Source: Escherichia phage vB_EcoP_PW8 | Length of the DNA stretch: 64,000 nt | Strand: one strand, 5' to 3' | Sequence record: PQ362703.1 | Part shown: positions 1 to 64,000 of the stretch, piece after piece | How positions within the stretch are numbered: the stretch's first letter is position 1 | Layout of the letters: the number at the start of each line of letters is the position of its first letter | Notes under the pieces: generated by a model | The model's database searches: none | Told to the model about the DNA's origin: nothing | Seen by the model: the letters and a program-made list of their open reading frames with translations, nothing else | Translations under genes and position numbers: made by a program

Positions 1-257
1 TCCATGAATACAGCAGTCTTACCTGCACCACGGAAGCACAGGTTAACTACATACTGGTTCGGACTAATCATCTTATCCAGCATCTTCAAGTGAACTGGCG
101 GTGTTTTGTTGGATTCACCTTCCTTACCATTAACCAACTTAATGAAGTTGGCAAAGGTAAGAGCAAACTGACTAGGAACATAGTTAGATGAATTTAGGTG
201 GGAGTAATCCACCTGGTCTAGCCATTCATCCAGTTCCTGTTTAATTAACTCAGACAT
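1..257 (-). CDS. 5'-truncated-by-window P-loop protein, probable terminase large subunit (N-terminal ~85 aa only)
   Basis: Minus-strand ORF starting ATG at 257..255 and running off the window start; translation ends ...NLCFRGAGKTAVFM, a Walker A P-loop of the kind seen in terminase ATPase domains; position matches the right-end genes of N4-like genomes. Confidence 0.4.
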   Translation of the reverse strand, partial: MSELIKQELDEWLDQVDYSHLNSSNYVPSQFALTFANFIKLVNGKEGESNKTPPVHLKMLDKMISPNQYVVNLCFRGAGKTAVFM

Positions 258-939
258 CTGTAATGTCCTCATCTGCACGTACTAGTTTAGAACCAGCAAC
301 CTCTTTGGTAGGTACACCACTATTGATTGCATTAATCTGCTGTTCAGCTAATGCAGCAAGTGTTGCCTTGAGGTCGGTCAATCCAGAGTTCTCTCTCAAG
401 TCCAGATTGATATTTGTTACCTGGTCTTTTGGTTTAGCTAAGTGAGTAAGGATAGAGTTAGCTGCATCACATCTTACCTTCTCGCTTGCTGCTGTAGTCA
501 TCAGTTCAACCTGAACGTTGATTGCCTTCTGGTAGTTGTCCTGGTTCACAATCCACACTGGAACCAGACTTTGTTCCATGATGAGGTTAACTAACTTACC
601 TCTGTGATATGCAGATACATAAGCACTAATATCTTTCTCACTGGTTCCTCGTGCTACTAGTTCTGCTTGTCGGTTAGGGAATGTCTTGAAGTAGGCTTCC
701 TTATTTGAGTAGCCCATATGTTTATAAGTCACATACTGAACTGCATTCATGTAGTCCTGCGTCTTAAACTTACCTTCCTTCATTACACCAGAGTAGGAGA
801 TAAAGTTTTCACGGAAGGACTCAGCAACCAGTTGATCTTGGATTATGTTGTTAATTGTGTCTACCAACTCCTGGGTCACACTGTTCTTAAAGTTAGTAGG
901 TAGTGCATTAATAATCTGCTGCTTAGTTAGTTCACTCAT
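250..939 (-). CDS. hypothetical protein upstream of the terminase-like gene (N4 gp69-like position; possibly small terminase subunit)
   Basis: 229-aa ORF from track; stop TGA at 250-252 overlaps the next start by a few nt (operon-like); no diagnostic motif. Confidence 0.5.
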   Translation of the reverse strand: MSELTKQQIINALPTNFKNSVTQELVDTINNIIQDQLVAESFRENFISYSGVMKEGKFKTQDYMNAVQYVTYKHMGYSNKEAYFKTFPNRQAELVARGTSEKDISAYVSAYHRGKLVNLIMEQSLVPVWIVNQDNYQKAINVQVELMTTAASEKVRCDAANSILTHLAKPKDQVTNINLDLRENSGLTDLKATLAALAEQQINAINSGVPTKEVAGSKLVRADEDITDV

Positions 940-1109
940 ACTTATCTCGCTACAAAGTTATGTCTATTAAAGAAGATTCTTTTCTTGGGGTGAGTTACCC
1001 CTTGAATAGACGATACCATACAGTTACACTTTAGTCATGATATAGAAAAGTTCATGATACTGTATAGTATGTAATGTTCCGATGACCTTATTCCCCAAAG
1101 GAGTAACCT

Positions 1110-1400
1110 TTGAGAATCTATATGAGAGTCCACGACTCTAAAGATGAATACAAAGAGCTAGACCACACCAAGGCTGGTATTCTTTCAGGTGATATTATCA
1201 TTACCCATGATGAAGATACTTACCATGAATTAGCTGGGATGATGCTGTTAGATAATCGTCATGGCATTAAGATCCTAGAACCAAGAGAAACTTACTCTTT
1301 AGAAAAACGTCCTTCATCTCTTGTGTTCTTCACAAAATTACCTCATAGTGTCTCCGTCAGTCGAAGCAAAGACAGTGTTCGGATGATGGTGACGATGTGA
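1110..1400 (+). CDS. hypothetical early protein
   Basis: 96-aa ORF, TTG start preceded by GGAG at about -10; followed by intrinsic terminator. Confidence 0.45.
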   Translation: MRIYMRVHDSKDEYKELDHTKAGILSGDIIITHDEDTYHELAGMMLLDNRHGIKILEPRETYSLEKRPSSLVFFTKLPHSVSVSRSKDSVRMMVTM

Positions 1401-1548
1401 TTAGTCATGCCGCCTAGTAGACAGTGGCGGTACTCGTAAAGAGTTAATAACTTCTACAGTCAGGGTTGCCCGGCTCCTTTCCTACCTAGTAGGCTAACGA
1501 TACACATGTATCTAGGGTGATGAACTGACCCGTGATAGAAAACGGTAA

Positions 1549-1584
1549 GGGGTAGAGTCGAGAGGCTCTACCCCATTTCTTTTT
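1549..1584 (+). terminator. rho-independent terminator
   Basis: GGGGTAGAG / CTCTACCCC 9-bp stem followed by ATTTCTTTTT. Confidence 0.6.
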
Positions 1585-1600
1585 CAGGAGGTATGCAATT

Positions 1601-1996
1601 ATGAGCATCTACGCCTTTGACATTGATATTACCGGTGTACTCCGTAAGCAGGAACCCTACTACCTAGGGGAACCTGAGATGGTTAGTAAATTCCTATCTA
1701 AACATGTAGTCTTCCTACCAGACTGTGGGGAATCCCATGAGATAGTTGGTTCATTTTTCTTAAGTAATCTGCAAATTAACACTGAGATACTTACTGAACC
1801 AAAGGTGTATGATCTTACTGAGTACTCTGACTTCGAAACATTCTTCCCAGGAATCAGGTTCTATAAAGTACCTGGTTGGGAAATGATTGTTGAACATAAC
1901 CTATTTAATAAAACGCTTTCCGTTTACTTCAGACACATTCCTAAAGGAAGGAAAATCCATCATGAAATTCATACTAACCGCCCCCAGTTTTGTTAA
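1601..1996 (+). CDS. small early protein, paralog family member 1
   Basis: 131-aa ORF with AGGAGG RBS; carries motif VVFLPDCGESHEIVGSFFL shared with neighbouring ORFs. Confidence 0.55.
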   Translation: MSIYAFDIDITGVLRKQEPYYLGEPEMVSKFLSKHVVFLPDCGESHEIVGSFFLSNLQINTEILTEPKVYDLTEYSDFETFFPGIRFYKVPGWEMIVEHNLFNKTLSVYFRHIPKGRKIHHEIHTNRPQFC

Positions 1997-2276
1997 AGGG
2001 GAATTCTTATACACAACAGACTTTACTTTAGAAGAAGTCATAGATAGCAATCCTCAGCATGTAATCCTGGTTCCTACCTTAGAGGATTATCATGAAGTAA
2101 GGGGTCAGCTCTTCTTATCAGGTAACGACCGTAAAGTTGTATGCATCATTCCTCCATCAGTGTATACCGATAGTAGTGCGTATGACGCTTTGCCTTTCAT
2201 GATGGTATCCGATAACTACCAATGGGATTGTAGGCATGAGGATGAGAAATACCATTACTACTATGTAAGGAAGTAA
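1962..2276 (+). CDS. small early protein, paralog family member 2
   Basis: Track ORF 1887..2276 trimmed to internal ATG (Met26) preceded by AAGGAAGG; motif VILVPTLEDYHEVRGQLFL. Confidence 0.5.
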   Translation: MKFILTAPSFVKGEFLYTTDFTLEEVIDSNPQHVILVPTLEDYHEVRGQLFLSGNDRKVVCIIPPSVYTDSSAYDALPFMMVSDNYQWDCRHEDEKYHYYYVRK

Positions 2277-2279
2277 GAT

Positions 2280-2603
2280 ATGCACCTGTATTGCCTGCTT
2301 AGTTTTGCCACTACATGTTATTTATCCCCATACACGCTGGATAATATTCTGGCAGGTAAGGGCAGTGTTACCACCATCCTGTATGAACCAAGTGAAGAAG
2401 CAGAAGAGTTCATTGGTTCCTGTATCATGTTAGGAATACCTATTACCTTGACTAAGATAAATACTTCCATTGTAGTACCAGAAGGTAAGCTAGTGTATAT
2501 CTTCTCTTCCCAAGAACCCATGGTAGTTACTACCCTAACTGGTAGACTTATTACCCTCTATCCTTCTACCTCATATTTATCTAGCGACGAGTGTGCCCCA
2601 TGA
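2280..2603 (+). CDS. small early protein, divergent paralog 3
   Basis: 107-aa ORF with AAGGAAG RBS; degenerate copy of the motif (TILYEPSEEAEEFIGSCIML). Confidence 0.5.
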   Translation: MHLYCLLSFATTCYLSPYTLDNILAGKGSVTTILYEPSEEAEEFIGSCIMLGIPITLTKINTSIVVPEGKLVYIFSSQEPMVVTTLTGRLITLYPSTSYLSSDECAP

Positions 2604-2938
2604 ATAGAGTACTGTATCTCCATCAGTATAAGGATGAAGTCTCTGTTTACTCCGAGAATATCAATGAAGCTATTGAGTGGTTACTACTACAAGACTGTCA
2701 TATGCTTATGCTATCAGGAGATCTAGCAGATAGTACCCGTGGTTCAATTCTTCTACTTAATAGCCCGGCTAAGTTAACCATCCTTAATCCGGGGGAATTC
2801 ATAAAGATACCTGCTGGTGAATCTGCATTCTTGTTCTTTGAACCAAGGATAGAAGAAGGGTTTGTCGGGCTTACTATAGATAGTAGACCTAATAAAGATT
2901 TTAAAAGAGTAAGGATTATATCCCATGAAACTTACTAA
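2600..2938 (+). CDS. small early protein, divergent paralog 4
   Basis: Track ORF 2591..2938 trimmed to ATG at 2600 (ATGA overlap with previous stop); weak copy of motif. Confidence 0.45.
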   Translation: MNRVLYLHQYKDEVSVYSENINEAIEWLLLQDCHMLMLSGDLADSTRGSILLLNSPAKLTILNPGEFIKIPAGESAFLFFEPRIEEGFVGLTIDSRPNKDFKRVRIISHETY

Positions 2939-3251
2939 GATAGGTTATGCTGGTGGACCTATTTCCACTACCCATACAACCTTACAAGACCTTGTGCCAG
3001 GTAGGCTCACTCCTATTATCCTAGTACCGGACGAACAAACACTGCACGAAGTTAAAGGATTAGCTTTATTACTAAACAAGGAGGTTATCGTAGAAGTCCT
3101 TGAACCAGGAAAAGAACTACCATGGTCCTCCTACATGTACTCCCCCTGGCATGTGAATGCGGATAAGTACACTCTTACCTTTGGTATCACAAATGAACTG
3201 CAAACCCCTCACTTGGTATATGCTTCCTCCTATTTATCTGCTTATAAGTAA
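2925..3251 (+). CDS. small early protein, paralog family member 5
   Basis: 108-aa ORF; motif IILVPDEQTLHEVKGLALL. Confidence 0.5.
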   Translation: MKLTKIGYAGGPISTTHTTLQDLVPGRLTPIILVPDEQTLHEVKGLALLLNKEVIVEVLEPGKELPWSSYMYSPWHVNADKYTLTFGITNELQTPHLVYASSYLSAYK

Positions 3252-3395
3252 GATAGCTATCATATTTTTGCATATGAAAAGTAGCATAGTTATGTATGGC
3301 TATAGTGCTACACCTGGGGCTACACCCTTACACTCAACCATCCCCCCCGGTATGTTGACGGTGTAGCCACTACCCTACCCCACCTTACACGTTAC

Positions 3396-3410
3396 ACATG
3401 CTCCGCATGT
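3396..3410 (+). promoter_or_regulatory. conserved hairpin ACATGC-TCC-GCATGT, candidate virion-RNAP early promoter
   Basis: 6-bp stem, 3-nt loop about 45 nt upstream of the 3453 gene; same GC-TCC-GC core as hairpins at 3885 and 7048. Confidence 0.35.
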
Positions 3411-3452
3411 TATGGACATGTCGTCCTATCATCAACTATTGGAGCTATCATC

Positions 3453-3776
3453 ATGACTACTCAAGCTACTGTACGTATGACTGCAGGAACTTTACTTGGT
3501 ACTGTTAACTCAGCTGCTACTACTGTTGCAGATACATTCAGCACTGCAACTAAAGCAGTAGGTATGCTTAATTCGTATGTTAGTACGATGGCAGAGAAAC
3601 AAGCCATTCGTACTAAATTAGAAATGCATACCTTTGTTAATAAACTGGCTGAAGAAACAGCTATGACCGAGACTCTGCGTAAGAAAAGTATTGAGGAATT
3701 CTGCAAGGATTCAGAGAACGCTCGTATCTATAACGCAGAATATTCAAAAGTAATCGACATCCTGACTAAAGACTAA
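3453..3776 (+). CDS. hypothetical early protein
   Basis: 107-aa ORF, GGAG RBS; flanked by promoter-like hairpin and strong terminator. Confidence 0.6.
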   Translation: MTTQATVRMTAGTLLGTVNSAATTVADTFSTATKAVGMLNSYVSTMAEKQAIRTKLEMHTFVNKLAEETAMTETLRKKSIEEFCKDSENARIYNAEYSKVIDILTKD

Positions 3777-3784
3777 GTCACCTA

Positions 3785-3810
3785 GGAGGCTCTTCGGAGT
3801 CTCCTTTTAT
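3785..3810 (+). terminator. rho-independent terminator (TTCG tetraloop)
   Basis: GGAGGCTC-TTCG-GAGTCTCC followed by TTTTAT. Confidence 0.65.
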
Positions 3811-3884
3811 AAACATTAGATAGATAGTCAAAAGTAGATAACTATCTACTTTAAGTTAACTAACTCGCACTATCTTTAAAAGAA

Positions 3885-3899
3885 AGACGCTCCGCGTCT
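3885..3899 (+). promoter_or_regulatory. conserved hairpin AGACGC-TCC-GCGTCT, candidate virion-RNAP early promoter
   Basis: 6-bp stem, 3-nt TCC loop directly upstream of the 3911/4010 gene. Confidence 0.35.
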
Positions 3900-4009
3900 A
3901 AAGGATAAGAATGAATCCACTTCTTATCGAAATCTTAAGTCTTTTCTTGGGTTTAGTCACCGACGGACAAACCCATAAATCAAAAAATCATTTATCTGGA
4001 GAGTACAAA

Positions 4010-4390
4010 ATGTCTATTCAAAAATTCACTTTCGGTCAATCTAACGCTGCTGCTTCTACTGCTAAAACTGATAAACCAAAAGCTCAGTTATGGCTGAACA
4101 TTGGTTATGTAGCTAATGAAGGCTCTGATGATGAGAAATTCATCTCTCTGCCTACTGGTATTCCACTGGATACTCAGGAACCGCTGCCTACTAATAGCAG
4201 CAATGCTGACTTCCGTGCTATGCGTTGTGCACAGAACGACTTGCTGGAACAGTTAATCGCATATGCTCAGAACCTGGAACCAGGTGAAGAGGGTATCATT
4301 AACCTGCAAGTTCAACTTCGTCGTGTGAAAGCAGAGGCTGCTGACATCCCAGCAGACGAGAATAAATATGCCCGTAAACTGACTTTCTAA
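4010..4390 (+). CDS. hypothetical early protein
   Basis: Track ORF 3911..4390; internal ATG at 4010 (Met34) has GGAGAG RBS, whereas the 3911 start sits on the hairpin; alternative start 3911. Confidence 0.55.
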
Positions 4391-4399
4391 TCAACTACT

Positions 4400-4427
4400 A
4401 GACTCCCTTCGGGGAGTCTTTTATTTT
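4400..4427 (+). terminator. rho-independent terminator (TTCG tetraloop)
   Basis: AGACTCCC-TTCG-GGGAGTCT perfect 8-bp stem followed by TTTTATTTTT. Confidence 0.7.
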
Positions 4428-4530
4428 TAACTATGCGAAAGGCTATTTCTACTTTTTGAGTATCTTTAGACGAAGGGTACTGAAACAGTAACCAGATAGA
4501 TATAGATTTATATTAGAAGAGGAATTAACC

Positions 4531-4719
4531 ATGTTAGATTTCATCACTTTCTGTGTAATCTTCTACTTTCTGGGTTGGAAGTTACGTCATAAATGGTTGC
4601 TTATTGCTAAGCTGCCATTCGTTACTATCGAGTGTCTCATTGCTAGTGTTAAACATAAGAAAGCAATGACTCAGTACTACAAGCAACAAGCAGAAGAGTT
4701 TGCAAAGAGGAACCAGTGA
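4531..4719 (+). CDS. small membrane protein
   Basis: 62-aa ORF, AGAGGA RBS, hydrophobic N-terminal segment. Confidence 0.5.
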   Translation: MLDFITFCVIFYFLGWKLRHKWLLIAKLPFVTIECLIASVKHKKAMTQYYKQQAEEFAKRNQ

Positions 4720-4898
4720 TATTCACTAACATAGAAGATGCCATTGAAGAATGTATCTTTCGTAGGTATCACACTGGTGTACAGAAACGACACTATGGTG
4801 TTGTGCAACTCAATGGTTATCAAATGGTTGTAAGAATTGTACGTAACAATAAACCTTTTAACTTTATGTGGAGTACTAAATCATGCGTAAATCATTAA
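4716..4898 (+). CDS. hypothetical protein
   Basis: 60-aa ORF, GTG start overlapping previous stop, AAGAGG RBS. Confidence 0.4.
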   Translation: MIFTNIEDAIEECIFRRYHTGVQKRHYGVVQLNGYQMVVRIVRNNKPFNFMWSTKSCVNH

Positions 4899-5011
4899 TC
4901 ATGGGAACCAAAGAAGATGTACAGAAGATGAAAGGGCGTCTGGCTGCTAAGAAACAGGCATCTGAACCAGTACGTAAGATTGTTACCTTCAACCATCCAT
5001 GTATCAAATAA
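4883..5011 (+). CDS. possible small basic protein (42 aa)
   Basis: ATG ORF below track cutoff, ends immediately before a strong terminator; not supported beyond ORF geometry. Confidence 0.25.
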   Translation: MRKSLIMGTKEDVQKMKGRLAAKKQASEPVRKIVTFNHPCIK

Positions 5012-5014
5012 CAA

Positions 5015-5047
5015 GGAGTCCTCCATTAGGAGGGCTTCTATTTTTTA
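5015..5047 (+). terminator. rho-independent terminator
   Basis: GGAGTCCTCC-ATTA-GGAGGGCTTC stem (two G.U pairs) followed by TATTTTTTATT. Confidence 0.6.
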
Positions 5048-5089
5048 TTCTTGAATAGTTAGATATGTATTTAAATAGGAGAAATAACC

Positions 5090-5407
5090 TTGAACGAAAT
5101 TGTTTGTATACTTCCACATTCAGCTAAGATAGCTGACCGGAATATACGTATCCACTTACCATTCCCACTAAGCAATCCATTCTCTCGTAATGAAAGAACC
5201 ACAGTAGAAGATATAGAGGTAGCTTATGAAGCTTACCTTCGTAATCGTCTTATTAGTGGTGACAAGTTAATTACAGCAGAGATGGAAAGGATTGCATCCT
5301 TTGTAACAGATAGTACAGGTAAGCCTGTAGGCCTAATAGGTACTGAATCTGATGTAAATGTTATTCGTAAAATACTACTGGAGGCACTAAGTGAACAACC
5401 TCAGTGA
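5090..5407 (+). CDS. hypothetical protein
   Basis: 105-aa ORF, TTG start with TAGGAG RBS. Confidence 0.5.
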   Translation: MNEIVCILPHSAKIADRNIRIHLPFPLSNPFSRNERTTVEDIEVAYEAYLRNRLISGDKLITAEMERIASFVTDSTGKPVGLIGTESDVNVIRKILLEALSEQPQ

Positions 5408-5624
5408 TGTAATTGTAGGTAATGAGATATTCGTTGACCGAAAAGGCTATGCAAGAATTAAACTAAAGGGTACTAACAGAACTATTGTTCGTAAGGTGTA
5501 CTCTAAACCTTTTAGCAATTTCTCTATTGATGAAGTACGCATTAATAACAAGATGTACTTCATAGATAGTAAAGTATCTGTATGCCATACAGATGGTAAA
5601 ACCTCTCTTGAATATACTTACTAA
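5391..5624 (+). CDS. hypothetical protein
   Basis: 77-aa ORF, GTG start with GGAGG RBS. Confidence 0.45.
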   Translation: MNNLSDVIVGNEIFVDRKGYARIKLKGTNRTIVRKVYSKPFSNFSIDEVRINNKMYFIDSKVSVCHTDGKTSLEYTY

Positions 5625-5636
5625 GGAGTAAGCAAA

Positions 5637-5858
5637 ATGCTGTTCAGCACTAATTATGGAATCTGCCCAATCTGTAAGAAAGGAAGAGGAGTTGCTAATC
5701 ATAAGAAGTGTAGTCGTATCCTACAGAAACAACGGAACCAGAAGGAATGGGATAAGATACTGGAAAATCAGCACAAAGATGAGTTCAAGGAGACAGCTAT
5801 TAAAGCATCTACTCAGCTTATTCGTCGTACTAACTTCATAGAAGGCTACCAGAAATGA
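5637..5858 (+). CDS. small protein with CxxC pair (possible Zn-ribbon)
   Basis: 73-aa ORF, TAAGGAG RBS; N-terminal CPICKK...C. Confidence 0.5.
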   Translation: MLFSTNYGICPICKKGRGVANHKKCSRILQKQRNQKEWDKILENQHKDEFKETAIKASTQLIRRTNFIEGYQK

Positions 5859-6109
5859 TTATTACGTATCCTACGGGCAAGAACGTGGAATATATGAAAC
5901 ATACTATTCAAGTGCCTCACTGGGTTAAGTATATAGCGTTATATACTCGACAGTATAAGAGTGCTAATACCTCATTAATAGGATTCTCTAAGAAGCCTAA
6001 ACTAACAGAAAACAATATCTGGGTATCCTCTGGGAGACAAGAAGAGATTGGTTTTTGCGATTTGAGTATTGTCGATAATAACATCTATGGGACATTGAGA
6101 AAGGTATGA
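5855..6109 (+). CDS. hypothetical protein
   Basis: 84-aa ORF, start overlaps previous stop. Confidence 0.5.
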   Translation: MIITYPTGKNVEYMKHTIQVPHWVKYIALYTRQYKSANTSLIGFSKKPKLTENNIWVSSGRQEEIGFCDLSIVDNNIYGTLRKV

Positions 6110-6426
6110 AAACTATTCTAGTAGTTCATGATTCTACATTTACTGATGTAGATAAGATGATGCGTAATATTGATTATGTATCTCAGACAAGCCAGGCATT
6201 CAACGAAGAGTTTACTCTCTACTGTAATGCTAAATCACCGCTGGTTCCTATTCTTAAGGAATCAGGTCTACCCTTCTCTACAGAGAACTTCCCGGAAGAA
6301 CCAGACTATGTAATCTCATTTATCTATGACTTACATGATGGTTCTGAAATAAGTGAATTAGCTATGAACCAGTGGCGTAGTAAACGTCCTGTGTTCGCAT
6401 TTCAGGTACTTAAACCAAAGGATTAA
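6106..6426 (+). CDS. hypothetical protein
   Basis: 106-aa ORF, translationally coupled. Confidence 0.5.
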   Translation: MKTILVVHDSTFTDVDKMMRNIDYVSQTSQAFNEEFTLYCNAKSPLVPILKESGLPFSTENFPEEPDYVISFIYDLHDGSEISELAMNQWRSKRPVFAFQVLKPKD

Positions 6427-6428
6427 AT

Positions 6429-6779
6429 ATGAAAGAAATCTTAGTATTCACTACCAATGTACTTGGGCAGCATACTAATGCTGCTGCCAAATTAGCTTAT
6501 AAGAAACACGGTGCTCGCTGGGGTATGGCCTATGGTCATTATGGTAATAGCTTTGCCATTCCAGTAAGAGATGGCAATGGTAACCGAATTAAAGAGGGAG
6601 CTATTTATGGCTTCATCGAAGGCTTCATTGCCTATTCATCTTCTAATCCACAGTGGGATTTTAAAGTCATGAGTAATGACTATCTGGACCCATACCAGTT
6701 CATCAATGTAACAGGCAATGTACTGTTACCAGAAGCATGGCGTAAACACTTAGGTGATGCTTACAACTACTGGAGTTAA
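6429..6779 (+). CDS. hypothetical protein
   Basis: 116-aa ORF. Confidence 0.5.
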   Translation: MKEILVFTTNVLGQHTNAAAKLAYKKHGARWGMAYGHYGNSFAIPVRDGNGNRIKEGAIYGFIEGFIAYSSSNPQWDFKVMSNDYLDPYQFINVTGNVLLPEAWRKHLGDAYNYWS

Positions 6780-6781
6780 TA

Positions 6782-7042
6782 ATGACATATGAAGAACTGT
6801 GGTCTGCTCAAGTCAGAGCCAGAGCACTCACACGACACGATATCTATTATGCATTACAAAATGAATTAAAGAGTCGTACTAAGCTGGGTCACATATCTGG
6901 TTTTATTAAGATACCTATGACTAGCCTAGTCTGGCCTTATCAAAAGAAAAGTAATGAGTTTAACAGTAATGGTCTGCATGTACGTATCGACTACCTTGGT
7001 CAAGAGAACAGTATTCGTATTACCTTTTGGACTAAGCGTTAG
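6782..7042 (+). CDS. hypothetical protein
   Basis: 86-aa ORF. Confidence 0.5.
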   Translation: MTYEELWSAQVRARALTRHDIYYALQNELKSRTKLGHISGFIKIPMTSLVWPYQKKSNEFNSNGLHVRIDYLGQENSIRITFWTKR

Positions 7043-7047
7043 GTAAC

Positions 7048-7062
7048 AGCTGCTCCGCAGCT
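7048..7062 (+). promoter_or_regulatory. conserved hairpin AGCTGC-TCC-GCAGCT, candidate virion-RNAP early promoter (or terminator)
   Basis: 6-bp stem, TCC loop, 34 nt upstream of the RNA polymerase II subunit gene; followed by TTTTGG. Confidence 0.35.
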
Positions 7063-7095
7063 TTTGGTTATTAATCACATTTAGGAGAATAAGCG

Positions 7096-7911
7096 ATGTA
7101 CTCATCTATTGAACATCAGAAGCAGCTCGAAAAACTATTCAATAAAAATCAGCTCTTGCCTCGCATGAGGAAGGAATTCGAGGACTCCGAAGAAATTGAC
7201 TTTAAGGCTTTTGCTGCCTATTTAGAAATTGATTATAAGCTGCTCATTGATGCAATGGTGCAGATTGCCCTACATAAACGTGCTGACATCCAAACTATGA
7301 TTGGCTCTCTCATGAGTCATTCAGATGATGCTCAGTATATCGCTGACTGTCTGTATAAGATGGCAGAGAATGACTGCTTCAACTATGACCCTACCATCGA
7401 CAAGTTCGGTGTTATTTATGAGATTAGTGAAGATGTACAGATGGAACTGGAAGCATTCCAGTACCCATTGCCTATCGTAAGTGCTCCTAAGCCTGTTAAG
7501 TGTAACCGTGATACTGGTTACTACGAAAGCAGAGGTAGCATCATCCTCAAGAAGAACCATCATGAGATGGATGTCTGTCTTGACCATATCAACCGTATGA
7601 ACAATCAACGTCTCTGCATTAACTGGGACGTTGCTAACTATGTAAAAGACTCCCGTCCTAACATGGATAAACCCAAAGAGGGTGAAACCCGTCAGGACTA
7701 CGAGAAGCGTGTTAAAGCCTTTGAGAAGTACAGCCGTACAGCTAAGGAAGTAATGGAGCTAGTGACCAAAGAAGGTAATAACTTCTCCTTGGCTCATCGT
7801 TACGATAAGAGAGGACGCACTTACTGTTCCGGATATCATATATCCTATCAAGGCACTTCCTATAACAAAGCTGTTATTGAATTTGCAGACAAAGAACTAG
7901 TAGAGGACTAA
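7096..7911 (+). CDS. phage RNA polymerase II small subunit (N4 gp15-like; N-terminal part of a T7-like single-subunit RNAP)
   Basis: 271 aa, matching the size of N4 RNAPII small subunit (established knowledge); sits upstream of the ORF carrying the T7-RNAP catalytic motifs. Confidence 0.55.
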   Translation: MYSSIEHQKQLEKLFNKNQLLPRMRKEFEDSEEIDFKAFAAYLEIDYKLLIDAMVQIALHKRADIQTMIGSLMSHSDDAQYIADCLYKMAENDCFNYDPTIDKFGVIYEISEDVQMELEAFQYPLPIVSAPKPVKCNRDTGYYESRGSIILKKNHHEMDVCLDHINRMNNQRLCINWDVANYVKDSRPNMDKPKEGETRQDYEKRVKAFEKYSRTAKEVMELVTKEGNNFSLAHRYDKRGRTYCSGYHISYQGTSYNKAVIEFADKELVED

Positions 7912-8417
7912 TGAAACCAACTCAAGCAGAGTTGATGGAACTAATCGACTATGGCCCAGTGAATGGAACATTTCATTGGACTCATAGTCCATTGGTGTAC
8001 ATCAACGTAAGAGGTAAGGAGACTGGCTTATCAGGCTCCAGAGGACATCGAAAGATTGTCATTAATAAACAGGAATACAAGGCTCATCACGTAGCCTGGT
8101 GTATCATGACTGGTTCATGGCCTGAACAGGTGGATCATAATGATACAAACCGGGCCAACAACCGTTGGAATAACCTACGTGAGGCAACTCATGCACAGAA
8201 CATGTGCAATAGAACCATGAACAAGAATAACACTTCTGGATTTAAAGGTGTGCGTATTCGTAATGGTAAATACTTAGCCCAAATTCAAGTCAAAGGCACC
8301 AAAATAGCATTAGGTTCATTCACTGATCCAGTGGATGCTGCTAAGGCTTATGATGCTGCCGCAATTAAATACTTTGGTGAGTTCGCCAAAACAAACAAAG
8401 AACTCAATAACTATTAA
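7911..8417 (+). CDS. free-standing HNH homing endonuclease with AP2-like DNA-binding domain
   Basis: HHVAW...VDHNDTNRANNRWNNLREATHAQN HNH motif plus C-terminal AP2-like block ...AAKAYDAAAIKYFGEFAKTN; paralog of the 29675 ORF; inserted between the two RNAP subunit genes. Confidence 0.75.
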   Translation: MKPTQAELMELIDYGPVNGTFHWTHSPLVYINVRGKETGLSGSRGHRKIVINKQEYKAHHVAWCIMTGSWPEQVDHNDTNRANNRWNNLREATHAQNMCNRTMNKNNTSGFKGVRIRNGKYLAQIQVKGTKIALGSFTDPVDAAKAYDAAAIKYFGEFAKTNKELNNY

Positions 8418-8461
8418 TCCATTATGCGAGCCAAGTGGCTCAAGACGCTAAGGAACATAAA

Positions 8462-9679
8462 ATGCAACTGTTAACCGCTCGTGAATACCTGAAAGTAGAT
8501 ATCGCCAATTCTTATGGCTTGGATAAAAAGACATGGGATGAACGTATTGCTTGGTTTGATGAGAACGAAGCTAACCTGCTTAATCTGGTAGATGAAGCTG
8601 AAGATTCTGCTCTGTTCTTTGCTGGTGTAAACGCATGGAAAGATATGAAAGCAGGTAAACCTATTGGTTATGCCGTAGCTCTTGATGCTACATCATCTGG
8701 CTTGCAGTTACTGGCCTGCCTGACTGGTGACCGTTCTGCTGCTGAACTGTGTAACGTAGTTAACTACATGGGCGAGAATGGTAAGCCATTACGTCGTGAT
8801 GCTTATACAGTCATCTATCACAAGATGCTGGACATCCTTGGTGAAGCATCCCGTATTAAACGTAGTGACACTAAGCAGGCAGTTATGACTGCATTCTATG
8901 GTTCAGAAGCCAAGCCTAAAGAAGTATTCGGTGAAGGTATTCGTCTCAAGACTTTTGAGAATGTAATGGAAACTGTTGCTAGTGGTCCTTGGGCACTTAA
9001 CAAGTTCTTACTGCAATGTGGTAATCCAGATGCCAACCGTTATGTATGGGTACTTCCTGACAACTTCCACGCTGTCATTAAGGTCATGATTCCAGAAGTA
9101 CAGACTGTTAACTTCTTAGGTAAGCCATTTGACATCACTCGTATGGTTCAAGGTACTGAAGAGAAGACCCGTATGCTCTCTGCTAACATCACCCACTCTA
9201 TTGATGGAATGGTGGTACGTGAGATGCTGCGTCGTTGTAACTTCGACATGAACCAGATGAGCTATGTTAAGGCTCTTTGTGAGGGAACTGGTGAATACAC
9301 GGTAGGTTCTGATGATAATTATGAAATGGTTAATACACTATGGACTAGTTATGAGAAGTCTGGATTCCTGTCTACCCGTATCTTTGATTATCTGGACTCA
9401 GAAACCATTGCATTGGTAGATACAGATGTAATCTTAGCTATGCTCAATACTATGCCTAAGAAGCCATTCCCTGTAATGACTGTACATGACTGCTTCCGTT
9501 GCCATCCTAACTACGGTAATGACCTACGTCGTCAGTACAATCAGATTCTGTCCGACATTGCTAAGAGTGACCTACTGGGTTTCATCCTGTCTCAGGTACT
9601 AGGACAAGAGTTCTCTGCTGGTAAGCTGGATGACAGCCTCTGGCAGGACATTCTTGAAACAGACTATGCGTTGAGTTAA
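8462..9679 (+). CDS. phage RNA polymerase II large subunit (N4 gp16-like, T7-like RNAP catalytic part)
   Basis: T7-RNAP-like motif A LDATSSGLQ, motif B RSDTKQAVMTAFYGS, motif C VHDCF; track ORF 8435 (GTG) trimmed to ATG at Met10 with AAGGA RBS. Confidence 0.75.
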   Translation: MQLLTAREYLKVDIANSYGLDKKTWDERIAWFDENEANLLNLVDEAEDSALFFAGVNAWKDMKAGKPIGYAVALDATSSGLQLLACLTGDRSAAELCNVVNYMGENGKPLRRDAYTVIYHKMLDILGEASRIKRSDTKQAVMTAFYGSEAKPKEVFGEGIRLKTFENVMETVASGPWALNKFLLQCGNPDANRYVWVLPDNFHAVIKVMIPEVQTVNFLGKPFDITRMVQGTEEKTRMLSANITHSIDGMVVREMLRRCNFDMNQMSYVKALCEGTGEYTVGSDDNYEMVNTLWTSYEKSGFLSTRIFDYLDSETIALVDTDVILAMLNTMPKKPFPVMTVHDCFRCHPNYGNDLRRQYNQILSDIAKSDLLGFILSQVLGQEFSAGKLDDSLWQDILETDYALS

Positions 9680-9686
9680 TAAACTA

Positions 9687-9719
9687 GCCTCATTCCTTCG
9701 GGAGTGAGGCCTATTTTTT
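9687..9719 (+). terminator. rho-independent terminator (TTCG tetraloop)
   Basis: GCCTCATTCC-TTCG-GGAGTGAGGC followed by CTATTTTTTG. Confidence 0.7.
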
Positions 9720-9736
9720 GCTTGGAGGTAGCAACT

Positions 9737-9919
9737 ATGCTAATCAATTTTGAAGTAATCTTTCAGCTAATACTGATAGTTTTATCTGTACTGGTTCTGG
9801 CTACGATAATCCGTGCCCACAAATCTAAGTTTGCTTACTGCTACTATGGAGCATACTCACTTGGCTGTTTTGTAATAGCAGGATGGATAGCTTTTGCTAT
9901 CTACTGCGTAAACAACTAA
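9737..9919 (+). CDS. small two-TM membrane protein
   Basis: Track ORF 9704 starts inside the terminator; ATG at 9737 has GGAGGT RBS; hydrophobic. Confidence 0.45.
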   Translation: MLINFEVIFQLILIVLSVLVLATIIRAHKSKFAYCYYGAYSLGCFVIAGWIAFAIYCVNN

Positions 9920-9920
9920 C

Positions 9921-9946
9921 CCTCCTAACGGAGGATTTATTTTTTT
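9921..9946 (+). terminator. rho-independent terminator
   Basis: CCTCC-TAAC-GGAGG followed by ATTTATTTTTTT. Confidence 0.55.
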
Positions 9947-9993
9947 ACATGTCATGTATACTAATCCTGCTATTTACTTATGAGGAAATTGAT

Positions 9994-10827
9994 ATGCCAA
10001 CTTTGAAAGTAGGTTTTAACAAAACCACTAATGTTGTAACCGTACTGGATGCCGGTGGTTCTATCCCGGGTGGTTCCGTAGAAGTAGGAACCTTTGTACA
10101 CCCGGACGCCACTTACCCAGATAGCTTAGTTATCTTCCATGGTGTTCGTGATCTGCTGTATAAACGCTCTGCTAAAGATCCTAGTAAAGCAGGCTTCTGG
10201 CCTAACAATATCGTGGATATGCAGTCTATCTCTATTGATATGAAAGCTACCCCACGACTGACTATTGCTACTAAACTAGCTCGTGTAGTCTCCGCTATCG
10301 AAGGTGAAGACATCAACTGGCATGTTGATGTAGCGGGTGGCAAAGCACCATTTACTTATAAATGGCAGTTCAAAGCTGATACTGCTGGTGCAGCATTCGC
10401 TGATATTAGCTCCAGTACTAACCAATCAGCTGCTACTGCAACGCTGACCCTTAAAGGCGTAACAGCTGCTTCTGCTGGTACTTACAAAGTGATTGTTACT
10501 GATGCTAATGGAACCACGGTAGAAGATGAGTCACTGCTGGCTGTAGGCTACTACGAAGCAAGCTCTCTGGTAGCTACTCCTGCTTCACTGGATCTGTCTG
10601 TTGCTGCTGATATTACCGATGGCAAGACTGTAACCATTGTTGCTATGCCTGTTGGTTCTTCTTCTGGTGCTTTATCTATCAAGACTGCTCCAGAATCTGG
10701 TCGTGCTACAGCTACCATTGCTGGTAACGTACTGACAGTTAAGCCTGTGGCTGCTGGCGATGCTACTTCTGTAGTAGTTACCAACGGTACTGTCGATGTA
10801 ACTATCCCTATTACTGTTGCAGAATAA
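9994..10827 (+). CDS. Ig-like (Big_2-type) domain protein, candidate capsid decoration protein (N4 gp17-like position)
   Basis: Track ORF 9883 trimmed to ATG Met38 with GAGGAAA RBS; Ala/Thr/Val/Gly-rich beta-strand repeats such as ATATLTLKGVTAASAGTYKVIVTDANGTT; follows the RNAPII genes as N4 gp17 does. Confidence 0.55.
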   Translation: MPTLKVGFNKTTNVVTVLDAGGSIPGGSVEVGTFVHPDATYPDSLVIFHGVRDLLYKRSAKDPSKAGFWPNNIVDMQSISIDMKATPRLTIATKLARVVSAIEGEDINWHVDVAGGKAPFTYKWQFKADTAGAAFADISSSTNQSAATATLTLKGVTAASAGTYKVIVTDANGTTVEDESLLAVGYYEASSLVATPASLDLSVAADITDGKTVTIVAMPVGSSSGALSIKTAPESGRATATIAGNVLTVKPVAAGDATSVVVTNGTVDVTIPITVAE

Positions 10828-10877
10828 GGGTATTCTTTGTTTGGGGTTATAAACCCTGAAATAAAACTCCCAAGTTT

Positions 10878-10907
10878 GACCTCCCTATTGAAGGGAGGTC
10901 TTTTTTT
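10878..10907 (+). terminator. rho-independent terminator
   Basis: GACCTCCC-TATTGAA-GGGAGGTC followed by TTTTTTT. Confidence 0.75.
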
Positions 10908-10932
10908 GACTTAAAAATCCTGGAGCCAGGAA

Positions 10933-11121
10933 ATGTATAAAGAAATTGCATTCTTCTCGTTCTTACTTGGTGGTTTGATAGGTGCAGGATTTGTAGCTAT
11001 TTCTAATACCTACTTTGGTTCTACCCCAAACTCTGTAACACAAACCCTCAAGCATGAATGTGAATTGAATATCCCTCGTAATCAAAACTGTGTAATGCAG
11101 TTCATACCGGAGAAGAGATGA
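10933..11121 (+). CDS. small membrane protein
   Basis: 62-aa ORF, hydrophobic N-terminal segment. Confidence 0.45.
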   Translation: MYKEIAFFSFLLGGLIGAGFVAISNTYFGSTPNSVTQTLKHECELNIPRNQNCVMQFIPEKR

Positions 11122-11303
11122 AATTAACCCAGTCCCAGATTATTTTCCTTCGCATGGTTCAAGGTGGTTCTGCCACCAGCAACCGTAATAACAAAACTGC
11201 ACAGTCTCTTAAGAAACTGGGCTTAGTACAGTTCAATACTGGTCTTGGGTGGTCATTAACCCCTATCGGTGTACTTCAACTCAGTGAAATGAAAGGTAAC
11301 TAA
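11118..11303 (+). CDS. hypothetical protein
   Basis: 61-aa ORF, overlapping start/stop. Confidence 0.45.
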   Translation: MKLTQSQIIFLRMVQGGSATSNRNNKTAQSLKKLGLVQFNTGLGWSLTPIGVLQLSEMKGN

Positions 11304-11633
11304 ATGAAAACTTTACTTAAAGGTGTTGCTGTAGCTGCACTGATAGCTTTGGTTCCAAATGCACAGGCAATTAAACCAGAACCAATTCTGGAAGGTGCTC
11401 AGGCTTACCTGGATGACACTCGTGATGCGTTCGGACAAGGATTCTTCATGGGCAGTATGATCTCTTACATCGAGAACACTAATAACTGTGTTCCTGAAGG
11501 TATTAAGTATTCAGTCATTCTGCCTAAGATTGCCAAAGTAGTTATTTACGACTCTGCAATCCTCAAGATGAAGAATACATCTCAAATTGTTGTGTACTCA
11601 GTACACAAGGCATACCCCTGCACCAAATCTTAA
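11304..11633 (+). CDS. secreted/periplasmic protein with signal peptide
   Basis: N-terminal MKTLLKGVAVAALIALVPNAQA signal-peptide-like segment. Confidence 0.55.
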   Translation: MKTLLKGVAVAALIALVPNAQAIKPEPILEGAQAYLDDTRDAFGQGFFMGSMISYIENTNNCVPEGIKYSVILPKIAKVVIYDSAILKMKNTSQIVVYSVHKAYPCTKS

Positions 11634-11667
11634 TCAGTAATTCCATTAGCTTTAGGAGAGTAAGTAA

Positions 11668-11874
11668 ATGGCAAGCATCGACTCCTTGACTGTATGTAAT
11701 TCACGTCAAGCTCGTAACTTTATTATCCGTGCCCTGAAAGCAGGTAACGTACCGTTCCTGACTTCATCACCAGGCATGGGTAAATCTGCAATTATTCGTT
11801 CTATTGCAGAAGAATTTGGTATGAAGCTGATAGACCATCGTCTGTCTACTTCTGCCCCGGAAGACCTTAACTAA
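11668..11874 (+). CDS. MoxR-like AAA+ ATPase, exon 1 (Walker A); ORF stop at 11872 lies inside a putative intron
   Basis: Walker A SSPGMGKS; ORF ends after 68 aa but the ATPase continues in ORF 12743..13588. Confidence 0.6.
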   Translation: MASIDSLTVCNSRQARNFIIRALKAGNVPFLTSSPGMGKSAIIRSIAEEFGMKLIDHRLSTSAPEDLN

Positions 11875-12745
11875 TAGGGCTTTGTGAGGGTGACCTCACA
11901 TCGAAAGCTATCTAAATGGGGAAACTCCTACTATTACAGGGAAACCATGATACACTCTGGTTTCCCAATAGAGGACAATCCCATGCTAAATATTAATGAA
12001 AGTTGGAAAGACATTGTTGGTTATGAAGGTTACTACGAAGTCTCTACGCATGGTCGTGTTAGAAATACCCATACAGGTATGATAAAGAACCAATGTGTAC
12101 AGACTAGCGGCAAGTATCTACAAGTTAGTTTGTGGAAAGGCAACAAAGAAAAAAGATGTTTAGTACATCGCTTAGTTGCTATAGCCTTCATTCCTAACCC
12201 CGAAGACAAGCCTCAAGTAAACCATTTAGACAAAAATGATAAGAACAACCATGTTCAAAATTTGGAATGGGTAACCATATCCGAGAATCATTTACATGCA
12301 TTTGCTAATGGTAGAAAAGGCTCCAAATCCCGACTAGGTGAAAAAACTAGTAAAGCCTCTCAGTATCGATATGTGTACTGGGATACCAAAAGAGCTGTTT
12401 GGAAAGCATCTATAAAGATAGACGGCAAAACAGTAAACATTGGTAGATTCAATACTGACCTAGAAGCAGCTTTAGCCGCTGATGAGGCAATTGATTCCTG
12501 GGGCTGGGATAGAATTAAAAACTTTCAATAATTAAATGCCTAACGACTATCGAAAACACGTAGTGATACGGAAGTGAGTAGAGTAGGGTGCAAGCCAATG
12601 GCACTCGAAAAGATAGCCACCCGGACAGGTAAAGCTGAGGGTGTTGATATAGTCTGGTCTGCGTAGTAATACGTAGCTGTATATGTCCAACTCGCATATA
12701 CGGGTAGAGCCTTGCAAACTCTACTGAACATAACGTAGTGGTTTG
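11869..12745 (+). mobile_element. putative group I intron carrying an HNH homing endonuclease ORF (boundaries approximate)
   Basis: Splits the ATPase between Walker A and Walker B; begins CTT|AACTAATAGGGC like the second intron; 3' part has stem-loops and blocks AACGACTATC, GAGTAGGG, GATATAGTCTGG shared with the intron at 33690. Confidence 0.55.
11983..12531 (+). CDS. intron-encoded HNH homing endonuclease
   Basis: WKDIVGYEGYYEVSTHGRV N-terminal module, HNH block QVNHLDKNDKNNHVQNLEWVT, C-terminal AP2-like block; track ORF 11884 trimmed to Met34 with AGAGGA RBS. Confidence 0.65.
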   Translation: MLNINESWKDIVGYEGYYEVSTHGRVRNTHTGMIKNQCVQTSGKYLQVSLWKGNKEKRCLVHRLVAIAFIPNPEDKPQVNHLDKNDKNNHVQNLEWVTISENHLHAFANGRKGSKSRLGEKTSKASQYRYVYWDTKRAVWKASIKIDGKTVNIGRFNTDLEAALAADEAIDSWGWDRIKNFQ

Positions 12746-13588
12746 CCATTCCGTAATGGTGACCGTGCAGAGTTTATTCCATTCGCTGACTTATTTCCCA
12801 TTGAGGGAGACGAAGTACCCGAAGGTTATAATGGCTGGCTCCTGTTCCTTGATGAGTTCAACTCAGCTAGGAAAGAAGTGGTAGCTGCTGCATACAAACT
12901 GATTCTCGACCGTATGACTGGTCAGAAAAAACTTCATCCCAATGTGATGATTGTTTGTGCTGGTAACAAAGCTACCGACCGTGCAATTGTTAACCCACTA
13001 GGTACTGCAATGCAGTCTCGTGTGGTTCACTTTGAAATGGAACTTAACTTCGACATCTTCGTTGAAGACGTAATGATTCCACAACAATGGGATGAACGTC
13101 TGGTTGCATTTCTACATGCTAACCCTGGCTATCTGCACGACTTCGACCCTGCTCATAAGAACAAAACATTCTGTTGTCCTCGTACCTGGGACTTTGTTAA
13201 CAAAGATCTCAAGAACCAACCAGAAGGTGCATTGCCTGACGAGGATTCCCTGTACTACAGTGGATTTGTTACACCAGGTAAGGCTGTAGAGTTTGTTCAG
13301 TTCACCCAGGTGTACAATCGTATCATTACGATCGAAAAGGTAGTCAAAGACCCATTGGGCTGTGCACTACCAGAAGATAACAACCTGTGCTGGGCTACCG
13401 TTAACCACTTGGCTAACAAAACTACTGAAGAGAACTTCGCTGATGTTCTTCAGTACATTGAACGCTTTAAAACGTTCACTCATAAGATTCTGTACTTCCG
13501 TACAGTAGGCAGAGCATTGCCAGAACTTCAGGCTACCCCTGAATGGCGTAAGGCTGCTGCTAATATCTCTCGTTACATTCACGGATAA
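12743..13588 (+). CDS. MoxR-like AAA+ ATPase, exon 2 (Walker B onward); true exon start about 12746
   Basis: Walker B LLFLDEFNSA; the track's TTG start is probably an artefact of the intron. Confidence 0.6.
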   Translation: MPFRNGDRAEFIPFADLFPIEGDEVPEGYNGWLLFLDEFNSARKEVVAAAYKLILDRMTGQKKLHPNVMIVCAGNKATDRAIVNPLGTAMQSRVVHFEMELNFDIFVEDVMIPQQWDERLVAFLHANPGYLHDFDPAHKNKTFCCPRTWDFVNKDLKNQPEGALPDEDSLYYSGFVTPGKAVEFVQFTQVYNRIITIEKVVKDPLGCALPEDNNLCWATVNHLANKTTEENFADVLQYIERFKTFTHKILYFRTVGRALPELQATPEWRKAAANISRYIHG

Positions 13589-13592
13589 AACA

Positions 13593-14768
13593 ATGAACCA
13601 ATTTCCTCAGCACACTCTTAGTGATGAACAACTCATGCGTGAGTATGACCGTATTCAAGCTCAGGCTTTCCTAGGACGCAGCGCAGCCTTCTTTGGTTCA
13701 TTACTATGTAGTCTTAAATTCTCATGGAAACGTGGGGATTGCCCCACTGCATGTACGGATGGGATAGAACTCCATTTCAATCCTGATTTCTTTATCTGGA
13801 TGTGTCCAGATGCAAGAGAAACAGTATTAATGCACGAACTATGGCATGTGGCATATCTACATGACATCCGTCGTGGAAGCCGTGACCCAGAAGTCTGGAA
13901 CCAGGCATGTGACCACTTCATTAACCTTCAGTTAGAAGAGGATGGTTATAAGTTCACTGGTATTGATGAAGGCATTTGCAAAGACCCCCAATATAAAGGA
14001 TGGGTCGAAGAAGACATCTATGATGACCTGATGAAGAACCCTCAGAAAAGGCAAAAGCCGTCAGGGGGTGCTGGAGCAGGTCTTGCTGGCGACATGAAAT
14101 CCCCCACTTCGGGGCAGTCCCAGGGTGCTGTCGTCAACAACGTAGTACGTGCAATGCAGAGCCAGAAGATGGCAGGTGGAACAATGCCTGGTAAGGGTGC
14201 TGGTCGTATGGAAGAGGTCATTACCCAATTCCTTAAACCAGTGGTTCCCTGGCAGGAAGTTCTGATGAATTTCTTTACCGACATTGATGACACTCATTAT
14301 ACGTGGGCCAGACCTAACCGTCGTTACACTGACATCTATCTACCTTCCCTGGAAGATGATGAAGGGCGATTACGACACTTAGCCTACTTTGAGGATGTAT
14401 CCGGTTCTATTAGTAGTGCTGACTCTCTGCGTTTTAACTCAGAGGTTGCCTACGTTAAGAGCCAGTTCAATCCTAAGAAGATGACCCTAATCACCTTCGA
14501 TGATGTTATCCAAGAAGAGATAGACATCACTGAAGAAGATACTTTTGAGGAGATTAAGATTACTGGTCGTGGTGGTACAAACCTGGAACCAGTACGTGAT
14601 TGGATTATTAAGAATAAGCCAACCGCTGCAATCATATTCTCTGATATGTATGTTCGTCCAATGGAAGAACTACCATTTGATATCCCAATCATCTGGTGTG
14701 TTCTGAATAATCCTAATGCTACCGTACCTTTTGGGGAGGTAGTTCATATCCCTAAAGGAATGAAATAA
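13593..14768 (+). CDS. VWA-domain protein with N-terminal HExxH metallopeptidase-like motif
   Basis: HELWH zincin-like motif; MIDAS-like DVSGSIS; immediately downstream of the MoxR-like ATPase, a known pairing. Confidence 0.65.
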   Translation: MNQFPQHTLSDEQLMREYDRIQAQAFLGRSAAFFGSLLCSLKFSWKRGDCPTACTDGIELHFNPDFFIWMCPDARETVLMHELWHVAYLHDIRRGSRDPEVWNQACDHFINLQLEEDGYKFTGIDEGICKDPQYKGWVEEDIYDDLMKNPQKRQKPSGGAGAGLAGDMKSPTSGQSQGAVVNNVVRAMQSQKMAGGTMPGKGAGRMEEVITQFLKPVVPWQEVLMNFFTDIDDTHYTWARPNRRYTDIYLPSLEDDEGRLRHLAYFEDVSGSISSADSLRFNSEVAYVKSQFNPKKMTLITFDDVIQEEIDITEEDTFEEIKITGRGGTNLEPVRDWIIKNKPTAAIIFSDMYVRPMEELPFDIPIIWCVLNNPNATVPFGEVVHIPKGMK

Positions 14769-15274
14769 TGGTTGTTAATGGTAATTCTCTATATCGTTCA
14801 TCCCAGTTGCTAGATGTTCCTGACCATAAGGTATCCGAGCACGGTGTAAGCTATGGTTTAGGTGAAGCTGGTTATGATATTCGTATCAAACAAGACATTA
14901 CCTTCTATCGCTTATTTGGGTTGATTCCAATGGTGAAAGTCGTTGATGGAAAACAAGTATCACGTCATTTCGGCAAGTTCACGTTGGCTTCAGCAATCGA
15001 GAAATTCAACATGTCCCCATCCTGTGTAGCAATCGTTCACGATAAATCTACCTGGGCAAGACATGCATTATCAGTGTTCAATACCGTAATCGAACCAGGG
15101 TGGAAAGGTTGGCTTACTTTAGAGCTTGTCTATCATGGTCGTAAGAAATTGCATATCCCGGCTGGTTCTGGGATAGCTCAAGTATTATTTCATCTGGTTC
15201 AAGAACCTGCTAATTACAATGGCAAGTACATGAATCAGGAAAACAAACCAGTAGCTGCAAGAAGCAGTAAATAA
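14768..15274 (+). CDS. dCTP deaminase / dUTPase-family protein
   Basis: 168-aa ORF; GYDIR and C-terminal IEPGWKGWLTLEL...GSGIAQVLF resemble dCTP deaminase/dUTPase trimer-family motifs. Confidence 0.6.
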   Translation: MVVNGNSLYRSSQLLDVPDHKVSEHGVSYGLGEAGYDIRIKQDITFYRLFGLIPMVKVVDGKQVSRHFGKFTLASAIEKFNMSPSCVAIVHDKSTWARHALSVFNTVIEPGWKGWLTLELVYHGRKKLHIPAGSGIAQVLFHLVQEPANYNGKYMNQENKPVAARSSK

Positions 15275-15283
15275 GGAAACAAC

Positions 15284-15493
15284 ATGTCAGTATTTCAAGT
15301 AACTCATGCAACCTCAGATGTACGCTTAACCATTAATGCTGCAAATGTAATTGCAGTAGAACAGATTCCACAGTCTGACCATGCACGCGTCATATTTGTA
15401 GATAATAACTATATAGAAACCAAAGAAACCTATCGTTCAGTACGCAATTACCTGAAGAAAGCTCTTACACCTGCAAGCAAAGACTCTGAGTAA
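15284..15493 (+). CDS. hypothetical protein
   Basis: 69-aa ORF with AAGGA RBS. Confidence 0.45.
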   Translation: MSVFQVTHATSDVRLTINAANVIAVEQIPQSDHARVIFVDNNYIETKETYRSVRNYLKKALTPASKDSE

Positions 15494-15504
15494 GTAGCTG
15501 CCTA

Positions 15505-15530
15505 AATAGCCCAACTATGTTGGGCTATTT
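15505..15530 (+). terminator. hairpin / weak terminator
   Basis: AATAGCCCAA-CTATG-TTGGGCTATT 10-bp stem, short T tail. Confidence 0.4.
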
Positions 15531-15566
15531 GTGAAGAAACTAACTCAACCCCACATAGGAACCATC

Positions 15567-15809
15567 ATGGAATCTTTAGCAGCAATCCTTGTTATGTTAT
15601 TTGTATTAGCTGTATACCTTATCCCTACTATCATTGCTTTTTCACGAGGCCATGTCTCTAAGTGGGGCATTGGTGTGCTTAATATCGTATTAGGCTGGTC
15701 TTTAGTCTTCTGGGTAGTAGCACTGATTTGGTCACTGTCCAACAAAGGTCAGAACCAGGTTACGAATGTAACTGTTGTTCAAACCAATGGTGGCAGTAAA
15801 GCAGAGTAA
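15567..15809 (+). CDS. superinfection-immunity-like small membrane protein
   Basis: Two TM segments with GHVSKWGIGVLNIVLGWSLVFWVVALIWSL, resembling the Imm superinfection immunity family; ATG at Met13 with AGGAA RBS. Confidence 0.5.
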   Translation: MESLAAILVMLFVLAVYLIPTIIAFSRGHVSKWGIGVLNIVLGWSLVFWVVALIWSLSNKGQNQVTNVTVVQTNGGSKAE

Positions 15810-15884
15810 CTAATCTAAGCATCATTACATAGTGGTGCTTGTGGAAGTTGCTTCCAGCTCATTGCTTATCCATCTCCTAACCCA

Positions 15885-15910
15885 AGCCCACCTAACCCGT
15901 GGGCTTTTTT
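15885..15910 (+). terminator. rho-independent terminator
   Basis: AGCCCAC-CTAACCC-GTGGGCT followed by TTTTTT. Confidence 0.7.
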
Positions 15911-15926
15911 AATTACAGGTACTCTT

Positions 15927-16310
15927 ATGCCAAACAGACAAAATGGTAAGTCTATCTTATATGGACTGGACTTAAGTAAACTGGAACAAACTGCAATGCT
16001 TACTTTAGGTAAAACTATGCATGACCAAGTGGAGAATGAAACTGAATCAGATGTTTATGCATTAATGCAGGATCTTATTCAGAAAGGATGGCCCAGCAGA
16101 ATATTTAATGTCCCTTCATACATCCCCCCAGAACCTCATCTGAAATCTAAGGTAGATCATATCATAGATAAGTTCTGGGCATATCCAGGAGAAGGTCACA
16201 TGTACCTATACCTGGAGCAGTTACGAAAGAATCCCATTACTCGTGACTTGTTCAAGGGTAAAAGCACTACTCACCACTGCCCCTGGTATAGAAGAGGTAG
16301 TAAATACTAA
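15927..16310 (+). CDS. hypothetical protein
   Basis: 127-aa ORF. Confidence 0.5.
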   Translation: MPNRQNGKSILYGLDLSKLEQTAMLTLGKTMHDQVENETESDVYALMQDLIQKGWPSRIFNVPSYIPPEPHLKSKVDHIIDKFWAYPGEGHMYLYLEQLRKNPITRDLFKGKSTTHHCPWYRRGSKY

Positions 16311-16753
16311 TGCGTATCCCATTCCTAAGAAAAAGAGAACAAATACATGTTCTTTATAAGAAAGGTATAGAAAATGAGTATGAACTCAACCGTAAGTCTC
16401 GTTCCTACATAACAAAATTATTTATGGGGACTAACAACCCTGATAGATTACTGGACTTTGTTTTTGAACAAGTCTTTATCATATACAGCTTAGCTATGTC
16501 TGCTGGTTCACAGGAAGTAAGTGATAAGGCAAGACATGCTCTCTGTATGCTCCGTAAAGAGTATGAAGCCCTCATGTATGAAGACTTGTACTCCTTTAAA
16601 AAAGAAACCGCTGTAGCGTGTTCTGAGGCTCTTACTGAAGGTGTAGCAGTATTACAAGAACTACCTCGTAGTGAGTTTAAGCTGGTATATGTTCAGGTTA
16701 AGAGAATCACAGAGACGAGAAGTGGTATCACCAACTATCTAAGGTCATTCTAA
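16310..16753 (+). CDS. hypothetical protein
   Basis: 147-aa ORF, ATGA-coupled. Confidence 0.5.
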   Translation: MRIPFLRKREQIHVLYKKGIENEYELNRKSRSYITKLFMGTNNPDRLLDFVFEQVFIIYSLAMSAGSQEVSDKARHALCMLRKEYEALMYEDLYSFKKETAVACSEALTEGVAVLQELPRSEFKLVYVQVKRITETRSGITNYLRSF

Positions 16754-17697
16754 TGATTAAGGCATCAGTAATTGCAGATTCCGTTCATCCAGAAACAGGA
16801 ACTCGTATCACAACATTTGAATTGGTTTATCCCCGATTCATTCACAGTGAGTTTATGACTCACCGTGTATTCAACCGTAATGCCTCAAGCAGTCGTGCAA
16901 TCCCTACTTCTAAGTTGATTGAACAGGTTCGTAATGAACCAGTGATGCCAAGTCACTGGGGTAAGAACCAGAAAGGTATGCAAGCATTTGAAGAACTTAC
17001 TCCTATGGAGATTGAAGATGCTAAGTTTATCTGGGATAACGCTGCTTCTGCTGCTGCTGTGTATGCCGAACAGTTACGTCGTGGGCAAGTACACAAGCAA
17101 ATTGTTAACCGTATTCTGGAACCATTTACACATATCCGTGTAGTGGTAACCTCAACTAGCTGGGCTAACTTCTATGGACTGCGTGACCACAAAGATGCAC
17201 AACCAGAGATTCGTGAACTGGCTCAGGCAATGCGTAAGGCACATGAAGAAAGCACACCAAGAGCACTATCATATGGTCAATGGCATATGCCGTACATTGC
17301 TCATATTGATCGTGTTGGTGCTCACAATTTCTGCAAACGCAATCGAATTACACGCGATGAGCCAAGTGTTGCAGAAGTGTATGGACTGCTTCTTAAAGTA
17401 AGTGCTGCACGTTGTGCTCGTGCTTCTTACAACAATTTCGAAGGCCGTCCTTCTACTATCGAAGAAGACCTTGGCTTATTTGCTAAGTTAGTGGAAGACC
17501 AACCTATTCATGCTTCTCCAACAGAACATCAGGCTACTCCTATGAATCTTGGTGAGAAGTACGTGAATAACATGAACCCAGTTACATGGGAACAAGGTGT
17601 TACATCCATGGATAAAGAAGGGAATCTGTACTCGGGTAACCTGCTCCACTTTATCCAATTCCGTAAGTTAATTCCTGGTGAGGCCATTACTGAATGA
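16753..17697 (+). CDS. flavin-dependent thymidylate synthase (ThyX)-like protein
   Basis: 314-aa ORF; EFMTHRVFNRNASSSRAIP resembles the ThyX RHR...S signature. Confidence 0.45.
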   Translation: MIKASVIADSVHPETGTRITTFELVYPRFIHSEFMTHRVFNRNASSSRAIPTSKLIEQVRNEPVMPSHWGKNQKGMQAFEELTPMEIEDAKFIWDNAASAAAVYAEQLRRGQVHKQIVNRILEPFTHIRVVVTSTSWANFYGLRDHKDAQPEIRELAQAMRKAHEESTPRALSYGQWHMPYIAHIDRVGAHNFCKRNRITRDEPSVAEVYGLLLKVSAARCARASYNNFEGRPSTIEEDLGLFAKLVEDQPIHASPTEHQATPMNLGEKYVNNMNPVTWEQGVTSMDKEGNLYSGNLLHFIQFRKLIPGEAITE

Positions 17698-17906
17698 AAA
17701 AACTAGCTCTGTACGCAATGCTAATTAGTGCCTTACTCACACTGACCTACGCATACAAAGTCGCCTTTGTGGTAGGAACAGATATACAGTTAATTCTAGC
17801 TAGTGTTCTGTTTTTTGTAAGTGAGATTGGTTTGTGGTGTATCTATTATTTTGCTCGTGACTATGAAGCAATTCGTGAACATGATGAAGCAAAAGAACGT
17901 ATGTGA
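17694..17906 (+). CDS. small membrane protein
   Basis: 70-aa ORF with two hydrophobic segments. Confidence 0.45.
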   Translation: MKKLALYAMLISALLTLTYAYKVAFVVGTDIQLILASVLFFVSEIGLWCIYYFARDYEAIREHDEAKERM

Positions 17907-17938
17907 CACTTCATTGAAGAAAATAGTAAGTAAACCTA

Positions 17939-17964
17939 AGACCTCCTCCGGGAGGTCTTTTTTT
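17939..17964 (+). terminator. rho-independent terminator
   Basis: AGACCTCC-TCCG-GGAGGTCT followed by TTTTTTT. Confidence 0.75.
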
Positions 17965-17993
17965 GGTTTCAATTAACTCTTTTAGGATGGTTT

Positions 17994-18206
17994 ATGCCTG
18001 CTAAATACCGTATCAAAGACACACCCGTAATGTGTGAGGGAGAGAAAGGTGACATTGTACATGCCTGTATCCAGGACGATTTCAATGCTGCTCAAATGTT
18101 AACTCAAATGACAAATACACTGCATGTATCAGTAACACTGGACCCTACTGGTGACTATCCATGCTTCCCCATTCCTGCCCATAACCTGGAGCAAATTTAT
18201 GATTAA
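17994..18206 (+). CDS. hypothetical protein
   Basis: 70-aa ORF, AGGATGG RBS. Confidence 0.45.
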   Translation: MPAKYRIKDTPVMCEGEKGDIVHACIQDDFNAAQMLTQMTNTLHVSVTLDPTGDYPCFPIPAHNLEQIYD

Positions 18207-18513
18207 CCCTGAAGTAATTCATAGTAAAACCGGTAAAGCTGTCCCACTTAGTGAGATTGCAGTAACTGGGGATATTGCTGCTTGCCCAGCAAACATTGCC
18301 TCTCTATGTATGTGCATTGCTGCACTGGCAGAGGAACGTAAGTTATGGCTGGAGCCAAGCAAGGAAATGGTTCTAGCTGGTATGGCTGAACTGAATGCAC
18401 TTCTGAAAGAAATGTATGACGAGAATGGTCAATTAGTTGAACCAACTGATGACCAAATTTCAGACGCTGTAGTATTTGTCCTTCAAGCAATGGCAGGTAA
18501 ACGTAATGGTTAA
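18199..18513 (+). CDS. hypothetical protein
   Basis: Track ORF 18151 trimmed to ATG Met17 with GGAG RBS. Confidence 0.45.
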   Translation: MINPEVIHSKTGKAVPLSEIAVTGDIAACPANIASLCMCIAALAEERKLWLEPSKEMVLAGMAELNALLKEMYDENGQLVEPTDDQISDAVVFVLQAMAGKRNG

Positions 18514-18718
18514 ATTTAAACCTGGTGATGTGTTCTATGATTCAAAAAATAAATGTCATTTTGTTTTGGAACTGGAGCTTAGAGTACTGGAATCTTTCTG
18601 TGTAAGAATGCTTACCAAAAACAATAATTTATATGGAAAACCTCTGACACTGGTAGGTTATAACCACCTAGAACTTTCACGATTCACATTAGTGGGACGC
18701 AAAGCAGTAATCAAATAA
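18506..18718 (+). CDS. hypothetical protein
   Basis: Track ORF 18476 (TTG) trimmed to ATG Met11. Confidence 0.4.
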   Translation: MVKFKPGDVFYDSKNKCHFVLELELRVLESFCVRMLTKNNNLYGKPLTLVGYNHLELSRFTLVGRKAVIK

Positions 18719-18745
18719 GCAACATTTAATCCGGAGAGTAAATAA

Positions 18746-21313
18746 ATGTTAGTTGCAGATACCAATGAAGTAGCTACCTCAGCGACACTGGGTGGCAAAG
18801 AAACAATTGCCTTTGGCATCTCCGATGACCCGGCATTCTTTCACGTATTAAGTACTTCCCTGTATAACAATCCTACCCTGGCAGTAGTCCGTGAGACTAT
18901 CTGTAACAGTTGGGATGCTCATATTGAAGCAGGTAAGACTGATACCCCTATCCGTATCACTATTGATACAGACAACTTTATTACCTTCCGTGACTACGGT
19001 AATGGTATTCCAGATGAACTCATTGGTTCCATTTATGGTGTCTATGGTGCATCTACTAAGAAAGCCAACAGTAGTGCTACTGGTGGTTTTGGTCTGGGAT
19101 GTAAATCCCCATTCGCTTATACAGATAGCTTCCAGGTTACTTCATGGAACCAGGGAAAGATGTCGGTATATAACGTAGCTAAGGCTGCGATTGAGAATGA
19201 TGGTAAGCCTGGCATTGTTCCTATCGTTACTAATATTCCTACTGAGGAATCCGGTATGGAAGTTAAATTCCAGTTAGGCAAGCATGATGTAAATACCTTT
19301 GTACATTACATCACATCAATTGTGTTCAATGGTGAGATTAAAGCTGAGCTTAGTATCCCTAAACTCGTTAAAACAGAAGCAGGTAATAGTATTCAACAAG
19401 GTGATTACACTTTACTGAATACGTTAGGTATGTCATTTGAACCTGGTTCATATGATATGTCTGATAGCTGGTATAAAGGCTATATGGGTAACAGTAACAT
19501 ATTCGTTCGTTACGGTAACGTAATGTACCCAATAGTATCTAGCCCAGCTAGTGAAGAAGCTGTAGGTCTTATCCTCAACTTTATGAACATCATTGGTGCT
19601 TCTAATTTAGTAGTTCAGGCTGCACCAGACACCCTGGCTATTGCTCCTAGTCGAGAAACTCTGTCTAACCAGAAGTTAACCGACGATGGTATTACTACTC
19701 TGTGTGTTGATTTAGTAGACCGTATGGAGAAAGAGATTAAGGCTAAAATTCCTGAAGCTATTAAGCAGGTTGAGAAATATGCCTCTGAAGCCACTACTTG
19801 CTATTGGAAATATCCACCTTTCCTGTCTGCTGTTAAAGACTCCATTGTTCAACGATATATGTCCTCTAGTTTGTGGGCTAAGCAACGTAAGCATCATATC
19901 AAGCACTGGCGTAACTTATCCAATAAGGCATTATTAGCTCGTCCTGAATATGCAGGTCTTAAGAAACTGTATGGTAAGGCTATGCGTGCTCTTAAGGATA
20001 CTCGTGAAGAAAGTACATACTCCCCATTCCATGAATTAGTATATCGTCATCTGCACTTACCCCAGCTTGCTGCTTTAAAAGCTATAGGTATTAAGTGGTC
20101 TGGCTACATAGTGAACCAGGGTAACAGTGTTGATTTGGAGAAAGGTAAACTCGCTGACTACTTTAGAATATTCCATAACTCCCACCAGAGTATTGGCATA
20201 TTCACTACCAAGAACGTTGTAGTTACCCGACGTTTATCTGACTGTGCAGACTCTTTCTCGTACTTCCCTGAGTACAACCGAGGTGACTTGGAGCGTACAG
20301 CTTTTGTTCACGTCGTTGGACCTAAGAAGGGTGCGGCAGAGGAAGCTGTAGCTAAGTTCACTGCTATGGGTTATCGGGTAATTGACCTTACTCAATACAA
20401 TGAGTGGGACAAACCAACTAACTTCCGTAGGGAACAGGCTAAGATAGCTGCTGAGAGACGAGCTAAGACAATAGCTACCAATAAAACCAAAGCAGGAGGT
20501 AAAACTAATGCTCTGATTTCATTGAATGCAGTTAATGGTACTACTATTGTACGGGATAAAAATGGTGATTGGTTATCTAAGCCTTATATTCAGAAGGAGT
20601 TTGCTGACCCAAGCCGCCATGATAAATCTGGTTTCGTTGAAGTAGAGAAGCCAAAGTACTATGTACTGGCTAATCAGGTTGGTTCAGGTAGCCCAGTAAC
20701 TGCCAGTATTGGAACCATGTGGAAATGGCATGAGTTGTCCGATGAGATGAAAGCAGAGACAGTTGTCTGCCGCAATCAAATCGAAGCTAACAAGGCCAAA
20801 CGACGGGGTGCTATCCACATTGATGATGTTCGCTTTAGGGAACTGATGTCAGTCATTACCAGTAAGGGATTCAAGAAGTATATCACTGAACACCGTATTG
20901 GTATTCTGGAATACGTAGGACTAGATGACAGAGAGTATTGGGAAATCCTAGATATTCTTGGTCTAACATTCAAACCATTACAGAATCTGATTTTTAAACC
21001 AGAGTATGAATGGGCATATGACTTTTTACGAAATCGACCACACGACAACAAAGAAAAACTTGTTGAAATGGGTTGTATTAAGTCAGTTGATGACCTAGAG
21101 CCATATATAGTGATGACTAATCCCCGTAACCATAAGTATTTCCAAATACTTAATGATTACAAAGGACTATTCAGCTATAGCTGGGCTAAAAATGACATCC
21201 TACAGACACTGGACTTAGGTAGTTTGGTCAAGCACCTTAAGAAGAATCCAGAGGATATTCCTGGGTTTAAGTGCCTCTACCGTAATCGTCTAAATAAACT
21301 GAAAGGTAACTAA
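18746..21313 (+). CDS. rIIA: rIIA-like protein with N-terminal GHKL (histidine-kinase-like) ATPase domain
   Basis: GHKL-like N box CNSWDAH, G1 box RDYGNGIP, G2 box GGFGLGCKS; T4 rIIA carries such a domain and N4-like phages encode rIIA/rIIB homologs (established knowledge). Confidence 0.5.
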   Translation: MLVADTNEVATSATLGGKETIAFGISDDPAFFHVLSTSLYNNPTLAVVRETICNSWDAHIEAGKTDTPIRITIDTDNFITFRDYGNGIPDELIGSIYGVYGASTKKANSSATGGFGLGCKSPFAYTDSFQVTSWNQGKMSVYNVAKAAIENDGKPGIVPIVTNIPTEESGMEVKFQLGKHDVNTFVHYITSIVFNGEIKAELSIPKLVKTEAGNSIQQGDYTLLNTLGMSFEPGSYDMSDSWYKGYMGNSNIFVRYGNVMYPIVSSPASEEAVGLILNFMNIIGASNLVVQAAPDTLAIAPSRETLSNQKLTDDGITTLCVDLVDRMEKEIKAKIPEAIKQVEKYASEATTCYWKYPPFLSAVKDSIVQRYMSSSLWAKQRKHHIKHWRNLSNKALLARPEYAGLKKLYGKAMRALKDTREESTYSPFHELVYRHLHLPQLAALKAIGIKWSGYIVNQGNSVDLEKGKLADYFRIFHNSHQSIGIFTTKNVVVTRRLSDCADSFSYFPEYNRGDLERTAFVHVVGPKKGAAEEAVAKFTAMGYRVIDLTQYNEWDKPTNFRREQAKIAAERRAKTIATNKTKAGGKTNALISLNAVNGTTIVRDKNGDWLSKPYIQKEFADPSRHDKSGFVEVEKPKYYVLANQVGSGSPVTASIGTMWKWHELSDEMKAETVVCRNQIEANKAKRRGAIHIDDVRFRELMSVITSKGFKKYITEHRIGILEYVGLDDREYWEILDILGLTFKPLQNLIFKPEYEWAYDFLRNRPHDNKEKLVEMGCIKSVDDLEPYIVMTNPRNHKYFQILNDYKGLFSYSWAKNDILQTLDLGSLVKHLKKNPEDIPGFKCLYRNRLNKLKGN

Positions 21314-21317
21314 TCTG

Positions 21318-23363
21318 ATGAAAATCGAATTGATTTCTATCATCGCACTGGCAGTTGACAGTCGTAACCTTACACTGTGGAAGCCTGATGGCTCCACGAT
21401 TGTATATCCCCAGAGCGACCTACGGGTTGCTCGCATTGTATCTGAAGCACAAACCAAAGGTCTGGGAACTACCAAAGACCAAGTAGAAGTAAACATTGCA
21501 CCGGAAGTAGAACTGCGTACTGAATATCTGGAAGCAGAGAAGAACACTAACGGATTCGTCCGTTTCTTCAAGGTAGCAAAAGCTAAACTCAAAGAGTTCT
21601 TCCAGGATGGTACAGGTACTCAACCTGACCGTATTATTTCTGATATTAAGCTAGGTAATCCTACTAAGACACTGGTGTCTAAAGCTATGGATACCTTCCT
21701 GGCTGTACAGGCTAATGAACCAGAAGTAACCGTATCTGACGGTTTTTATGACAGTCGTGACAATCTGATGTGGGTTACTGGCTGGAATAAGGACCATAAC
21801 CATCCTGCACTGGTTCGTTTTATCAATGACGTACTGCGTTGTGGTTATGACCATACCAACCGTACTCTTGCACAAGATTGGCCTATTGCAATTCGTGCAG
21901 TATCTGATGATGAAATGGGTGAGTTTGCTAAACAAGCTCAGCACATCAAAGGAGTACACATTGTATTTACCAGTCGTGATGAAACGCCACTACCCTATGT
22001 GGAAGTGGTTAAAACTACGAACCAGGATAAGCTGGCTGCTGCTTCTGAGAAACTAGCTGCATTAGGTGCTATCAGTACTGATGATGCTAACTTCCACACT
22101 GACGTGAAGGAAGATGAAGTGGTTGTTGCTGTTACCAACAATGGGGTTATCCCTGGAGTTGAGAATCTGCATCGTCACTTACGTCAGTCTGCAAAACTGA
22201 AAGATTACAAGGGCTTTACTAAGTTCCTTGAGCGTCTGGCTCCGGTTATTAAAGACCGTCTGCACTCAGTGGAAGACCTGATGAAGTTCATGGAAACTGC
22301 TGAACTGCCTATTGCTGATGACGGTTCAATCCTGTTCCTGAAGCGTCTGAAGTTTAAAGAAGTAAATGGTGGTAAGCGTGTATTTGTTGACTGTCACTCA
22401 GGTAATATCCGTCAATGGGTAGGCTGTAAAGTGCAGGTACGAGAAGACCTGGTAGACCCTGACCGTCGTCAGGACTGCTCTAACGGTTTGCATGTAGCAT
22501 CCATGAGCTATATCCGTAGCTTCGGTGGTAACGTAACTATCCTTGGTAAAGTAGCACCGGAAGATGTATTTGCTGTTCCTCAGTACAGCACCAATAAGAT
22601 GCGTGTATCTGCATATCATATTATTGCTGAACTGCCGGAAGAAGAACGTAATAACGTTAACAACGGTATCTACCTGTCTAAAACAGAAGTAGGTAAGAAG
22701 TTGCTTAATGATGCCATCGTTGGGAACCATAGTTCACCTACCACACTTATTATGGTTGGTGGTCATCGTGGTACTAACCTCAAATACACTAATCTCACAT
22801 CTGGTTCTGTAGAACAATTCCGTACAGTTGCTAGTAAAGAAGCACTGAACATGGAAGAGTCACTAAATGAAGCTGTAGCTGCTGAACCAGTGAAAGCTAC
22901 TGACCTTAAACCTGTTATTAAGAAGGCTCCTACTGTGAAAGAACAAATCCAGGAACTGGTCAAAGAGTTCCTCAATGCAACAACACCAGAAGATAAGTTA
23001 GCTGCTGCTGATTTACTTGTGGAAATGCGAGGCAAGGCTCGTAAGCCATGGGCTGCTTTAGGAGTTAGTTCCGATGTGGTGGATGCAATTGCTACTATTC
23101 GTAGTACTCGTATTCCTGCACCAAAAGCTAAGTCAGTGAAGAAAACTAAACCTATGCGTTCTGCTACTGCCACTAAAGTAGCTCCGTCTGGTAAACATGC
23201 TGATAATCTGCGTAGCATCCTGAACGATACGACGTACTCTGACTATCAGAAAGGCCATGCTCTGCAAGACTATAAGCGTCATGCCAAGAAGTCATTCACT
23301 GCAATGGGTCTGACTGAAGAAGAAGCTAAGTTAGCTACCAAGCTAGTTAAGGCTGCTAAGTAA
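21318..23363 (+). CDS. rIIB: rIIB-like protein (by position after rIIA-like gene)
   Basis: 681-aa ORF immediately downstream; assignment by synteny only. Confidence 0.4.
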   Translation: MKIELISIIALAVDSRNLTLWKPDGSTIVYPQSDLRVARIVSEAQTKGLGTTKDQVEVNIAPEVELRTEYLEAEKNTNGFVRFFKVAKAKLKEFFQDGTGTQPDRIISDIKLGNPTKTLVSKAMDTFLAVQANEPEVTVSDGFYDSRDNLMWVTGWNKDHNHPALVRFINDVLRCGYDHTNRTLAQDWPIAIRAVSDDEMGEFAKQAQHIKGVHIVFTSRDETPLPYVEVVKTTNQDKLAAASEKLAALGAISTDDANFHTDVKEDEVVVAVTNNGVIPGVENLHRHLRQSAKLKDYKGFTKFLERLAPVIKDRLHSVEDLMKFMETAELPIADDGSILFLKRLKFKEVNGGKRVFVDCHSGNIRQWVGCKVQVREDLVDPDRRQDCSNGLHVASMSYIRSFGGNVTILGKVAPEDVFAVPQYSTNKMRVSAYHIIAELPEEERNNVNNGIYLSKTEVGKKLLNDAIVGNHSSPTTLIMVGGHRGTNLKYTNLTSGSVEQFRTVASKEALNMEESLNEAVAAEPVKATDLKPVIKKAPTVKEQIQELVKEFLNATTPEDKLAAADLLVEMRGKARKPWAALGVSSDVVDAIATIRSTRIPAPKAKSVKKTKPMRSATATKVAPSGKHADNLRSILNDTTYSDYQKGHALQDYKRHAKKSFTAMGLTEEEAKLATKLVKAAK

Positions 23364-23378
23364 TAGCCTGTTCAAACG

Positions 23379-23409
23379 CCCTCACTTGTAATAAAGTGAG
23401 GGTAATTTT
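23379..23409 (+). terminator. rho-independent terminator
   Basis: CCCTCACTT-GTAATA-AAGTGAGGG followed by TAATTTTG. Confidence 0.55.
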
Positions 23410-23425
23410 GAGGAGGAAATGTACT

Positions 23426-23821
23426 ATGAGTAAAGTATTCAGAAGTAATCGCAAAGCAACCGATGAAGACATCATTCGTATGAATGCTGTTGGGTTATCC
23501 CTCGCAACTATCGCTAAGACGTTGGGGGTTCACCCCACTACGGTTACTTTGCGATTGCGTTCTCTAAACATTGAACCAGCCGACACACGTCGGACGTTCA
23601 TGGAAAACGTATTACGTCCTTTACCAACCCATGTGGCTGATTGGCTGTCAGAACAAGTTGGTCCTGCTTATGAGATTCGCTCATATGTAAGAGACTTGAT
23701 TCTGGAAGCATATAATAATCGCCACCTTAACCAAGAGAGTGAGCATGACAAGTTCATCCGTTTGTACGCTGGCAAATACGGAAGCCTGGTTCCGGAAAGC
23801 AGTACCAAATCCGACGAGTAA
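23426..23821 (+). CDS. HTH DNA-binding protein
   Basis: Helix-turn-helix-like LSLATIAKTLGVHPTTV; ATG Met11 with AGGAGG RBS. Confidence 0.5.
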   Translation: MSKVFRSNRKATDEDIIRMNAVGLSLATIAKTLGVHPTTVTLRLRSLNIEPADTRRTFMENVLRPLPTHVADWLSEQVGPAYEIRSYVRDLILEAYNNRHLNQESEHDKFIRLYAGKYGSLVPESSTKSDE

Positions 23822-24206
23822 AAACATTAGTACCCAGATTGGTTGCCATCTGGAAGAAGTAGTAGAAATGTTAGATGAATTGACCCCATCCTGCGAGGAT
23901 AGTATGCAAGTGTTAGCCGATGCACAGGCTGCTTTGGGTAAATTATCACTGCTGATGAAAACAAACCACATGGCTATTTTCCCAGCGAATAGCAATCGCT
24001 TAGCCTTGCTGGATTCACTGGCAGACCAGATTGTTACAGCAACTGGCGTCGGTACTTTCCTTGGGATGAATGTCCCTGGAGCATTGGCTGAGGTCAATCG
24101 CTCAAACTATTCTAAGTTTGAAGATGGAGAACCTGTCTTCAATGAGAATATGAAAGTTATGAAAGGGAAAGACTATACTCCCCCGGATTTAACGCCGTAT
24201 ATCTGA
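23739..24206 (+). CDS. hypothetical protein, possibly MazG-like NTP pyrophosphohydrolase fold (start uncertain)
   Basis: Glu-rich helix IGCHLEEVVEMLDELT; overlaps the previous gene by 83 nt in another frame; alternative start 23868. Confidence 0.35.
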   Translation: MSMTSSSVCTLANTEAWFRKAVPNPTSKNISTQIGCHLEEVVEMLDELTPSCEDSMQVLADAQAALGKLSLLMKTNHMAIFPANSNRLALLDSLADQIVTATGVGTFLGMNVPGALAEVNRSNYSKFEDGEPVFNENMKVMKGKDYTPPDLTPYI

Positions 24207-24213
24207 GGTATGT

Positions 24214-24345
24214 ATGACTGAAGATTTTCTGACATGGTTTGAAAAGACTTTTCCCGTGCATCTTTGGCCCTCTGAAGAAGAACGGGAGGAACTAAAAACC
24301 TACACCTGGCTAGCTTGGCGTGATGCCAAAAGAGTAACTACTTAA
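24214..24345 (+). CDS. possible small protein (43 aa)
   Basis: ATG ORF with GAGGT RBS lying between two longer genes, followed by a strong terminator; below track cutoff. Confidence 0.3.
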   Translation: MTEDFLTWFEKTFPVHLWPSEEEREELKTYTWLAWRDAKRVTT

Positions 24346-24349
24346 AAAC

Positions 24350-24372
24350 AACCCTCTACGGAGGGTTTTTTA
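24350..24372 (+). terminator. rho-independent terminator
   Basis: AACCCTC-TACG-GAGGGTT followed by TTTTT. Confidence 0.75.
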
Positions 24373-24384
24373 CTGGAGATTTTA

Positions 24385-25695
24385 ATGTTTTCCAAACCTA
24401 CCAAAGCCCCACTGAACAAGGGGCAAGAAGCGGTTGCGAAGGAGTTCTTCGACTTCCTGCTCGACCCTAATGCTACCGAATTCAATATTAGTGGCCCAGG
24501 GGGAACTGGCAAGACATTCCTGATGTCGCACCTCATTGATGACACTATGCCTGCATATATGGAAACTTGCTCCCTTATGGGAACCAAGCCTATGTATAAC
24601 GAGGTTGTTATGACTGCGACCACGAACAAGGCTGCTGAAGTTCTGGCTCAGGCTACTGGACGTCCAACATCTACCTATCATTCCTTCCAGGGATTGATTG
24701 TTAAGAATGACTTTAAGACTGGTGAGGCTAATGTCGTACCGTCCAAATCATTCAATATTAAGAAGAACAAAATCATCTTCGTAGACGAAGCATCCATGAT
24801 TGACCGTCAGCTGCTTAAGTATGCTCGTGAAGGTACTCACCAGTGCAAACTGGTATTCGTAGGCGATGCTTCTCAGCTTCTACCTGTTAAAGAGAATAAA
24901 TCTCCAGTATATGCAGGTAATATCCCAACACACTACCTGACTGAACAGATGCGTACCGATGCACCGGAACTCAAAGCATTGCACCAACAATTGCGTGATA
25001 CAGTGGAAGGTAAGACAGGCTTCCTGCCTATTAAGTGTATTCCAGGCATCATTGACTGGGTACAAGGAGAAGAGATGGAGAAACTGGTTCTCAGCCACTT
25101 CACTCAACCCACCAATAGTCGTATTGTTGCTTACACGAATGACCAGGTTATTAATTACAATAACTACATTCGTGAAGCCAATGGTTACGTAGGTGAGTAC
25201 TCCATCGGTGAACAGTTAGTTTCTAACTCTGCTGTTCGCTTAGGTGTGGAAGACCGTCTGTCTATCGAGCAAGACGTAAAACTCATTGACCAGGATAGCA
25301 GTACTCGCATGATTCAGGTTACAGGTGACCTGGAACTAGAAGTTCGTGATAGTACTCTGGACCTTGGTTATGGTGGTATTGTAAGTGAAGTTCCAGTACC
25401 TACTGACCCAGAATACTTCAACCGTTTGGTTAAGTGGCTAGGTAAAGAGAAGAACTGGGAACCATACTTCCGTCTTAAAGAAACCATTCCAGACCTGCGT
25501 GCTACTCATGCATGTACTGTCCATAAATCACAAGGCTCTACTTACGACACAATCTTCATTGATGCAGATGACCTCTCAAGCTGTCGCCAACCTGATATGG
25601 TTGCCCGTCTGCTTTACGTAGCTGTGTCTCGTGCCCGTAAACGAGTAGTGTTCTATGGCAATCTTGCCAGTAAGTACGGTGGCCTAACTTTCTAA
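24385..25695 (+). CDS. SF1 DNA helicase (Dda/RecD-like)
   Basis: Walker A GPGGTGKT, Walker B FVDEASM, further SF1 motifs VFVGDASQLLPV and VHKSQGSTYD. Confidence 0.8.
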   Translation: MFSKPTKAPLNKGQEAVAKEFFDFLLDPNATEFNISGPGGTGKTFLMSHLIDDTMPAYMETCSLMGTKPMYNEVVMTATTNKAAEVLAQATGRPTSTYHSFQGLIVKNDFKTGEANVVPSKSFNIKKNKIIFVDEASMIDRQLLKYAREGTHQCKLVFVGDASQLLPVKENKSPVYAGNIPTHYLTEQMRTDAPELKALHQQLRDTVEGKTGFLPIKCIPGIIDWVQGEEMEKLVLSHFTQPTNSRIVAYTNDQVINYNNYIREANGYVGEYSIGEQLVSNSAVRLGVEDRLSIEQDVKLIDQDSSTRMIQVTGDLELEVRDSTLDLGYGGIVSEVPVPTDPEYFNRLVKWLGKEKNWEPYFRLKETIPDLRATHACTVHKSQGSTYDTIFIDADDLSSCRQPDMVARLLYVAVSRARKRVVFYGNLASKYGGLTF

Positions 25696-25705
25696 GGGAG
25701 GATAT

Positions 25706-26236
25706 ATGCCTCAGATTGGTTCAGCGACTATTGGTCAAGTTGCCAATAGCAGCGAGATAGTCAAACACCTGTTCTTAGCAGAACTGGTTCGTCTTGATAG
25801 TGTGTTAAATGGTATCATTGATAAGAACGACCGTATTAATGGTATTGATGTATCGGCTGGATTCCTTTATCAAGGGGAATTCTATCAGCGTTCTAATGCT
25901 GCCAGACCTCCTACCTATGGTGAACGGTTAACACTTAATCCAGAACTTTGGCCTGCAATGGACAAGTATCTGAAAGCCTCCAGTCGTCTGATTATGGAAG
26001 TACACCTTGTGAACCAGACTGTATATCGCCTGGTTCGTGGTTGTATGTCCTATCAGGATGTACGTGATGCTTTACCTGAATGCCTGGTAGCCCAAGACCA
26101 GACTGGTAAGTACAAGGAACTGCCACGTACTCGTGAAGCAGCCTGGACACTTGCTGGTGATCCTATGGCAATAAAACAGTATGAGAAGATTCTTCCATCT
26201 ATTGAGTACTATGCAGCTTCTCATCTGATTTTCTAA
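25706..26236 (+). CDS. hypothetical protein
   Basis: 176-aa ORF with GGGAGG RBS. Confidence 0.5.
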   Translation: MPQIGSATIGQVANSSEIVKHLFLAELVRLDSVLNGIIDKNDRINGIDVSAGFLYQGEFYQRSNAARPPTYGERLTLNPELWPAMDKYLKASSRLIMEVHLVNQTVYRLVRGCMSYQDVRDALPECLVAQDQTGKYKELPRTREAAWTLAGDPMAIKQYEKILPSIEYYAASHLIF

Positions 26237-26245
26237 GGTAAAGCT

Positions 26246-28825
26246 ATGCGTTATATCACCTCTCAAGACACGGGTAAGTATCCTATTGCTATCCTCGGTC
26301 ATCAAATCCGAAGGGAGGAGATGATTAAAACCTACCTGCTGCCTAATGACTTAAGCATGGAAGATTTCATCTTCATTGAACTTCATTCTGCCCCTGGCAA
26401 GAAGAAGACTCCTGCAAGGGAAATTAAAGAGTTCATACAGCAGGAACTGCAACAAGTACTGGATGATGCAGAGACTCAATACATTATCTGTACTGATTCT
26501 GATTACTTCAAAATACTGACCAAAGAAGCTAAAGCAGAGGCTAATCTCGGCTACGTTTGTGATTCAGTATGGGGTAAACAGAAGGTTATCTATGCACCTA
26601 GCTACAGGCAGGTCTTTTATGACCCACCTGTAGTGAAAGCCAAGATTGCTCAGGGCATGGATGCATTACTTAACCACATTCGTGGACAGTATGCCGAACC
26701 AGGTCAGGGAATCATTGAGTTTGAGGCTTACCCGGATACTCCAGAGAAGATTAAAGCCTGGTTAGACCAATTGCTTGAGATGAATAAGCCTCTGGCTATA
26801 GACATTGAAGCATTTGGTTTAAAGCACTATAACGCCGGTATAGGAACAATTACGTTCTGTTGGAGTAAGACACAGGGCATAGCCTTTAATGTGGACTACG
26901 AGCCAATTCCTGGAGCTACAGAAGCACCTTATGGGCGTATCAACAGAAATGATGTTGTTCGAAATCTTCTGCGTGAGTTCTTCATTAAGTACACCCAACG
27001 GCAGATGTATCACAACATTAGCTATGACGTGTATGTGCTTATCTATCAGTTATTCATGGATAACCTGATTGATACAGAAGGCTTACTGTATGGCATGGAA
27101 ATCATGCTACGTAACTGGGACTGTACTAAGTTAATCACCTACCTGGCTACTAACAGTTGCGCTGGTAATCACCTTAGTCTGAAAGACCAGGCTCAGGAGT
27201 ATGCTGGTAACTATGCTCAGGATGATATTAAAGACATCCGTCTTATTCCTAATGAGCAATTGTTACGCTACAACCTCATTGACGGCTTGTGTACCTGGTA
27301 CACCTATGAGAAGCACTGGGATACTCTCATTGCTGACGACCAGCTAGATGTTTACAACAACATCTTTAAGCCAGCATGTGAAGACATCATCCAGATGCAG
27401 TTAACCGGTATGCCCATGAATATGGATACCGTTAACCAAGTAGCTAAAGAGATGGAAACTGACAGGAACCAGGCCCTGAAAACTATTCGTGAGTCCAAGC
27501 TCATGAAGAACTTCACCCTGATGCTTCGTCAGGAATGGGTAGACGATAAGAATGCTAAGCTCAAGAAGAAGCAAGTAACACTTGCTGACTGTGACATAGA
27601 GTTTAATCCTAACTCAGGTCCACAATTACAAAAGCTGTTATTTGATTATATTGGCTTACCGGTTCTTGGTCTTACTAAGAACAAGCAACCTGCTACTGAT
27701 GGTGACACCATTAAAGCACTGCGAACACATACGCAGAGTGAAGATGTTAAGGAACTGCTCAATGCACTTATCGACTATAAGCTCGTGGATAAGATTATCA
27801 CTAGCTTCATCCCGGCTTTCAGGAATGCACAACCAGGACCGGATGGCTGGCACTATCTATTCGGCAACCTCAATCTGGGGGGAACGGTTTCTGGTAGATT
27901 ATCTGCCTCCGAGCCAAACCTGCAAACCATACCGTCTGGCTCCAAATATGCCAAGAAGATTAAAAAATGCTTCGAAGCCCCACCAGGTTGGATCTTTTGT
28001 GGACTGGACTTTGCGAGCCTTGAAGACCGTATCTCAGCTTTAACTACTAAAGACCCACAGAAGCTTAAGGTATATACCGATGGCTATGATGGACACAGTC
28101 TACGTGCATATGCTTACTTTGGTGAGCAGATGCCAGACATAGAGGACACAGTAGAATCCATTAACTCCATTCAGCACAAATACAAATCATTACGTAGTGA
28201 CTCGAAGGCTCCAACCTTCCTGCTTACCTATGGTGGTACGTATATGGGCTTAATGAAAAACTGTGGCTTCTCAGAAGAGAAAGCTAAAACAACAGAGAAA
28301 CGTTATCACGATCTCTATGTAGTTAGTGATATGTGGGTTCAGGCTAAGCTAGATGAAGCTGCCAAAACTGGTTATGTTACTGCCGCATTCGGTTTGAGAG
28401 TGCGTACTCCTTTACTGGCTCAGGTTTTACGTGGGACATGTAAGACTCCGTATGAAGCAGAAGCAGAAGGCAGAACTGCTGGTAATGCTTTAGGGCAAAG
28501 CTGGTGTCTACTGAATAACCGTGCTGGTTCAGAATTTATGCGTAAAGTCAGAGCCAGTGAGTTCAGGTTAGATATACGTCCTAGTATTCATATCCATGAT
28601 GCTCAGTACTTCATGATTCGTGACAACATGGATACCTTGCAGTTCACAAACAAGCACTTGGTTGAAGCCGTTAACTGGCAAGACCATCCTGATATTGCTC
28701 ATTCAGAGGTTGGCTTGGGTGGGGAACTATCCTTGTTTTACCCAACGTGGGCTAACGAGATTGAAATTCCAAATCACGCTACCCCAGAAGAAGTTCATCA
28801 AATAATTCAAAAGGCATTCTCATGA
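26246..28825 (+). CDS. family A DNA polymerase with 3'-5' exonuclease domain
   Basis: Exo I LAIDIEAFGL; Pol A motif A LDFASLEDRI; motif B ...KAPTFLLTYGGTYMGL; motif C IHIHDAQ. Confidence 0.8.
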   Translation: MRYITSQDTGKYPIAILGHQIRREEMIKTYLLPNDLSMEDFIFIELHSAPGKKKTPAREIKEFIQQELQQVLDDAETQYIICTDSDYFKILTKEAKAEANLGYVCDSVWGKQKVIYAPSYRQVFYDPPVVKAKIAQGMDALLNHIRGQYAEPGQGIIEFEAYPDTPEKIKAWLDQLLEMNKPLAIDIEAFGLKHYNAGIGTITFCWSKTQGIAFNVDYEPIPGATEAPYGRINRNDVVRNLLREFFIKYTQRQMYHNISYDVYVLIYQLFMDNLIDTEGLLYGMEIMLRNWDCTKLITYLATNSCAGNHLSLKDQAQEYAGNYAQDDIKDIRLIPNEQLLRYNLIDGLCTWYTYEKHWDTLIADDQLDVYNNIFKPACEDIIQMQLTGMPMNMDTVNQVAKEMETDRNQALKTIRESKLMKNFTLMLRQEWVDDKNAKLKKKQVTLADCDIEFNPNSGPQLQKLLFDYIGLPVLGLTKNKQPATDGDTIKALRTHTQSEDVKELLNALIDYKLVDKIITSFIPAFRNAQPGPDGWHYLFGNLNLGGTVSGRLSASEPNLQTIPSGSKYAKKIKKCFEAPPGWIFCGLDFASLEDRISALTTKDPQKLKVYTDGYDGHSLRAYAYFGEQMPDIEDTVESINSIQHKYKSLRSDSKAPTFLLTYGGTYMGLMKNCGFSEEKAKTTEKRYHDLYVVSDMWVQAKLDEAAKTGYVTAAFGLRVRTPLLAQVLRGTCKTPYEAEAEGRTAGNALGQSWCLLNNRAGSEFMRKVRASEFRLDIRPSIHIHDAQYFMIRDNMDTLQFTNKHLVEAVNWQDHPDIAHSEVGLGGELSLFYPTWANEIEIPNHATPEEVHQIIQKAFS

Positions 28826-29127
28826 CCAAAAGTACTAAAGAAACTGTAGTCAGAAAATATCATTGGATGGTAGCAGCACAAGTAGTATTCCAGCTTCCTA
28901 AAGTGGACGATGGTTCCCTGCTTACCATGAACACAATGCTGCTCACTGACGAACCTTATGTGACTTATAAAGATTTGGCCCGTGCTAATCATTCCCTGAA
29001 GATTAGTCTGGACCAGCGTTTTGATACCTCGGTTGACCTGAAAGACATTGTTTATCTGTCCCTTAGCAACCTGGGTCTGATGTCCGAACCAGAGTTCCAG
29101 GCAAACATGATTCCTAAGGATAAATAA
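28822..29127 (+). CDS. hypothetical protein
   Basis: 101-aa ORF, ATGA-coupled to polymerase. Confidence 0.5.
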   Translation: MTKSTKETVVRKYHWMVAAQVVFQLPKVDDGSLLTMNTMLLTDEPYVTYKDLARANHSLKISLDQRFDTSVDLKDIVYLSLSNLGLMSEPEFQANMIPKDK

Positions 29128-29603
29128 TGGCTAAGCTCTCCGGTGGATTAAATAACTGGTATGTAGTGCCAGTTAAGCACCCTCAACGGAAAGAGCAAGA
29201 GCCATACCAAGCAGAGTGTGAGGATATTATCCAAGCACTGGGCATGACCTTCGATGAAGGTTGTGCCTTTAAAGCTCTATGGCGAAATGCTGCTGCCCGT
29301 ATGGGTAATGGTAAACCTGGTAATACTGCTGTTTACGATGCAGAGAAGCTGGTTCATTATGCTAATCGTATTCTTGCTAAGGAGAAGTTAGCTAGTGAGT
29401 TATTTCCGGATCCTGCTACGAATGTAAATACCGTTGGTAGTTATTGGCATCATACAAACAATGGTAAACCTCACTTCACTAAAGAATTTTCATTCATTGA
29501 GATTGTTTATAAAGATGAACGAGATGAAATTTACTCGTATAACTTCAATCAGCTAAGTGAAATTAAGTGGAACCGGGTTCACAGATACAGGATTACTTAC
29601 TAA
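29127..29603 (+). CDS. hypothetical protein
   Basis: 158-aa ORF. Confidence 0.5.
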   Translation: MAKLSGGLNNWYVVPVKHPQRKEQEPYQAECEDIIQALGMTFDEGCAFKALWRNAAARMGNGKPGNTAVYDAEKLVHYANRILAKEKLASELFPDPATNVNTVGSYWHHTNNGKPHFTKEFSFIEIVYKDERDEIYSYNFNQLSEIKWNRVHRYRITY

Positions 29604-29668
29604 TGAAGATAACCAACAATCATGATGTCTCACTGGCCCTGGCTGTATGGCTATTACATGATGAGTAA
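29603..29668 (+). pseudogene. 21-codon remnant duplicating the 5' end of the downstream nuclease gene
   Basis: Encodes MKITNNHDVSLALAVWLLHDE*, matching the N-terminus MKLTNKHDVSLALAVWLVTDD of ORF 30169 with many synonymous differences. Confidence 0.4.
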
Positions 29669-29674
29669 CTAATT

Positions 29675-30172
29675 ATGAAACAGAGGATTGCCCATGACAG
29701 GCTTTTACAGCTTGTTAGTTATGACCCTATTTCCGGAATTTTTACTCGTAGGAATACTGGGAAGGTATCCGGTTACCTAATGAAGAGTGGCTACACTCAG
29801 CTCCGTGTGGATAGCGTGTTGTACTATGGGCATATCCTTGCATGGTTCTATGTGCATGGCGTATGGCCTACGGATAGGATTGACCATAAGGACAATATAC
29901 GCCATCACAACTGGATAGATAACCTCAGAGAAGCGACCCACAAGCAGAATAACCAGAGTGCTGTTTTATCTAAAACAAACACATCTGGATTTAAGGGGGT
30001 ATCCTTTTCAAAGAATTTAGGTAAATACAGAGCAACTATTTGGGTTAACAGCAAACCAATTACATTAGGTTTCACAGATGACCCAAGAGAAGCTGCTGTT
30101 CTCTATGATGAAGCTGCTATAACTCATTATGGTGAGTTTGCTAAAACTAATAAGCAATTGGGACTGTTATGA
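29675..30172 (+). CDS. free-standing HNH homing endonuclease with AP2-like domain
   Basis: HILAW...IDHKDNIRHHNWIDNLREATHKQN and C-terminal AP2-like block; paralog of ORF 7911. Confidence 0.75.
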   Translation: MKQRIAHDRLLQLVSYDPISGIFTRRNTGKVSGYLMKSGYTQLRVDSVLYYGHILAWFYVHGVWPTDRIDHKDNIRHHNWIDNLREATHKQNNQSAVLSKTNTSGFKGVSFSKNLGKYRATIWVNSKPITLGFTDDPREAAVLYDEAAITHYGEFAKTNKQLGLL

Positions 30173-31149
30173 AACTTACCAACAAACACGACGTTAGTCT
30201 TGCACTAGCGGTATGGCTTGTAACGGATGATTATGATTACGTAGATAACCCCAAATATCTATCCGTTACTACACTGCTTAAACCCATTAAGCAAATCGTC
30301 ATGAAGCATCGTGTAGATTTAAGTGACCAGTCAATTGATGTTATGGATTTCGTCTCCACATCAATGGGTACTGGTTTACATGATTCTATCGAGAAAGCCT
30401 GGAAGCTGGGTCATAAGACTGCATTGAAGAAGCTAGGTTATCCTCAGCGTGTAATTGATGCAGTAGTCATTAACCCAACCAAGGAAGACTTTGATGCTAA
30501 CCCTGACCTTATCCCAATCTACATTGAACAACGTGGAACCAAGGTAGTTAAGGGTTGGACTATCGGTGGTAAGTTCGACATCGTAACAGAAGGTCTGCTG
30601 CAAGATTTTAAGTCTACCTCAACCTATTCCTGGGTTGCTGGTTCCCGTGATGATGAACACAAGATGCAAGGTAGCTTGTACCGTTGGATTCACAACGACA
30701 TCATTACCGAGGATGTAATTCGCATTAACTACATCTTCACTGACTTCATGAAGCACATGGCTAATAGCAATCCGAACTATCCTGCTAATCGTATTATGCA
30801 CAAGGATATTCCGTTGCTATCTGTCGAGAAGACTGAACGTTGGGTAGAAGAGAAGATTCACCTCATTGAGAAGTACTGGAATACACCTGAAGAGGAAATT
30901 CCTGAGTGTACTGACGAGGAGTTGTGGCGAACAGAACCACAGTTCAAGTACTTCTCTGATGCTTCTAAGGTAGATGTACCTGGAGCCAGAAGTACCAAAA
31001 ACTTTGACGATATGGCATCTGCTCGTATCTTCATGGCTGAAAAAGGTGGCAAGGGTGCTATCAAGGTCGTGGAGGGGCAGGTTAAGCGTTGTCTGTACTG
31101 CCCTGTCGCATCCATTTGCAAACAAAGAGAGAGATATTTTCCATCATGA
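30169..31149 (+). CDS. PD-(D/E)xK-family exonuclease, Cas4/RecB-like with C-terminal Cys cluster
   Basis: C-terminal CLYCPVASIC cysteine cluster typical of Cas4-like Fe-S nucleases; phage exonuclease context. Confidence 0.5.
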   Translation: MKLTNKHDVSLALAVWLVTDDYDYVDNPKYLSVTTLLKPIKQIVMKHRVDLSDQSIDVMDFVSTSMGTGLHDSIEKAWKLGHKTALKKLGYPQRVIDAVVINPTKEDFDANPDLIPIYIEQRGTKVVKGWTIGGKFDIVTEGLLQDFKSTSTYSWVAGSRDDEHKMQGSLYRWIHNDIITEDVIRINYIFTDFMKHMANSNPNYPANRIMHKDIPLLSVEKTERWVEEKIHLIEKYWNTPEEEIPECTDEELWRTEPQFKYFSDASKVDVPGARSTKNFDDMASARIFMAEKGGKGAIKVVEGQVKRCLYCPVASICKQRERYFPS

Positions 31150-33299
31150 GTATTGACCTGACCGGAGTCACTCACCACGCTGCAATTGAAGAAATTGTAG
31201 ACGTGCTGTGTAACAAGACACAAAACAACGACAGAGGATTCTTCCGTGTCGAAGTAGCCTACTTCCTGGCTAAAATGGCATCCTGCATGGGTGCAACCAT
31301 TGTCACTAAAGACCGTGGTGACTTACCAGTCAACATTTACGCTATGGCATTAGCAACGTCTGGCTTCGGTAAAGGTCACTCGGTAAATATTATTGAAGAC
31401 GGGTTCATGACTGGCTTCCGTAAACGCTTTATGGAAGACACCATGCCCGTCATTGCAAATGACCGTTTATGGAAGATTGCTAACGAACGTGCTGCTCGTC
31501 AGGGTACAGACCAGAATGATGAGTTTGATAAAGTTGAAGCAGAGTATAAACGTGCTGGGGCATACCCGTTTACGTTTGACTCAGGTACTCCACCAGCAGT
31601 TAAACAACTACGTCATAAACTGTTAATGGCTGGGTGTGGTTCAATCAACCTTCAGATTGATGAAATTGGTTCAAACCTGCTGGCTAACACAGACGTACTA
31701 ACCTTATTCCTGGAGCTATATGACCAGGGTAAGGTTAAGCAGAAGCTAACCAAGAACACTGCTGAAAGCGTTCGTGGTGAAGAACTGGATGGTAAGACTC
31801 CAGCTAACCTATTGCTGTTCGGTACACCAAGTAAGCTACTGGATGGGGGTCAGACTGAAGACCAGTTCTATGACTTCCTTGATACGGGGTATGCACGTCG
31901 TTGTCTATTTGCCATTGGGCATTTAGACAAACGAGCACATGCAACAATGTCTCCTGAAGAAATCTACCGTAACCTCATTAAGCAGGATAACGTTCAGTCT
32001 CTAGGTAAGTGGGCTAACCACTTTCATAGTTTGGCTGACCCAAACCTGTTCGGTTTTAAGATGGTTGTGGAAGATGCAGTGGGAATTGCTTTGATTACTT
32101 ACAAAATTGATTGTGAGAAGAAAGCAGAAGCTATGGCTGACCACGAAGAGATTCGTAAAGCTGAAATGTCTCACCGTTACTTCAAAGCTCTTAAACTGGC
32201 AGGTGCATTGGCGTTTGTTGACCAGAGTTCCTTCATTGAGATGTCTCATCTTAAACAAGCAATTCTGCTTGTAGAGGAATCTGGGGCAGCATTCCAGGGT
32301 ATTCTCAATCGTGAGAAAGCCTATGTGAAGCTGGCTAAGTACATTGCTTCTGTAGGTAAAGAAGTGACTCATGCTGATTTACTTGAGTCATTACCGTTCT
32401 ATAAGAGTGGCAATGCAGCTCGTAATGAGATGATGACCCTTGCTACAGCATGGGGCTACAAACAGCACATCATCATTAAGAAAACCTTCAACGAAGGCAT
32501 TGAATTTTTCCGTGGGGAAACTCTGAAAGAAACTGACATCAATGAGATCATAGTGGCATATAGTGATAGCTTTGCCTATGACTACATTGGTGAACGTGTA
32601 CCGTTCGACCAGTTGCATGTATTAACCCAAGCTCCTGGTATGCACTGGGTAAACCATCACATGAAGAATGGGCATCGTTCTGAAGAGAACGTTATTCCAG
32701 GATTTAACATGATTGTTATTGACTGTGATGGTGGAGTACCACTGCATACGTGCCATGAACTGATGAAGGAATATAAGTTCATGACCTATACCACTAAACG
32801 TCATTCCGATGAAGAGAACCGATTCCGACTGATTATTCCAATGAACTATGAGTTACACCTAGACACCGAGGAATACAAAGAGTTCATGAATAACGTTATG
32901 TCTTGGCTACCGTTCGAAACGGATGAATCTGCTAACCAACGAGCCAAGAAATGGATGTCCTGTGAGACTGGTTCTTATCATTACAATCTTGAAGCAAATC
33001 TGTTAGACGTGCGTGACTTTATTCCTCGTACTAGTAAGAACGAGCAGTTCCAGAACCAGATGAAGGAAGTACAGTCGTTGGATAGTCTGGAGCGTTGGTT
33101 CGCTAGTCGTATTGCTACCGGTAATCGTAATAATCAAATGATTAAGTACGCACTGGCATTGGTTGACAGTGGTTGGGATTTTGCCCAAGTACAGCAAGCC
33201 GTACACTCATTCAATAAGAAACTGGCTAATCCATTGCCAGATGATGAATTGAATGCAACCGTAATGGTCACCGTGGCTAAACGCTTCGCTGGCAAGTAA
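31146..33299 (+). CDS. putative DNA primase (primase-polymerase-like C-terminal region)
   Basis: Track ORF 31089 trimmed to ATG Met20 (ATGA overlap); N-terminal P-loop-like TSGFGKGHS; acidic block NMIVIDCDGG; sits between nuclease and recombination genes. Confidence 0.45.
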   Translation: MSIDLTGVTHHAAIEEIVDVLCNKTQNNDRGFFRVEVAYFLAKMASCMGATIVTKDRGDLPVNIYAMALATSGFGKGHSVNIIEDGFMTGFRKRFMEDTMPVIANDRLWKIANERAARQGTDQNDEFDKVEAEYKRAGAYPFTFDSGTPPAVKQLRHKLLMAGCGSINLQIDEIGSNLLANTDVLTLFLELYDQGKVKQKLTKNTAESVRGEELDGKTPANLLLFGTPSKLLDGGQTEDQFYDFLDTGYARRCLFAIGHLDKRAHATMSPEEIYRNLIKQDNVQSLGKWANHFHSLADPNLFGFKMVVEDAVGIALITYKIDCEKKAEAMADHEEIRKAEMSHRYFKALKLAGALAFVDQSSFIEMSHLKQAILLVEESGAAFQGILNREKAYVKLAKYIASVGKEVTHADLLESLPFYKSGNAARNEMMTLATAWGYKQHIIIKKTFNEGIEFFRGETLKETDINEIIVAYSDSFAYDYIGERVPFDQLHVLTQAPGMHWVNHHMKNGHRSEENVIPGFNMIVIDCDGGVPLHTCHELMKEYKFMTYTTKRHSDEENRFRLIIPMNYELHLDTEEYKEFMNNVMSWLPFETDESANQRAKKWMSCETGSYHYNLEANLLDVRDFIPRTSKNEQFQNQMKEVQSLDSLERWFASRIATGNRNNQMIKYALALVDSGWDFAQVQQAVHSFNKKLANPLPDDELNATVMVTVAKRFAGK

Positions 33300-33355
33300 G
33301 CAAACAGGAGTCTTTCTTTGGTTTGAAGGACTCCTAAATTAAATGAGGAAAAATA

Positions 33356-33691
33356 ATGACCGAAGTAATTCCCAATGATATGAACACTCAGCTAATCCTG
33401 ATTGCAGGATTCTCAGCGAGTGGTAAATCAGCATCACTGCGTAACATCCGGAACCAGGAACGCTGGCTCTATCTGAATACTGAAGCAGGTAAACGTCTGC
33501 CTTTCCGTAACAAATTCAATACCTACAACATTGAAGACCCATACCAGATTTGGGAAGCATTTGATGTTGCATCTCCTGGTGGAGAAATGGCAGATGATGT
33601 TGATGGTATCATTATTGACTCAGCAACCTTTATGATGGACATGCTGGAATCTCAGTATGTATTACCCTCTGCAAACACGCAAAAGGCTTAA
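33356..33691 (+). CDS. Sak4-like (AAA_24-type) ATPase, exon 1; ORF stop lies inside a putative intron
   Basis: Walker A GFSASGKS and Walker B GIIIDSATF; reading frame resumes after the HEG in ORF 34461. Confidence 0.5.
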   Translation: MTEVIPNDMNTQLILIAGFSASGKSASLRNIRNQERWLYLNTEAGKRLPFRNKFNTYNIEDPYQIWEAFDVASPGGEMADDVDGIIIDSATFMMDMLESQYVLPSANTQKA

Positions 33692-34488
33692 CTACTAAGG
33701 CCCGTTAGTCAGTAATGATTAACGATAACTGATTGAATTCAGGGAAACCCCTAACGTAAAGACGAGGGCAATCCTGAGCCAAGACTTAATCTTTCTCCGG
33801 TTTTTATTAACGGAGTTACAAACATGAGTAAGAAAAGATTCGGTAATGAATTACATCCTCTGTATTACACATGGTTAACCATTAAACAGAGATGCGATAA
33901 CCCTAAGCACGCTAGTTACAAAAACTATGGGGCTAGGGGGATAACTAGAGCAGAAGAGTTCTCTGACTTCAAAGTGTTTGCTGCCTATCTAGAATCATTA
34001 GATGGTTACGCAGACAGGGAGAGACTGGGTCTTACTTTAGATAGAATAGATGGTTCACTTGGCTATGTGCCAGGAAATCTGAGATGGGCAACTAGAACAA
34101 CTCAGGCCATTAATTCCAGAAAAAGAAGAACCAGTAAAGCTACCTACTTAGGTATAGGTTTAAACACCACTAAGAAAAAATGGTCAGCAAGAATCTGCAA
34201 TGGTAATGAAAGAATCTTTGTAGGTAATTTTGATTCCGAGATTGAAGCTCTGGAAGCTAGAAATGCCTACATTATTGAGCATGGATTACCTCATGCCATT
34301 CAAAAGATTAAGTAAGGTGCAACGACTATCCAGTAATGGAGTAGGGCAGAAGCTAATGCTGCTCGAAGCGGTCAGCATCCTATCGTAATTAACGAGGATG
34401 AAGATATAGTCTGGACTGCATGGAAACATGCAGATGCAGGTAATGCTGCTGGGAGTGTAGTTGCGTACGCTCTTGAACGTATCGTGGG
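33690..34488 (+). mobile_element. putative group I intron carrying a homing-endonuclease-like ORF (boundaries approximate)
   Basis: Begins CTT|AACTACTAAGGCC; shares blocks AACGACTATC, GGAGTAGGG, GATATAGTCTGG and 3' end ...ATCGTG with the intron at 11869. Confidence 0.5.
33824..34315 (+). CDS. intron-encoded homing-endonuclease-like protein (degenerate HNH_3 plus AP2-like domain)
   Basis: RIDGSLGYVPGNLRWATRTTQ resembles HNH_3 core; C-terminal AP2-like block YLGIGLNTTKKKWSARI...FDSEIEALEARNAYI. Confidence 0.55.
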   Translation: MSKKRFGNELHPLYYTWLTIKQRCDNPKHASYKNYGARGITRAEEFSDFKVFAAYLESLDGYADRERLGLTLDRIDGSLGYVPGNLRWATRTTQAINSRKRRTSKATYLGIGLNTTKKKWSARICNGNERIFVGNFDSEIEALEARNAYIIEHGLPHAIQKIK

Positions 34489-34904
34489 GGGATTTTGCAC
34501 AGTTCTTTAAGATACTGCTGCAACAGAAAGTCGTTAAGTTTGGTAAGCCAGTAATCATTACTGCTCATGCTAAAGACGAACTGGATGAAGCTGCTGGTGT
34601 GATGAAAACATTCATCCCAGTGAAAGGTTCCCTTAAGAATAACGGACTTGAAGCCTACTTCTCTACAGTGGTTTACGCAGAACGTGTAGACATCAAAGAA
34701 CTGGAGAAGTACGGAAACAAGATGTTAGAAATTACGGAAGAAGAACGTGACTTAGGATATAAGCACGTATTCCAGACCCGTCCAACCAAGAAGTCTGTTG
34801 GTAAACGACTTCGTTCCCCTATGGGTATGTTCGATAAGTCCGAGACTTACATTGATAACGATGCCCAGAAACTATTAGACCATCTGGCTGAATACTACGC
34901 TTAA
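34461..34904 (+). CDS. Sak4-like ATPase, exon 2 (true exon start about 34485-34491)
   Basis: C-terminal half of a ~245-aa AAA_24-like protein; the track's TTG start is probably an artefact of the intron. Confidence 0.5.
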   Translation: MRTLLNVSWGDFAQFFKILLQQKVVKFGKPVIITAHAKDELDEAAGVMKTFIPVKGSLKNNGLEAYFSTVVYAERVDIKELEKYGNKMLEITEEERDLGYKHVFQTRPTKKSVGKRLRSPMGMFDKSETYIDNDAQKLLDHLAEYYA

Positions 34905-34943
34905 GCGTTTGCCTGGTTGTTAATCACTTATTAGGAAAATCAT

Positions 34944-35747
34944 ATGTCATTGTTCAGTAATCTGAAAGAAAAAACCAAAAACGTTGAAGCTGTAAAAGAC
35001 TCCCTGGGTGGTGGTGGCTTCGGTGTAAAAGAGTCCGATATCTACACTGGTACTGTAAAAGTAGCTTACGTAGGTAAAGCTGATTCTGGTGCAGACTGGA
35101 TGCAGTTAATCATTGAAGACCTGAAAAACTCTGATGGAGTACCTGCCGGTGAGTTCCGTGCTCAGGTGTACTTCACTTCTGGTAATGCTAAAGGCAATAA
35201 GCCGACTTATGAGAAGAACGGTAAAGAATACTTCTTGCCTGGTTACACTGTCATTAACGACATGATGCTGATGGCTACTGGTACTGAGCTGCCTGAAGCT
35301 GACTTCGAAGAGAAGATTGTCAAAGTCTATGACTTCGATGCTAAAGCAGAAGTTAATAAGTCTGTCATGGTTCCGGTTGACCTGGTAGGCCAGACTGTTA
35401 CCTTCGCTCTGGAAAAGGTTCTGGAATCCAAGCAGGTTAAAGGTGACAACGGTTACGTTGATTCCGGGGAAACTCGTGAAGTAAACGAGATTCAGAAAGT
35501 GTTTCACTCGGAACTGCTGGTCACAGTCGTCGAGGCTCAGGAAGCAGAGAAGGCTGAGAAAGAACTGACCCCAGAACTGGCTGTATTCTATGCAGCATGG
35601 CTGGAAAAGAACAAAGGCAAGACTCGTGACAAGACCAAGGGTTCTGCTGGTGGTAATGGTAAAGGTGGCTTGCCTCCTAAGCCTGGTGCAGGTACAGGTA
35701 CAGGTACTACTCCTGCTGGTGGTAAATCACTGTTCGGTAAACGCTAA
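34944..35747 (+). CDS. single-stranded DNA-binding protein (N4 gp45-like), Gly-rich C-terminal tail
   Basis: 267 aa (N4 SSB is about 265 aa); position at end of replication module; assignment by size and synteny. Confidence 0.45.
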   Translation: MSLFSNLKEKTKNVEAVKDSLGGGGFGVKESDIYTGTVKVAYVGKADSGADWMQLIIEDLKNSDGVPAGEFRAQVYFTSGNAKGNKPTYEKNGKEYFLPGYTVINDMMLMATGTELPEADFEEKIVKVYDFDAKAEVNKSVMVPVDLVGQTVTFALEKVLESKQVKGDNGYVDSGETREVNEIQKVFHSELLVTVVEAQEAEKAEKELTPELAVFYAAWLEKNKGKTRDKTKGSAGGNGKGGLPPKPGAGTGTGTTPAGGKSLFGKR

Positions 35748-36301
35748 TGAAAATCCCAATTGTCGGTGCAGACATTAGTCTCCGCAATTGGGGTTTAGCT
35801 CGTGGGATGCTGGACATTGAGTCCGGCGTCTTCGAGCAGGTCGAACTTAAACTGGTTCAAACTGAAGTTGACCACAACAAACAAGTTCGAACCAACTCCA
35901 AAGATATACAAGCCGCTCACGATTTGTTTCTTGGTTGTGAGGAATGGTTACGGTCTGCTAAAGCAGTATTCGTAGAAGTACCAGTAGGCTCTCAGTCTGC
36001 TAACGGTATGAAATCCTATGGAGTATGCGTAGGATTAATTGGTGCATTTCGTGCATTGGGTTGTCCAATCTTTGAAGTATCCCCAATTGAAAACAAACTT
36101 GCACTGGTCGGTGATAAAACTGCATCAAAAGACACGATGATTCGTGCTGCTCATGCCATCTATCCTGAAGCCAACTGGCTCACTGATAAGAAGGGCAAAC
36201 TTCTAAATAAGAATGAGCACTTAGCAGATGCAATCGGTGCAATCCACGCTGGTGTAAATCTCCCAGCTTTCCAAAACCTCATTAAGTTATTAAAGGCGTA
36301 A
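35747..36301 (+). CDS. RuvC-like Holliday junction resolvase
   Basis: N-terminal IVGADISLRNWGLA resembles RuvC IxGIDPG; C-terminal ADAIGAIHAG resembles the RuvC acidic/His region. Confidence 0.55.
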   Translation: MKIPIVGADISLRNWGLARGMLDIESGVFEQVELKLVQTEVDHNKQVRTNSKDIQAAHDLFLGCEEWLRSAKAVFVEVPVGSQSANGMKSYGVCVGLIGAFRALGCPIFEVSPIENKLALVGDKTASKDTMIRAAHAIYPEANWLTDKKGKLLNKNEHLADAIGAIHAGVNLPAFQNLIKLLKA

Positions 36302-36302
36302 T

Positions 36303-36755
36303 ATGCAAATCATTTTGAACCAGTCCGAAGTAGAAGCTGCTGTACAGGCTTATGTTGATGATCAAATCAATCTTGCTGGTGACATTAATATTGTCATCAA
36401 TGCAGATGGTACTGCCTCCGTTGGTATCAACGAAGAGGTGAGTCATGAAGATGACACTCCACCCTTGGTAGAGAAGAAAACTCGTCGTTCCCGTAAAAAC
36501 CCTCAAGAAGCTAAGCATCGTCCGGTAGAACCGGAGCCAGAAGAAGTAGTTGAAGAGGCAAAGGTAGAAGAAACCCAGACCTCTACTGGTGGTCCGAACG
36601 GGAATTCTACGCCGGAACCTGAAGAAGCAGTAGCTGAACCAGAAGCACAAGAAGAAGTTGTGCAGGAAGAGGATATGAAAGAAGACCGTGAGCTTCCTCC
36701 GGAAGAACGACCGGTAACGAAGCCTTCACTGTTCGCTGGCCTTAAACGTAGTTAA
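36303..36755 (+). CDS. acidic Glu/Pro-rich protein
   Basis: 150-aa ORF, C-terminal half dominated by E, P, V. Confidence 0.5.
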   Translation: MQIILNQSEVEAAVQAYVDDQINLAGDINIVINADGTASVGINEEVSHEDDTPPLVEKKTRRSRKNPQEAKHRPVEPEPEEVVEEAKVEETQTSTGGPNGNSTPEPEEAVAEPEAQEEVVQEEDMKEDRELPPEERPVTKPSLFAGLKRS

Positions 36756-36763
36756 TCTGGTAG

Positions 36764-36925
36764 GTGGCTCAGAAGCTGCTGCTATTTGTGGTAGTGTTCG
36801 TAATTCTGATGCTATTGCTTATCAGGATTCTGGACGTGTCGGCTCCATACATAGCATTTATCATCACTGTGCTTATACTTTGGAAACTCAGTGATAAAAA
36901 CGGTGGTGACAAGCCGCCAGAGTAA
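36764..36925 (+). CDS. possible small hydrophobic membrane peptide (53 aa)
   Basis: GTG ORF encoding LLLFVVVFVILMLLLIRIL...; below track cutoff; weak RBS. Confidence 0.25.
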   Translation: MAQKLLLFVVVFVILMLLLIRILDVSAPYIAFIITVLILWKLSDKNGGDKPPE

Positions 36926-37464
36926 CAACAACAACAACCGAACCAGTGGACTTTAATACTCTCCGAAGTCCATTGGTTCAATCTAAACTAAGCGGAAAAG
37001 TTAGCTTTTTCTTGGGTGTAGAACCTGTTGTAGAAAATAAATTATTCCGTAGTGAGTAGTTAATATCGTAAATGATTCTGTTAGAATCCTTTGAGATAGG
37101 AACTCCTATCATAACCTTTCTTAACTTAATCTTTGCCGTATGGCACTGACGCTAGGGGTGGCCCCCCATCCGTCAGGTAGACTATTTTAAGAATGGGTTA
37201 TCTCAGAAAATGTAAAGCAACATTCGGGTTAATCAATGGCCTCTCCCTATAGGGGCCATTTCTGAATCTTAGGCTATATCCCAAAGGTTAGTATCTTTGG
37301 GATAAGGCTTCAGATCCCTTATCAACTAACGCTCATGTTGAGCAAAACATTAACCAATAATGTCGGATAGTTCATTAAGCTATTCATCCAGCATCGAGAT
37401 GTTAGGTCTTACATGCAATATAGGGTATAAAGGGAGGACTCGTCCCCTCCCTCTTATTATAATG

Positions 37465-37534
37465 GTCGGGGTATCACGTAGGCATGTGTAGAAGGTCGCT
37501 ACTTCTCCCGCTGGTTCTAATCCAGCCCCCGACC
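37465..37534 (+). tRNA. tRNA-like element (atypical: short variable loop, weak D stem)
   Basis: 7-bp acceptor GTCGGGG/CCCCGAC, anticodon stem AGAAG/CTTCT with loop GTCGCTA, T arm GCTGG-TTCTAAT-CCAGC. Confidence 0.3.
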
Positions 37535-38322
37535 TACTGACATCCTATCAATGAGTACATTAAGCTAACGTGCGGAGGTTTACACTGTAGCCGGTGTAGG
37601 TGGAGAAGACGGCAGGATAGCTACCTGTGCTTAGTGTACTCTTTGATAGGTTGTGCTATCAAAGTCCAGACGATACCTGAGTGACTTTAAAAACAGATGG
37701 AGCCAGGTGGAATCCCTGGCAATTAATTCAAAGTAGCATTGTACTAATCCATCCCGGAGTTCAAAGGCCAATCATGGAGCAGTGCTACTCTGAATTAGAA
37801 GAATTAAGACGGGTCTGGTGAAGTAGATGGGGTTCGATTCCCTCCGGTAGAGTAATCTACTAGCGTGCTTGGTGCACGAATAAGACTTAATACTGGTGGT
37901 TTGATTCCATCCCCCGTCATCCGAAGTCGCCAGGTACTTATGGCAAACGGGTAGTAACGAACTGGTCATTCGTCAAACGCCCACCTAATTACGAGTCAGC
38001 AAGAACGCCTTCACTTAAACTTAAACAAAAAAGCTTAACGCAATAATTATGTAGGGGTATGTAAGGATTGCGAAGAAGGAGCCAGTTAAAGCCTGGCATG
38101 ACTCACCTAATTGAGGCTGTACTTATGTTCTACAGTAGGTGCACAACACTGGGCTGCTACACCCAGAGGTACAGCCTCACCCTATTACGGGCAATTTAGC
38201 TTAACCTAGTTAAGTAGGTATCATGATTCATTGCTGTAAAATGAGGCTCTTATCAAGCCTCTTCAGACACAGAATCAAGTAAGCTAATGTTGTGGGTATC
38301 TCACAACATGCCCTCCCAATAA

Positions 38323-38398
38323 TACCCGGTAGGCTTAGTGGTAAAGCCCCACTAGTAAACCAGCTAGGACGCAGGTTCGAATCCTGTCCGGGTAACCA
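38323..38398 (+). tRNA. tRNA-like gene with encoded CCA; anticodon arm atypical
   Basis: Acceptor TACCCGG/CCGGGTA, D arm GGCT-TAGTGGTAA-AGCC, T arm GCAGG-TTCGAAT-CCTGT, 3' ACCA; anticodon region folds only as a 4-bp stem with an 8-nt loop. Confidence 0.45.
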
Positions 38399-38403
38399 TT
38401 TAT

Positions 38404-38477
38404 GCCCACTTAGCTTAGACGGGGAAAGCAACCGACTAATAATCGGAAGGTCACTGGTTCAAATCCAGTAGTGGGTA
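38404..38477 (+). tRNA. tRNA gene, apparent anticodon AAU (unusual; assignment uncertain)
   Basis: Acceptor GCCCACT/AGTGGGT, D arm GCTT-AGACGGGGA-AAGC, anticodon stem (A)CCGA/TCGG(A) with loop CTAATAA, T arm ACTGG-TTCAAAT-CCAGT. Confidence 0.5.
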
Positions 38478-38714
38478 CTCATTTAGCAGTAACATAGTCC
38501 TGATTGCATTGCACTCTAAAGACAACACTGGTAAGACAGTCCAGTGGCTGCTATTGTATTGATATTCCCCTCGACGGGAATTTCGCTAGTGAAGGTAACA
38601 CTTAAAAATCCAAACCCACGTCTTACTACTATCGGGCTATCAACCCATGGTCGCTTAACACACTAGTGATAGTAGTTTGACGGACTAGCCTCGTTAGCTG
38701 CGTTAAAGCTACTA

Positions 38715-38744
38715 AGTCCCTCTTCGGAGGGACTTTTTTATTTG
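38715..38744 (+). terminator. rho-independent terminator (TTCG tetraloop)
   Basis: AGTCCCTC-TTCG-GAGGGACT followed by TTTTTTATTT. Confidence 0.7.
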
Positions 38745-38803
38745 AGTATTAATAAACGCAATCATGTTTAAGTACAAACTCAAACCACTCTATGAGGCTA
38801 ATA

Positions 38804-39184
38804 ATGGCAACAGTAAGTAAAGAAGCAATCGAAGCTAAGATTAAGAGCGTTTACTATTTCAATGGTGCTGACGCAGTGAAATCTGCATTCGTTGACCCCT
38901 CTGCACTTCCAGCAGATGATTTGGCTAACCTGGGTCTGACAACCCATTGCATTATCATTCTGGAAAACGACTTCAAAGTGGAAGGTGTATCTGCCTGTGT
39001 TGACCCGGCTATCTATGATGAACAGAAAGGCCGTCAATATGCATATGAAAATGCATTCAATAAGATTTGGGAATTAGAAGGTTACCTGCTACGTCAGGCA
39101 CTGCATGAGAAAGAAGAGACTGCTAAAGCTCTGGCTTCCTTTGCAGAAAACAATACCTGTGACGGTGGTGGTTGTACAATCTGA
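38804..39184 (+). CDS. hypothetical protein
   Basis: Track ORF 38792 trimmed to ATG Met5 with GAGG RBS. Confidence 0.5.
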   Translation: MATVSKEAIEAKIKSVYYFNGADAVKSAFVDPSALPADDLANLGLTTHCIIILENDFKVEGVSACVDPAIYDEQKGRQYAYENAFNKIWELEGYLLRQALHEKEETAKALASFAENNTCDGGGCTI

Positions 39185-39264
39185 TCCAAAGGTGTAAGGT
39201 AGTTTTTACCGAAAGGTACTGAACTACCCGACAAGTAGCAAGGCTCTATAAGCCAAAACAAAAC

Positions 39265-39293
39265 AAGCCCTCACTAGGAGGGCTTTCTCGTTT
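39265..39293 (+). terminator. rho-independent terminator
   Basis: AAGCCCTC-ACTAG-GAGGGCTT followed by TCTCGTTT. Confidence 0.55.
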
Positions 39294-39308
39294 ATATAGG
39301 AAAATAAC

Positions 39309-39542
39309 ATGACACAAGTATCTATTACCTCTGTTGTTCGTGAGGCCATTCTCAACAATACTGTTCGTACATATTCATTCGATGAAATCTCAGAAAAACT
39401 GGGAGTAACTCGTTACATAGCTAAGAAGCTTTACTTCTCATTCCTGTGGTTCCCATCAGAGGAAACATTACGGAAGATTAAAGAGACTGGCAAATTTCCA
39501 AGTGAAGGGCGTAAGCCTAAGATGTGGAGAACACATGACTAA
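39309..39542 (+). CDS. small HTH-like DNA-binding protein
   Basis: 77-aa ORF; SFDEISEKLGVTRYIAKKL helix-turn-helix-like segment. Confidence 0.45.
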   Translation: MTQVSITSVVREAILNNTVRTYSFDEISEKLGVTRYIAKKLYFSFLWFPSEETLRKIKETGKFPSEGRKPKMWRTHD

Positions 39543-39741
39543 ATCATTTGCAGCACACCAACTTCGTGTATTAGATGAACTGGGCGCACTGAATCAAAAA
39601 ATACATGACCTATCCGTATTTATTAATACAAATGAAACATTTACCAAACTGGACCAGTTTGACCAGGCATTACTACGCACACAATTAGATACTATGTCTG
39701 CGTATGCTCGCGTACTTGAATTGAGAATTTCACGCTTCTAA
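39535..39741 (+). CDS. hypothetical protein
   Basis: Track ORF 39502 trimmed to ATG Met12 with GGAG RBS. Confidence 0.45.
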   Translation: MTKSFAAHQLRVLDELGALNQKIHDLSVFINTNETFTKLDQFDQALLRTQLDTMSAYARVLELRISRF

Positions 39742-39746
39742 AGTAA

Positions 39747-39770
39747 AGCCCCTCATTAGAGGGGCTTTTT
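39747..39770. terminator. bidirectional terminator between convergent genes
   Basis: AAGCCCCTC-ATTA-GAGGGGCTT with T-run after it on plus and A-run before it, between the 39535 gene end and the virion RNAP gene end. Confidence 0.7.
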
Positions 39771-39773
39771 CAT

Positions 39774-42700
39774 TTAGTTAGTAAGGTTGAGCCACGGGTT
39801 CAAGGTATGGGCACGTAAGCCTTGTCCGAAACCGAAGGAGTAACCAAGGTTACCCTGTGCAGCAATGCTGAAGATGTTGTCCTGAATAGGCAGACCAACA
39901 TTACCAAACATAGTAGGAGTTGGAGCCAGCATAGCCATAGCAGCATGTACTGGGTTATTACGAATCATGGACACTGCAACTTTTGCAGAACGAATCTTAA
40001 AGTTGTAGAACCACATCAGACCAACACTTTCCATATACCCACGGAATCGACCCGGCAGACGGTCGTAGTTAATAAACTCTTCCGTTACACGTCCCAGTGC
40101 TTCTTCACGAGTCTTACCTTTACGCTGAGTCAGTTCATCATAGATGATTGCTTTAGCAATAAAATCAGAGTACTCAACCGTCTTCTGGATACCCTGGAAG
40201 AGAGCAGTATCCTTAGTGATAAGTGCATAACGACCTGCATTACGTACAGACTTAGGTAACTTATCAGCCAGCTTTTCCATGTATTCGTGAAGTTTACCTT
40301 CAGTAATCAGGATGTCATCGCGACCAATACCAGCATCTGCAATTGAAGAGAACTCACCAGCTTCTAACAGAGGCCAGATACTCAAACGCTTATGGCTATC
40401 CGTAATGGACTGAATCTCTGCTTTCAGCTTACGAATCTGGTTCGGGTTAGTAGCTGCACGTAATTCTGCTTCTGCATCTACCTGACGCAGACGAGATTTC
40501 AGATACTGGTTAATCTCAGCAGTTTTCTGTGGAATGCTCTTAGCAATGTTCTTAACAGGTACACCACGAGCAACCATCTGGTAAAGGTTAGCCAGGAAGT
40601 TAACAGCAGGTACAACTACCGACTTAACTACAATCAGGGTCTTAGCTTCTTTAACTAAGTTCTGAACCAGATTCTCACCACCCATTACGTACTTATAAGC
40701 ACGGTTACCGAATACACCCAGCATAGCTTTCTTAAAGGTATCCAGTGTTTCTGGGGACCAACGAGAATTGCCAGACCAAGCATCACCAACAGAAGCTGCA
40801 CGGTAACCCAGTGCATCATTCAGCATGTCACGACGTACCCATAACTCACCCGGACCAAACAGACTTTCTGCTTTCTGACGAGTTTCACTGTTCATCAGCT
40901 TAAGAGCATCAGCAGTCACTGGGTCCAGTTTAGAACCAAGAAGGTTAACGTACTGGGACTTATTAGAGGCAGACATCTTAAGGTCGTTCTCATACATGCT
41001 ATGCAGGTTCTCAATCAGCATATCATTGAAACGTTGTGCCTTAGCTTCTTCCACCTGACGTCCACGCCATACACCAATTGCACGAGCAAGATGGTTCTCA
41101 CCCTCAATATGCTTCAGCATGTTAGGGTCAATGGATTGCTCATAAGCAACTACATTACCATTGGCATCATATACAGGCAGCAGTGGTTCATTACCACGTT
41201 CACCTCGAGCCAGTGCTTTAGTGATACGGTCTACGGAAGGCTTGTCAGTAATACGACCAGCTACCATGGTCCCCATCGTAAAGCCTGTGCCGAGGTCTAC
41301 ACCACCAGCAGTATTACGGACGTTCTGTAGGATACCTTGTGAGAATGGGGCCTGTGCCTGTACCGGTGCAAAGTAGTAACTACGTGCTGGGCCACGGTTA
41401 GCAGAACTACCCTGATAAGTACCCAGGCGTACATAGGATTTCTCAATCAAATCAGCAAACTGACTATCTTCAGCAACAATCAGGTTAACACCTTGTTTAG
41501 TCTCACTAGGGATATACCCTTTGTACTGGTTCAAGGTTGCACGGCTATCAGACTTGGCTTTAGCCATTTCATCCTTACGCTGACCAACCAGGTAAGAGGT
41601 AGCAAAGTCCATGCCTTCAATTTCAGTCTGAGCCAGTGAAGATAGCATCTCACGGTCAGTCTTACCCATTGCTTCCAGTGCATACAGGGTAATCAGTTTA
41701 TCCAGTTGAGCTACATCTACAACAGAACGTGTAGTCTTACGTTCACCCAGCAATCGAGAAATTGCTGTAGCATTACGCAGCAGGTTATTACCGACTGTAC
41801 CGTTAATCATGTACTGAGCCAGTTGCTTAGATTTACGACTAATCAGGGGCCAGTTACGTCCTGCTTGCTTCTGCAAATCTGCTTCCAGCTTATTCACTTC
41901 ACGATCAACAATCTTCTGGTCAGTCAGTAGGTCACGAATTTCACCTAAAGACATAGTGTCACGTAGAACGGCTAGGTCAGTTTTACCCATACCGGTATGC
42001 ATTGCTTTCCACTCTTCATTAGTCAGTCTACGACTGAACTTAGATGCGATAGCGGTAGGCAAATGCTCACGGAACTGCTGACGGTCAGCTTGTACCTGTG
42101 CGCGTACTGCCTTAATCAAATCGTATACAGAAGCATTGCTCTTAGTACGACCAACTATGTCATTAACCAGGTCGTGGAAAGGTTGCCATACCTTACCCTG
42201 GTTCATTGCAGCCATAACACCCTCGGCTACGATTGAACCATTCTTCTCTGTAGCAATAGCAGCTACCAGTTGTGCAGCATGAGCAGCACCTTTAACCAAT
42301 GGGTTCTTGGTATTAGCTGCAACTTCACGAGCACCTTCTAAAGCACGGGTAGACAATACATCAATAGAATCCACCAGATACTGATTAGCACGGTCAATAG
42401 CATTACCGGTAGGGGTAGCAACAGAATCATAGAAGGACTCTGCATTAAGACTGGTCTGCATAATTGTCTGAGCTAATGCATCCATACCTTCCTGTACGTT
42501 GGTAGCTTTAGTGTCACCTGCTACACGAGCATTCAGACTAGCCATTGCAGCAGTACCGATGTTAGTCAGCATTGCGTCAACAGTATTGCCTGATTTCTTA
42601 TCTGCTTTCATAACAGGAATTTCAGCCAGTACCTTACGTACCTCTTCACTTACCATTGCCAGACCAACAAAGGTAGGCAGTAAGGAAGAACGACCTTGTG

Positions 42701-45700
42701 CATCAAACTCAATGTTGTTAGCACCCATGATGGTATCGAACTTCTGCTGTGCATAGTAACGGTCAGCAGGGTTAGTACTATCCGGGTTAGCCATGAATGA
42801 TTCAACAGTCAGGTTCTTAGTAACATGCGTGTAGTATTCCTGTGCACGAGCCATAGCAGCAGGGTTAACAGCAGCCTCGGTAGCCAGTGCAGCAACAATA
42901 TTGGTAAAGAGACGCTGTTCCTGCATATTCATGGTGAAGCCATGAGCCTGAACATCACGGGTTACTTTAGTTGCATTTACTACTGCATCAGAGAACTTAC
43001 CTTTACGAATTACTTGCTGTACTGGTTCTGAACCAATGTAGTCAGTAATCAGCTTATCAAATGTTTTCCCTAACTCTTCCAGACGGGTATTGTCACCATA
43101 TGCCTTGTTATGGAACAGGGTAGTGTCTTTGGCTACAGCAGCAGTAGGAGCCTGTCCACGCATTACTACAGCAGAGTTAAACAGTAAGCCTGAGAACATA
43201 TCATCTGCATTAGCAGGAGCTTTCTTACGTCCAAATACCAGACGTTTGATTGCTTCATATACAGCCTGAACCATAGTTTTAAGTGCAGTGGTTTTCTTCT
43301 GCTTATTAATAAGTTCACGGTTAGTTAAACCCCAAGCCATGTACTCATTCAGAGCAGCAGCTTTAGCCATCGCCGGTTCAATGAAGCCATTAGACAGGTG
43401 TCCATTAATGGTATTCAGTGCATCTGCATATGCTTCACGTACTGCCGGAGATTCATCCTTAACATCCAGAGCACGGAACTGGTTCATCAAATCTTCAATG
43501 TTCTGAACTGCTTCATTAGGAGTACCTTCATAGTGAGCCAGTACAGATTCAAAAGTAGAAGCGTGTACCAATTCATGAACCAGAGTTTCTAAGGAAGGAG
43601 TAACTAAGTAGATGGTCTTATCTTCAAAGTTAGTCCAGCCGTATGCATTACCTGCTTCAGCAGCTTCAATATCTTCTGGTGCTGGACGAGCAATGTTCTT
43701 CTCAATAGCGTAGGCATCCAGTTGAGAAGGCGTACCGTAAACAACCTTATAGTCTTTAGCAGCAAGGGATTTCTGTATCTCTTTCAATACTGCTTGCTGT
43801 TCAGGAGACATCTCTTTAGCTAGTTTAGCAATGGCAGTATTAGACAGCAGACGTACACCAGACTTCAGTACATGACCAACCAATTCTATTGCTGGTACTT
43901 CTTTCACTGGTTCTGCTTTAGCAGCACGTACTGCATCACGACGCTTGTTTAATTCAGCATCAAACAGTTCGTTCAGCTTAGCTACTTGCTGGTCTACGGT
44001 AAGCCCTTCCAGAGAGATTTTACCGTTGTTCACGTAAGGAGCACCTACGGCAGCCATCTGGTCAACAGTGACCTGTACCTGGTCCATTACCTTGTGACGA
44101 ATATCTACACCCAGAGCAATGTTACGCAGATTACGTTCAATCTGTTCAGCACCAACACGTAACAGGTCATCAGTAGCACCCTCACGCTGGTCATATTCCA
44201 GAGCAGACTTAGCAATAGCCTGTTTAGTTTCATCAGACAGTTTACTGAAGTCTACGTTCTTCATGAACTTAGCGAAGGAGTCATAAACATTCTTGATAGG
44301 GTTTCCTTGCCAAGAAGTATATACAGCCTCATTAGCTTTACGACTTGCATCAGTGATGTCATTGATACCAATGTTCATACCGTCAAAGATTTTCAGGGTA
44401 TTCTTCGGAGCACCCTTCATAGTAGAAAGAGTCTGCATCATCATGCCATCACCAGTACCGATGGTCATAAATGGAATACCTGCAACACCTGCCTGTGAAG
44501 GAGCATAGATGCTCATTGGCACACGCATACGATCATCTAAGTTGGTAGCCAATACTTGGTTAGCAACATCAGTATTCTCACTACCAGCAATGTAGAAAGT
44601 CTGTGAACCAGTCTCAATCATTGGAGCCAGTGGAGCTAAGCTATTCTGGATTTCATTCAGTTCTTTCTGTGTTAAGAAATCACCTTTCTTCCATGTTGGG
44701 TCTTTTTCTTTTTCTGCCAGCTTAGCCTGTACTGCTTGTTGAAACATATCCTGCAATACCAGTGATTGAATCTGAGTAGCCTTCTGCAAATTCTCAGTAG
44801 AGTACATCAGACCTTCGCCAACAGTATTTCGGATACCAGTACGCATTGGCTCAACGAATAAGTGAAGCATGTTCTCTTGTAAGTTCTTAAGAGCATTACC
44901 AGATACGGTAAACTTCTGGGGATCTAGCTTACCAGTCAAAGCACCATCTACTTGTTGAATAGATAACTCACCTTTACGCATAACTGGAACATTACCAGTC
45001 AGTGCTTCCATAGAAGTAAGGAAAGTATCCAGCATAGCCTGAGCAGCAGCCTCAGATGCAGCCTCCTTACCAAACATTGCCATAGCTGGGGAAATGCTAG
45101 GGTCAGCAGCACGGGCTTGCAGAACGTCACTGAAGCGTTCGTAGATGGTATCAGTAATTGCACTTACCATTTTGCCTGCAATACCACGAGCACCGGAACC
45201 ATAGATGGTAATGGTCAGTGGGTTTTTAGCTATACCACGTTTCAGGTCCAGAGTACCATCTTCATTCAGATTAAAGTCTTTAATGAACAGGTCCATTAAC
45301 TTCTGGAGATGCTTCATCTGGTTCGTAACAGGAACGTTGTTACGGTAAGTATTACGTAGCTCATTCAGTGCCTGTTGCAGACCATTAGTGGATGCTTCAT
45401 ACAAGTCAACACTATCCTCATGCGAATGATGCTCATTCATAGTCTTGCCAGCTTTACCGAAGAACAAGCCACCCTTAGCAGTATTCTTAATCCAGTCTGG
45501 GGTGAACTTACCACCAGTCATTAATACCATTGCGTTGATTGGACCGTTGGTTACACCATCAGCTTCAACGTACAGCGGAGTATTAAAATTGGTACGGTCA
45601 TCACTGTTAAGATAACGGGCATATTCCATAAGAGCCATGAGAGCTACGAATGATTTATCACTACCCAGAGAAGTCTTCAGAATATCCACTGCATTGGTTG

Positions 45701-48700
45701 GTAAGTGTCCAGACTTATCAAACTCAACCATCATATCAACAGCAGGTTTCAGTTTGCCTTCCAGGGCTTTAGTCAGCTCATCTGACATAACTTCACGAGA
45801 CATTTTATGAACTTTGATGCCTAATGCTTGAGCCAGACCTAACTGGAAGTCAGAGAAGGTTTGGCTGTTTTCATTACTCAAGTCGATAGTAGAGAAGGTT
45901 GGTAGGATTGCTTCACGTACCAGCTTGCTGGACTGTGGATTGTTCTTACCAAGCATCTGCATACGACCTACACGGGTCATGTTGTAACCATAGTGAATAG
46001 GTGTATCCAGTCCATTCTCTTGTTCCTTAATCTGATTGATTACACCAAACAAGGAATCATATGCCATAGAAACGGATAGGTTTTTACCTTCCAGAGATTT
46101 AGCAGTATTCACATTCAGCAATTCTGGGTTAAGAGCACCAGCACCCATCAGTTCAAGAATGTTGTCACGACCCAATGCCTCATAGAAATTAACCATCGGC
46201 ATATGTACACGGAACTCAGTAGCCTGTTCAGCTTTAAGAGCAGCTTTCTGTTCCGGGGTATTGCGGACAGCCGGGTTACGTAACTGAGTTTGAGCCACAG
46301 AAGGAATATCATCACCCAGATACAGTTTCTCTTCTGGTTCTAAAAGGACAGCTTCCTCAATAGCAGTGGGGAATTTATTAATGGCATCATTATCATCCAG
46401 CTTCTCAATGGTATACAGACCAATAGTCTTATTAGATTCTGGGTCAATCTCAGATACATCCAGCATGGACTCTTTAACTTCACCCATCTCAATAAGGGAA
46501 GACAGAATCTCTGTAGCCATTGCCATTGGGATACCCTTGGTATAGCCCAGTGGTGCATTAGGATTACGATTCAAACCCCAATAGGATTCAATCTTTTGAG
46601 CCAGTGAGTTAGTAGCCTCAACCAGAGTCTGAGCATTCTCGAAGTCAGCCAGAATACCTTCTGGTAACAGAGATGCTTCTACTCCAGTAATAGCAGCTAC
46701 GTCTTTCATATCTTTAACAGCAGCATTCTGTGTAGCAGTTAGTCGCCATTGCAAACCAGCAAGTACAGCAGTCTCTAGCAACTGGTCATTGAACTTAAAG
46801 GTGTCACCATCTTTCTCTACGATGTTAAGTAATTTACCACCTACCCAACGGTTAGCCTCAGTTCCTTCTGCAAAACGTTTACCAACATTCTTGTTAGCAA
46901 GGAACTTAGCCAGACGGTCAGACAGTGTAGTCTTCAGAGTTTCACCAAAAGCAAACAAATCCTGGTAACGCTTAATCACATCACCTGTAAGAGCGTTATT
47001 TTCTTTTTGAGTAAATGCTTCAAAACGAGCAGCAGAAGATAATGCTTTCTTAACATCAGTCAAAGGAGATTCAGAACCAATGGTACGGGACTTAGGTTCC
47101 TCTGGCAGAGAAAATGCTTTAAGGAACTGGTTCGGTGTTTTGTCATTGTTATAGACATGGAACACTGCTTCCATTTCTGTTTTAGTTTCAGCTATTTCCT
47201 GAGTGTTATCCTCATTAGTGAGGGTAACATCCTGTTTTTCAGACTGGTTCTCAGGTTCTTTTACAGCCTGTGGTTTAGACTCTTTAATAGTAGGTTCTGT
47301 TTTAACAGCTTCACTAACAGAGGGTTTAGTCTGTACAGTAGGGGTAACTGGTTCCTGTTTTGTAACAGGAGTATCATCAACCTGATTCACTGGTTCATTA
47401 GTCTGTTGGGATTGAGCAGCGTCAAGATTGCCCTGACGGAACTCTTTAACTACCTGAGCAGCAGGTTTGTTCAGACGTGAATCCAATGGGATAACTTTCA
47501 CATGAGAAACATTAAGCTCCGGGTAAGCCGTAGCAAGTGCGTTAGCAATATCAGCTACGGTCTTGGCTTCCAGTCCTACTTGCTGGGCAAACTTAACCGA
47601 CTTGGTATCATACGGATTGACACCGAGGCCAGTACGACTACGTACCCATTCACGCGAGGAAGTAAGAGCCTGATAATGGACAGACTTATTCTTATCCGCA
47701 TTCCCCGAAATCAGATGCTCATTCAACGCTCCGACCTTATTCTGCATGTGCTGGGCGAACTTCATAAAGTCGTCGAGATAAGCGGAAGCCAAATCGAAGT
47801 TACCAGAGTTGTACGCAGAACGAATGCGTTTAGCATGTTGCAACGCAGAGTACTGGCCTTCATTAGAACGAGATTCGTCGGTTTTAATTTGTTTACTAAC
47901 AATGTCTTGAGGACGTAAGCCTAGTTCTTCTGCTTTAGCGTCAAACTCTCGTGCTCCTTGCAATAAAGCAGCAGCAGATTGCAGGGCAGCACGCTGACGA
48001 TTCCCAAGTGTAATCTTACCTTCACTTGCATGTTTCAGAACCATGTTCACTGAATCTGCATCCAGTACTTCTGGAGACATGTCAGCAGCCATGGCAATGC
48101 TGTTTGCCTGAGCTTGATTAGCTTCTTCAGTAGCTTTCAGTTTACCTGCTTCAGCCTGTTCCTGAATCATGGAATGAATAGCACGGAATGCACGGAGTAC
48201 CTTCGGTGTATTCTGAACGTTAGCCATCAGACCGGAGAACTGGTCAACAATATTAGCAGCAGGAGAACCTTGTTCCAGATTAGCTAATGCACCAGGGTCA
48301 CGGTTAATGAAGCTATCCATAGACATGATGTTGTCATACATCTGGATTGCAGCTTCCATTTGAACGTTAGGGTCTTCAGCAGTATTAACCAGGTCAGCCA
48401 TCTTCTGAATAGCTTCAACACGGTTAGTGGAACCAGAAACAGCTTCACGGATTGCTGGACTAGCTTGCTCCAGTTCTACTGGGTCAAACTTCATTACCTG
48501 AGTTAAATCAGCAGCGTACTGGGTAGCAGCAGCTTTCTCTTCTGGAGTAATATCCATTGCATCTACTGCTTCCTGTACAGTTGCTTGTGCTTGTTCTGCT
48601 TGAGCAGTAGCTTCCTGTGCAGCAGCATTAACTGTAGCGTCTGATACAGGAGATGCTTGTTCATTACGCTTAGCAACTTCTTCACCACGCTGAACCAGAA

Positions 48701-50132
48701 TGTTAGTAATAGGGGAGGCAGCTTTTGCTAATACATTACCCGCCAGAGAAGCACCAGCCAGGGTAGTACGTACAGCAGGACCAACGGCAGCACCAGCAGC
48801 CTTAACAGTTGCACCAGGAGCTTGAGCAACTCCAGCAGAACCAAAGCCATACAATGCACCAAGACCAGTTTGTTCACCCACACCTTTAAGCAAATCACGC
48901 TTAGCATCTACATTACCCTGAATTGCCTTGTTCTGTGCAAACTGACTTGTACCAGACTGGATACCTTCTTCCACAGTTTCACGGAGCAAGTTAGAACCAG
49001 CACCAGCCAGAGAACCTACCTTAAGTGGGTTAAGTTCAAACTTAGATACCAGTGGGCCAGTAAGAGCAGCAACCGGAGCAGTTAGGCCAGCAGCAGTGAT
49101 ACCCGTTTCAGATGCAGTCTGACGACGAGCTTCTTCAGGAGTTAAGCCGTCTTTAATGTGTTGTTGGTATACAGGAGATTTAGCAGCCAGTTCACTGAAT
49201 GGCATTTCCATAATTTCATTAGCAGTCTGTTGGTATGCACCACCAGCTTCCATACCACCAATTGCTATAGCAGGTGCAGCAATACGCCCGGTAGCTAATG
49301 CAGTACGTGCAGGACGCGAACCTAACTCAGCAGCTAAGGTAATACCCTTAACAGCTTTATCACCACCTACCATTACTTTACCGAGTGCAGATACACCACG
49401 GATTAATGGACCACCAGTAAACAGAGAACCAACACCTTCAGCAATACCATCTGTAGCAGCCATGTCATTGGATAAGGTGTTAGCAACAGAATCATAAGCA
49501 TCACGACCAATACGAGACAGAGAAGCAACGAGTTCACTTTCCCCTTTAGCAATATCCTGCTTATAGAGTTTCTCATTTTCCTGTGCAGAGATTACATTCT
49601 GGTTCTGTACTACATTACGACGAGCATTCAATGCATCAGACTGTAGGTTGTGTACACCTTTATTCAACCAGTCAAGACTGGAAGCAATGGATGCCCCGGC
49701 ATTATCATTGACCAAGCCTGTGCCAAGAGCAGCAATGCCCCCAAGGGTATTAGCAACACCAAGACCAACACCAGAAAGGGTATCGCCAAATGCTTCTGCG
49801 TTAGTACGTTGTTTAGATAAGTCCTGGCGTACAGCATCAGCAGCATTAGCTCGACTATTAAGAATCTGTAGACCTTGCTCATTACCATACTTATTAATGA
49901 TTTCTAATGGGGAGGCCTGAGTGAAATCTGCCTGAAGTGAACCTGGTTCAAATGCACCAGCACCTAAGTTACCTGCACGACCTGCCTGTAATTGGTAAGC
50001 GTTCTGTGGGGTTAATTGGAAAGGGTTTTGCCCTTGTTCAGCTTGCTTCCGGGAGGTTGCAGTAGAGACATCGACTTGCTTAGCATTAGTGATGCTGTCT
50101 GCGAAACCTGCCAGACGGTCAAATGTTGACAT
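39774..50132 (-). CDS. giant virion-encapsidated RNA polymerase (N4 gp50-like vRNAP)
   Basis: Uninterrupted 3452-aa ORF (track 3458 aa from TTG; ATG at 50132 has AGGAAA RBS); a ~3500-aa virion RNAP is the hallmark of N4-like phages; located at the end of the structural gene block. Confidence 0.85.
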   Translation of the reverse strand: MSTFDRLAGFADSITNAKQVDVSTATSRKQAEQGQNPFQLTPQNAYQLQAGRAGNLGAGAFEPGSLQADFTQASPLEIINKYGNEQGLQILNSRANAADAVRQDLSKQRTNAEAFGDTLSGVGLGVANTLGGIAALGTGLVNDNAGASIASSLDWLNKGVHNLQSDALNARRNVVQNQNVISAQENEKLYKQDIAKGESELVASLSRIGRDAYDSVANTLSNDMAATDGIAEGVGSLFTGGPLIRGVSALGKVMVGGDKAVKGITLAAELGSRPARTALATGRIAAPAIAIGGMEAGGAYQQTANEIMEMPFSELAAKSPVYQQHIKDGLTPEEARRQTASETGITAAGLTAPVAALTGPLVSKFELNPLKVGSLAGAGSNLLRETVEEGIQSGTSQFAQNKAIQGNVDAKRDLLKGVGEQTGLGALYGFGSAGVAQAPGATVKAAGAAVGPAVRTTLAGASLAGNVLAKAASPITNILVQRGEEVAKRNEQASPVSDATVNAAAQEATAQAEQAQATVQEAVDAMDITPEEKAAATQYAADLTQVMKFDPVELEQASPAIREAVSGSTNRVEAIQKMADLVNTAEDPNVQMEAAIQMYDNIMSMDSFINRDPGALANLEQGSPAANIVDQFSGLMANVQNTPKVLRAFRAIHSMIQEQAEAGKLKATEEANQAQANSIAMAADMSPEVLDADSVNMVLKHASEGKITLGNRQRAALQSAAALLQGAREFDAKAEELGLRPQDIVSKQIKTDESRSNEGQYSALQHAKRIRSAYNSGNFDLASAYLDDFMKFAQHMQNKVGALNEHLISGNADKNKSVHYQALTSSREWVRSRTGLGVNPYDTKSVKFAQQVGLEAKTVADIANALATAYPELNVSHVKVIPLDSRLNKPAAQVVKEFRQGNLDAAQSQQTNEPVNQVDDTPVTKQEPVTPTVQTKPSVSEAVKTEPTIKESKPQAVKEPENQSEKQDVTLTNEDNTQEIAETKTEMEAVFHVYNNDKTPNQFLKAFSLPEEPKSRTIGSESPLTDVKKALSSAARFEAFTQKENNALTGDVIKRYQDLFAFGETLKTTLSDRLAKFLANKNVGKRFAEGTEANRWVGGKLLNIVEKDGDTFKFNDQLLETAVLAGLQWRLTATQNAAVKDMKDVAAITGVEASLLPEGILADFENAQTLVEATNSLAQKIESYWGLNRNPNAPLGYTKGIPMAMATEILSSLIEMGEVKESMLDVSEIDPESNKTIGLYTIEKLDDNDAINKFPTAIEEAVLLEPEEKLYLGDDIPSVAQTQLRNPAVRNTPEQKAALKAEQATEFRVHMPMVNFYEALGRDNILELMGAGALNPELLNVNTAKSLEGKNLSVSMAYDSLFGVINQIKEQENGLDTPIHYGYNMTRVGRMQMLGKNNPQSSKLVREAILPTFSTIDLSNENSQTFSDFQLGLAQALGIKVHKMSREVMSDELTKALEGKLKPAVDMMVEFDKSGHLPTNAVDILKTSLGSDKSFVALMALMEYARYLNSDDRTNFNTPLYVEADGVTNGPINAMVLMTGGKFTPDWIKNTAKGGLFFGKAGKTMNEHHSHEDSVDLYEASTNGLQQALNELRNTYRNNVPVTNQMKHLQKLMDLFIKDFNLNEDGTLDLKRGIAKNPLTITIYGSGARGIAGKMVSAITDTIYERFSDVLQARAADPSISPAMAMFGKEAASEAAAQAMLDTFLTSMEALTGNVPVMRKGELSIQQVDGALTGKLDPQKFTVSGNALKNLQENMLHLFVEPMRTGIRNTVGEGLMYSTENLQKATQIQSLVLQDMFQQAVQAKLAEKEKDPTWKKGDFLTQKELNEIQNSLAPLAPMIETGSQTFYIAGSENTDVANQVLATNLDDRMRVPMSIYAPSQAGVAGIPFMTIGTGDGMMMQTLSTMKGAPKNTLKIFDGMNIGINDITDASRKANEAVYTSWQGNPIKNVYDSFAKFMKNVDFSKLSDETKQAIAKSALEYDQREGATDDLLRVGAEQIERNLRNIALGVDIRHKVMDQVQVTVDQMAAVGAPYVNNGKISLEGLTVDQQVAKLNELFDAELNKRRDAVRAAKAEPVKEVPAIELVGHVLKSGVRLLSNTAIAKLAKEMSPEQQAVLKEIQKSLAAKDYKVVYGTPSQLDAYAIEKNIARPAPEDIEAAEAGNAYGWTNFEDKTIYLVTPSLETLVHELVHASTFESVLAHYEGTPNEAVQNIEDLMNQFRALDVKDESPAVREAYADALNTINGHLSNGFIEPAMAKAAALNEYMAWGLTNRELINKQKKTTALKTMVQAVYEAIKRLVFGRKKAPANADDMFSGLLFNSAVVMRGQAPTAAVAKDTTLFHNKAYGDNTRLEELGKTFDKLITDYIGSEPVQQVIRKGKFSDAVVNATKVTRDVQAHGFTMNMQEQRLFTNIVAALATEAAVNPAAMARAQEYYTHVTKNLTVESFMANPDSTNPADRYYAQQKFDTIMGANNIEFDAQGRSSLLPTFVGLAMVSEEVRKVLAEIPVMKADKKSGNTVDAMLTNIGTAAMASLNARVAGDTKATNVQEGMDALAQTIMQTSLNAESFYDSVATPTGNAIDRANQYLVDSIDVLSTRALEGAREVAANTKNPLVKGAAHAAQLVAAIATEKNGSIVAEGVMAAMNQGKVWQPFHDLVNDIVGRTKSNASVYDLIKAVRAQVQADRQQFREHLPTAIASKFSRRLTNEEWKAMHTGMGKTDLAVLRDTMSLGEIRDLLTDQKIVDREVNKLEADLQKQAGRNWPLISRKSKQLAQYMINGTVGNNLLRNATAISRLLGERKTTRSVVDVAQLDKLITLYALEAMGKTDREMLSSLAQTEIEGMDFATSYLVGQRKDEMAKAKSDSRATLNQYKGYIPSETKQGVNLIVAEDSQFADLIEKSYVRLGTYQGSSANRGPARSYYFAPVQAQAPFSQGILQNVRNTAGGVDLGTGFTMGTMVAGRITDKPSVDRITKALARGERGNEPLLPVYDANGNVVAYEQSIDPNMLKHIEGENHLARAIGVWRGRQVEEAKAQRFNDMLIENLHSMYENDLKMSASNKSQYVNLLGSKLDPVTADALKLMNSETRQKAESLFGPGELWVRRDMLNDALGYRAASVGDAWSGNSRWSPETLDTFKKAMLGVFGNRAYKYVMGGENLVQNLVKEAKTLIVVKSVVVPAVNFLANLYQMVARGVPVKNIAKSIPQKTAEINQYLKSRLRQVDAEAELRAATNPNQIRKLKAEIQSITDSHKRLSIWPLLEAGEFSSIADAGIGRDDILITEGKLHEYMEKLADKLPKSVRNAGRYALITKDTALFQGIQKTVEYSDFIAKAIIYDELTQRKGKTREEALGRVTEEFINYDRLPGRFRGYMESVGLMWFYNFKIRSAKVAVSMIRNNPVHAAMAMLAPTPTMFGNVGLPIQDNIFSIAAQGNLGYSFGFGQGLRAHTLNPWLNLTN

Positions 50133-50196
50133 AGCATGTTTCCTGTTCAAACTTATATCGTATATAGGAAGCTTACTCTACAGTAAGCCAGTGTAA

Positions 50197-50220
50197 GAAA
50201 AAAGCCCCGAAGGGCTTTTG
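50197..50220 (-). terminator. rho-independent terminator on minus strand
   Basis: On the minus strand AAAAGCCC-TTCG-GGGCTTTT followed by TTCTTAC. Confidence 0.55.
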
Positions 50221-50226
50221 TTAGTA

Positions 50227-52191
50227 TTACCGATTTTGTCTTGGTTGCATATACTCAGGCAAACCTTGTGCCTGACGTAGGTAACGTGCAGCACGTTCTT
50301 CATCTTCCTTGGCTCGTGCTCTGTCCACACTAGCCTGTGACCGGAAACCTCTTGGAGCCAAGTTAGATGGGTCTGCTTGAACTTGAGCTTGTGCAGCTTG
50401 TAGCATTGCAGCAGCTTTAGTAACAGCTTCCTGACGAGCGGGCAACAATGCAGTAAGACCTGTCTGTCCGGTGTTAATCTTGTTCTGGGTATTTGTCAGT
50501 GCAGCTACAGCAGCATCATAAGCAGTCTGTGCTGCCTGAATATTCTGCATAGCCTGTGCACGTCCAAGATTACGTACACTGCCTTCTAGTGGTTCACCTC
50601 GTTGTACGCCCTCAATTAACTGGTCTACCAGACGGTCATTAAGACGCATACCATTACCGGCTTCGTTAGTAATGAATGGGTTAACTGCATCAATAGCACG
50701 ACTAATATAACCCTCTGGAACACCTGTCTGTGCACGTTGCATAACAGCAGCAGCCATAGCTGGAGACATATTCCCACGTTGAGAAATATCAGTTAGTCGG
50801 TTAAGTACCCAGTTACGGTCAGCACCCTTAAAGTCACCATCCAGCAGACGATTAGCAATCTCACCTACTGGAGTATTATCGGTGACAGTACCCAGGAAAT
50901 CGGTATTAAGACTACCGGTATTATCCTGCATAGAGCGAGTACCAATCATACCTTGAGCCAAGGTAGATACTGCCTGATTTCCTTGATTATTCTGAATCAG
51001 AGCGAATGGGTCAGCTCCTACCTCAGCTTGAGCAATAACAGGCTTAATCTGTTCCCAAGTCATATCCTTATAAGCACCTGGAGTTGAGTTAGGTAAAGCA
51101 GCCCAGGTATCTTTAAGGTTACCGTTCTTACGAGCCTCAAAAATGGCCTTACCAATCTTCTCCTGGTTCTCAGGGGAAAGGGGCTGGTTCTGCCAATCTG
51201 AACCAAGAACTTTGGGAGCAAAGTCTTGTAAAGTAGCCTGGTTAATCTGGAATGCACCAACAGGGGAAGCACCCTGATTAGTCTTCATGACATCCTGGTG
51301 TTTAATTACATCACCAATACTCATTTGAGTAATAGGAGTAGATGTACCGGCAAACTGATAAGTAACATCATAAGGAGAACCCTGGCGAGTACCAGCAGTA
51401 CCAGGAGCAGATGTAGCACCGACATTATTGCCGTAAACACCCGGGTATGCACGGGCTAGTATTTCCTGTAAACGTGCCTGTGCAACAGGGGACAGATTTT
51501 TACTATATGCTTCTGCCAACAGACGAGCATCGTTGGGGTTCTCAGCGCCACGGGTAATTTGTGACATTACACCCATAGCTGCTTGACTATCCGCATCATT
51601 ACGTTGAGCCACACCCAAATCAAAACGGTTCTGTGCTTGGTTAATAGCAGCACCACCTTGTCCTTGGAGACTACTCAACAATTCCAGTTGTTGGTCAGCA
51701 GGAAGTGCAGATAATGCATCACGGGTTTGACCTAATGCAGTATTAATACGGTTCTGGTCACCAGACTGATAAGCCTCAGACAGTAATCGAATAGCTGGTG
51801 AAGCATTATCTAGTGCAGAGTTAACATCCTTTAAGCGACCGAAGGTATAAGCATTATAGTCGTTGGTCCCCTGTTGACCTTGTTGAGTCAGAAGAGTACC
51901 TGCTCGCTCATCCAGATTCTGAAGAGTACGCTGACTTACCAATGAAGGGTCAACTCCCTGAAACAATGCACCAGATGCCAGAGCATTACGATACTCAGTA
52001 GGGTCTTGATACTGCATAGCATTCATCATGACGGCATTGCCAGCCTCCTGCTTGGCAGCGTTCTGGAAATTACCCAGTGCATCACTTAAGCCGGAGGTGG
52101 CGTTACCAATCATGTTTCCAAATGTGCGAATGTTGTCACCAACTCCAGAGAAGTTAGGTGCATCAACATTACGCCATGTTATCTGACTCAT
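50227..52191 (-). CDS. virion structural protein (N4 gp51-like position), Gln/Ala-rich
   Basis: 654-aa ORF immediately upstream of the vRNAP gene. Confidence 0.5.
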   Translation of the reverse strand: MSQITWRNVDAPNFSGVGDNIRTFGNMIGNATSGLSDALGNFQNAAKQEAGNAVMMNAMQYQDPTEYRNALASGALFQGVDPSLVSQRTLQNLDERAGTLLTQQGQQGTNDYNAYTFGRLKDVNSALDNASPAIRLLSEAYQSGDQNRINTALGQTRDALSALPADQQLELLSSLQGQGGAAINQAQNRFDLGVAQRNDADSQAAMGVMSQITRGAENPNDARLLAEAYSKNLSPVAQARLQEILARAYPGVYGNNVGATSAPGTAGTRQGSPYDVTYQFAGTSTPITQMSIGDVIKHQDVMKTNQGASPVGAFQINQATLQDFAPKVLGSDWQNQPLSPENQEKIGKAIFEARKNGNLKDTWAALPNSTPGAYKDMTWEQIKPVIAQAEVGADPFALIQNNQGNQAVSTLAQGMIGTRSMQDNTGSLNTDFLGTVTDNTPVGEIANRLLDGDFKGADRNWVLNRLTDISQRGNMSPAMAAAVMQRAQTGVPEGYISRAIDAVNPFITNEAGNGMRLNDRLVDQLIEGVQRGEPLEGSVRNLGRAQAMQNIQAAQTAYDAAVAALTNTQNKINTGQTGLTALLPARQEAVTKAAAMLQAAQAQVQADPSNLAPRGFRSQASVDRARAKEDEERAARYLRQAQGLPEYMQPRQNR

Positions 52192-52203
52192 GATGGATTC
52201 CTA

Positions 52204-52647
52204 TTAACGAGTTAGCTTATTAGCTGCAATGTAAGCATCAGCAGTAGATTGGTCACGGTTTTCTGCTGTAGCACGACTACGAGCACGGTCTTCCAGTGCA
52301 GTGTTATAAGACTTAATCTGGTTATTCAGATTAGTGTTAGTAACACTCTTAGTAAAGTTCAACTGGTCTTTAGCTAACTTATTGGCTTGGAAACCACTAT
52401 AGATATTAGCCAATGAACCAAGTGCACCCAGTCCTAATTGGAAGGTAGGTACGTTCATACCTAACTGACTAGCCGAGCCAGACATGAAAGTATTGGGAGC
52501 AGATGTACCAAAATTCGTACTCATACCAATAGCTGCACCTGGGTTGTAGTTCATAGCTGGGGTATTAAAGTTCTGATTGTTATTAGACATCCAGGACATA
52601 GCAGCTGGCTGTGGGATTTGGTTGCCTGTTAAGAATGATAAATCCAT
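52204..52647 (-). CDS. virion structural protein (N4 gp52-like position)
   Basis: 147-aa ORF with AGGAGAA RBS. Confidence 0.5.
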   Translation of the reverse strand: MDLSFLTGNQIPQPAAMSWMSNNNQNFNTPAMNYNPGAAIGMSTNFGTSAPNTFMSGSASQLGMNVPTFQLGLGALGSLANIYSGFQANKLAKDQLNFTKSVTNTNLNNQIKSYNTALEDRARSRATAENRDQSTADAYIAANKLTR

Positions 52648-52660
52648 GGGGATTCTCCTG

Positions 52661-55315
52661 TTAAACTAGGTCGGTATTAAGGGTCATGTCAGAGTAGTTA
52701 CCTATCATGTCTAGAGACAAGTCAGCTATATCTGAACCAGTCATGAGAGTACGTGATAAGAATGAATCCAGTGACTCCATTGACACGAATTGCATAGGGT
52801 CAATTACACCCTGCCCAGCAGTACCAAACATTTCTTCATACTGCTTATTGATTGCCATCATATCAGTGTTGTACTGCTGCATTACTTTCTCTGCTTTCTG
52901 AATAGTAGCAGCCGTAGATGCATTAATATACTGACTAATACCATTACCTACTGAACTGGTAAGCTGCATGATGTTTTGTGCATTCATCATCTCACCTGCT
53001 AGGGTGGATAGGGATGTACCAGTAGACAAAGCAGTACCAACATTCATAGCTACCATTGAAGCAATAGCTGCAATAATAAAGCCTAATTTATCACCGAACA
53101 GTGCAGTGGATACTTTTGTAATAATGGATACCAGAATCATTCCAGCAATAGCGTTTGCTACAGCACCAACTATCACGGCAGCTAATCCAACAAAGCCAAG
53201 TGATGCACCAACTGCACCATATGCTCCAAGTATGCCTGCACCACCAGCACCCATAGTGAATACGGATACAACGACAGCAACTACAACAACCACAATCTTA
53301 AAAGCAGATGTTTGATACCACTTCTTCTTAACCTTCTTATATGAGTTCATCACTAAGTAGGAGCAAGCAGTGGATAGCTGAGTACTTCGAACCAGTGACA
53401 TTGAACGGTAGATGTTAGTATGTAGTGGAATAATGAATCCGCTCTCCTCTGCATCACCCATTGCTTCGGCGACATCAATGTGCACTGACTTATTCTTATA
53501 TACCCTGTTGTTGTGGTTTAGGCCCAGTATTCTAAGTTTACGGTAGGTATTATTACCATCCTGCCAAAGTAACTCATACTCCTGCATTGAATAGAATGTG
53601 TACGTTACCTCAAGTTTCTTAGAAGAGCCGGAGTTACGGGAGGTACGCATATTCTTACGAGTAAGGGTTATATCCCCTGCATACCTGGATCGAAGCTGCC
53701 CCTGTTTAGCACCAGACCATGCTTGCCCTGAGTGGGTAGTTTCAAATACATAGTTCCAGCCAATAGTCATGTCATACTTGTAATGCTTATTACTATGTAC
53801 CCTAAATTCTCGCTTAGGTATAACAGGATATTCAGGTAGTGGTGGCGGTGTTCCAATAGTATGCCCTCCAGTCATATTCCACCATTTTACATATGCATCA
53901 ACTGCATCATTAGCTGCCTGATAACCTGCAATTACTGCTTCCAAAGTTGGGTAGGTTGGGTCAGGTGGAAATGCTTCTGTAGCCATCTGAAAGAAACGGT
54001 AGATGTATTCCTTAGCAGTATCCTCTGGAGAATTAAGAGATACACCGAATGTGCCATAAATGTATTGGATATCACCTATGTCCTTATTCTTCTTAAGCTC
54101 AGTTATTACATTATTGAGTTTGCCACCAGTAGCTTTATAAAGAGCCTTTTTACAGTGAGGGTAGATTGGGTCATTCTCTACCCATTGCTTATCATTCCTG
54201 ATTGGAATGAATGGGTAGAATCGATTATCAGTAGCTTCAGTCTCAAACAGTGAATCCAGTGCAACGTTACCAGAGTTCTGCTTATAGATAAGCATCTTAG
54301 GTGTACCAACAGCAGTCATCTCTGTATCAGTACGAGTAGTCTGGGATGAATACTTACGAACCAGTGTCTCTGTGGTTGTAGTGATTGTATCGGTACGAGT
54401 AACTCCACCACCTAAATCAACTACATTAGTAGTTACAGAAGTACTAGACTGAACCTCACCAAACTTTTTATGAGTCATTACCCGGTCAGATACAACTACA
54501 GTCACATCATTAGGTTTCTCAGTAAACCCTCTGCGGTAAACCTTAACGTAAGAGTTCCAGTTATCTACACTTGGTTCAGTGACTGTACTATCCTCATCCG
54601 GTCTGTCATCAGAGTAAACAGAATGAGTATGTATAGTCTTAGTAAGGTTAGTTGTATTAGCTGTTGTATCACTTGATACAGTATTCCATAGCAAAGTAGA
54701 AGGTAAGTCACTCTCGCTATCATAAACAGTAGTCGGTCCTACTACCGGTGGATTGATAGTAGGAGATTTATAGAAAGAGTAGTCAACATAGAGATACAAA
54801 GCACCTGGTTCAAAGTTAGTTGGTGTGAATTTAATAGTAGAACCTCCATCCAAGGAGGTCATAGTAATTTCATTGGTATCTTCATCAATGTCTATGTCGA
54901 ATCGTTCCATGATTCGACTCGGAGCATTCTCATAAAGATACTGGTCACACCATTGCTCAAAATCAGCAAAGCCAATCTCTGCTGCCTGAACATAAACAGA
55001 TTCTCCAGCAGGGGGCGTAATTTGACCCTCTATAACAGTAGGGTCAATCTTAGCCAATACACCCAATGAAGAACCAGCCATACCTATTTTTGAATCATAG
55101 TGGTTCTTACTCCAGCTGGAGAACAATCGCATACGAATACCAGGTCCATTCAGATAACTATCAGAGATAGTGTCTGCCATAGTGAATCCTGTATTGGAAA
55201 CAATGTTACCAATGACTACAGTCTTCATATAGTTAGGACGTTTGTGTATGTCCCCTGCCATATTGTAGACAGAGGATGCTACGTATACTTTGGTCTTACT
55301 ACTGAATAAGCCCAT
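52661..55315 (-). CDS. large virion protein with central hydrophobic/TM region (possible internal or ejection protein)
   Basis: 884-aa ORF; long Gly/Ala/Val-rich hydrophobic stretch IVVVVVAVVVSVFTMGAGGAGILGAYGAVGASLGFVGLAAVIVGAV. Confidence 0.5.
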   Translation of the reverse strand: MGLFSSKTKVYVASSVYNMAGDIHKRPNYMKTVVIGNIVSNTGFTMADTISDSYLNGPGIRMRLFSSWSKNHYDSKIGMAGSSLGVLAKIDPTVIEGQITPPAGESVYVQAAEIGFADFEQWCDQYLYENAPSRIMERFDIDIDEDTNEITMTSLDGGSTIKFTPTNFEPGALYLYVDYSFYKSPTINPPVVGPTTVYDSESDLPSTLLWNTVSSDTTANTTNLTKTIHTHSVYSDDRPDEDSTVTEPSVDNWNSYVKVYRRGFTEKPNDVTVVVSDRVMTHKKFGEVQSSTSVTTNVVDLGGGVTRTDTITTTTETLVRKYSSQTTRTDTEMTAVGTPKMLIYKQNSGNVALDSLFETEATDNRFYPFIPIRNDKQWVENDPIYPHCKKALYKATGGKLNNVITELKKNKDIGDIQYIYGTFGVSLNSPEDTAKEYIYRFFQMATEAFPPDPTYPTLEAVIAGYQAANDAVDAYVKWWNMTGGHTIGTPPPLPEYPVIPKREFRVHSNKHYKYDMTIGWNYVFETTHSGQAWSGAKQGQLRSRYAGDITLTRKNMRTSRNSGSSKKLEVTYTFYSMQEYELLWQDGNNTYRKLRILGLNHNNRVYKNKSVHIDVAEAMGDAEESGFIIPLHTNIYRSMSLVRSTQLSTACSYLVMNSYKKVKKKWYQTSAFKIVVVVVAVVVSVFTMGAGGAGILGAYGAVGASLGFVGLAAVIVGAVANAIAGMILVSIITKVSTALFGDKLGFIIAAIASMVAMNVGTALSTGTSLSTLAGEMMNAQNIMQLTSSVGNGISQYINASTAATIQKAEKVMQQYNTDMMAINKQYEEMFGTAGQGVIDPMQFVSMESLDSFLSRTLMTGSDIADLSLDMIGNYSDMTLNTDLV

Positions 55316-55316
55316 A

Positions 55317-56159
55317 TTAGTTCAGCCCGTTGTTAGACTTCAGCTTGGTTAAAATGGTATCAATACTTGCGTTAGTGAAACCATTTGGTGGGTTCAAGCC
55401 TTCATCAATAGTCTTCTGTGTAATCCATGCATCAGTAAACAGCTTAGATGCTTTAACCTCTGCATCACGTTGGTAAGAAGTAATCTGTTGAGAGTACAGT
55501 TCTTTCTGTTTACCTACAGAACCAGTAACAGTAGCACCATCACTACGGGTATCTAGTGTCTGTGCACGTTGTGCTTCGGTCTGCTCAGTAATCAGCTTAA
55601 GCTGTTGAGGTAACATCTGATTAGCATTAAACAATGCAGCACAGTACGTCTCAGACTCAGTAGCAATCTTCATCTTAGTAAGAGCGTATTCACTCTTAGC
55701 AGACAGTGCCTGAATCTTAGCTAGTACAAACTGAGCTTTAGAAGTAGCCAATGTAACACGTGCAGTAACTGCCTGAATCTGTGCCAGTGCAGCAGCCCAG
55801 TATGCCTGGTCACGACCAAGTAAGAACTGAACAGCATTACTCATGCATGATTCCATCATAGCAATGTATGCTTTGGTATATTCACCACCTGTAATACGGT
55901 TAGCTTTAAACTCAGCTTTAAGGTGATTATGTGCAGATTCCATTAATGCATCAAACGTACCACTACCACCTACTTCACGAGTAGTAAGAGATTCATTGGT
56001 TATTTTAGTAATGGCACCAAAGATTGGAGAACCATCCCCACCAGGGATATCCCATTCGGGGCCAGACATATCAATATCAGGAAGGGCAAAGTCATCACCC
56101 TTAGTTAACTCTTCAAGGAGTCGGTTAGCTTCTACCTCAGCAGAACAAGACATAATCAT
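55317..56159 (-). CDS. virion structural protein (function unknown)
   Basis: 280-aa ORF in the structural block. Confidence 0.5.
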
Positions 56160-56229
56160 TCCTCTTGGTTCAAAAAGAAACGGCCCACGGAGTTACCCCA
56201 GTGAGCCGTGTTGAACTGTAGCTTATACG

Positions 56230-56871
56230 TTAATCGTTAAGGCTACCAGCAGCAATCTGTGCTTGAGCCAGTTGAGCTAATTCAGCTTCAGTCAACGGAG
56301 GCAGTACTTCGATGGAGAACTCTCGTGCTTCTGTTGCACGGATATCCGGTAAGCCATTCTTGCCTTTACGGGTAGTAATGTTAATGAACTTACGTTCTTT
56401 AAGGAACTCGTAGATACAGTACGGAATATGATAACCATTGTCGGTTACTTCACCGAATGGAACAAACTTACGTACAGTACCCATATATTCGTTAGCTACG
56501 GTGATAATCTCACCCGGCAGGTCTTTCTTCTTAGGATCAAGGTTCTGGATACGTACACGGATCAGTCGAGTCTGCTCTGCACGAATCTTTTGACCCAGGG
56601 TCATCTTCTTAACACCAGCTTCTTGCTTAGCACCCAGTGGATTAACAGCAGCTTCTTCTACTACTGGTTCATCTTTTACTTGTGCAGCTTCAATCTTTTC
56701 ACGAAGCTTCTCAACGGAAATGTTGTTAGAGAACTTGATATTCATCAACGTTGCACGTTGCTTAAGAACTTCAAGTTCACTAGGCATTGCAATATCGTTA
56801 ACGGTATCTTCGTTGCCCTGTACGTTCTGTTCCACGCCAGTGGTCGGTTTATCGTTAATGCTCATGTTCAT
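56230..56871 (-). CDS. structural-module protein (function unknown)
   Basis: 213-aa ORF downstream of the capsid gene. Confidence 0.5.
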   Translation of the reverse strand: MNMSINDKPTTGVEQNVQGNEDTVNDIAMPSELEVLKQRATLMNIKFSNNISVEKLREKIEAAQVKDEPVVEEAAVNPLGAKQEAGVKKMTLGQKIRAEQTRLIRVRIQNLDPKKKDLPGEIITVANEYMGTVRKFVPFGEVTDNGYHIPYCIYEFLKERKFINITTRKGKNGLPDIRATEAREFSIEVLPPLTEAELAQLAQAQIAAGSLND

Positions 56872-56901
56872 ATTTCCTATGGTTCATTTAGTTTTATTAA
56901 G

Positions 56902-56930
56902 AGGGGGACTAATGTCCCCCTTGTTTTATT
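56902..56930. terminator. strong hairpin just downstream of the capsid gene
   Basis: AGGGGGAC-TAAT-GTCCCCCT 8-bp perfect stem; T-run follows on the plus strand, A/U-rich flank on the minus strand. Confidence 0.45.
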
Positions 56931-56938
56931 TCGGACTA

Positions 56939-58141
56939 TTACAGAGGAGCAACAGTCTTAATCAGAGCCAGACGTTCTGGGCGTTTAACCAGAATACCAT
57001 AGTACCACTTGATAGAACTGAAGCCAGTTTCACCATACGGGTCATTACGGTCAGCAGTTTCTTTACCCGGCATCTTAGTCATGATGGTGAACTTAACAGA
57101 CTTACCATCAGTCTGGAAGCCAATGGTAGAGAAGGAATCATCACCAACTACCAGCATCGGGAATACGTCGTAGTGCTCCTGACCAGATACCATAGAAGTA
57201 CGATAACCTGGGTTAGTAGTAACCTGTGCACCAGCACCTGCCCAGTGCAGCATCTCAGGAACCTGGATAATACGGAACTTATCAATACAACCGATTTCAC
57301 CATTCATCAGAGTACCAGCATCTGCATAGTGCTGAACTTCAATGAATGCTTTGTTACCGAACAGGTCTTTCATCGCTTTCAGTTCTGGAACCAGTTCAGA
57401 ACCAACGTACATTACACGAGTACCACCAAGTACTTTGGTATCAGTAAGTTTAGAACCAGTAATGATAGTAGTCTGAGTCGGGGTACGGTTCTCAGTAAGA
57501 ATCTGGTCAAGACGCATCAGGTTCTTATAAGAAACTACAGACGGGGTAGCACCTTCACCGGTGATGGTAGCATCAGAGACAGCAGCACCTGCATACAGTA
57601 CAGTACCAGCAGCAGCCAGCAGGTCTTTCTGAAGAACAGCTTCAGTCAACTGTACAGCACCGTTCATCAGTTCACGAGACAGGTGTTCTTTCAGTTGATC
57701 ATCAGAATCGAAGTCCAGAGACTCTTGGGTAAATTCATAGAAGAAACCGAACTTATGAATAGAACCTTCACGAGCCAGACGAGTAAAGCCTACACGGTTA
57801 ACACGACCACCGTTCTCTGACAGCAGAGGCAGTTTAGAGGTGATGTTACCAACGTCTTTAGAAGAACCATACAGGTTACCGTTAACGATGGTAGCACCAT
57901 TAGCATCAATACCCTGGTCGTTAATGTTCTTGTCATCGAGCAGAGGAACGTACTCATACACCTTAACAGTCTTACCATAGTTCTTCGGCATGTTAACGGT
58001 GTTAGCCAGTGGCATAAAGTACTGGTCTTTACGGGACTGAATAATAGCTTTCTTCAGCCAGTAATAGGTATTCATCTGGTCGGAACCAGCACCGTCAATG
58101 CTAGATTTCTGACCGTCAATTGGAGCGTTATAGTTTAACAT
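56939..58141 (-). CDS. major capsid protein (N4 gp56-like)
   Basis: 400-aa ORF between a scaffold-like acidic protein and a strong hairpin; size and position match N4 major capsid protein. Confidence 0.6.
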
Positions 58142-58157
58142 ATCATCTCATTCCTGT

Positions 58158-59378
58158 TTAAAGACTACCCGGTACTGGGAGTTTAGCGAAATCTTCATCA
58201 CTCATAGCGAGTGGGTTTACAATAGGTGTTGCTTTACGTGTAGCAGCCCGATTAAGGGAAGCTGCTTTAGCTTGCTCACTGTTAGCCAGAGTCTGCTTAG
58301 GTCGTGCTACACGCACTACCGGCTGAACTGCTGGTTTAACTGCTTGTACCGGTTCAGGCTTAGCCACTTGGTTAAATGCACCCTGCTGTGCAAGGAGATT
58401 ACCAACGTGGTTATAAGCCTGAATAAATGGAGTACCTACCGGAATCTGGCCTAACATCTGAAGACGATTCACTTCATTAGTAATGATGTCATAAATACCA
58501 TTCTCACGTTGTTCATGAATGGTATGAAGTAAGCCACGATTCTGATAAAGAGCATCTTTACTGGCAGCATCCCATGTCGAGCTAATAACACCTAATGTAG
58601 CTTGTCCTTCTTGAGTAGACTTTAAGTCGTCAATTTCGGTTGCAAAATCTGCTTCGGTGTCTGTAACACGGTGTTTGCCACCCTGGTAGTTAATTTCCTC
58701 TTCTGGATTAAAATCCAGAGGATCTGTACCAGAGTCTTTCAACAACTTTTTAATGGCTTCAGGATTCTTCTTATCCAGGTCAATTAGGAAAGAAAGTTTT
58801 TCCTCATCCATTAAACCGTTGTTCTGTAACATCAGCATTACCTTACGATATGGCTGAAGTTCTTGCATCTTACGAGTATAGTTAGCACCCATCTGCATCA
58901 GGCTAATGGCCTCCTCCGGAGAACGGGGAGTAATCATCTTGCCGTTAGCTTTAAAAGGAGCCATCAACTTCTCGTAACCTTCCTTATAGTTGAAGTCAGC
59001 AGGCAGACCTTCAGACTGTTTGCCTTCTTCTTTCTGTTCCTGGCCTGGATCAGCAGTAGAAGGTTCAGCTTCAGTAATCGGCTTACCGTTACTATCAACT
59101 TCTGTGTCAACAACTTTATCATCAACTTTATTAGAAGTTAAAGAATTTGCTGAATCATCTTCATCTGGTTCAGTTTCAGGGGAGGTTTCTTCGGTTGGTA
59201 GGTCTTCAACAGCAGAGGGGTCAACTTCTTCATCAGGAGTCTGTACGCCGTTGGTTTCTGGGTTGTTCTGAGTGGAAGTATCTTCCTCAGCAATAATAGC
59301 TGGGGCTTCCATATTCAGAATCTCATCATCCGACATTGCGAGAATGTCGGAAGCTGTGGTTGCAGCTTCCGTAGTCAT
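58158..59378 (-). CDS. acidic protein upstream of capsid gene, possible scaffolding protein
   Basis: 406 aa, highly acidic N-terminal third; located between portal and capsid genes. Confidence 0.4.
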   Translation of the reverse strand: MTTEAATTASDILAMSDDEILNMEAPAIIAEEDTSTQNNPETNGVQTPDEEVDPSAVEDLPTEETSPETEPDEDDSANSLTSNKVDDKVVDTEVDSNGKPITEAEPSTADPGQEQKEEGKQSEGLPADFNYKEGYEKLMAPFKANGKMITPRSPEEAISLMQMGANYTRKMQELQPYRKVMLMLQNNGLMDEEKLSFLIDLDKKNPEAIKKLLKDSGTDPLDFNPEEEINYQGGKHRVTDTEADFATEIDDLKSTQEGQATLGVISSTWDAASKDALYQNRGLLHTIHEQRENGIYDIITNEVNRLQMLGQIPVGTPFIQAYNHVGNLLAQQGAFNQVAKPEPVQAVKPAVQPVVRVARPKQTLANSEQAKAASLNRAATRKATPIVNPLAMSDEDFAKLPVPGSL

Positions 59379-59397
59379 AAGAAATATCTCCGGTTAA

Positions 59398-59742
59398 TTA
59401 TTCGTCTTCAGGTTCAGCACGAACTGCATCGAGTTCTTCTTCTACCTGAAGAATAACATCAGCTTCGTTCTCACCCATACGAATGGCAAGGTCGAGCCAA
59501 CGACGTAAGTGACCAGCAGCTTGGGCCATATTCAGTGCATCTGCACGGTTATTAGGTTCAAGCAGTGGATCACCAGACTCCTGCACGTAACGTGCACAAT
59601 CTTCCACGCAGAATTGGCGAAGGATTACTTTACGGAACAGTGGATTCTCTAGAAGTTTACGTACATCTTCTGCATGTGCAACTGCACCTTTAGCAGCTTC
59701 CAGTCGATGTTCCAGTCCTGCGATTGTTGATTCTTTACTCAT
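59398..59742 (-). CDS. hypothetical structural-module protein
   Basis: 114-aa ORF. Confidence 0.5.
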   Translation of the reverse strand: MSKESTIAGLEHRLEAAKGAVAHAEDVRKLLENPLFRKVILRQFCVEDCARYVQESGDPLLEPNNRADALNMAQAAGHLRRWLDLAIRMGENEADVILQVEEELDAVRAEPEDE

Positions 59743-59755
59743 GTGAAGGTCTGCC

Positions 59756-62026
59756 TTATAAGTTCATACCAAGAGCCGATGCTGGGTCTTGGCTAGGGTC
59801 ATAATGCTGGGAACTAAGCGAATAGGTCGGGTCTTGCTGTGCAGCTAAGTCACGTTCCTGTAAAGAGTTCCCGTTAGTCAAAGCGTTATATCCGACAGCA
59901 GCAGATATGTTGGGGGTAGTTTCACCTTCTTTAGTAGGTGTTGTCAACGCCTTAGTTATTTGAAGGTTCTGGTTTCCTTGAGATTGTGCTTTTTGTTTTT
60001 CCATATCACGAGCATGTTTAGTACCAGATTCCTGTTCCAGATAATCCAGGTCTTTAAGGTCACCACTAGAAATAGCTTCTTTAGCCTTAGCATTATTGAG
60101 TGCAATCTTACTTTTCAGCTCTTCATTCTCAAGCTGTGCTTTCTGAATTGCTAATTGCTTGAGCTGTTCTTCCATAGGGTCTGGTTGTGGTTTCCAGGTA
60201 CGTAATTCATGTGCAAGGTCGGGCATACGTTTAAGCTCTGCAATCTTAGCCACAAGAGATAACGTAATAGTCTGGTCAACTGTATTACCTAATGTTTGAA
60301 CCATGAAGCTCAAATCCTGGGACTTCTGGTTATCAATCTCAGCAGTATTAATATCAACCTCAATGTCGAAATTACCTTTAAGGTCTTCTCGGTTAATTTC
60401 TACATACTGCTCATTGGTAATACGCACCACTTCTTTCTCAGATAAAAACACAGCATTCATTGCACAAATCTTAGTACCAATGTCTGCCATACCCTTAGCT
60501 AATCGGCGAAGGATTGCCATCTCACGTTTGGATGCTGCATCAAGTGCACCTCGAATACCAGCAGCTACATCTCCATAAGCTGCACCAGTTACACCACCAG
60601 AAAATGCTTTAACACCAGTTAGTGCTTCTGCTTCCTGGTTCTGCATCTGAGTCATTACTATTGCTGATTGAGGTAACTCAGGGAACTTGTGTTCCATAAT
60701 GGCCTGACTAGGATTACCCTGCATTGGGTTATACTCATAGTCTTGTCCATCATCATATCGACGTCGGTTCAGGGTATCTAACATCCCTTTAGGATAACCA
60801 CGTTGACCATTAGCACTTCGACCTAACAGGTCAATCATCCCACGCATGGTTGCACCAAGAATTGCTTGGTTATCTCCTAACAGTTCAGCATCAGCCTCAC
60901 CAAAGAGTTCACGTTTACGTGGCATGTAAGGAACAACTACCAATGGTAGCTTACCATCCGGGAATGGGTTCTTTTCCATACGAATAAGAGTAGAACCAAT
61001 CCAGGTAGCAACAATTGGTTCCAGTGAACCATCATCATTAATGTCGTAGAATCCCCAATATTCATAAGCAACTACTTTCTTACGTAGTGCATCTTTAAAC
61101 TGGAAATCACTAGGGGTTTTACTTTCATGGTCCGGGTCAGTCATAGGGCTAGAACTTTCCCAGTCAATCTTATCCAGGTTGTGATAACGGTCTTTATTCT
61201 TCATAAGGTCTGCTTTGCATGTCTCAAATGAGATAACTGCATACAGAGCTTTGTCCAAATCGCCATTACAGCTTGGGTCAATAACTACGTTATTGGGATT
61301 AAGCATCTCAACAGTAGGTCTGTTAACTAATGCTTTCTCTACCTCTACCTCAGTAACACCAGTCTGAATTGCATAAGTAGCTTCACCAGTTTCATTGAAG
61401 TAGTTAACAGCCTCCTTAATATCTTCCGGCATTGTTTCATCATATTCGCGAGGATTCTCTGCCTGAAGCTGTAGAGCCTGCTGAAGAATATCTGCTTGTT
61501 CCTGGTTCTCAATTGGATACAACTGGAAGACTGGGGTTTCTGTTTTAATCTTAACAGTCTTACGTTCCCAACCAATACGAGCAATGCCAGTACCATCGTC
61601 TACTACACTATGTACGTAATCATCCACCAGTTTTACTTTATTAAGCTGGGTACGGAATTGGTAGTTAAGAACTAATTCATTCTGGCGAGCAGCCAACTCA
61701 TCCTCAAAAGTAACCGGAGTTACTTTAAAAAGTTTATTGGATGAGAGGAATGGTTCAGACAATGGTGCATAACGCCATTCTGCCTGACGGCGAACCAGTC
61801 TAGGTTGGACTTGTGAACGACCTTTAACCTTTGGGGGTTTAGCCTTACCTTTGACTTCCATCAAGTCATTCCACTCACGAATCTGAGCCATGATTGCATC
61901 GTGAGCAGGTTTAGCTGCTTCCAAATCACCCTTGAGTAATTGGATACTTGGTTCCTTTTTCCAGTCCGTTAACTTCTCTGATTGAGCCGGGTCTGGTAAA
62001 GGCTTAAAAGTGTCTTGGTGTTCCAT
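59756..62026 (-). CDS. portal protein (N4 gp59-like)
   Basis: 756-aa ORF, matching size and position of the N4-like portal between lysis cassette and capsid gene. Confidence 0.65.
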
Positions 62027-62028
62027 AG

Positions 62029-62535
62029 TTATTCCTGTGCAAAAAGTTTACGGTCAGCCTGAATCTGTTTACCCAACTCAATTAGTTGGCTGTCACGGAG
62101 TCTAACAGTTGCCCTGAGTTCTTCAACCAAACGTCTGCCTTCTTCAAGACTGTTGTCGAGTCTGGATGCATGGCTTGCAAGACTTCTACACTCAAAGGTT
62201 CCGGCTTCGGCTTGACGTTTATATACCGATGCTCGTCTTTCAGACTGTTGCATCCGGCTGTCGTAATCACTGCTAACGCGAGCAAGCTCGCTTGCGTAAT
62301 TACTCTCAGCCGTCTGCAACCGGGAAGTGAGTAACCCGACTTCATAACTATGGTTTCTTTGGAGAGCATTGTATTTGTCCTGTAATTTTTGTAGTGCCTT
62401 TTGATCTTCAACCTTTTGGGCATCCCACTCCTTTTGAACAGTAGACTGCCCATTGGAGTTACCCCAAAAGTAAATGGTGGCCCCTAGGACCACCACCAGA
62501 AGATAAGGCCAACCTTTAGAGATTAGCATCTTCAT
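62029..62535 (-). CDS. i-spanin (Rz-like)
   Basis: N-terminal TM segment [16 protein letters not shown] then charged coiled-coil-like region; adjacent to endolysin; contains embedded lipoprotein ORF. Confidence 0.6.
62082..62345 (-). CDS. o-spanin (Rz1-like), embedded in the +1 frame of the i-spanin gene
   Basis: Lipoprotein signal with lipobox ...[12 protein letters not shown] and short Pro-rich mature part; start taken at Met37 of track ORF 62082..62453 (alternative Met29 at 62369). Confidence 0.55.
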   Translation of the reverse strand: MKSGYSLPGCRRLRVITQASLLALAVITTAGCNSLKDEHRYINVKPKPEPLSVEVLQAMHPDSTTVLKKADVWLKNSGQLLDSVTAN

Positions 62536-63160
62536 TACATGCCTCCAGTGGCACGTTGCCTATTCGGTTAGCTACCCAACCATACGTAAAGTCTGGCATG
62601 TTTAGTGAGGTGTAGTGGTTAAGTTGTTTGGCATCGAGTAACTTAATCATTACCTGACATGCTGCAACTTTGCCTCGCTTTTTCTGTAATGCTTTATATG
62701 CATTAACAGTACTTGTACCGACTTTACCATCAACCTGTATTTTAGGGTAGTCTTTGCCATCACGGGACATTTCATTAAGAGATAACTGCAACCACTTAGC
62801 TGGACGAGTAACACCAGTGTTTACACCAGCATCAACCAGCTTATGTGTTACAGCAGGAGATATATCAGCGAAGGCTACGAAGTTAGGCTTAAGTACGTAG
62901 TCATCAATGTATATCTCAGCAGCCATCTCTTTAGATAAACCCTTCATAGAACCATCCCAACCATACTCAGTAGCCAGAACTTCTTTGTGAGACTTAGCTA
63001 CTGAATGGGTAATTCCATGATTAGTTTCCCCACCTGGGTCACGAGGATTGTTTACATATCCTCCTTCCATATAAAACACTGCCCCCAGGATAGCAGCGAC
63101 AACCCCTCCCACTGCACCACCTTTCGCAGCAAGTTTCTGTTTAGCTTTCATGTGAATCAT
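62516..63160 (-). CDS. SAR endolysin, GH108 N-acetylmuramidase type (N4 gp61-like)
   Basis: N-terminal weakly hydrophobic Gly/Ala-rich segment AAKGGAVGGVVAAILGAVFY (SAR-like), then GH108 signature EGGYVNNPRDPGGETNHGIT. Confidence 0.75.
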   Translation of the reverse strand: MIHMKAKQKLAAKGGAVGGVVAAILGAVFYMEGGYVNNPRDPGGETNHGITHSVAKSHKEVLATEYGWDGSMKGLSKEMAAEIYIDDYVLKPNFVAFADISPAVTHKLVDAGVNTGVTRPAKWLQLSLNEMSRDGKDYPKIQVDGKVGTSTVNAYKALQKKRGKVAACQVMIKLLDAKQLNHYTSLNMPDFTYGWVANRIGNVPLEACNEDANL

Positions 63161-63401
63161 CCTTTGGACGGAATCGTATCAATCTGCCTATGATGTTTAA
63201 GGCAAACAGTGCGATTGCAATATTGGAACCCTGAGGAATATCTTCCAGGATATGTCGAGGTAGTCCTGTCAGCATTGGTTGGATAATATCTATGGCAGAA
63301 AACAAAATTAAACCTAATGTACTAATCTGAACGGATGCCCACTTCCAGCATCTTTTCCAGTTAGGTACTAGCTCTACCTTTCTTTTTAACCTGCGAACCA
63401 T
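63141..63401 (-). CDS. holin (two TM segments; possibly pinholin given SAR endolysin)
   Basis: Track ORF 63141..63467 trimmed to Met23 with GGGAG RBS; two hydrophobic helices; immediately upstream of endolysin. Confidence 0.5.
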   Translation of the reverse strand: MVRRLKRKVELVPNWKRCWKWASVQISTLGLILFSAIDIIQPMLTGLPRHILEDIPQGSNIAIALFALNIIGRLIRFRPKDDSHES

Positions 63402-63715
63402 GTGAATATCTCCCGTCTTGCAGCAGCCAATACACCAATAATTGCACCTGCCCCAGCCCATACCCACTTACCGAAAATCCCAGCACCAACAACTTTATGC
63501 TTAATGGTAATGAACTCTTCAATAGTAGGTTCATTCTTAGCTAAGCTATCCTCCACATTTTTAAGTCTATTACCTATGTCATTGATTGAATTCCGTAGCT
63601 CTGACAGAGTCTCCTCCAGTTTCTCACGGTCCTGTCTGTCTCTTGTCTGGTTCTCAAACAGAGTCTTCAATCGTTCCTCTAGCCTGACTAGGAGCAGTTC
63701 ACCTGATTCATTCAT
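63386..63715 (-). CDS. membrane protein with C-terminal TM segment (lysis-associated?)
   Basis: 109-aa ORF; coiled-coil-like N-terminus and C-terminal VVGAGIFGKWVWAGAGAIIGVLAAA. Confidence 0.45.
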   Translation of the reverse strand: MNESGELLLVRLEERLKTLFENQTRDRQDREKLEETLSELRNSINDIGNRLKNVEDSLAKNEPTIEEFITIKHKVVGAGIFGKWVWAGAGAIIGVLAAARREIFTWFAG

Positions 63716-63878
63716 AATATTACCGTAGTTGTATAGTTAGAATCCCCAATAGAGTCATATCATAAGATGACTCTTAGATAATACTTAGTATGATGAAGTA
63801 CATCCAGACATAGTGTCTAGTATCAACACATGGTAGATAGTATTCAGTTTGATATGTTTAATATCAGGACAAGTAATC

Positions 63879-63904
63879 ACCCTAACATCAATATCTGTTA
63901 GGGT
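63879..63904. promoter_or_regulatory. perfect 9-bp inverted repeat in the region upstream of the lysis/structural operon
   Basis: ACCCTAACA-TCAATATC-TGTTAGGGT; not followed by a U-run on either strand. Confidence 0.3.
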
Positions 63905-63932
63905 AATGCAAATGGTAAACTTTATATAAGAA

Positions 63933-63952
63933 AGCCCCCGATTAAGGGGGCT
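63933..63952 (-). terminator. rho-independent terminator on minus strand
   Basis: On the minus strand AGCCCCC-TTAATC-GGGGGCT followed by TTCTTATATAAAG. Confidence 0.5.
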
Positions 63953-64000
63953 AGTCACTTCTTACGCTATACCGTCCATGTTCCGTATGAGCTTATTATT

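Follow-up and report, generated by a model that had tools for sequence, protein, structure and literature searches.

Predicted virion ends and collapsed terminal repeat in the permuted assembly of the N4-related coliphage vB_EcoP_PW8

Gene content and layout of the window

The window analyzed in this study is a stretch of 64,000 nucleotides from Escherichia phage vB_EcoP_PW8 (sequence record PQ362703.1). Judged by its sequence, the source phage is a Gamaleyavirus, a G7C-like and N4-related coliphage of the Schitoviridae (Enquatrovirinae). All parts of the window that were compared showed 88-96% nucleotide identity to Gamaleyavirus genomes, which included those of G7C, St11Ph5, IME11, ECBP1, pSb-1, Mimir124, the UE-S5a group, and others. 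An N4-like genome was also indicated by the N4 gene order and by a giant gene of virion RNA polymerase size, an open reading frame of 3,458 amino acids at 39774-50150 on the minus strand. Portal and lysis genes were annotated in the relatives in the region matching 61000-64000 of the window. By arithmetic from the coordinates of St11Ph5, approximately 7.2 kb, running from the tail-fibre genes to most of the terminase large subunit gene, is absent between the end and the start of the window. A Pfam search with the ten left-most window proteins returned no meaningful match.

The window opens with the 5' part of the terminase large subunit gene terL (1-257, minus strand), a homolog of N4 gp68 that is cut by the window edge. 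Positions 3-257 of the minus strand gave a stop-free translation, MSELIKQ...CFRGAGKTAVFM, whose Walker A motif GAGKT is encoded at nt 15-29. The 85-amino-acid fragment matched PHROG 38 (terminase large subunit) with an E-value of 2e-4, and its DNA was 88-90% identical to annotated terminase large subunit genes in many Gamaleyavirus records. Full-length homologs of terL in the relatives had weak matches to Terminase_6C (Pfam accession PF17289). The assignment as a terminase large subunit is thus based on the Walker A motif and on homology, for a gene of which only 85 codons lie inside the window. An earlier sequence-only reading had taken this first gene for a terminase and had named a different identity as counting against its proposal; the GAGKT motif, the PHROG 38 match, and the annotation in relatives bear the assignment out. 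The neighbouring gene on this strand is a full-length homolog of gp69 (250-939, minus strand, 229 amino acids; PHROG 2109, E-value of 2e-105), which is labelled as a predicted small terminase subunit in several records. Late minus-strand genes had been reported at both the far end and the start of the window, and this was confirmed: minus-strand open reading frames fill 39774-63715, and terL and gp69 occupy 1-939.

Genes on the plus strand begin at 1110 with a homolog of gp70 (1110-1400), which has a TTG start and the ribosome binding site AGGAG 6 nt upstream, and which was identified by BLASTP to N4 gp70 (E-value of 8e-24) and by PHROG 7213. It is followed at 1601-3251 by five small open reading frames in tandem on the plus strand, all assigned by homology to the gp71 group. 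The first of these (1601-1996) is homologous to N4 gp71 with a BLASTP E-value of 3e-10. Together with gp70, the five form a weakly paralogous array that belongs to the right end of the physical genome. In N4, G7C, and St11Ph5, gp70, gp71, and the additional copies also point rightward and follow gp69 at the right genome end, and the order terL-gp69-gp70-gp71 is that of the right end in all three phages. Contrary to the earlier premise, the early genes do not start at 1110, because the genes found there are homologs of the gp70 and gp71 right-end genes; genes of the left end begin at 3453.

The left-end genes start with a homolog of gp1 (3453-3776, plus strand; BLASTP to N4 gp1, E-value of 7e-51 with 66% identity), and the Phage_N4_Gp1 family (Pfam accession PF26891) was found on a protein identical to it. 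A homolog of gp2 follows at 3911-4390 on the plus strand.

Between gp70 and gp71, a structured non-coding element of approximately 185 nt was identified at 1398-1584 on the plus strand through conservation, covariation, and a terminator scan. Among 58 records, most had an identity of 98.5-100% in the gap at 1401-1600, compared to 76-94% for the flanking genes. An RNAalifold consensus that included the more divergent Moo19, Jgk1, an IMG/VR contig, and N4 contained 35 pairs, 11 of which had compensatory changes. Pairing was retained in 94.8% of the cells of the predicted structure versus 37-46% with slid partners, and the observed covariation was equalled by none of 500 shuffles. The element is closed by a strong intrinsic terminator at 1549-1574. 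A search of positions 1-5000 of the window against Rfam (E<=1) returned no family. Based on its sequence features, the element looks like a structured 3'UTR or a small RNA of the gp70 transcript, and it may offer a genuine starting point for work on phage RNA.

The divergent region at 940-1110 and its stem-loop

The leftward gp69 and the rightward gp70 are separated by a divergent intergenic region at 940-1109, which was delimited by alignments. The 940-1110 gap was 89-96% identical across the Gamaleyaviruses, matching the conservation of the gp69 coding sequence, and was mostly retained in the Moovirus Moo19 and the phage Jgk1. The hairpin that had been described in this gap is present at 987-1001 as the stem-loop GGGGTGAGTTACCCC. 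Such a hairpin alone is within chance expectation: the window contains 39 perfect 5-bp stems in which four or more pairs are G/C, and approximately 0.10 would be expected per 171 bp. The stem-loop is taken as real because it was kept in every relative examined, including those of other genera. Its stem GGGGT/ACCCC is invariant, while the loop varies among GAGTT, GAGAT, GATAT, and GGGAT, with TAGC in N4, where the gap keeps GATTCTTTTCTTGGGGT-TAGC-ACCCCTTGCAGAAACC. With a stem that varies in no relative, there is no covariation, and base pairing and a conserved sequence motif are indistinguishable. Relatives of gp69 in IMG/VR, at 58-70% identity, are arranged differently upstream of the gene and hence were unusable for covariation of the hairpin. 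The folding z-score of the 940-1110 region was -3.75, and part of it came from the inverted repeat ATACAGT/ACTGTAT; since this repeat is absent from the relatives, the z-score was set aside as evidence.

Two functional classes were considered for the stem-loop. It has a short G+C-rich stem, in which a 3-nt loop can be drawn if one G-T pair is allowed, so that a virion RNA polymerase promoter or an intrinsic terminator might be suspected. Either assignment is, however, highly improbable. With respect to the promoter, the loop has five nucleotides, the heptamer GCGGAGC and a G at the correct distance are lacking, and the site is far from the left end, which is predicted 2.3 kb further on. A scan of the window also placed no hairpin with the virion RNA polymerase heptamer near 940-1110. 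With respect to the terminator, neither strand has a T-run 3' of the hairpin (plus strand, TTGAATAG; minus strand, AAGAAAAG), and the site was unlisted by the terminator scan.

Candidate promoter elements of another kind were found next to the stem-loop. By eye and by alignments, sigma-70-like hexamers TTGAAT-N17-TACACT were recognized at 1002-1030 on the plus strand as a candidate rightward promoter of gp70. The corresponding conserved hexamers are TTGAAG-N17-TACACT in the relatives and TTGCAG-N17-TAGACT in N4. Those of the window match at eight of 12 positions, too few to be reported by the scan tool. A leftward candidate -10 hexamer, TAAAGT (the reverse complement of 1028-1033), overlaps the rightward -10, and N4 has TTGTAA-N17-TAAAGT on the leftward strand. 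The late genes of N4 are transcribed leftward by the host RNA polymerase (PMC4496689). No usable account of mapped late promoters in N4, or of the transcription of gp70, was retrieved from the literature.

Taken at the level of sequence, the gp69/terminase block and the gp70 block most likely both have their promoters and leader sequences in the 940-1110 region. The divergent promoters would overlap and would be served by the host polymerase, and the stem-loop at 987-1001 would act as a regulatory element, either upstream of the leftward packaging operon or in its leader RNA, rather than as a DNA end. More specific roles were also considered for the stem-loop and the surrounding 170 bp, which are conserved among three genera. 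They might form a recruitment site for the packaging machinery (gp69, the putative small terminase, whose gene is adjacent), located 2.3 kb upstream of the cut, or an operator that uses the overlapping -10 hexamers to switch transcription from the packaging operon (leftward) to the gp70 unit (rightward) or back. Conservation is the sole support for both roles, and they are considered unlikely.

The predicted terminal repeat at 3310-3711

A direct terminal repeat of 402 bp, present in a single copy, was predicted at 3310-3711 on the plus strand from homology to the mapped or duplicated ends of relatives. It is adjoined on its left side by the last 55 bp or so of the unique right arm (3255-3309, plus strand), which are conserved in the relatives and recognizable in N4. 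Among the records that contain both copies of the repeat, its length is 402 bp in Mimir124, 402 bp in 24-32N, 401 bp in UE-S5a, and 1,160 bp in G7C. The left boundaries of these four repeats align at position 3310/3311 of the window, and the right boundaries of the 401-402-bp repeats align at 3711, so that the predicted boundaries (3310 and 3711) coincide with those of the repeats mapped in relatives. The junction region was 90-96% identical to relatives with mapped ends. Additionally, a search with positions 3000-4500 of the window found 18 distinct phage GenBank records that start or stop within a few bases of the homolog of 3310.

Several of these ends have been determined from sequencing reads or run-off. 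In IME11, the commonest read starts are GTGGCTGGGGCTACACCC and AATCTTTGCAGAAATCTTCG, which lie 401 bp apart (PMC3896407); both strings were located in the IME11 record and aligned to positions 3310 and 3711 of the window. For Mimir124, PhageTerm gave a 401-bp repeat whose left end agrees with a Sanger run-off of G7C (PMC11640937). Similarly, PhageTerm gave 401-bp repeats for UE-S5a, S5b, M3, and M6, where they were internal in the raw contigs (PMC11927229). In N4 itself, published repeats are 390-440 bp long (PMC3896407); the N4 record begins with TGGTGGGGCTACACCCCTTACAC, which is homologous to 3312-3335 of the window, and its last 60 bp resemble 3255-3309.

The terminal hexamer at the predicted left end is ACACCT in the window versus GTGGCT in most relatives. 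With the ACACCT allele, what is a small inverted repeat in those relatives becomes a direct repeat of GCTACACC. An assembly artefact at this position was ruled out by one independent SRA assembly that carries the same allele, and the hexamer is therefore natural variation.

By homology, the assembly of PW8 is permuted with respect to the virion molecule, with its predicted repeat collapsed, since the window runs unbroken from the right arm through one copy of the repeat into the left arm. No second copy of any segment was found within the window. The same junction was located mid-contig in six independent contigs (71-73 kb) of metagenome or SRA origin, and several related GenBank records were deposited as circular. 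These six contigs were retrieved with gp1; exact-protein look-ups with gp69 and with the open reading frame at 2925-3251 gave no match, and exact 21- and 30-mers spanning the junction were absent from the viral, metagenome, and genome collections searched. The suggestion of a circularly permuted assembly was thus upheld, as genes of the right end read into genes of the left end with only one copy of the repeat between them.

The physical termini, or a collapsed repeat, had been proposed to lie in the 940-1110 gap and to be marked by the 987-1001 hairpin. The gap does divide opposed gene blocks and adjoin the terminase genes, and its hairpin is conserved. The mapped ends of relatives, however, correspond to 3310 and 3711, which are 2.2-2.6 kb further right, and none of them falls in the homolog of 940-1110. 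The same gap is internal in N4, G7C, and St11Ph5, where 1.1-2.6 kb separate it from the right end of each record; no record starts or ends there, compared to 18 at the homolog of 3310, and no virion RNA polymerase promoter adjoins it. A terminus in the gap is accordingly regarded as most improbable. Read-terminus analysis that placed the ends elsewhere had been named as the observation that would speak against the proposal, and homology to the mapped ends of relatives points to such an outcome for PW8.

A position of the left end near 3310 is independently supported by the predicted early promoters. Early transcription of N4 starts at hairpin promoters that the virion RNA polymerase recognizes on the template strand; their determinants are a GC-rich heptamer (GCGGAGC or GCGAAGC) centred at -11, a stem of 5-7 bp, a 3-nt loop, and a template C at +1, and they are restricted to the left end, which is injected first (PMC4496689). 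The motif GCTCCGC occurred three times in the 64-kb window, at 3400, 3889, and 7052, all on the plus strand. Each occurrence lies in a perfect 6-bp stem with a 3-nt TCC loop (GGA on the template), and a G follows at exactly 11 nt from the loop centre. The three sites therefore have the sequence features of N4 virion RNA polymerase early promoters and are predicted as such. The first is ACATGC-TCC-GCATGT at 3396-3410 (plus strand, predicted +1 G at 3414), inside the repeat. The second, AGACGC-TCC-GCGTCT, precedes the gp2 homolog at 3885-3899 (plus strand, predicted +1 G at 3903), and the third, AGCTGC-TCC-GCAGCT, precedes a homolog of gp15, an RNA polymerase subunit, at 7048-7062 (plus strand, predicted +1 G at 7066). 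The N4 promoters P1 (GTTGCTTCGCAAC, position 93) and P2 (GAAGCTCCGCTTC, position 562) are constructed in the same way. As in N4, 90 bp separate the first promoter site of the window from the predicted left end.

Headful packaging, by which virion DNA would lack fixed ends and be truly circularly permuted, is barely credible for this phage. A "circularly permutated genome" is noted in the Bp4 record and many related records were deposited as circular, but fixed ends with 401-bp repeats were obtained from reads in IME11, Mimir124, and the four UE phages, as was a run-off end in G7C. The N4-type arrangement of left-end promoters also requires a defined left end (PMC4496689).

A different possibility retains the left end at approximately 3310 and extends the repeat to a G7C-like length (about 1.1 kb in G7C), with a right boundary at 3777-3876. 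This was suggested by the G7C record, in which 1,160 bp are duplicated at both ends, although the feature is labelled there just as "contains terminal repeat". A boundary beyond approximately 3876 is precluded because the G7C segment 469-1216 is missing from the window, as are the additional G7C genes gp1.1 and gp1.2 located between gp1 and gp2. Against the longer repeat are the 401 bp obtained in seven read-based determinations within the genus, as well as the published range for N4, and it is considered quite unlikely.

The preferred reading is that the virion ends of PW8 lie at approximately 3310-3711, represented by one collapsed repeat of about 400 bp, and that 940-1110 is a divergent control region; based on comparative sequence evidence, the two parts together are very probably correct. 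The virion would contain a linear DNA molecule whose fixed ends carry a short direct repeat of approximately 400 bp. The unique right arm (terL, gp69, gp70, and the gp71 paralogs) would end at 3309, the repeat at 3310-3711 would bear the first hairpin promoter of the virion RNA polymerase and most of gp1, inside which it would end, and the unique left arm would extend from 3712 onward. During assembly, the two copies of the repeat would merge and yield a pseudo-circular sequence with an arbitrary break, here in the terminase gene. PW8 DNA is presumably cleaved at the same sites as that of its relatives.

Implications and comparison with known systems

A permuted assembly with a collapsed repeat is an ordinary and routine outcome, and the biology behind it is already known. 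The terminus proposed previously appears to be off by approximately 2.3 kb. For annotation, comparison, and engineering, the genome should be re-oriented to start at approximately 3310, with a second copy of 3310-3711 added at the right end, and the genes at 1110-3251 should be labelled as right-end members of the gp70/gp71 family instead of early genes. A terminase located beside a strand switch is an unreliable marker of the genome end in N4-like phages, because a rightward gene block separates the terminase genes from the end.

The single copy of the repeat in a contig that continues across the physical ends is likewise seen for collapsed repeats of the T7 type. A difference is that ends of the N4 type are reportedly asymmetric: N4 has a unique left end and a heterogeneous right end with several positions, which are made asymmetrically (Ohmori et al., 1988, summarised in PMC3896407). 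Within the genus, G7C, IME11, Mimir124, and UE-S5a, S5b, M3, and M6 share the same aligned repeat boundaries, with a repeat of 401-402 bp; these phages have the terminal hexamer GTGGCT, whereas the window has ACACCT.

N4 belongs to another genus and its nucleotide similarity to the window is only patchy. The left-end sequence GGGGCTACACCC...TTACAC is common to N4 and the window, except that the first six end bases differ. In both, the first hairpin promoter lies approximately 90 bp from the end and is followed by gp1, within which the repeat ends, and the gp68-gp69-gp70-gp71 block is found at the right end. N4 has gp70, gp71, and gp72, while the window has six genes of the gp70/gp71 type. The N4 promoters P1-P3 share with the window sites at 3396-3410, 3885-3899, and 7048-7062 the heptamer at -11, the inverted repeats, the 3-nt loop, and the template C at +1. 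In contrast, the hairpin at 987-1001 has none of the sequence determinants of P1-P3.

A candidate structured element downstream of gp70

A structured non-coding element was identified on the plus strand between gp70 and gp71 (window 1398-1584), where it showed an identity of 98.5-100% in most of the 58 related records; the genes that flank it shared 76-94% identity among the same records. Its consensus fold included 35 pairs, 11 of which had compensatory changes, with 94.8% of cells paired, and the covariation level of this fold was attained by none of 500 shuffles. The element also contains a conserved CGGCUCCUUU stretch and is closed by a strong terminator at 1549-1574. No match for it was found in a search of Rfam, and it is regarded as a candidate for either a structured 3'UTR or a small RNA.

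Predicted promoters

On the plus strand, hairpin promoters of the N4 virion RNA polymerase type were predicted at three sites, upstream of the gp1 (3396-3410), gp2 (3885-3899), and gp15 (7048-7062) homologs. All three are built of a 6-bp stem, a TCC loop, and a G at +1. The number of such sites in related contigs is three or four. In phage U1G, the terminal repeat is interrupted at about 75-105 by a 29-bp insertion. Within this insertion lies a further hairpin, AGTGTGC-TCT-GCACACT, whose loop is 3 nt long and which may be an additional promoter-like element.

The gap between gp69 and gp70 holds two candidate -10 sequences that overlap by three bases: a rightward TACACT on the plus strand (1025-1030) and a leftward TAAAGT, the reverse complement of ACTTTA, on the minus strand (1028-1033). 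This overlapping arrangement of candidates is retained in Moo19 and Jgk1, and it occurs in similar form in N4.

Variation at the left end and between gp1 and gp2

At the predicted left end, window 3306-3325 reads GCTACACC-TGGG-GCTACACC, a direct repeat, whereas the corresponding sequence in most relatives is an inverted repeat, GGTGTGGC-TGGG-GCTACACC. Five of six bases are thereby changed, exactly spanning the predicted cut site, and the allele of the window is also present in the SRA assembly SRR7532887.

The content between gp1 and gp2 varied widely among relatives. The G7C segment 469-1216, which bears gp1.1 and gp1.2, is missing from the window, where about 100 bp (3777-3876) stand in its place.

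tRNA genes and the gp70/gp71 array

Two tRNA genes were found in the window, both on the plus strand: an Ala tRNA with the anticodon cgc (37464-37535) and an Ile tRNA with the anticodon aat (38404-38478).

Six small ORFs, composed of gp70, gp71, and four more, are arranged in tandem on the plus strand at 1110-3251. Pairwise BLASTP indicated that they are weak mutual paralogs, with E-values down to 3e-7, and they share a core resembling ..DE..HE..G..LL. The copy number of this gp70/gp71 type varies among relatives: six copies are present in the window, compared with two to three in N4, four in G7C, and seven in St11Ph5.

Follow-up and report, generated by a model that had tools for sequence, protein, structure and literature searches.

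The tandem array of small genes at the right end of Escherichia phage vB_EcoP_PW8 consists of six real protein-coding genes, A0–A5, which belong to one Schitoviridae-specific family (Table 1). The window, i.e. the whole stretch of 64,000 nucleotides from PQ362703.1 that was analysed, is a circularly permuted genome of a Gamaleyavirus (G7C/N4-like). We assign a probability of roughly 60% to the reading that the six genes form a Schitoviridae-specific right-end operon, which would be transcribed by the host sigma70 RNA polymerase from mid-infection, gated by an RNA leader, and would encode probable binders or modulators. The initial annotation had described five ORFs of 104–131 aa with a common motif. 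All five are present and are tightly packed or overlapping: A1 and A2 overlap by 35 nt, A2 and A3 are 3 nt apart, A3 and A4 overlap by 4 nt (ATGA), and A4 and A5 by 14 nt. The shared motif, a strand-loop-helix, occurs verbatim as quoted in A1, A2 and A5, and in degenerate form in A3 (TILYEPSEEAEEFIGSCIML) and A4 (HMLMLSGDLADSTRGSILLL). The sixth member, A0, had been overlooked. It is the ortholog of N4 gp70, carries the motif as IIITHDEDTYHELAGMMLL, and reaches a Smith-Waterman z of 8.7 against A5. By tblastn, A0 was found in 90 phage records, and every record with an assignment belongs to the Schitoviridae.

Table 1 Coordinates of the array, its control elements and its flanks in the window
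Feature	Position	Strand	Basis or remark
N4 gp69 homolog	250–939	−	Context gene; small terminase subunit per annotation of relatives
Sigma70-like promoter into A0 (predicted)	1002–1030	+	TTGAAT 1002–1007, 17-bp spacer, TACACT 1025–1030
A0, 96 aa	1110–1400	+	TTG start after AAGGAG; phrog_7213 9e-44; N4 gp70 3e-17
Conserved structured RNA candidate (leader or small RNA)	1405–1584	+	Covariation, shared folds
Hairpins P1 and P2 of the RNA	1409–1431; 1432–1444	+	Covary
Single-stranded AAUAAC of the RNA	1446–1451	+	Predicted fold
Unpaired CUCCUU in three-way junction of the RNA	1474–1479	+	Predicted fold
Intrinsic terminator at RNA end	Stem-loop 1549–1574, T-run to 1584	+	Terminator scan
Shine-Dalgarno AGGAGG of A1	1586–1591	+	Starts 2 nt past the terminator T-run; direct sequence reading
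A1, 131 aa	1601–1996	+	Ortholog type of N4 gp71; phrog_9160 3e-60; N4 gp71 2e-8
A2, 104 aa	1962–2276	+	ATG at 1962; phrog_11661 6e-61
A3, 107 aa	2280–2603	+	Most divergent member, also the most hydrophobic; phrog_12099
A4, 112 aa	2600–2938	+	ATG at 2600; phrog_12606
A5, 108 aa	2925–3251	+	phrog_16338 3e-58
Direct terminal repeat, ~402 bp	~3310–3711		Alignment to IME11 termini and the annotated repeat of Mimir124
First N4-type virion-polymerase promoter hairpin, ACATGC-tcc-GCATGT	3396–3410	+	Within the terminal repeat; precedes the gp1 homolog
Sister N4-type hairpins	3885–3899 and 7048–7062		Same hallmarks

The placement of the terminal repeat puts the array at the right physical end of the linear genome. 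The termini of the close relative IME11 were mapped by experiment and carry a 401-bp repeat (PMC3896407). Its terminus strings gave no exact-pattern match in the window at up to three mismatches, and the termini were located by alignment instead. The physical left end of the genome lies at ~3310, and the right-end copy of the repeat comes 58 bp after the array, which has the terminase genes on its other side. The gp69 homolog, divergent from the array, opens the leftward late operon; gp85 of Moo19 is annotated as 'similar to N4 gp69, predicted small terminase'. The terminator and the first promoter hairpin, between which the array had been placed, were both found. A gp1 homolog (3453–3776) lies downstream of this hairpin, and a gp2 homolog was also identified.

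The promoters around the array do not agree with its description as a set of early genes in an early region. Virion-polymerase promoters of N4 have a stem of 5–7 bp, a 3-nt template loop 5'-GGA-3' and a C:G closing pair (PMC4496689). Three hairpins with a 6-bp stem, this template-strand loop and this closing pair are present, all of them downstream of the array, and no N4-type hairpin promoter was found upstream of it (positions 1–3300). The array thus has neither the upstream hairpin promoter nor the left-end location of an N4-type early gene. It is preceded instead by a sigma70-like promoter, with a conserved hairpin (987–1001) immediately upstream. The pattern TTGnnn-N17-TA(G/C)ACT, with an exact 17-bp spacer, stands upstream of the A0 homolog in six genera (Gamaleyavirus, N4, Moo19, KP8/PW7, phiAxp-3/Axy12 and inbricus), and the predicted promoter in PW8 matches 8 of 12 consensus positions, which is below the threshold of the scan. 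In N4, the late genes are transcribed by the host sigma70 polymerase together with N4SSB, and DNA injection begins with the left end and is completed only once the middle transcription machinery has been made (PMC4496689). From the sequence and N4 biology we infer both timing and polymerase: the array genes are probably not early, and the host sigma70 RNA polymerase, not the virion polymerase, would transcribe them from this promoter. Transcription would be possible only after the right end enters the cell, that is, from mid-infection onward. Rightward middle transcripts of RNAPII could also read into the array. Correcting the 'early' label matters for the time points and host backgrounds used in functional screens.

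The array is the fastest-diverging stretch of its region, with a nucleotide identity of 78–89% compared with 93% for its neighbours, and its tail varies among relatives, A4, A5, X31 and X32 being present or absent among Gamaleyaviruses. The copy-number comparison proposed with the initial annotation did reveal polymorphism, with three to seven post-gap genes among close relatives, and the number changes through the exchange of distinct paralogs rather than the repetition of a single copy. Gamaleyaviruses keep the order A1-A2-A3 at the head of the array, and Moo19 has these types as well. In an eight-sequence alignment the identity to A0 is 13–35%, and orthologs of most paralog types occur outside the genus (Moo19, KP8); the ortholog type of A3 is Moo19 gp5 (8e-21) and that of A4 is KP8 gp069 (6e-16). 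Because of this low identity and the recurrence of most types in other genera, the duplications are, by sequence comparison, old and predate the divergence of the genera. Pairwise dN/dS values are between 0.15 (A1) and 0.37 for the six genes, in the range of purifying selection, with 0.06 for gp69. The proposed local amplification under arms-race pressure is only weakly supported: the fast divergence and the variable tail speak for it, but the identity between paralogs, the cross-genus orthologs and the dN/dS values speak against it. Recent tandem amplification, as in a gene accordion, is not supported, since near-identical copies are absent and the types are common to Moo19 and KP8.

It is unlikely that these are host-takeover or anti-defence genes, locally amplified in an arms race and switched on together with the neighbouring early region as soon as infection begins. 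This reading draws on small paralogous proteins of unknown function, whose genes share a strand with the early genes and are next to them in the assembled, concatemer-like sequence, as well as on the rapid divergence and the variation of the tail among close relatives. However, the genome terminus separates the right-end array from the early promoters, the upstream element is the conserved sigma70-like promoter and not an N4-type hairpin, the duplications appear older than the genus split and the genes are under purifying selection. Moreover, one would expect the gene for a protector of incoming DNA to lie at the end that enters first.

The family is narrow, with only 19 clusters at E ≤ 1e-3 among 1.84 billion representatives, and among the database matches listed on long contigs nearly all are contigs of 70–74 kb. 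It corresponds to PHROGs 7213, 9160, 11661, 12099, 12606 and 16338, which match N4 gp70/gp71 or each other; A2, for example, cross-matches phrog_16338 and phrog_9160. Its members follow the gp69 homolog, from which they differ in strand, and precede the right terminal repeat, as in PW8, and the position is identical in Enquatrovirinae and Rothmandenesvirinae. Counting A0, a genome has between two and eight copies, and their site is the same in every examined N4-like genus with the family. This fixed position beside the terminal repeat could instead indicate that the family acts at the genome end, in recognition of the terminal repeat, end protection, initiation of right-end replication or help in packaging. 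Such a role, which we consider quite improbable, would explain the constant site between terminase genes and right terminal repeat across both groups, and would be consistent with the divergent control region common to the array and the terminase operon and with the reported preferential start of N4 DNA synthesis at the right end (PMC3896407).

In addition, we identified a conserved RNA element between A0 and A1. Among Gamaleyaviruses its identity is 92–99%, compared with 78–86% for the flanking genes. Across six genera, hairpins P1 and P2 are 93.5% paired, with 7 of the 12 pairs changed on both sides, a level reached by none of 500 shuffles, and independent minimum-energy folds from about eight lineages have the same architecture. 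A degenerate DNA pattern gave mostly chance matches on viral contigs; a covariance model of the RNA picked out the true copies, with matches in N4-like contigs only. No match was obtained in Rfam 15 at E ≤ 1, either for the window or for homologous stretches from five further genera. This leader RNA accompanies the array without exception, and the arrangement of terminator, Shine-Dalgarno sequence and ATG is also present in N4, Moo19, KP8, phiAxp-3 and inbricus. The terminator and the always-unpaired CUCCUU, which resembles an anti-Shine-Dalgarno sequence, together with the ACCUCCUUA loops, similar to the 16S 3' end, in the RNA of Moo19 and KP8, are the basis for a tentative proposal, to which we give somewhat less than even odds: the 180-nt element would be an undescribed, Schitoviridae-wide RNA that gates transcription or translation of the array, or acts in trans on ribosome-binding sites. 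If so, the leader may be a new phage regulatory RNA, and a new riboregulatory module of phages, with the array as its protein cargo, would be expressed late from the trailing end of the genome.

A0–A5 form a rightward operon at the right end, flanked by the leftward terminase/late operon and by the right terminal repeat. In the scheme that we propose, the A0 product would come from the terminated transcript, and A1–A5 would depend on transcription past the terminator that closes the structured leader, followed by translation as a coupled unit. The overlapping or very tight junctions fit translational coupling, and could also suit paralogs that are subunits of one hetero-oligomeric complex, possibly with the upstream RNA, in place of independent effectors. 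The conserved A1-A2-A3 order, the types shared with Moo19 and the constant linkage of array and leader point the same way, but a single complex is very unlikely given that close relatives differ in their tail members through gains, losses and replacements, and that N4 has only gp71 after the gap.

The members are soluble alpha/beta proteins of ~100 aa and mildly acidic. The AF2 model of A5, a confident one (pLDDT 82.8, pTM 0.75), matches in BFVD only uncharacterised Schitoviridae proteins, several per genome in KP8, Achromobacter phages and Zuri, and the model of A4, confident only over residues 21–80, shares with it the strand-helix-strand around the motif. Pfam, NCBIfam and PADLOC gave no match for the array proteins, a search of PDB sequences with the family profile gave only E ≥ 0.5, and known anti-defence or defence families gave no curated-profile or solved-structure match; no fold or family match in these searches pointed to a function. 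A PD-(D/E)xK nuclease, prompted by PD...EVK in A5, was rejected: the Lys is not conserved (HEVRG in A2, HEIVG in A1, HELAG in A0), the ExK lies in a helix, five residues past the PD, and no nuclease fold was matched. Phosphoribosyltransferases, the top Foldseek matches in the PDB (E 0.2–1, TM 0.27), were also discarded, as the TG.T of the PRPP loop is absent and their domain has about 170–200 aa, compared with ~100 aa for the array proteins. A weak recurring match of the core profile to a gp67-type virion protein (P 0.003) was dropped when a better profile gave P 0.079.

Across the family a single Gly is invariant. This lack of a catalytic signature, the mild acidity, and a divergence faster than that of the neighbours under purifying selection suggest that the proteins most likely act in middle-to-late infection by binding stoichiometrically to proteins of the host or the phage or by modulating them, with a separate partner for each paralog. 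The core subfamily has a near-invariant His-Glu, which may mark an active site and would argue against a pure binder role. The literature searched holds no published function for N4 gp70 or gp71, and that on N4-like right-end transcription and phage essentiality screens nothing on the array genes.

The initial annotation had considered three of the five copies strongly and two weakly similar, and this proved accurate, the similarity exceeding chance in alignments against shuffled sequences and in profile comparisons against controls, which together indicate that all five are homologous. Smith-Waterman scores against 500 shuffles gave z values of 7.4 for A1-A2, 12.3 for A2-A5, 4.8 for A1-A5 and 7.0 for A3-A4, and 0–3.4 for A3 or A4 against other members. 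With shallow ortholog profiles the A3-A4 link was inseparable from noise, and one antisense-ORF control reached 29.5%; the final profiles took in orthologs from other genera (Moo19, KP8, N4 and Achromobacter members), and all 28 control comparisons by hhalign then had P ≥ 0.037. By profile, A0, A1, A2 and A5 are strongly linked (hhalign probability 91.8% for A2-A5), and with the final profiles A3-A4 reaches 94.9% (P 4.6e-8). The core family then aligns to A3+A4+X32 with 90.4% (P 1.4e-6) and to A4 with 78.8% (P 1.7e-5), the motif being in register; the core profile against A3 alone is weak (P 0.017), and the membership of A3 rests on its strong link to A4. Several sequences bridge the subgroups, namely P0374, KP8 gp069, Moo19 gp1 and gp5, and the A0 of Jgk1. 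On profile evidence, all six genes are distant copies within one superfamily. That A3 and A4 are unrelated ORFs resembling the motif, with only A1, A2, A5 (and A0) as paralogs, is hardly credible: their single-sequence z values near noise, the absence of A3/A4 types among the proteins retrieved with the core profile from the 1.84 billion, and the weak core comparison with A3 alone stand against profile P values far below those of the controls, bridging sequences that match both profiles, the strand-helix-strand core of the A4 model, and Foldseek probabilities of 0.87–0.97 between the A5 model and A4-type proteins of IME11 and KP8 (assigned by protein length).

Six PHROG families annotated separately as 'unknown function' are thereby brought into one Schitoviridae-specific superfamily that includes N4 gp70/gp71, which provides an accessory module, well delimited and open to testing, in a model family of phages with therapeutic use.

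The closest known counterparts are N4 gp70 and gp71, homologs of A0 and A1 encoded by right-end ORFs on the same strand after gp69, with the same ~210-bp gap containing the conserved RNA and terminator. In contrast, the post-gap part of N4 has one family member (gp71) and the 42-aa gp72, whereas this phage has five members and its relatives three to seven. The SPO1 terminal-redundancy module, the T5 pre-early genes and the T7 class I genes (e.g. 0.3/Ocr) are leading-end host-takeover clusters with strong early promoters. Like them, the array consists of small, non-structural, lineage-specific genes adjoining a genome terminus, but it occupies the trailing end, where a sigma70-like promoter and a terminator precede it, and its members are paralogs of what is probably one fold, which is atypical of those modules. 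Gene accordions, which arise by recent tandem amplification under host pressure (e.g. poxvirus K3L), have near-identical, transient copies. The array resembles them in its tandem homologous genes and in a copy content that differs between relatives, and differs in that its copies are 13–35% identical, mostly have cross-genus orthologs and are each under purifying selection. Finally, the RNA element is similar to terminator-containing leaders and antitermination RNAs (riboswitch-type attenuators, HK022 put RNA) and to 3' UTR-derived sRNAs in its covarying structure and in the terminator directly before the next Shine-Dalgarno sequence. It differs in matching no Rfam family, and the HK022 put RNA is without the unpaired CUCCUU or the 16S-3'-end-like loops seen in the phage element, Moo19 and KP8.

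[quoted passage not shown] All five ORFs of the initial annotation (A1-A5) are present at the positions reported, the motifs quoted from them are exact in the sequence, and the five are homologous as claimed, but the array is larger than reported, since a sixth member, A0, had been missed upstream. Going from A1 to A5, the first pair overlaps by 35 nt, the second is separated by 3 nt, the third shares an ATGA and the fourth overlaps by 14 nt; packed this tightly, the genes look like an operon with translational coupling. In pairwise comparison with orthologs, each of A0-A5 has a dN/dS of 0.15-0.37, and the gp69 homolog beside them one of 0.06, which indicates that A0-A5 are coding genes under purifying yet relaxed selection; these comparisons gave no sign of gene-wide positive selection in A0-A5. 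With pI values of 4.4-6.6, the encoded proteins are mildly acidic.

Features of the PW8 window and counterparts in related phages (L-numbers)
Feature	Position	Strand	Remark
GC hairpin, conserved	987-1001		directly upstream of sigma70-like promoter; Enquatrovirinae (Gamaleyavirus, N4, Moo19, KP8)
sigma70-like promoter	1002-1030	+	TTGAAT-N17-TACACT, upstream of A0
A0 ORF	1110-1400	+	96 aa; TTG start after AAGGAG; family motif IIITHDEDTYHELAGMMLL
Structured RNA candidate, ~180 nt	1405-1584	+	between gp70-like and gp71-like genes; intrinsic terminator at end
A1 ORF	1601-1996	+	131 aa
A2 ORF	1962-2276	+	104 aa
A3 ORF	2280-2603	+	107 aa
A4 ORF	2600-2938	+	112 aa
A5 ORF	2925-3251	+	108 aa
Direct terminal repeat, ~402 bp	~3310-3711	.	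from alignment of IME11 and Mimir124 termini
Candidate virion-polymerase promoter hairpin 1	3396-3410	+	inside terminal repeat, upstream of gp1 homolog
gp1 homolog ORF	3453-3776		95% identical to protein with Pfam label Phage_N4_Gp1
Candidate virion-polymerase promoter hairpin 2	3885-3899	+	upstream of gp2 homolog
ORF	4010-4390		91% identical to protein with Pfam label Phage_N4_Gp2
Candidate virion-polymerase promoter hairpin 3	7048-7062	+	same form
tRNA-Ala gene, anticodon CGC	37464-37535	+	predicted
tRNA-Ile gene, anticodon AAT	38404-38478	+	predicted
Homologs of structured RNA	L015 5371-5560; L016 26-250; L018 1537-1780; L019 1620-1800; L020 1963-2140
X31	L005 3687-4001	-	also in L003, L008, L145

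To assess significance, Smith-Waterman scores were set against 500 shuffles, which gave z values of 8.7 (A0-A5), 7.4 (A1-A2), 12.3 (A2-A5) and 4.8 (A1-A5) within the core subfamily A0/A1/A2/A5, and 7.0 for A3-A4, while A3 and A4 reached only 0-3.4 against other members. Every array ORF belongs to a separate PHROG without assigned function, and these PHROGs show weak cross-hits to one another. With profiles from shallow ortholog sets the core was confirmed, but A3 and A4 did not rise above noise. After enlargement with divergent members from Moo19, KP8, N4, phiAxp-3 and inbricus and with 19 cluster representatives, hhalign gave 94.9% for A3-A4 (P 4.6e-8), 78.8% for the core against A4 (P 1.7e-5) and 90.4% for the core against a combined profile of A3, A4 and X32, an additional A4-like gene of relatives (P 1.4e-6). 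The motif is in register in all three alignments, and each of the 28 control comparisons had P ≥0.037. Sequences matching both sub-profiles (P0374, KP8 gp069, Moo19 gp1 and gp5, Jgk1 A0) bridge the two groups. From these alignments we conclude that A0-A5 are all homologs, with A3 the most divergent and linked solely via A4. The family as a whole has just one invariant residue, a Gly, and A3 and A4 have lost the core subfamily's His-Glu.

In the AlphaFold2 model (pLDDT 82.8, pTM 0.75, from a 124-sequence family alignment), A5 folds as a small alpha/beta domain; the motif accounts for strand 31-34, a loop and helix 37-49, and strand 55-58 comes next. The A4 model is confident over residues 21-80 only, and has the same strand-helix-strand there. 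Significant BFVD structure matches are all uncharacterised N4-like phage proteins, several per genome, from PhAPEC7, PhAPEC5, phi G17, EC1-UPM and OLB145; Klebsiella KP8 contributes four and the Achromobacter JWAlpha/JWDelta/Axy phages contribute many, and Pseudomonas phage Zuri has three weaker ones. We favour the array proteins being binders or modulators that act in the middle-to-late phase; one main alternative is that they form a hetero-oligomeric complex.

Positions 900-3500 of the window have matches of 85-88% nucleotide identity in 58 phage records, almost all from Gamaleyavirus (G7C-like, N4-like Schitoviridae) with E. coli and Shigella as hosts, and tblastn with A0 retrieved 90 phage records (hosts Escherichia, Shigella, Klebsiella, Achromobacter and Pseudomonas), every assigned one Schitoviridae. 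The family profile matched only 19 clusters among 1.84 billion cluster representatives, and word-indexed searches returned several hundred 90%-identity clusters; Pfam domains were absent from all matches listed, and where a listed match lay on a long contig, that contig was nearly always 70-74 kb in length. One 168-kb scaffold carrying the family also comes from this kind of phage, assembled in concatemer-like form.

The layout is identical in each family-carrying genus examined (N4, Moo19, KP8, phiAxp-3, inbricus, Axy12, PW7 and Moonfish): a leftward terminase/gp69 operon, a divergent control region, the A0 homolog, a 200-260-bp gap, the small-ORF array and the right terminal repeat. In N4, gp70 is of A0 type (3e-17) and gp71 of A1 type (2e-8). 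Gamaleyaviruses retain A0, A1, A2 and A3, and their array tail varies by gain or absence of A4, A5, X32 and X31; comparing copy number across these relatives gives three to seven genes after the gap. X31 (104 aa), found in some Gamaleyavirus arrays and not in the window, has a HELNH (HExxH, zinc-protease-like) motif and is unrelated to the family. Paralog types shared with Moo19 (A1, A2, A3, A5) and KP8 (A4) indicate that the duplications are older than the Gamaleyavirus, Moo19 and KP8 genera; the array is not a recent amplification.

Among Gamaleyaviruses the 200-bp gap that separates A0 from A1 and holds the structured RNA candidate has 92-99% identity (mean 86% for A0 and 78% for A1). Motifs from the 5' part of the gap are present in a single copy per genome, in each case 3' of A0, in Gamaleyavirus, N4, Moo19, Jgk1, KP8/PW7, phiAxp-3/Axy12, inbricus, L012 and L082. 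The hairpins P1 (1409-1431) and P2 (1432-1444) covary across six Schitoviridae genera, with 93.5% of cells paired, both-side changes in 7/12 pairs and a covariation score of 0.527, which 0/500 shuffles reached, against ≤0.152 in slid controls. Independent minimum-energy folds of about eight lineages share one plan: 3' of AAUAAC lies a three-way junction closed by two long-range helices that stack; its 5' single strand, (G)CUCCUU, is unpaired in every fold, and downstream come two variable hairpins, then a small one and finally the terminator. No Rfam 15 match with E ≤1 was found for this RNA from the six genera. In Moo19 and KP8, P2 has an insertion with the terminal loop ACCUCCUUA, the sequence found at the 3' end of 16S rRNA. 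The first array gene has its SD and ATG within a few to ~30 nt after the terminator; A1-A5 lack space there for a promoter of their own, and their expression should therefore depend on terminator read-through.

In records written from physical ends, the stretch matching 900-3500 is at the right end. Mimir124 has an annotated 403-bp direct terminal repeat directly 3' of the array, and the termini of the close relative IME11, mapped by sequencing, have a 401-bp repeat (PMC3896407). The corresponding repeat in the window places the array end 58 bp before the right-end copy, and the left end of the linear genome at ~3310. The other main alternative is that the array proteins act at this genome end. 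The gp1 homolog starts inside the repeat and ends outside, so that its right-end copy is truncated, and the extreme left end carries an inverted repeat, GGCTACACC / GGTGTAGCC (~3321-3329 and ~3360-3368). IME11 and Mimir124 keep the final ~20 nt of A5 coding sequence (...CTATTTATCTGCTTATAAGTAA) and ~25 nt beyond (3230-3275; homologous positions in L005 and L001), although the gene before them there is a different paralog, X32; the C-terminus of N4 gp71 is likewise ...AYK. This sequence may be a scar left by recombination, or a DNA site under constraint next to the repeat.

Besides its right-end position, the promoters speak against the early region to which the array had been assigned. A scan for 3-nt-loop hairpins gave three of the form xxxxGC-tcc-GCxxxx (6-bp stem), none upstream of the array and all downstream. 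Their template strand has a 5'-GGA-3' loop and a C:G closing pair, both needed by the N4 virion RNA polymerase (PMC4496689). Upstream of the array is instead the sigma70-like promoter, and TTGnnn-N17-TA(G/C)ACT, with a spacer of exactly 17 bp, precedes the gp70 homolog in all six genera. N4, KP8, Achromobacter and Pseudomonas phages show strong conservation of this gene's 5' UTR as well. Given this arrangement and the injection order of N4, we infer that host polymerase would transcribe the array from the middle of infection on: N4 DNA enters left end first and is fully injected only after the middle machinery has been produced, and the late genes of N4 are transcribed by the host sigma70 polymerase with N4SSB (PMC4496689).

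Follow-up and report, generated by a model that had tools for sequence, protein, structure and literature searches.

Early region of the PW8 genome

The DNA analysed here (the window) is a 64,000-nucleotide stretch of Escherichia phage vB_EcoP_PW8 (sequence record PQ362703.1), a Gamaleyavirus and G7C-like relative of coliphage N4 that is ~94% identical to phages ECBP1, EC1-UPM, HK2 and PD205. Linear relatives start at about window positions 3310–3313, and this comparison confirms circular permutation of the window, whose physical left end apparently lies near 3311. The hairpins and genes discussed below are as follows.

3396–3410, + strand: P1 hairpin ACATGC-TCC-GCATGT, followed by TATGG (whole element 3396–3415)
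3453–3776, + strand: gp1 homologue, the first gene after P1 (64% identical to N4 gp1 over 108 columns)
3885–3899, + strand: P2 hairpin AGACGC-TCC-GCGTCT, followed by AAAGG (whole element 3885–3904)
3911–4390, + strand: gp2 homologue (66% identical to N4 gp2, N-terminal 33 residues included)
7048–7062, + strand: P3 hairpin AGCTGC-TCC-GCAGCT, followed by TTTGG (whole element 7048–7067)
7096–7911, + strand: gp15 homologue, the RNAPII small subunit and first gene after P3 (65% identical to N4 gp15)
8435–9679, + strand: gp16 homologue, the RNAPII large (catalytic) subunit (68% identical to N4 gp16)
39774–50150, − strand: virion RNA polymerase (vRNAP) gene, a 3458-residue ORF with Pfam vRNAP domains and matches to N4 structures

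The original prediction had placed three GC-TCC-GC hairpins at 3396, 3885 and 7048, each followed by an A/T tract and GG, and the sequence reads exactly so. Each hairpin consists of a perfect 6-bp stem and a 3-nt loop around this core, is intergenic and on the + strand, and has three A/T bases and a GG directly behind it. Downstream, + strand ORFs begin at 3453, 3911 and 7096, the second of which could also start at an in-frame ATG at 4010. They encode the homologues of gp1, gp2 and gp15, so the expected location upstream of early genes holds as well. The gp16 homologue carries the Pfam domain RNA_pol (PF00940, E = 1.3e-14). The gp2 homologue, which is named 'RNAP1 subunit A' in the annotation of relatives, is predicted to be the gene transcribed from P2. 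The N4 proteins gp1 and gp2 are both cofactors, the former of middle transcription and the latter of RNAPII.

The hairpins and the N4 promoter rules

The bare GCTCCGC heptamer is not enriched in the window (3 observed vs 2.37 expected). Its only three copies are the cores of P1–P3, all on the + strand, and all three are set in a perfect 6-bp hairpin. Mononucleotide shuffles of the window (n = 3000) contained a mean of 0.013 such hairpins and a maximum of two, with at least one in 39 shuffles and three in none. There are 40 perfect hairpins with a 6-bp stem and a 3-nt loop in the window, among which the loop and the closing pairs are common to P1–P3 only. A relaxed scan of both strands of the window, which allowed any template G-N-A loop with a C:G closing pair and a stem of at least 4 bp, produced no additional candidate with the −8 base and GG at +1/+2. 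When 35-nt template-strand segments were folded as DNA, the hairpin was the minimum-free-energy or centroid structure for each of P1–P3. Its nearest-neighbour stability is modest (−4.7 to −6.0 kcal/mol, z-scores of −1.4 to −2.6); models of this type reportedly miss the GNA mini-hairpin (PMC13037366).

An N4 promoter is a GC-rich heptamer centred at −11 with inverted repeats on both sides (PMC4496689). Its template strand carries A or G at −11, G at both −10 and −8, and C at +1, and the loop has a G:C closing pair with a 5′ G and a 3′ A inside it (PMC4496689). P1, P2 and P3 follow all of these published rules, as can be read directly from the sequence, and their stems and loops have the N4 dimensions (5–7 bp and 3 nt). 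The coding-strand GC-TCC-GC corresponds to GC-GGA-GC on the template strand of all three, which gives a template loop of the 5′-G(A/G)A-3′ type with a purine at −11, G at −10 and A at −12. The loop centre at −11 is C3403 in P1, C3892 in P2 and C7055 in P3, and the coding-strand C at −8 is found at 3406, 3895 and 7058, respectively. The GG at +1/+2, 11 nt past the loop centre, is G3414/G3415, G3903/G3904 and G7066/G7067, and the predicted transcription starts (+1) are G3414, G3903 and G7066. Between the P2 start and the gp2 ATG (3911), the leader measures just 8 nt. All three elements are on the + strand and at most 3.8 kb from the inferred left genome end, with P1 about 100 nt from it. Sigma-70-like sites are depleted in this early region (3 found vs 13.9 expected).

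Orthology with N4 and conservation in relatives

Within conserved flanks, P1–P3 align with the experimentally mapped N4 promoters P1, P2 and P3, the vRNAP hairpin promoters reviewed in PMC4496689. N4 has GCTCCGC at 562 (before gp2) and 4551 (before RNAP1/gp15), and GCTTCGC before gp1. P1 is the orthologue of N4 P1 (GTTGC-TTC-GCAAC, N4 90–102), with the flanks kept and compensatory changes in the stem. P2 aligns with N4 P2 (AGAAGC-TCC-GCTTCT, N4 556–570), from which it differs in the stem by a single compensatory replacement of C:G by A:T at −15/−7. In P3, AGCTGCTCCGCAGCTTTTGGT and the next base (22 nt) are identical to N4 P3 (N4 4546–4567); the P3 stem of phage G7C (GGTGC/GCACC) displays a compensatory change.

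A motif search in other N4-like genomes, which had been suggested as a check, finds the hairpins in 13 related early regions. There, 38 of the 40 GCTCCGC heptamers form part of hairpins whose stems covary, and GG stands at +1/+2 in 37 of these 38. With the window included, 41 of 43 heptamers are on the + strand in hairpins with stems of at least 5 bp, and GG, which was not a selection criterion, occupies +1/+2 in 40 of the 41. TCC, never GGA, is on the coding strand in 41/41. Among the 33 distinct copies, the −16/−6 pair takes four Watson–Crick types and the −15/−7 pair takes three, with no unpaired cells, a count that is partly circular because the copies were picked for a stem of at least 5 bp. 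The P1 hairpin is identical in ECBP1, IME11, pSb-1 and HK2, and orthologous P1 stems within conserved flanks include CATGC, GTTGC, GATGC and GACGC. At orthologous sites, then, the stem sequence is free and its pairing is kept. The N4 promoter code, i.e. the GCGGAGC template mini-hairpin and GG at +1/+2, is unchanged across Enquatrovirinae and extends to Xanthomonas and Achromobacter schitoviruses.

The number of copies, expected to be three as in N4, is correct for the window genome, whereas some relatives have four early hairpins. In KP8, the PhAPEC5-like L008, and L003, a hairpin with an AGACGC, AAGACGC or AGAAGC stem precedes a small extra ORF, and a second hairpin (GGCTGC or AGCTGC stem) precedes gp2. 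In the window, HK2, L006 and L009, an AGACGC-type hairpin is joined directly to gp2 with the unusually short 8-nt leader. These layouts look like loss or gain of the extra ORF together with the ancestral P2, by recombination at or beside the heptamer. That hairpin promoters also act as junctions between modules, where early-gene cassettes are exchanged, is a tentative idea, and a rather doubtful one; if it applied generally, recombination breakpoints at vRNAP promoters would account for the mosaic early region of N4-like phages.

The virion RNA polymerase

The polymerase expected to read such promoters is encoded in the window. The long − strand ORF contains the Pfam domains N4_RNAP_helical, vRNAP_dom, vRNAP_dom_2 and vRNAP_plug (E-values of 1e-26 to 1e-100), matches the solved structures of N4 vRNAP with E = 0, and is 68% identical to N4 gp50 overall and 72% in the polymerase domain. 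Its true start is probably an ATG six codons inside the listed ORF. The residues K114, R119, W129, D901 and R904, which contact the promoter in N4 (PMC4496689), are all identical in an identical local context, and the catalytic residues D559 and D951 are also kept. This vRNAP is predicted to be the enzyme that reads the three hairpins.

The original prediction of virion-RNAP promoters is thus supported by orthology with N4, by the recognition rules, by the presence of a vRNAP gene and by its conserved contact residues. With a probability of roughly 0.93, P1–P3 are early promoters of an N4-like (G7C-type) coliphage, read by the injected, virion-encapsidated RNA polymerase.

Alternative functions of the hairpins

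Each hairpin sits just downstream of an ORF, and a consensus terminator scan with a crude pattern flags two of them, 7048–7062 followed by TTTTGGTTATT on the + strand (P3) and 3899–3885 on the − strand (P2). The hairpins could therefore be read as intrinsic terminators, or as RNA processing or stability elements, that end upstream units and are not promoters. As a set they do not belong to the intrinsic terminator class, in which a hairpin is followed directly by a U-run: a coding-strand T-run is found after P3 only, with TATGG after P1 and AAAGG after P2. P1–P3 share the loop, the heptamer and a GG at a fixed distance, none of which a terminator needs, and P1, ~100 nt inside the physical left end, has no transcription unit before it that could be closed. 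After gp1 (3785–3808) and gp2 (4400–4419) there are separate terminator-like hairpins that are much stronger. These have 8–9-bp stems, C-TTCG-G loops and T-runs, and in phage SP5M it is TTCG-loop hairpins that carry the terminator annotation. A terminator or processing role in place of a promoter is very improbable. Even less credible is the proposal that P1–P3, as near-perfect 15-bp palindromes in intergenic DNA, are double-stranded operators for a dimeric phage or host protein, or palindromes that arose by chance and have no role. Palindromes of the 6-bp/3-nt kind are common in the window, but the shuffles exclude chance for three that share this core. The stem bases outside the heptamer vary and are always complementary, which fits a structure being read rather than a fixed duplex sequence. 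Moreover, the element is strand-specific, as the constant placement of TCC demonstrates, and has an asymmetric downstream GG for which a symmetric operator has no need.

A further proposal is compatible with the promoter reading. P3 might be a promoter whose RNA copy, a 6–7-bp stem followed by UUUU, attenuates read-through from P1 and P2 and would in that case set the ratio of the upstream early genes to the RNAPII genes. P3 fits the terminator pattern on the + strand, and its T-run is kept in N4 and several relatives (TTTTGG in N4, ECBP1, pSb-1 and IME11). Other orthologous P3 sites have TAAGG or TTAGG, so a terminator role is not under consistent selection, and the stem is short. Such a dual function is unlikely.

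Proposed mechanism of early transcription

If P1–P3 are vRNAP promoters, their use can be outlined with steps taken over from N4, where dependence on gyrase and on E. coli SSB is known (PMC4496689); for the PW8 phage, extrusion and the actual starts are inferred, and the gyrase and SSB dependence is inferred, as the host genus is shared and the heptamer identical. Entry into the cell would begin with the leftmost few kb, which host gyrase would supercoil negatively, upon which each inverted repeat would be extruded as a cruciform. The template arm, 5′-GC-GGA-GC-3′, would fold into a mini-hairpin of the d(GCGNAGC) type, which is unusually stable and contains a sheared G:A pair. Host SSB would melt the complementary GC-TCC-GC arm and leave the template hairpin intact. 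Bound to this hairpin, vRNAP would recognise two loop bases (−11G and −10G) and one stem base (−8G), and RNA would begin with GTP opposite the template C at +1, 11 nt past the loop centre. The transcripts would supply gp1, gp2 and the RNAPII subunits gp15 and gp16, which would carry out middle transcription.

Hairpin promoters of this kind are already known, and the PW8 elements are textbook N4 biology in a new G7C-like phage. How such promoters work was established decades ago with N4, annotations of close relatives already include the motif, and no new question is opened. The main value of the result is in annotation: three early transcription units, each with a predicted start.

Comparison with known systems

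The closest counterpart is N4 itself. Its promoters occupy the same sites relative to gp1, gp2 and gp15 in the same orientation near the left genome end, with the same 3-nt loop and a GC-NNN-GC heptamer centred at −11, and are alike in the 5–7-bp stem, the three-base A/T spacer and the GG start. The P1 loop is TTC in N4 (template GAA) and TCC in the window (template GGA); the rules accept either, with A or G permitted at −11. Compensatory changes distinguish the stems of P1 and P2, the P2 spacer reads AAA in the window and TTT in N4, and the leader from P2 to gp2 is 10 nt long in N4, two more than in PW8. The N4 promoters have been mapped experimentally, whereas the starts in the window are predicted from the sequence.

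In Klebsiella phage KP8, the same motif is listed as putative early promoters P1–P4 (PMC6950046, Table 1), and the GenBank record (NC_048700) also annotates P1–P4 as early promoters. The GCTCCGC core, the inverted repeats and the (T/A)TGG start region are the same as in the window, and here too the promoters precede homologues of gp1, gp2 and the RNAPII small subunit. KP8 has four promoters compared to three in the window; the extra one lies before the small ORF inserted between gp1 and gp2.

In the N4-like Pseudomonas phage LUZ7, ONT-cappable-seq located early starts downstream of similar hairpins, with nine early start sites in total (PMC9163698). As predicted for the window, these hairpins are vRNAP-dependent, combine a conserved 3-nt loop with a stem of 4 bp or more, and have their start at a G (PMC9163698). 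Unlike in the window, where the start lies 11 nt from the hairpin centre, it lies 13–14 nt away in LUZ7 (PMC9163698), so the spacing is not universal in the family, while GG at 11–12 nt is invariant in the window's subfamily. The stem and closing sequences also differ from those of the window, e.g. AGCGTAC-TCC-GTACGCT in Litunavirus CMS1.

Two more distant comparisons concern the shape of the element and the enzyme. The template heptamer GCGGAGC of P1–P3 is the N = G member of the d(GCGNAGC) DNA mini-hairpins, with a GNA loop and a sheared G:A pair; as an isolated 7-mer, this member melts at 73 °C (PMC13037366). The d(GCGNAGC) group is a physical-chemistry motif and not a functional family, and in the window the motif is set inside a longer stem, where it would be the site that a protein recognises. 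vRNAP belongs to the same fold family as the T7-type single-subunit RNA polymerases, and its specificity loop and intercalating hairpin read the promoter from −17 to +1 (PMC4496689). T7 promoters, however, are read double-stranded, whereas promoters of the N4 type are read as an extruded single-stranded hairpin.

Three hairpins of common design in the early region

The early region of the vB_EcoP_PW8 window (PQ362703.1) carries three hairpins, P1, P2 and P3, each of which is a perfect 6-bp inverted repeat with a TCC loop and two G:C closing pairs, followed on its 3′ side by three A/T bases and a GG dinucleotide:

3396–3410, plus strand: P1 hairpin ACATGC-TCC-GCATGT, then TATGG; ORF start at 3453
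3885–3899, plus strand: P2 hairpin AGACGC-TCC-GCGTCT, then AAAGG; ORF start at 3911
7048–7062, plus strand: P3 hairpin AGCTGC-TCC-GCAGCT, then TTTGG; ORF start at 7096

All three are intergenic and lie 5′ of plus-strand ORFs, and their sequences, positions and GG dinucleotides are as described in the original prediction of three 6-bp-stem, TCC-loop hairpins 5′ of early genes. By itself, the heptamer GCTCCGC shows no excess in the window (3 observed vs 2.37 expected, not significant), so significance was tested on the whole hairpin. All three copies of the heptamer are on the same strand, each within a 6-bp hairpin. Shuffles of the window (n = 3000) contained a mean of 0.013 such hairpins and a maximum of 2, and three were found in 0/3000. 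The window has 40 perfect hairpins with a 6-bp stem and a 3-nt loop, and the common loop and closing pairs are found in P1–P3 only. A relaxed-rule scan of both strands of the window yielded no further full promoter candidates. The three-hairpin observation is confirmed and chance is ruled out.

Correspondence with the N4 early promoters

The virion RNA polymerase (vRNAP, gp50) of phage N4 initiates transcription at sites P1, P2 and P3 within the genome's leftmost 10% (PMC4496689). These are the positions at which the N4 genome (EF056009) carries GCTCCGC just 5′ of gp2 (562) and just 5′ of RNAP1/gp15 (4551), and the variant GCTTCGC 5′ of gp1 (93). Flank alignments place the window hairpins exactly on the N4 P1, P2 and P3 sites, which bears out the proposal that the three copies match the three N4 early promoters. 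At P1, CATGC-TCC-GCATG of the window differs from GTTGC-TTC-GCAAC of N4 by two compensatory stem changes and in the loop (TCC versus TTC), and both flanks are conserved with N4, with TTACAC upstream and TATGGACATG downstream. The P2 stem, GACGC/GCGTC, differs from GAAGC/GCTTC of N4 by one compensatory change, whereas AGCTGCTCCGCAGCTTTTGGT at P3 is identical to N4 P3 over 22 nt. The genes 3′ of the window promoters show 64–68% identity to N4 gp1, gp2, gp15 and gp16 (the last two encode RNAPII subunits).

N4 vRNAP reads the template strand at −11 (A/G), −10 (G), −8 (G) and +1 (C), as counted from the start with the loop centre at −11; hairpin extrusion and stability need a G:C loop-closing pair, a 5′ G and a 3′ A in the loop, and only pairing counts for the variable stem bases (PMC4496689). 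The coding-strand GC-TCC-GC of the window corresponds to template 5′-GC-GGA-GC-3′ (−8 G, −10 G, −11 G, −12 A). In 3/3 promoters, G occupies the coding-strand position 11 nt 3′ of the loop centre (G3414, G3903 and G7066). With N = G, template GCGGAGC falls in the d(GCGNAGC) class of mini-hairpins, which contain a sheared G:A pair and, as 7-mers, melt at 73 °C (PMC13037366), a stability that would let only the template arm survive SSB. Nearest-neighbour DNA folding recovers the hairpins with energies of −4.7 to −6.0 kcal/mol and z-scores of −1.4 to −2.6, values that are not decisive alone. Such models reportedly miss the stability of GNA mini-hairpins (PMC13037366), and the energies are modest because the template strand is a GCGNAGC mini-hairpin.

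The cognate enzyme is encoded in the window:

39774–50150, minus strand: vRNAP ORF, 3458 aa, with four Pfam domains specific to N4 vRNAP

Its hits to solved structures of N4 vRNAP have E = 0, and its identity to N4 gp50 is 68% overall, rising to 72% within the polymerase domain. The N4 promoter-contact residues K114, R119, W129, D901 and R904 are all kept, with identical local sequence. In N4, K114 and R119 contact −10G/−11G, W129 stacks on −11, and D901 and R904 contact −9/−10 and −8.

The virion-RNAP promoter reading of the original prediction is thus supported by N4 orthology, the recognition rules, the conserved vRNAP contacts and the relatives described below. Given the observed sequence features, orthology, conservation and cognate enzyme, the best-supported interpretation is that the hairpins serve a G7C-like phage as its vRNAP early promoters P1, P2 and P3 and act as in N4. 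For hairpin extrusion, host-factor dependence and start sites we infer the following: supercoiling would extrude the hairpin, SSB would melt the coding-strand arm, vRNAP would bind the template hairpin with its GGA loop, and transcription would begin with GTP 11 nt 3′ of the loop centre, yielding transcripts that would express gp1, gp2 and RNAPII. Matches to sigma-70-like sites are strongly depleted in 3000–8000 (3 found vs 13.9 ± 4.3 expected from shuffles), which is consistent with a region that the host polymerase is not meant to transcribe.

Terminators and other alternatives

Small hairpins near gene boundaries could also be terminators, and a crude terminator scan does flag P3 on the plus strand and P2 on the minus strand. 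However, a coding-strand T-run is present at P3 only and is not conserved across the P3 orthologues, P1 adjoins the genome end and has nothing upstream to terminate, and all three hairpins share a loop sequence, the −8 base and a GG at a set distance, features that a terminator does not require. Moreover, distinct and stronger C-TTCG-G hairpins with T-runs are found 3′ of gp1, gp2 and gp16:

3785–3808: C-TTCG-G hairpin and T-run after gp1, conserved with N4 (~494–516)
4400–4428: C-TTCG-G hairpin (4400–4419) and T-run after gp2
9687–9717: C-TTCG-G hairpin and T-run after gp16

The equivalents of the gp1 and gp2 hairpins in phage SP5M are annotated as terminators, and all three are probably early/middle transcription terminators distinct from the promoter hairpins. 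The terminator explanation of P1–P3 is rejected, although P3 could, with low probability, have a dual role as a promoter that additionally attenuates read-through. That the hairpins serve as a double-stranded operator is contradicted by the stem variation, which is free but compensated, and by the strict strand asymmetry.

Genome identity, ends and other features

The window is ~90–94% identical to the Gamaleyavirus genomes ECBP1, EC1-UPM, PD205, HK2 and Bp4, all G7C-like N4-like coliphages. No phage-collection record exceeds ~94% identity to it over long stretches, so the phage is a further Gamaleyavirus member. Many records of linear relatives start at ~3310–3313 of the window and N4 position 1 aligns nearby, which indicates that the window is a circular permutation of the linear virion genome. 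Window positions 1 to ~3310 would then be the right genome end, and the left end would lie ~100 nt 5′ of the predicted P1 start. As in HK2, 1–3310 carries small rightward ORFs that adjoin the terminase region. The relative Mimir124 has an annotated terminal repeat that spans its first 403 bp; a repeat of this kind would include P1, which by this analogy is probably within a roughly 400-bp terminal repeat in the virion and hence present twice. The ~90 nt from the putative left end to P1 contain (3320–3390) a C7 tract (3342–3348) and CCCTACCCCACC (3373–3384). Both are conserved in N4, G7C, KP8, Xanthomonas phage RiverRider and Achromobacter phage Axy04, and are a possible signal for the genome end, packaging or injection.

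The two RNAPII subunit genes are separated by a 168-aa ORF with HNH/AP2-like sequence (7911–8417). In G7C this place is taken by the HNH endonuclease ST15.1, whereas N4 has no counterpart; the ORF is probably a homing endonuclease insertion. The middle region ends with tRNA genes (37464–37535, 38323–38395 and 38404–38478). ARAGORN predicts a tRNA-Ala(cgc) and a tRNA-Ile(aat), and Rfam finds two tRNAs, at 38323–38395 and at 38404–38478 (the latter also found by ARAGORN).

Conservation and variation among relatives

The window was compared with 13 early regions (N4, G7C, KP8, HK2, ECBP1, pSb-1, IME11, RiverRider, Axy04 and four IMG/VR contigs). A gp15-based locus search gave 8 close relatives only, and distant schitoviruses were added via tblastn hits. 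The motif search in other N4-like genomes that the original prediction had envisaged found GCTCCGC hairpins in the related early regions: in the window and the 13 regions together, 41 of 43 copies are on the coding strand within hairpins of at least 5 bp. GG, which was not a selection criterion, occupies +1/+2 in 40 of these 41; the sole exception, at G7C 509, may be a decayed hairpin copy that lost its GG start. Among 33 distinct copies, the pairs −16/−6 and −15/−7 take four and three pair types, respectively, with no unpaired cells. Strong as this signal is, copies entered the set only with a stem of 5 bp or longer, which guarantees five of the seven pairs, and the weight is therefore placed on the flank-anchored orthologous alignments and the unselected GG.

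The relatives have three or four promoters per genome. In KP8 (962–983) and two related loci (L003, 1090; L008, 154), a fourth hairpin drives a small ORF between gp1 and gp2. P2 of the window matches this extra type of promoter in stem and spacer, yet is joined directly to gp2. This fusion hints that the hairpins mark recombination junctions in a mosaic early region, a lead that is only mildly new. The predicted P2 transcript (from 3903) has an 8-nt leader to the gp2 ATG at 3911, without a clear Shine-Dalgarno sequence; an in-frame ATG at 4010 is preceded by a strong one (GGAGAG). The N-terminal 33 residues of gp2 are conserved with N4 gp2 even so, and both starts may serve.

In more distant schitoviruses the hairpin architecture is kept and the sequences differ. 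Salmonella phage UTK0002 (34–5874) has at least six coding-strand C-TTC-G hairpins, mostly with GG a few bases 3′, which suggests that Ithacavirus uses a variant of the vRNAP promoter code. Litunavirus CMS1 has AGCGTAC-TCC-GTACGCT, and the hairpins of Vibrio phage VCO139 are C-T(T/C)C-G. The early regions of Erwinia phage Frozen and Ruegeria phage V13 contain no hairpin with GC-NNN-GC closure or a TCC/TTC loop, so their promoters must differ.

Among the papers searched for Gamaleyavirus and EC1-UPM promoters, none explicitly describes promoters of the G7C group. The 2012 G7C genome paper may mention them. The feature is already known in kind, and its sequences are already in the public records of relatives. 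The KP8 GenBank record annotates the corresponding sites as early promoters, and in the KP8 paper ACGTTGCTCCGCAACCTATGGA is one of four putative promoters, P1–P4 (PMC6950046, Table 1). In LUZ7, cappable-seq places early starts 3′ of such hairpins, 13–14 nt from the centre (PMC9163698).

Follow-up and report, generated by a model that had tools for sequence, protein, structure and literature searches.

An HNH_3-AP2 endonuclease gene in the RNA polymerase II operon of a Gamaleyavirus occupies a junction apparently contested by four nuclease lineages

The window, by which we mean the whole 64,000-nt stretch of phage DNA analysed, is a G7C-like N4-type podophage genome of the genus Gamaleyavirus (Schitoviridae). 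Its region 6400-10000 is matched by 58 GenBank phage records, nearly all from Gamaleyavirus, with 88-95% identity. In this region, a free-standing endonuclease gene, ORF 7911, separates the two genes of the N4-type RNA polymerase II (RNAPII):

7048..7062, + strand: terminator-like hairpin ahead of gp15 that bounds the gp15-HEG-gp16 transcription unit on the left (consensus scan, pattern match only)
7096..7911, + strand: gp15, small subunit of N4-type RNA polymerase II, 271 aa (PDB 6DT7_A, E 2e-118; PHROG 2166)
7911..8417, + strand: free-standing HNH_3-AP2 endonuclease gene, 168 aa (inserted cassette 7912-8417)
8428..8441, + strand: short hairpin, GAGCC-AAGT-GGCTC, behind the endonuclease stop and ahead of the gp16 ribosome binding site (RNA fold)
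8462..9679, + strand: gp16, large catalytic subunit of RNA polymerase II with motifs A/B/C, 405 aa (PDB 6DT7_B, E 5e-194; start from relatives)
9687..9710, + strand: strong terminator-like hairpin with T-run that bounds the gp15-HEG-gp16 unit on the right (consensus scan)

Both neighbours are homologues of the solved N4 RNAPII heterodimer (PDB 6DT7), gp15 of chain A and gp16 of chain B, so the position between two RNAPII subunit genes given in a preliminary description of this DNA holds. The same description had placed all polymerase motifs in the downstream subunit. Motifs A (DATSSGLQ), B (RSDTKQAVMTAFYGS), and C (VHDCF), which we assign by comparison with the T7 RNAP motifs, are indeed all read in the gp16 translation, to which the Pfam RNA_pol match is likewise confined. 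gp16 starts at ATG 8462 behind a Shine-Dalgarno sequence (AAGGA, 8451-8455), and the relatives all align and are annotated from there; GTG 8435, proposed by the ORF finder, is an in-frame artefact. The endonuclease ORF begins with ATG and encodes 168 aa, its coordinates including the stop codon. As had been noted, its start overlaps the upstream stop: A7911 is common to the ATG and to the gp15 TAA (7909-7911), forming TAATG. The ORF lies outside any intron or intein, between the gp15 stop and the gp16 start, and Rfam returns no intron match in 7000-9700 either at gathering thresholds or in a permissive search.

The hairpin ahead of the gp16 ribosome binding site also occurs in relatives (window 8418-8461; L002 2016-2071; L053 3508-3551), while the alleles classed below as type C are without it. 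Its stems differ by junction type (GAGCC/GGCTC, GGCTCTCCA/TGGGGAGCC, GGGC/GCCC), some variants have a UCC...GGA pairing that reaches the Shine-Dalgarno sequence, and z-scores range from -1.7 to -3.5. Its resemblance to the N4 P2 sequence prompted a search for an N4 virion-RNAP-type promoter; this idea was dropped because the motif AATCCAWWAWGC ahead of the hairpin occurs once exactly and, with one mismatch allowed, at about chance frequency. Further downstream, gp16 shows two alleles over ~200 nt (~9242-9460), with 43-70% versus 77-98% identity to the window. This tract lies just upstream of window position 9489/9494, the insertion point of a ~970-nt insertion in Moonfish (L014 2736-3703) that carries an HNH_3-AP2 ORF near polymerase motif C, and is possibly a further variable tract linked to an endonuclease. 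Elsewhere in the window, a pair of adjacent tRNA genes is found at 38323-38477.

The ORF 7911 protein combines two domains:

8076..8204, + strand: HNH (beta-beta-alpha-metal) catalytic motif, residues 56-98, with D75-H76, N88, and N97
8235..8384, + strand: AP2-type DNA-binding domain, residues 109-158 (phmmer, model, superposition)

Both had been recognised by eye, and profile searches had been suggested for both. For the HNH motif, the profile agrees, as Pfam HNH_3 (PF13392) matches residues 56-98 with 52.4 bits (E 4e-14; cut-off 24.8 bits); the protein as a whole matches PHROG 99 with E 1e-61. D75, H76, N88, and N97 are invariant across 55 homologues and align to the I-HmuI motif, to which phmmer also finds a weak match over the HNH motif among PDB sequences. 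By the known roles of these positions in I-HmuI, they comprise the catalytic histidine acting as general base, the metal-binding Asp/Asn, and the structural asparagine. The Pfam AP2 profile, which is built mostly on plant sequences, does not carry its half of the check: its match to residues 109-156 scores 18.2 bits, under the gathering score of 33.3 bits, and AP2 was therefore pursued by other routes. A phmmer search against all PDB sequences returns the plant AP2 domains of WRI1 (2e-8), TEM1 (1e-4), and ERF1 (2e-3), and precomputed AP2 and HNH_3 matches exist for most of 165 database homologues. In the AlphaFold model (55 homologues; pLDDT 94.1, pTM 0.83), the N-terminal part adopts a beta-beta-alpha-metal fold, and the C-terminus forms a three-stranded antiparallel sheet packed on one long helix. 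Foldseek superposes this C-terminal domain on ERF1 (TM 0.76, 1.1 A) and TEM1 (1.0 A), with 1.0-1.2 A overall. By phmmer, homologue annotations, and model superposition, the C-terminal domain missed by Pfam is confirmed as predicted AP2, in agreement with the first reading.

The insertion is compact in its anatomy. The empty allele reads ...GATTAA|TCATACAATAAGCAGG..., and the window reads ...GACTAA|TG...TATTAA|TCCATTATGCGAG.... The cassette 7912-8417 is thereby essentially a bare ORF that directly follows the gp15 TAA and closes with its own TAA, followed by TCCAT. Its expression signal resides in the upstream gene:

7903..7907, + strand: GAGGA Shine-Dalgarno sequence for the endonuclease, within the last gp15 codons (allele comparison)

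GAGGA stands 4 nt before the nuclease ATG in all nuclease-bearing alleles (types A-D in the aligned panel), and GAAGA or GATGA takes its place in all nuclease-free alleles of the panel. A consensus scan detects no sigma-70-like site within the gp15-HEG-gp16 unit. Since the unit holds no internal promoter-like site and is flanked by terminator-like hairpins, the gene seems to lack a promoter of its own, to be transcribed along with the polymerase subunits, and to be coupled to gp15 in translation.

That ORF 7911-8417 is a real coding gene, far beyond chance, is confirmed by its conservation. In the window, PD205, Mimir124, and an IMG/VR contig, which carry the four closest copies, the gene encodes 168 aa each time. 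Two sub-lineages differ by dS ~0.8 and dN ~0.045, and the resulting dN/dS of 0.05 points to strong purifying selection rather than decay; among endonuclease copies, the ratio ranges from 0.05 to 0.11 with dS up to 0.8.

Among 50,697 phage records, the gene is found at the DNA level in PD205 (96%) and Mimir124 (86%) only, that is, in 2 of the 58 related GenBank records. Both encode the protein at the identical position, PD205 as a 97% identical "hypothetical protein" (UVK80481.1) and Mimir124 as a 90% identical "HNH endonuclease" (XLZ23656.1). The next best protein matches (<=45% identity) are orthologues of another paralogue in the window, ORF 29675, and outside the genus, the DNA search yields only a 96-nt patch in Pectobacterium phages whose context is uninformative. 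Of eight IMG/VR relatives, one carries it, again at this site. In metagenomes, it is present in at least 17 contigs of up to ~70 kb, including variants at 80% and 75% identity, always at this site and each time flanked by gp15 (272 aa) and an RNA_pol gene (405 aa). One of these data sets also offers an additional gene: in the metagenomic Gamaleyavirus-like contig L053, a further HNH_3-AP2 ORF of 158 aa (1683-2159) lies directly upstream of gp15, besides the copy between gp15 and gp16.

Across the 58 records, the distance from gp15 start to gp16 end varies from ~2,090 to ~3,590 nt. The annotation of these regions, together with pairwise comparisons of what is inserted at the junction, distinguishes the following junction types:

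Empty: 56-nt spacer (EC1-UPM, phi G17)
X: 53-aa ORF (ECBP1 and many others)
Y: 80-aa ORF (KKP 3715, E20, IME11, 24-32N)
A: HNH_3-AP2 gene of ORF 7911 (window, PD205, Mimir124)
B: second HNH_3-AP2 gene, ~30% identical (UE-M6, UE-S5a, UE-M3)
C: 193-aa Cys-rich endonuclease VII-like protein with NUMOD1 (G7C, Bas96, PGN829.1, Moonfish, ST4)
D: 204-aa relative of C, 32% identical (pSb-1, HK2)

The synteny comparison thus bears out that the gene is not universal at its position: besides its presence in 2 of 58 records, the junction is empty in EC1-UPM and phi G17 and filled by other endonucleases in G7C, pSb-1, and UE-M6. Types B and D share the insertion point of type A, and type C begins one base later and replaces the spacer; all four nuclease lineages are inserted at a single point or no more than 1-2 bases from it. 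The gene is sporadic, and from this survey of junction types the gp15/gp16 junction is, at the level of sequence, a hotspot contested by four nuclease lineages. The intermediate junctions of ECBP1, 24-32N, IME11, E20, and KKP3715 were considered as decayed endonuclease remnants and rejected as such: the small ORFs of types X and Y belong to PHROG 15352 and 5444 and have no kinship to nucleases by BLASTP, Pfam, or PHROG.

The nuclease lineages are accompanied by changes in the upstream polymerase gene:

7786..7911, + strand: divergent 3' segment of gp15 linked to the endonuclease (identity profile; synonymous differences)

Most 60-nt windows of gp15 are at least 93% identical to relatives. In contrast, the last ~120 nt are 56-72% identical to every other junction type and 88-96% identical within type A. 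Against endonuclease-free alleles, pS is about 1 (saturated) over the last 39 gp15 codons, compared with 0.15-0.30 over codons 1-230. The protein changes only slightly (HKYDKRGRTYACGYHIN to HRYDKRGRTYCSGYHIS, with one codon lost). Alleles of this segment are specific to the junction type, except that the nuclease-free types share one (82-99% identity). Such divergence is the signature to be expected if a foreign tract was co-converted, if the target region has become immune to cleavage, or if both apply, and we propose that the recognition site of the endonuclease lies within the segment equivalent to window 7786-7911; ordinary mosaic recombination could also produce such divergence. E20 has no junction endonuclease, yet its gp15 3' end (L011 1000-1119) is 84-90% identical to type C (G7C/Bas96) and may be the footprint of a type C endonuclease that was lost or replaced.

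A more distant copy of the gene relates to its mobility. In a 153-kb contig binned with a Mesorhizobium MAG (L057), a gp15 homologue is immediately followed by a copy of 63% identity, and four small ORFs separate this copy from the RNA_pol gene. The flanking genes of this contig are less similar to the window, with 46% identity for gp15 and 48% for gp16. Within the genus, the pattern is opposite, as the nuclease is 75-91% and the flanks are 88-96% identical. That the nuclease is more conserved than its essential neighbours over such a distance, and at the same site, indicates horizontal transfer of the nuclease to the homologous site.

We consider it likely that ORF 7911-8417 is an active, promoterless, translationally coupled, free-standing HNH_3-AP2 homing endonuclease gene in the gp15-gp16 junction. 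It would be transcribed together with gp15 and gp16 without a promoter of its own, and its translation would be coupled to that of gp15 via the TAATG overlap and the GAGGA in the last gp15 codons. During mixed infection, the protein would bind DNA through its N-terminal sheet and the C-terminal AP2 domain and, in a co-infecting relative, would nick or cut the allele without endonuclease, close to the gp15 3' end or the junction. Repair off the carrier genome by recombination would then copy the gene, together with ~120 nt of gp15 flank, into the recipient, while the carrier itself would be protected by the different sequence of its own gp15 3' end and junction. Homing in this sense, that is, site-specific cleavage followed by gene conversion by the ORF 7911 protein, is what we infer; our literature search found no published cleavage or super-Mendelian inheritance for this protein or close relatives.

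It is quite unlikely that the protein is instead a domesticated nuclease or DNA-binding protein, kept for its service to the phage and not as a selfish element that spreads itself. It might then, for example, regulate middle transcription or gp16 expression through its AP2 domain, or act as a nuclease directed against competing phages or host DNA. Such a role would fit the constant association with the RNAPII operon, which extends to the distant phage, and the predicted co-expression with the polymerase subunits, and co-option of domains derived from phage homing endonuclease genes is known (PMC10448857). However, ~95% of the close relatives grow without the gene, and the site is elsewhere empty or taken by unrelated nucleases. 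The strong purifying selection on ORF 7911, which would also suit domestication, is equally expected of an actively homing element.

Less probable still is that the endonuclease is carried along passively at a recombination hotspot. Ordinary recombination in conserved flanks would then exchange the cassettes, and the nuclease would have ceased to drive its own spread here or would never have done so. The junction may recombine frequently in general, whether or not a nuclease acts there, because modules X (53 aa) and Y (80 aa), which encode no nucleases, occur at the same point in many genomes, and the boundaries are common to all cassettes. Four independent nuclease lineages at a single junction are, however, far above neutral expectation, and passive exchange accounts poorly for the invariant catalytic residues and for the stronger conservation of the gene than of its flanks between distant phages. 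Moreover, the possession of an own diverged flank allele by each nuclease type is the classic signature of co-conversion or immunity. A decaying remnant or mis-called ORF without function, to which the sub-threshold Pfam AP2 score and the frequent degeneration of homing endonuclease genes once fixed might point, is extremely improbable given the full-length 168 aa in every genome examined, a dN/dS of 0.05, a model pLDDT of 94, and entirely intact catalytic residues.

A broader reading extends the preferred interpretation of ORF 7911 as a homing endonuclease gene to the history of the polymerase. In this scenario, the gp15/gp16 junction would be an ancient homing site, at which endonuclease lineages have settled and replaced one another many times in N4-like phages of very different hosts, and the two-subunit RNAPII would preserve, as a scar, the break that an early endonuclease insertion made in a T7-like single-subunit gene ("genes in pieces"). 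We hold this to be doubtful. The hypothesis of a split polymerase is already in print, as Amgarten et al. (2017) proposed that an endonuclease insertion had split an ancestral T7-like polymerase (PMC5418858). If it were true, the window and its relatives would be living intermediates, and the idea would become experimentally testable.

ORF 7911 is accompanied in the window by other genes of its kind:

29675..30172, + strand: paralogous HNH_3-AP2 endonuclease gene upstream of an exonuclease gene (41% identity; Pfam)

The paralogy between ORF 7911 and ORF 29675-30172 had been suspected beforehand and is substantiated by 41% identity (E 7e-39) and by the same two domains. The suggested total of at least four genes of the homing endonuclease type is likewise reached with those at 7911, 11884, 29675, and 33824; the genes at 11884 and 33824 sit in insertions with sub-threshold group I intron matches. 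At gathering thresholds, Rfam reports no intron across the 64,000-nt window, and its two intron-like matches appear only in the permissive search. The site of ORF 29675 is polymorphic in the genus, as the gene is present in ~12 records and elsewhere replaced by a different HNH gene or absent, and nucleases are also seen at the equivalent position in N4-like phages of Pseudomonas and Burkholderia. An insertion of ~866 nt (11875-12742), shared only by pSb-1 among the 58 related records, splits an AAA ATPase gene (11668-11874 and 12743-13588). It contains a NUMOD4-HNH_3-AP2 endonuclease (ORF 11884-12531) and a full-length group I intron match at 12387-12676 (25.6 bits, below the gathering score of 50). 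An ATPase-gene insertion of similar kind is described for the Pseudomonas N4-like phages ZC03 and ZC08 (PMC5418858). The second intron-like insertion (33692-34460) splits an AAA_24-type gene (33356-33691 and 34461-34904). There, Intron_gpI matches at 34206-34433 (43.9 bits, E 6.6e-8) and at 33739-33844 (30.1 bits) are both below the gathering score, and ORF 33824-34315 (163 aa) appears by eye to be a degenerate HNH-AP2 protein, with DRID where DH is expected and no Pfam match. ORFs 23396-24206, considered as a further endonuclease, proved to be a PHROG 6377 protein and a MazG-like pyrophosphohydrolase.

ORF 7911 is an ordinary case because close relatives are known from the literature to have endonuclease insertions at the gp15/gp16 junction. 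By itself it is of little consequence: selfish genes of this type are well known, and the site has been noted before. For its HNH-AP2 lineage at this junction, and for a four-lineage hotspot with lineage-specific flank alleles, we found no description in the literature. The contribution beyond PMC5418858 is consequently the multi-lineage hotspot together with the tracking of one nuclease lineage across genera. The comparative picture, in which one point in an essential operon receives four nuclease lineages and two small cassettes with their own flank alleles, is modestly useful. It offers a natural system for homing endonuclease competition, for co-conversion of essential-gene sequence, and for the origin and upkeep of split enzymes. 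Further, the clustering of Gamaleyavirus recombination breakpoints at the gp15/gp16 junction is relevant to the engineering and typing of therapeutic-candidate coliphages. The homing model predicts a target in the segment equivalent to window 7786-7911, coupled translation, and nuclease-dependent over-inheritance.

Several known systems share parts of this arrangement. HNH-AP2 homing endonucleases are referred to as a recognised family in PMC10448857, where Magnani et al. (2004) is cited. Like ORF 7911, members of the family (PHROG 99; "IPA-HNH" of ICP1) have an N-terminal HNH and a C-terminal AP2 domain and are widespread and sporadic in phages. In the ICP1 genes, however, the HNH is too divergent for Pfam HNH_3, whereas ORF 7911 matches HNH_3 directly. 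I-HmuI, the HNH nicking endonuclease of SPO1 (PDB 1U3E), differs in being intron-encoded and in its helical/HTH C-terminal domains, and shares 20% identity. The Mimir124 and PD205 records of the orthologue carry no comment on mobility or on the AP2 domain.

Within the genus, the "G7C-type" organisation of Amgarten et al. (2017) already features an endonuclease between RNAP1 and RNAP2 (PMC5418858). G7C ORF15.1 (HQ259105) occupies the same junction between the same genes and, like ORF 7911, starts at the gp15 stop. In contrast to ORF 7911, it encodes an unrelated protein of 193 aa with a Cys-rich endonuclease VII-like N-terminus and NUMOD1 (PHROG 1035) and replaces the whole spacer, and BLASTP finds no match between the two proteins. 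For G7C-like phages, Babenko et al. further describe a spliced intron in gene 16 and an endonuclease-bearing insertion that makes DNA polymerase gene 39 two subunits (bioRxiv 10.1101/542787).

By analogy, the closest functional analogue of ORF 7911 is mobE of T4, likewise a free-standing HNH-family gene between two subunit genes of an essential enzyme. In T4, mobE is located between nrdA and nrdB. The two genes differ in that mobE resides in a ribonucleotide reductase operon and ORF 7911 in that of RNA polymerase II, and in that the DNA-binding module of ORF 7911 is AP2; their likeness refers to the HNH-family catalytic motif and to gene position, not to a sequence alignment. The promoterless mobE is co-transcribed with the upstream nrdA, and its product nicks nrdB of the endonuclease-free T2, upon which flanking markers are co-converted (PMC2790892; PMC2988022).
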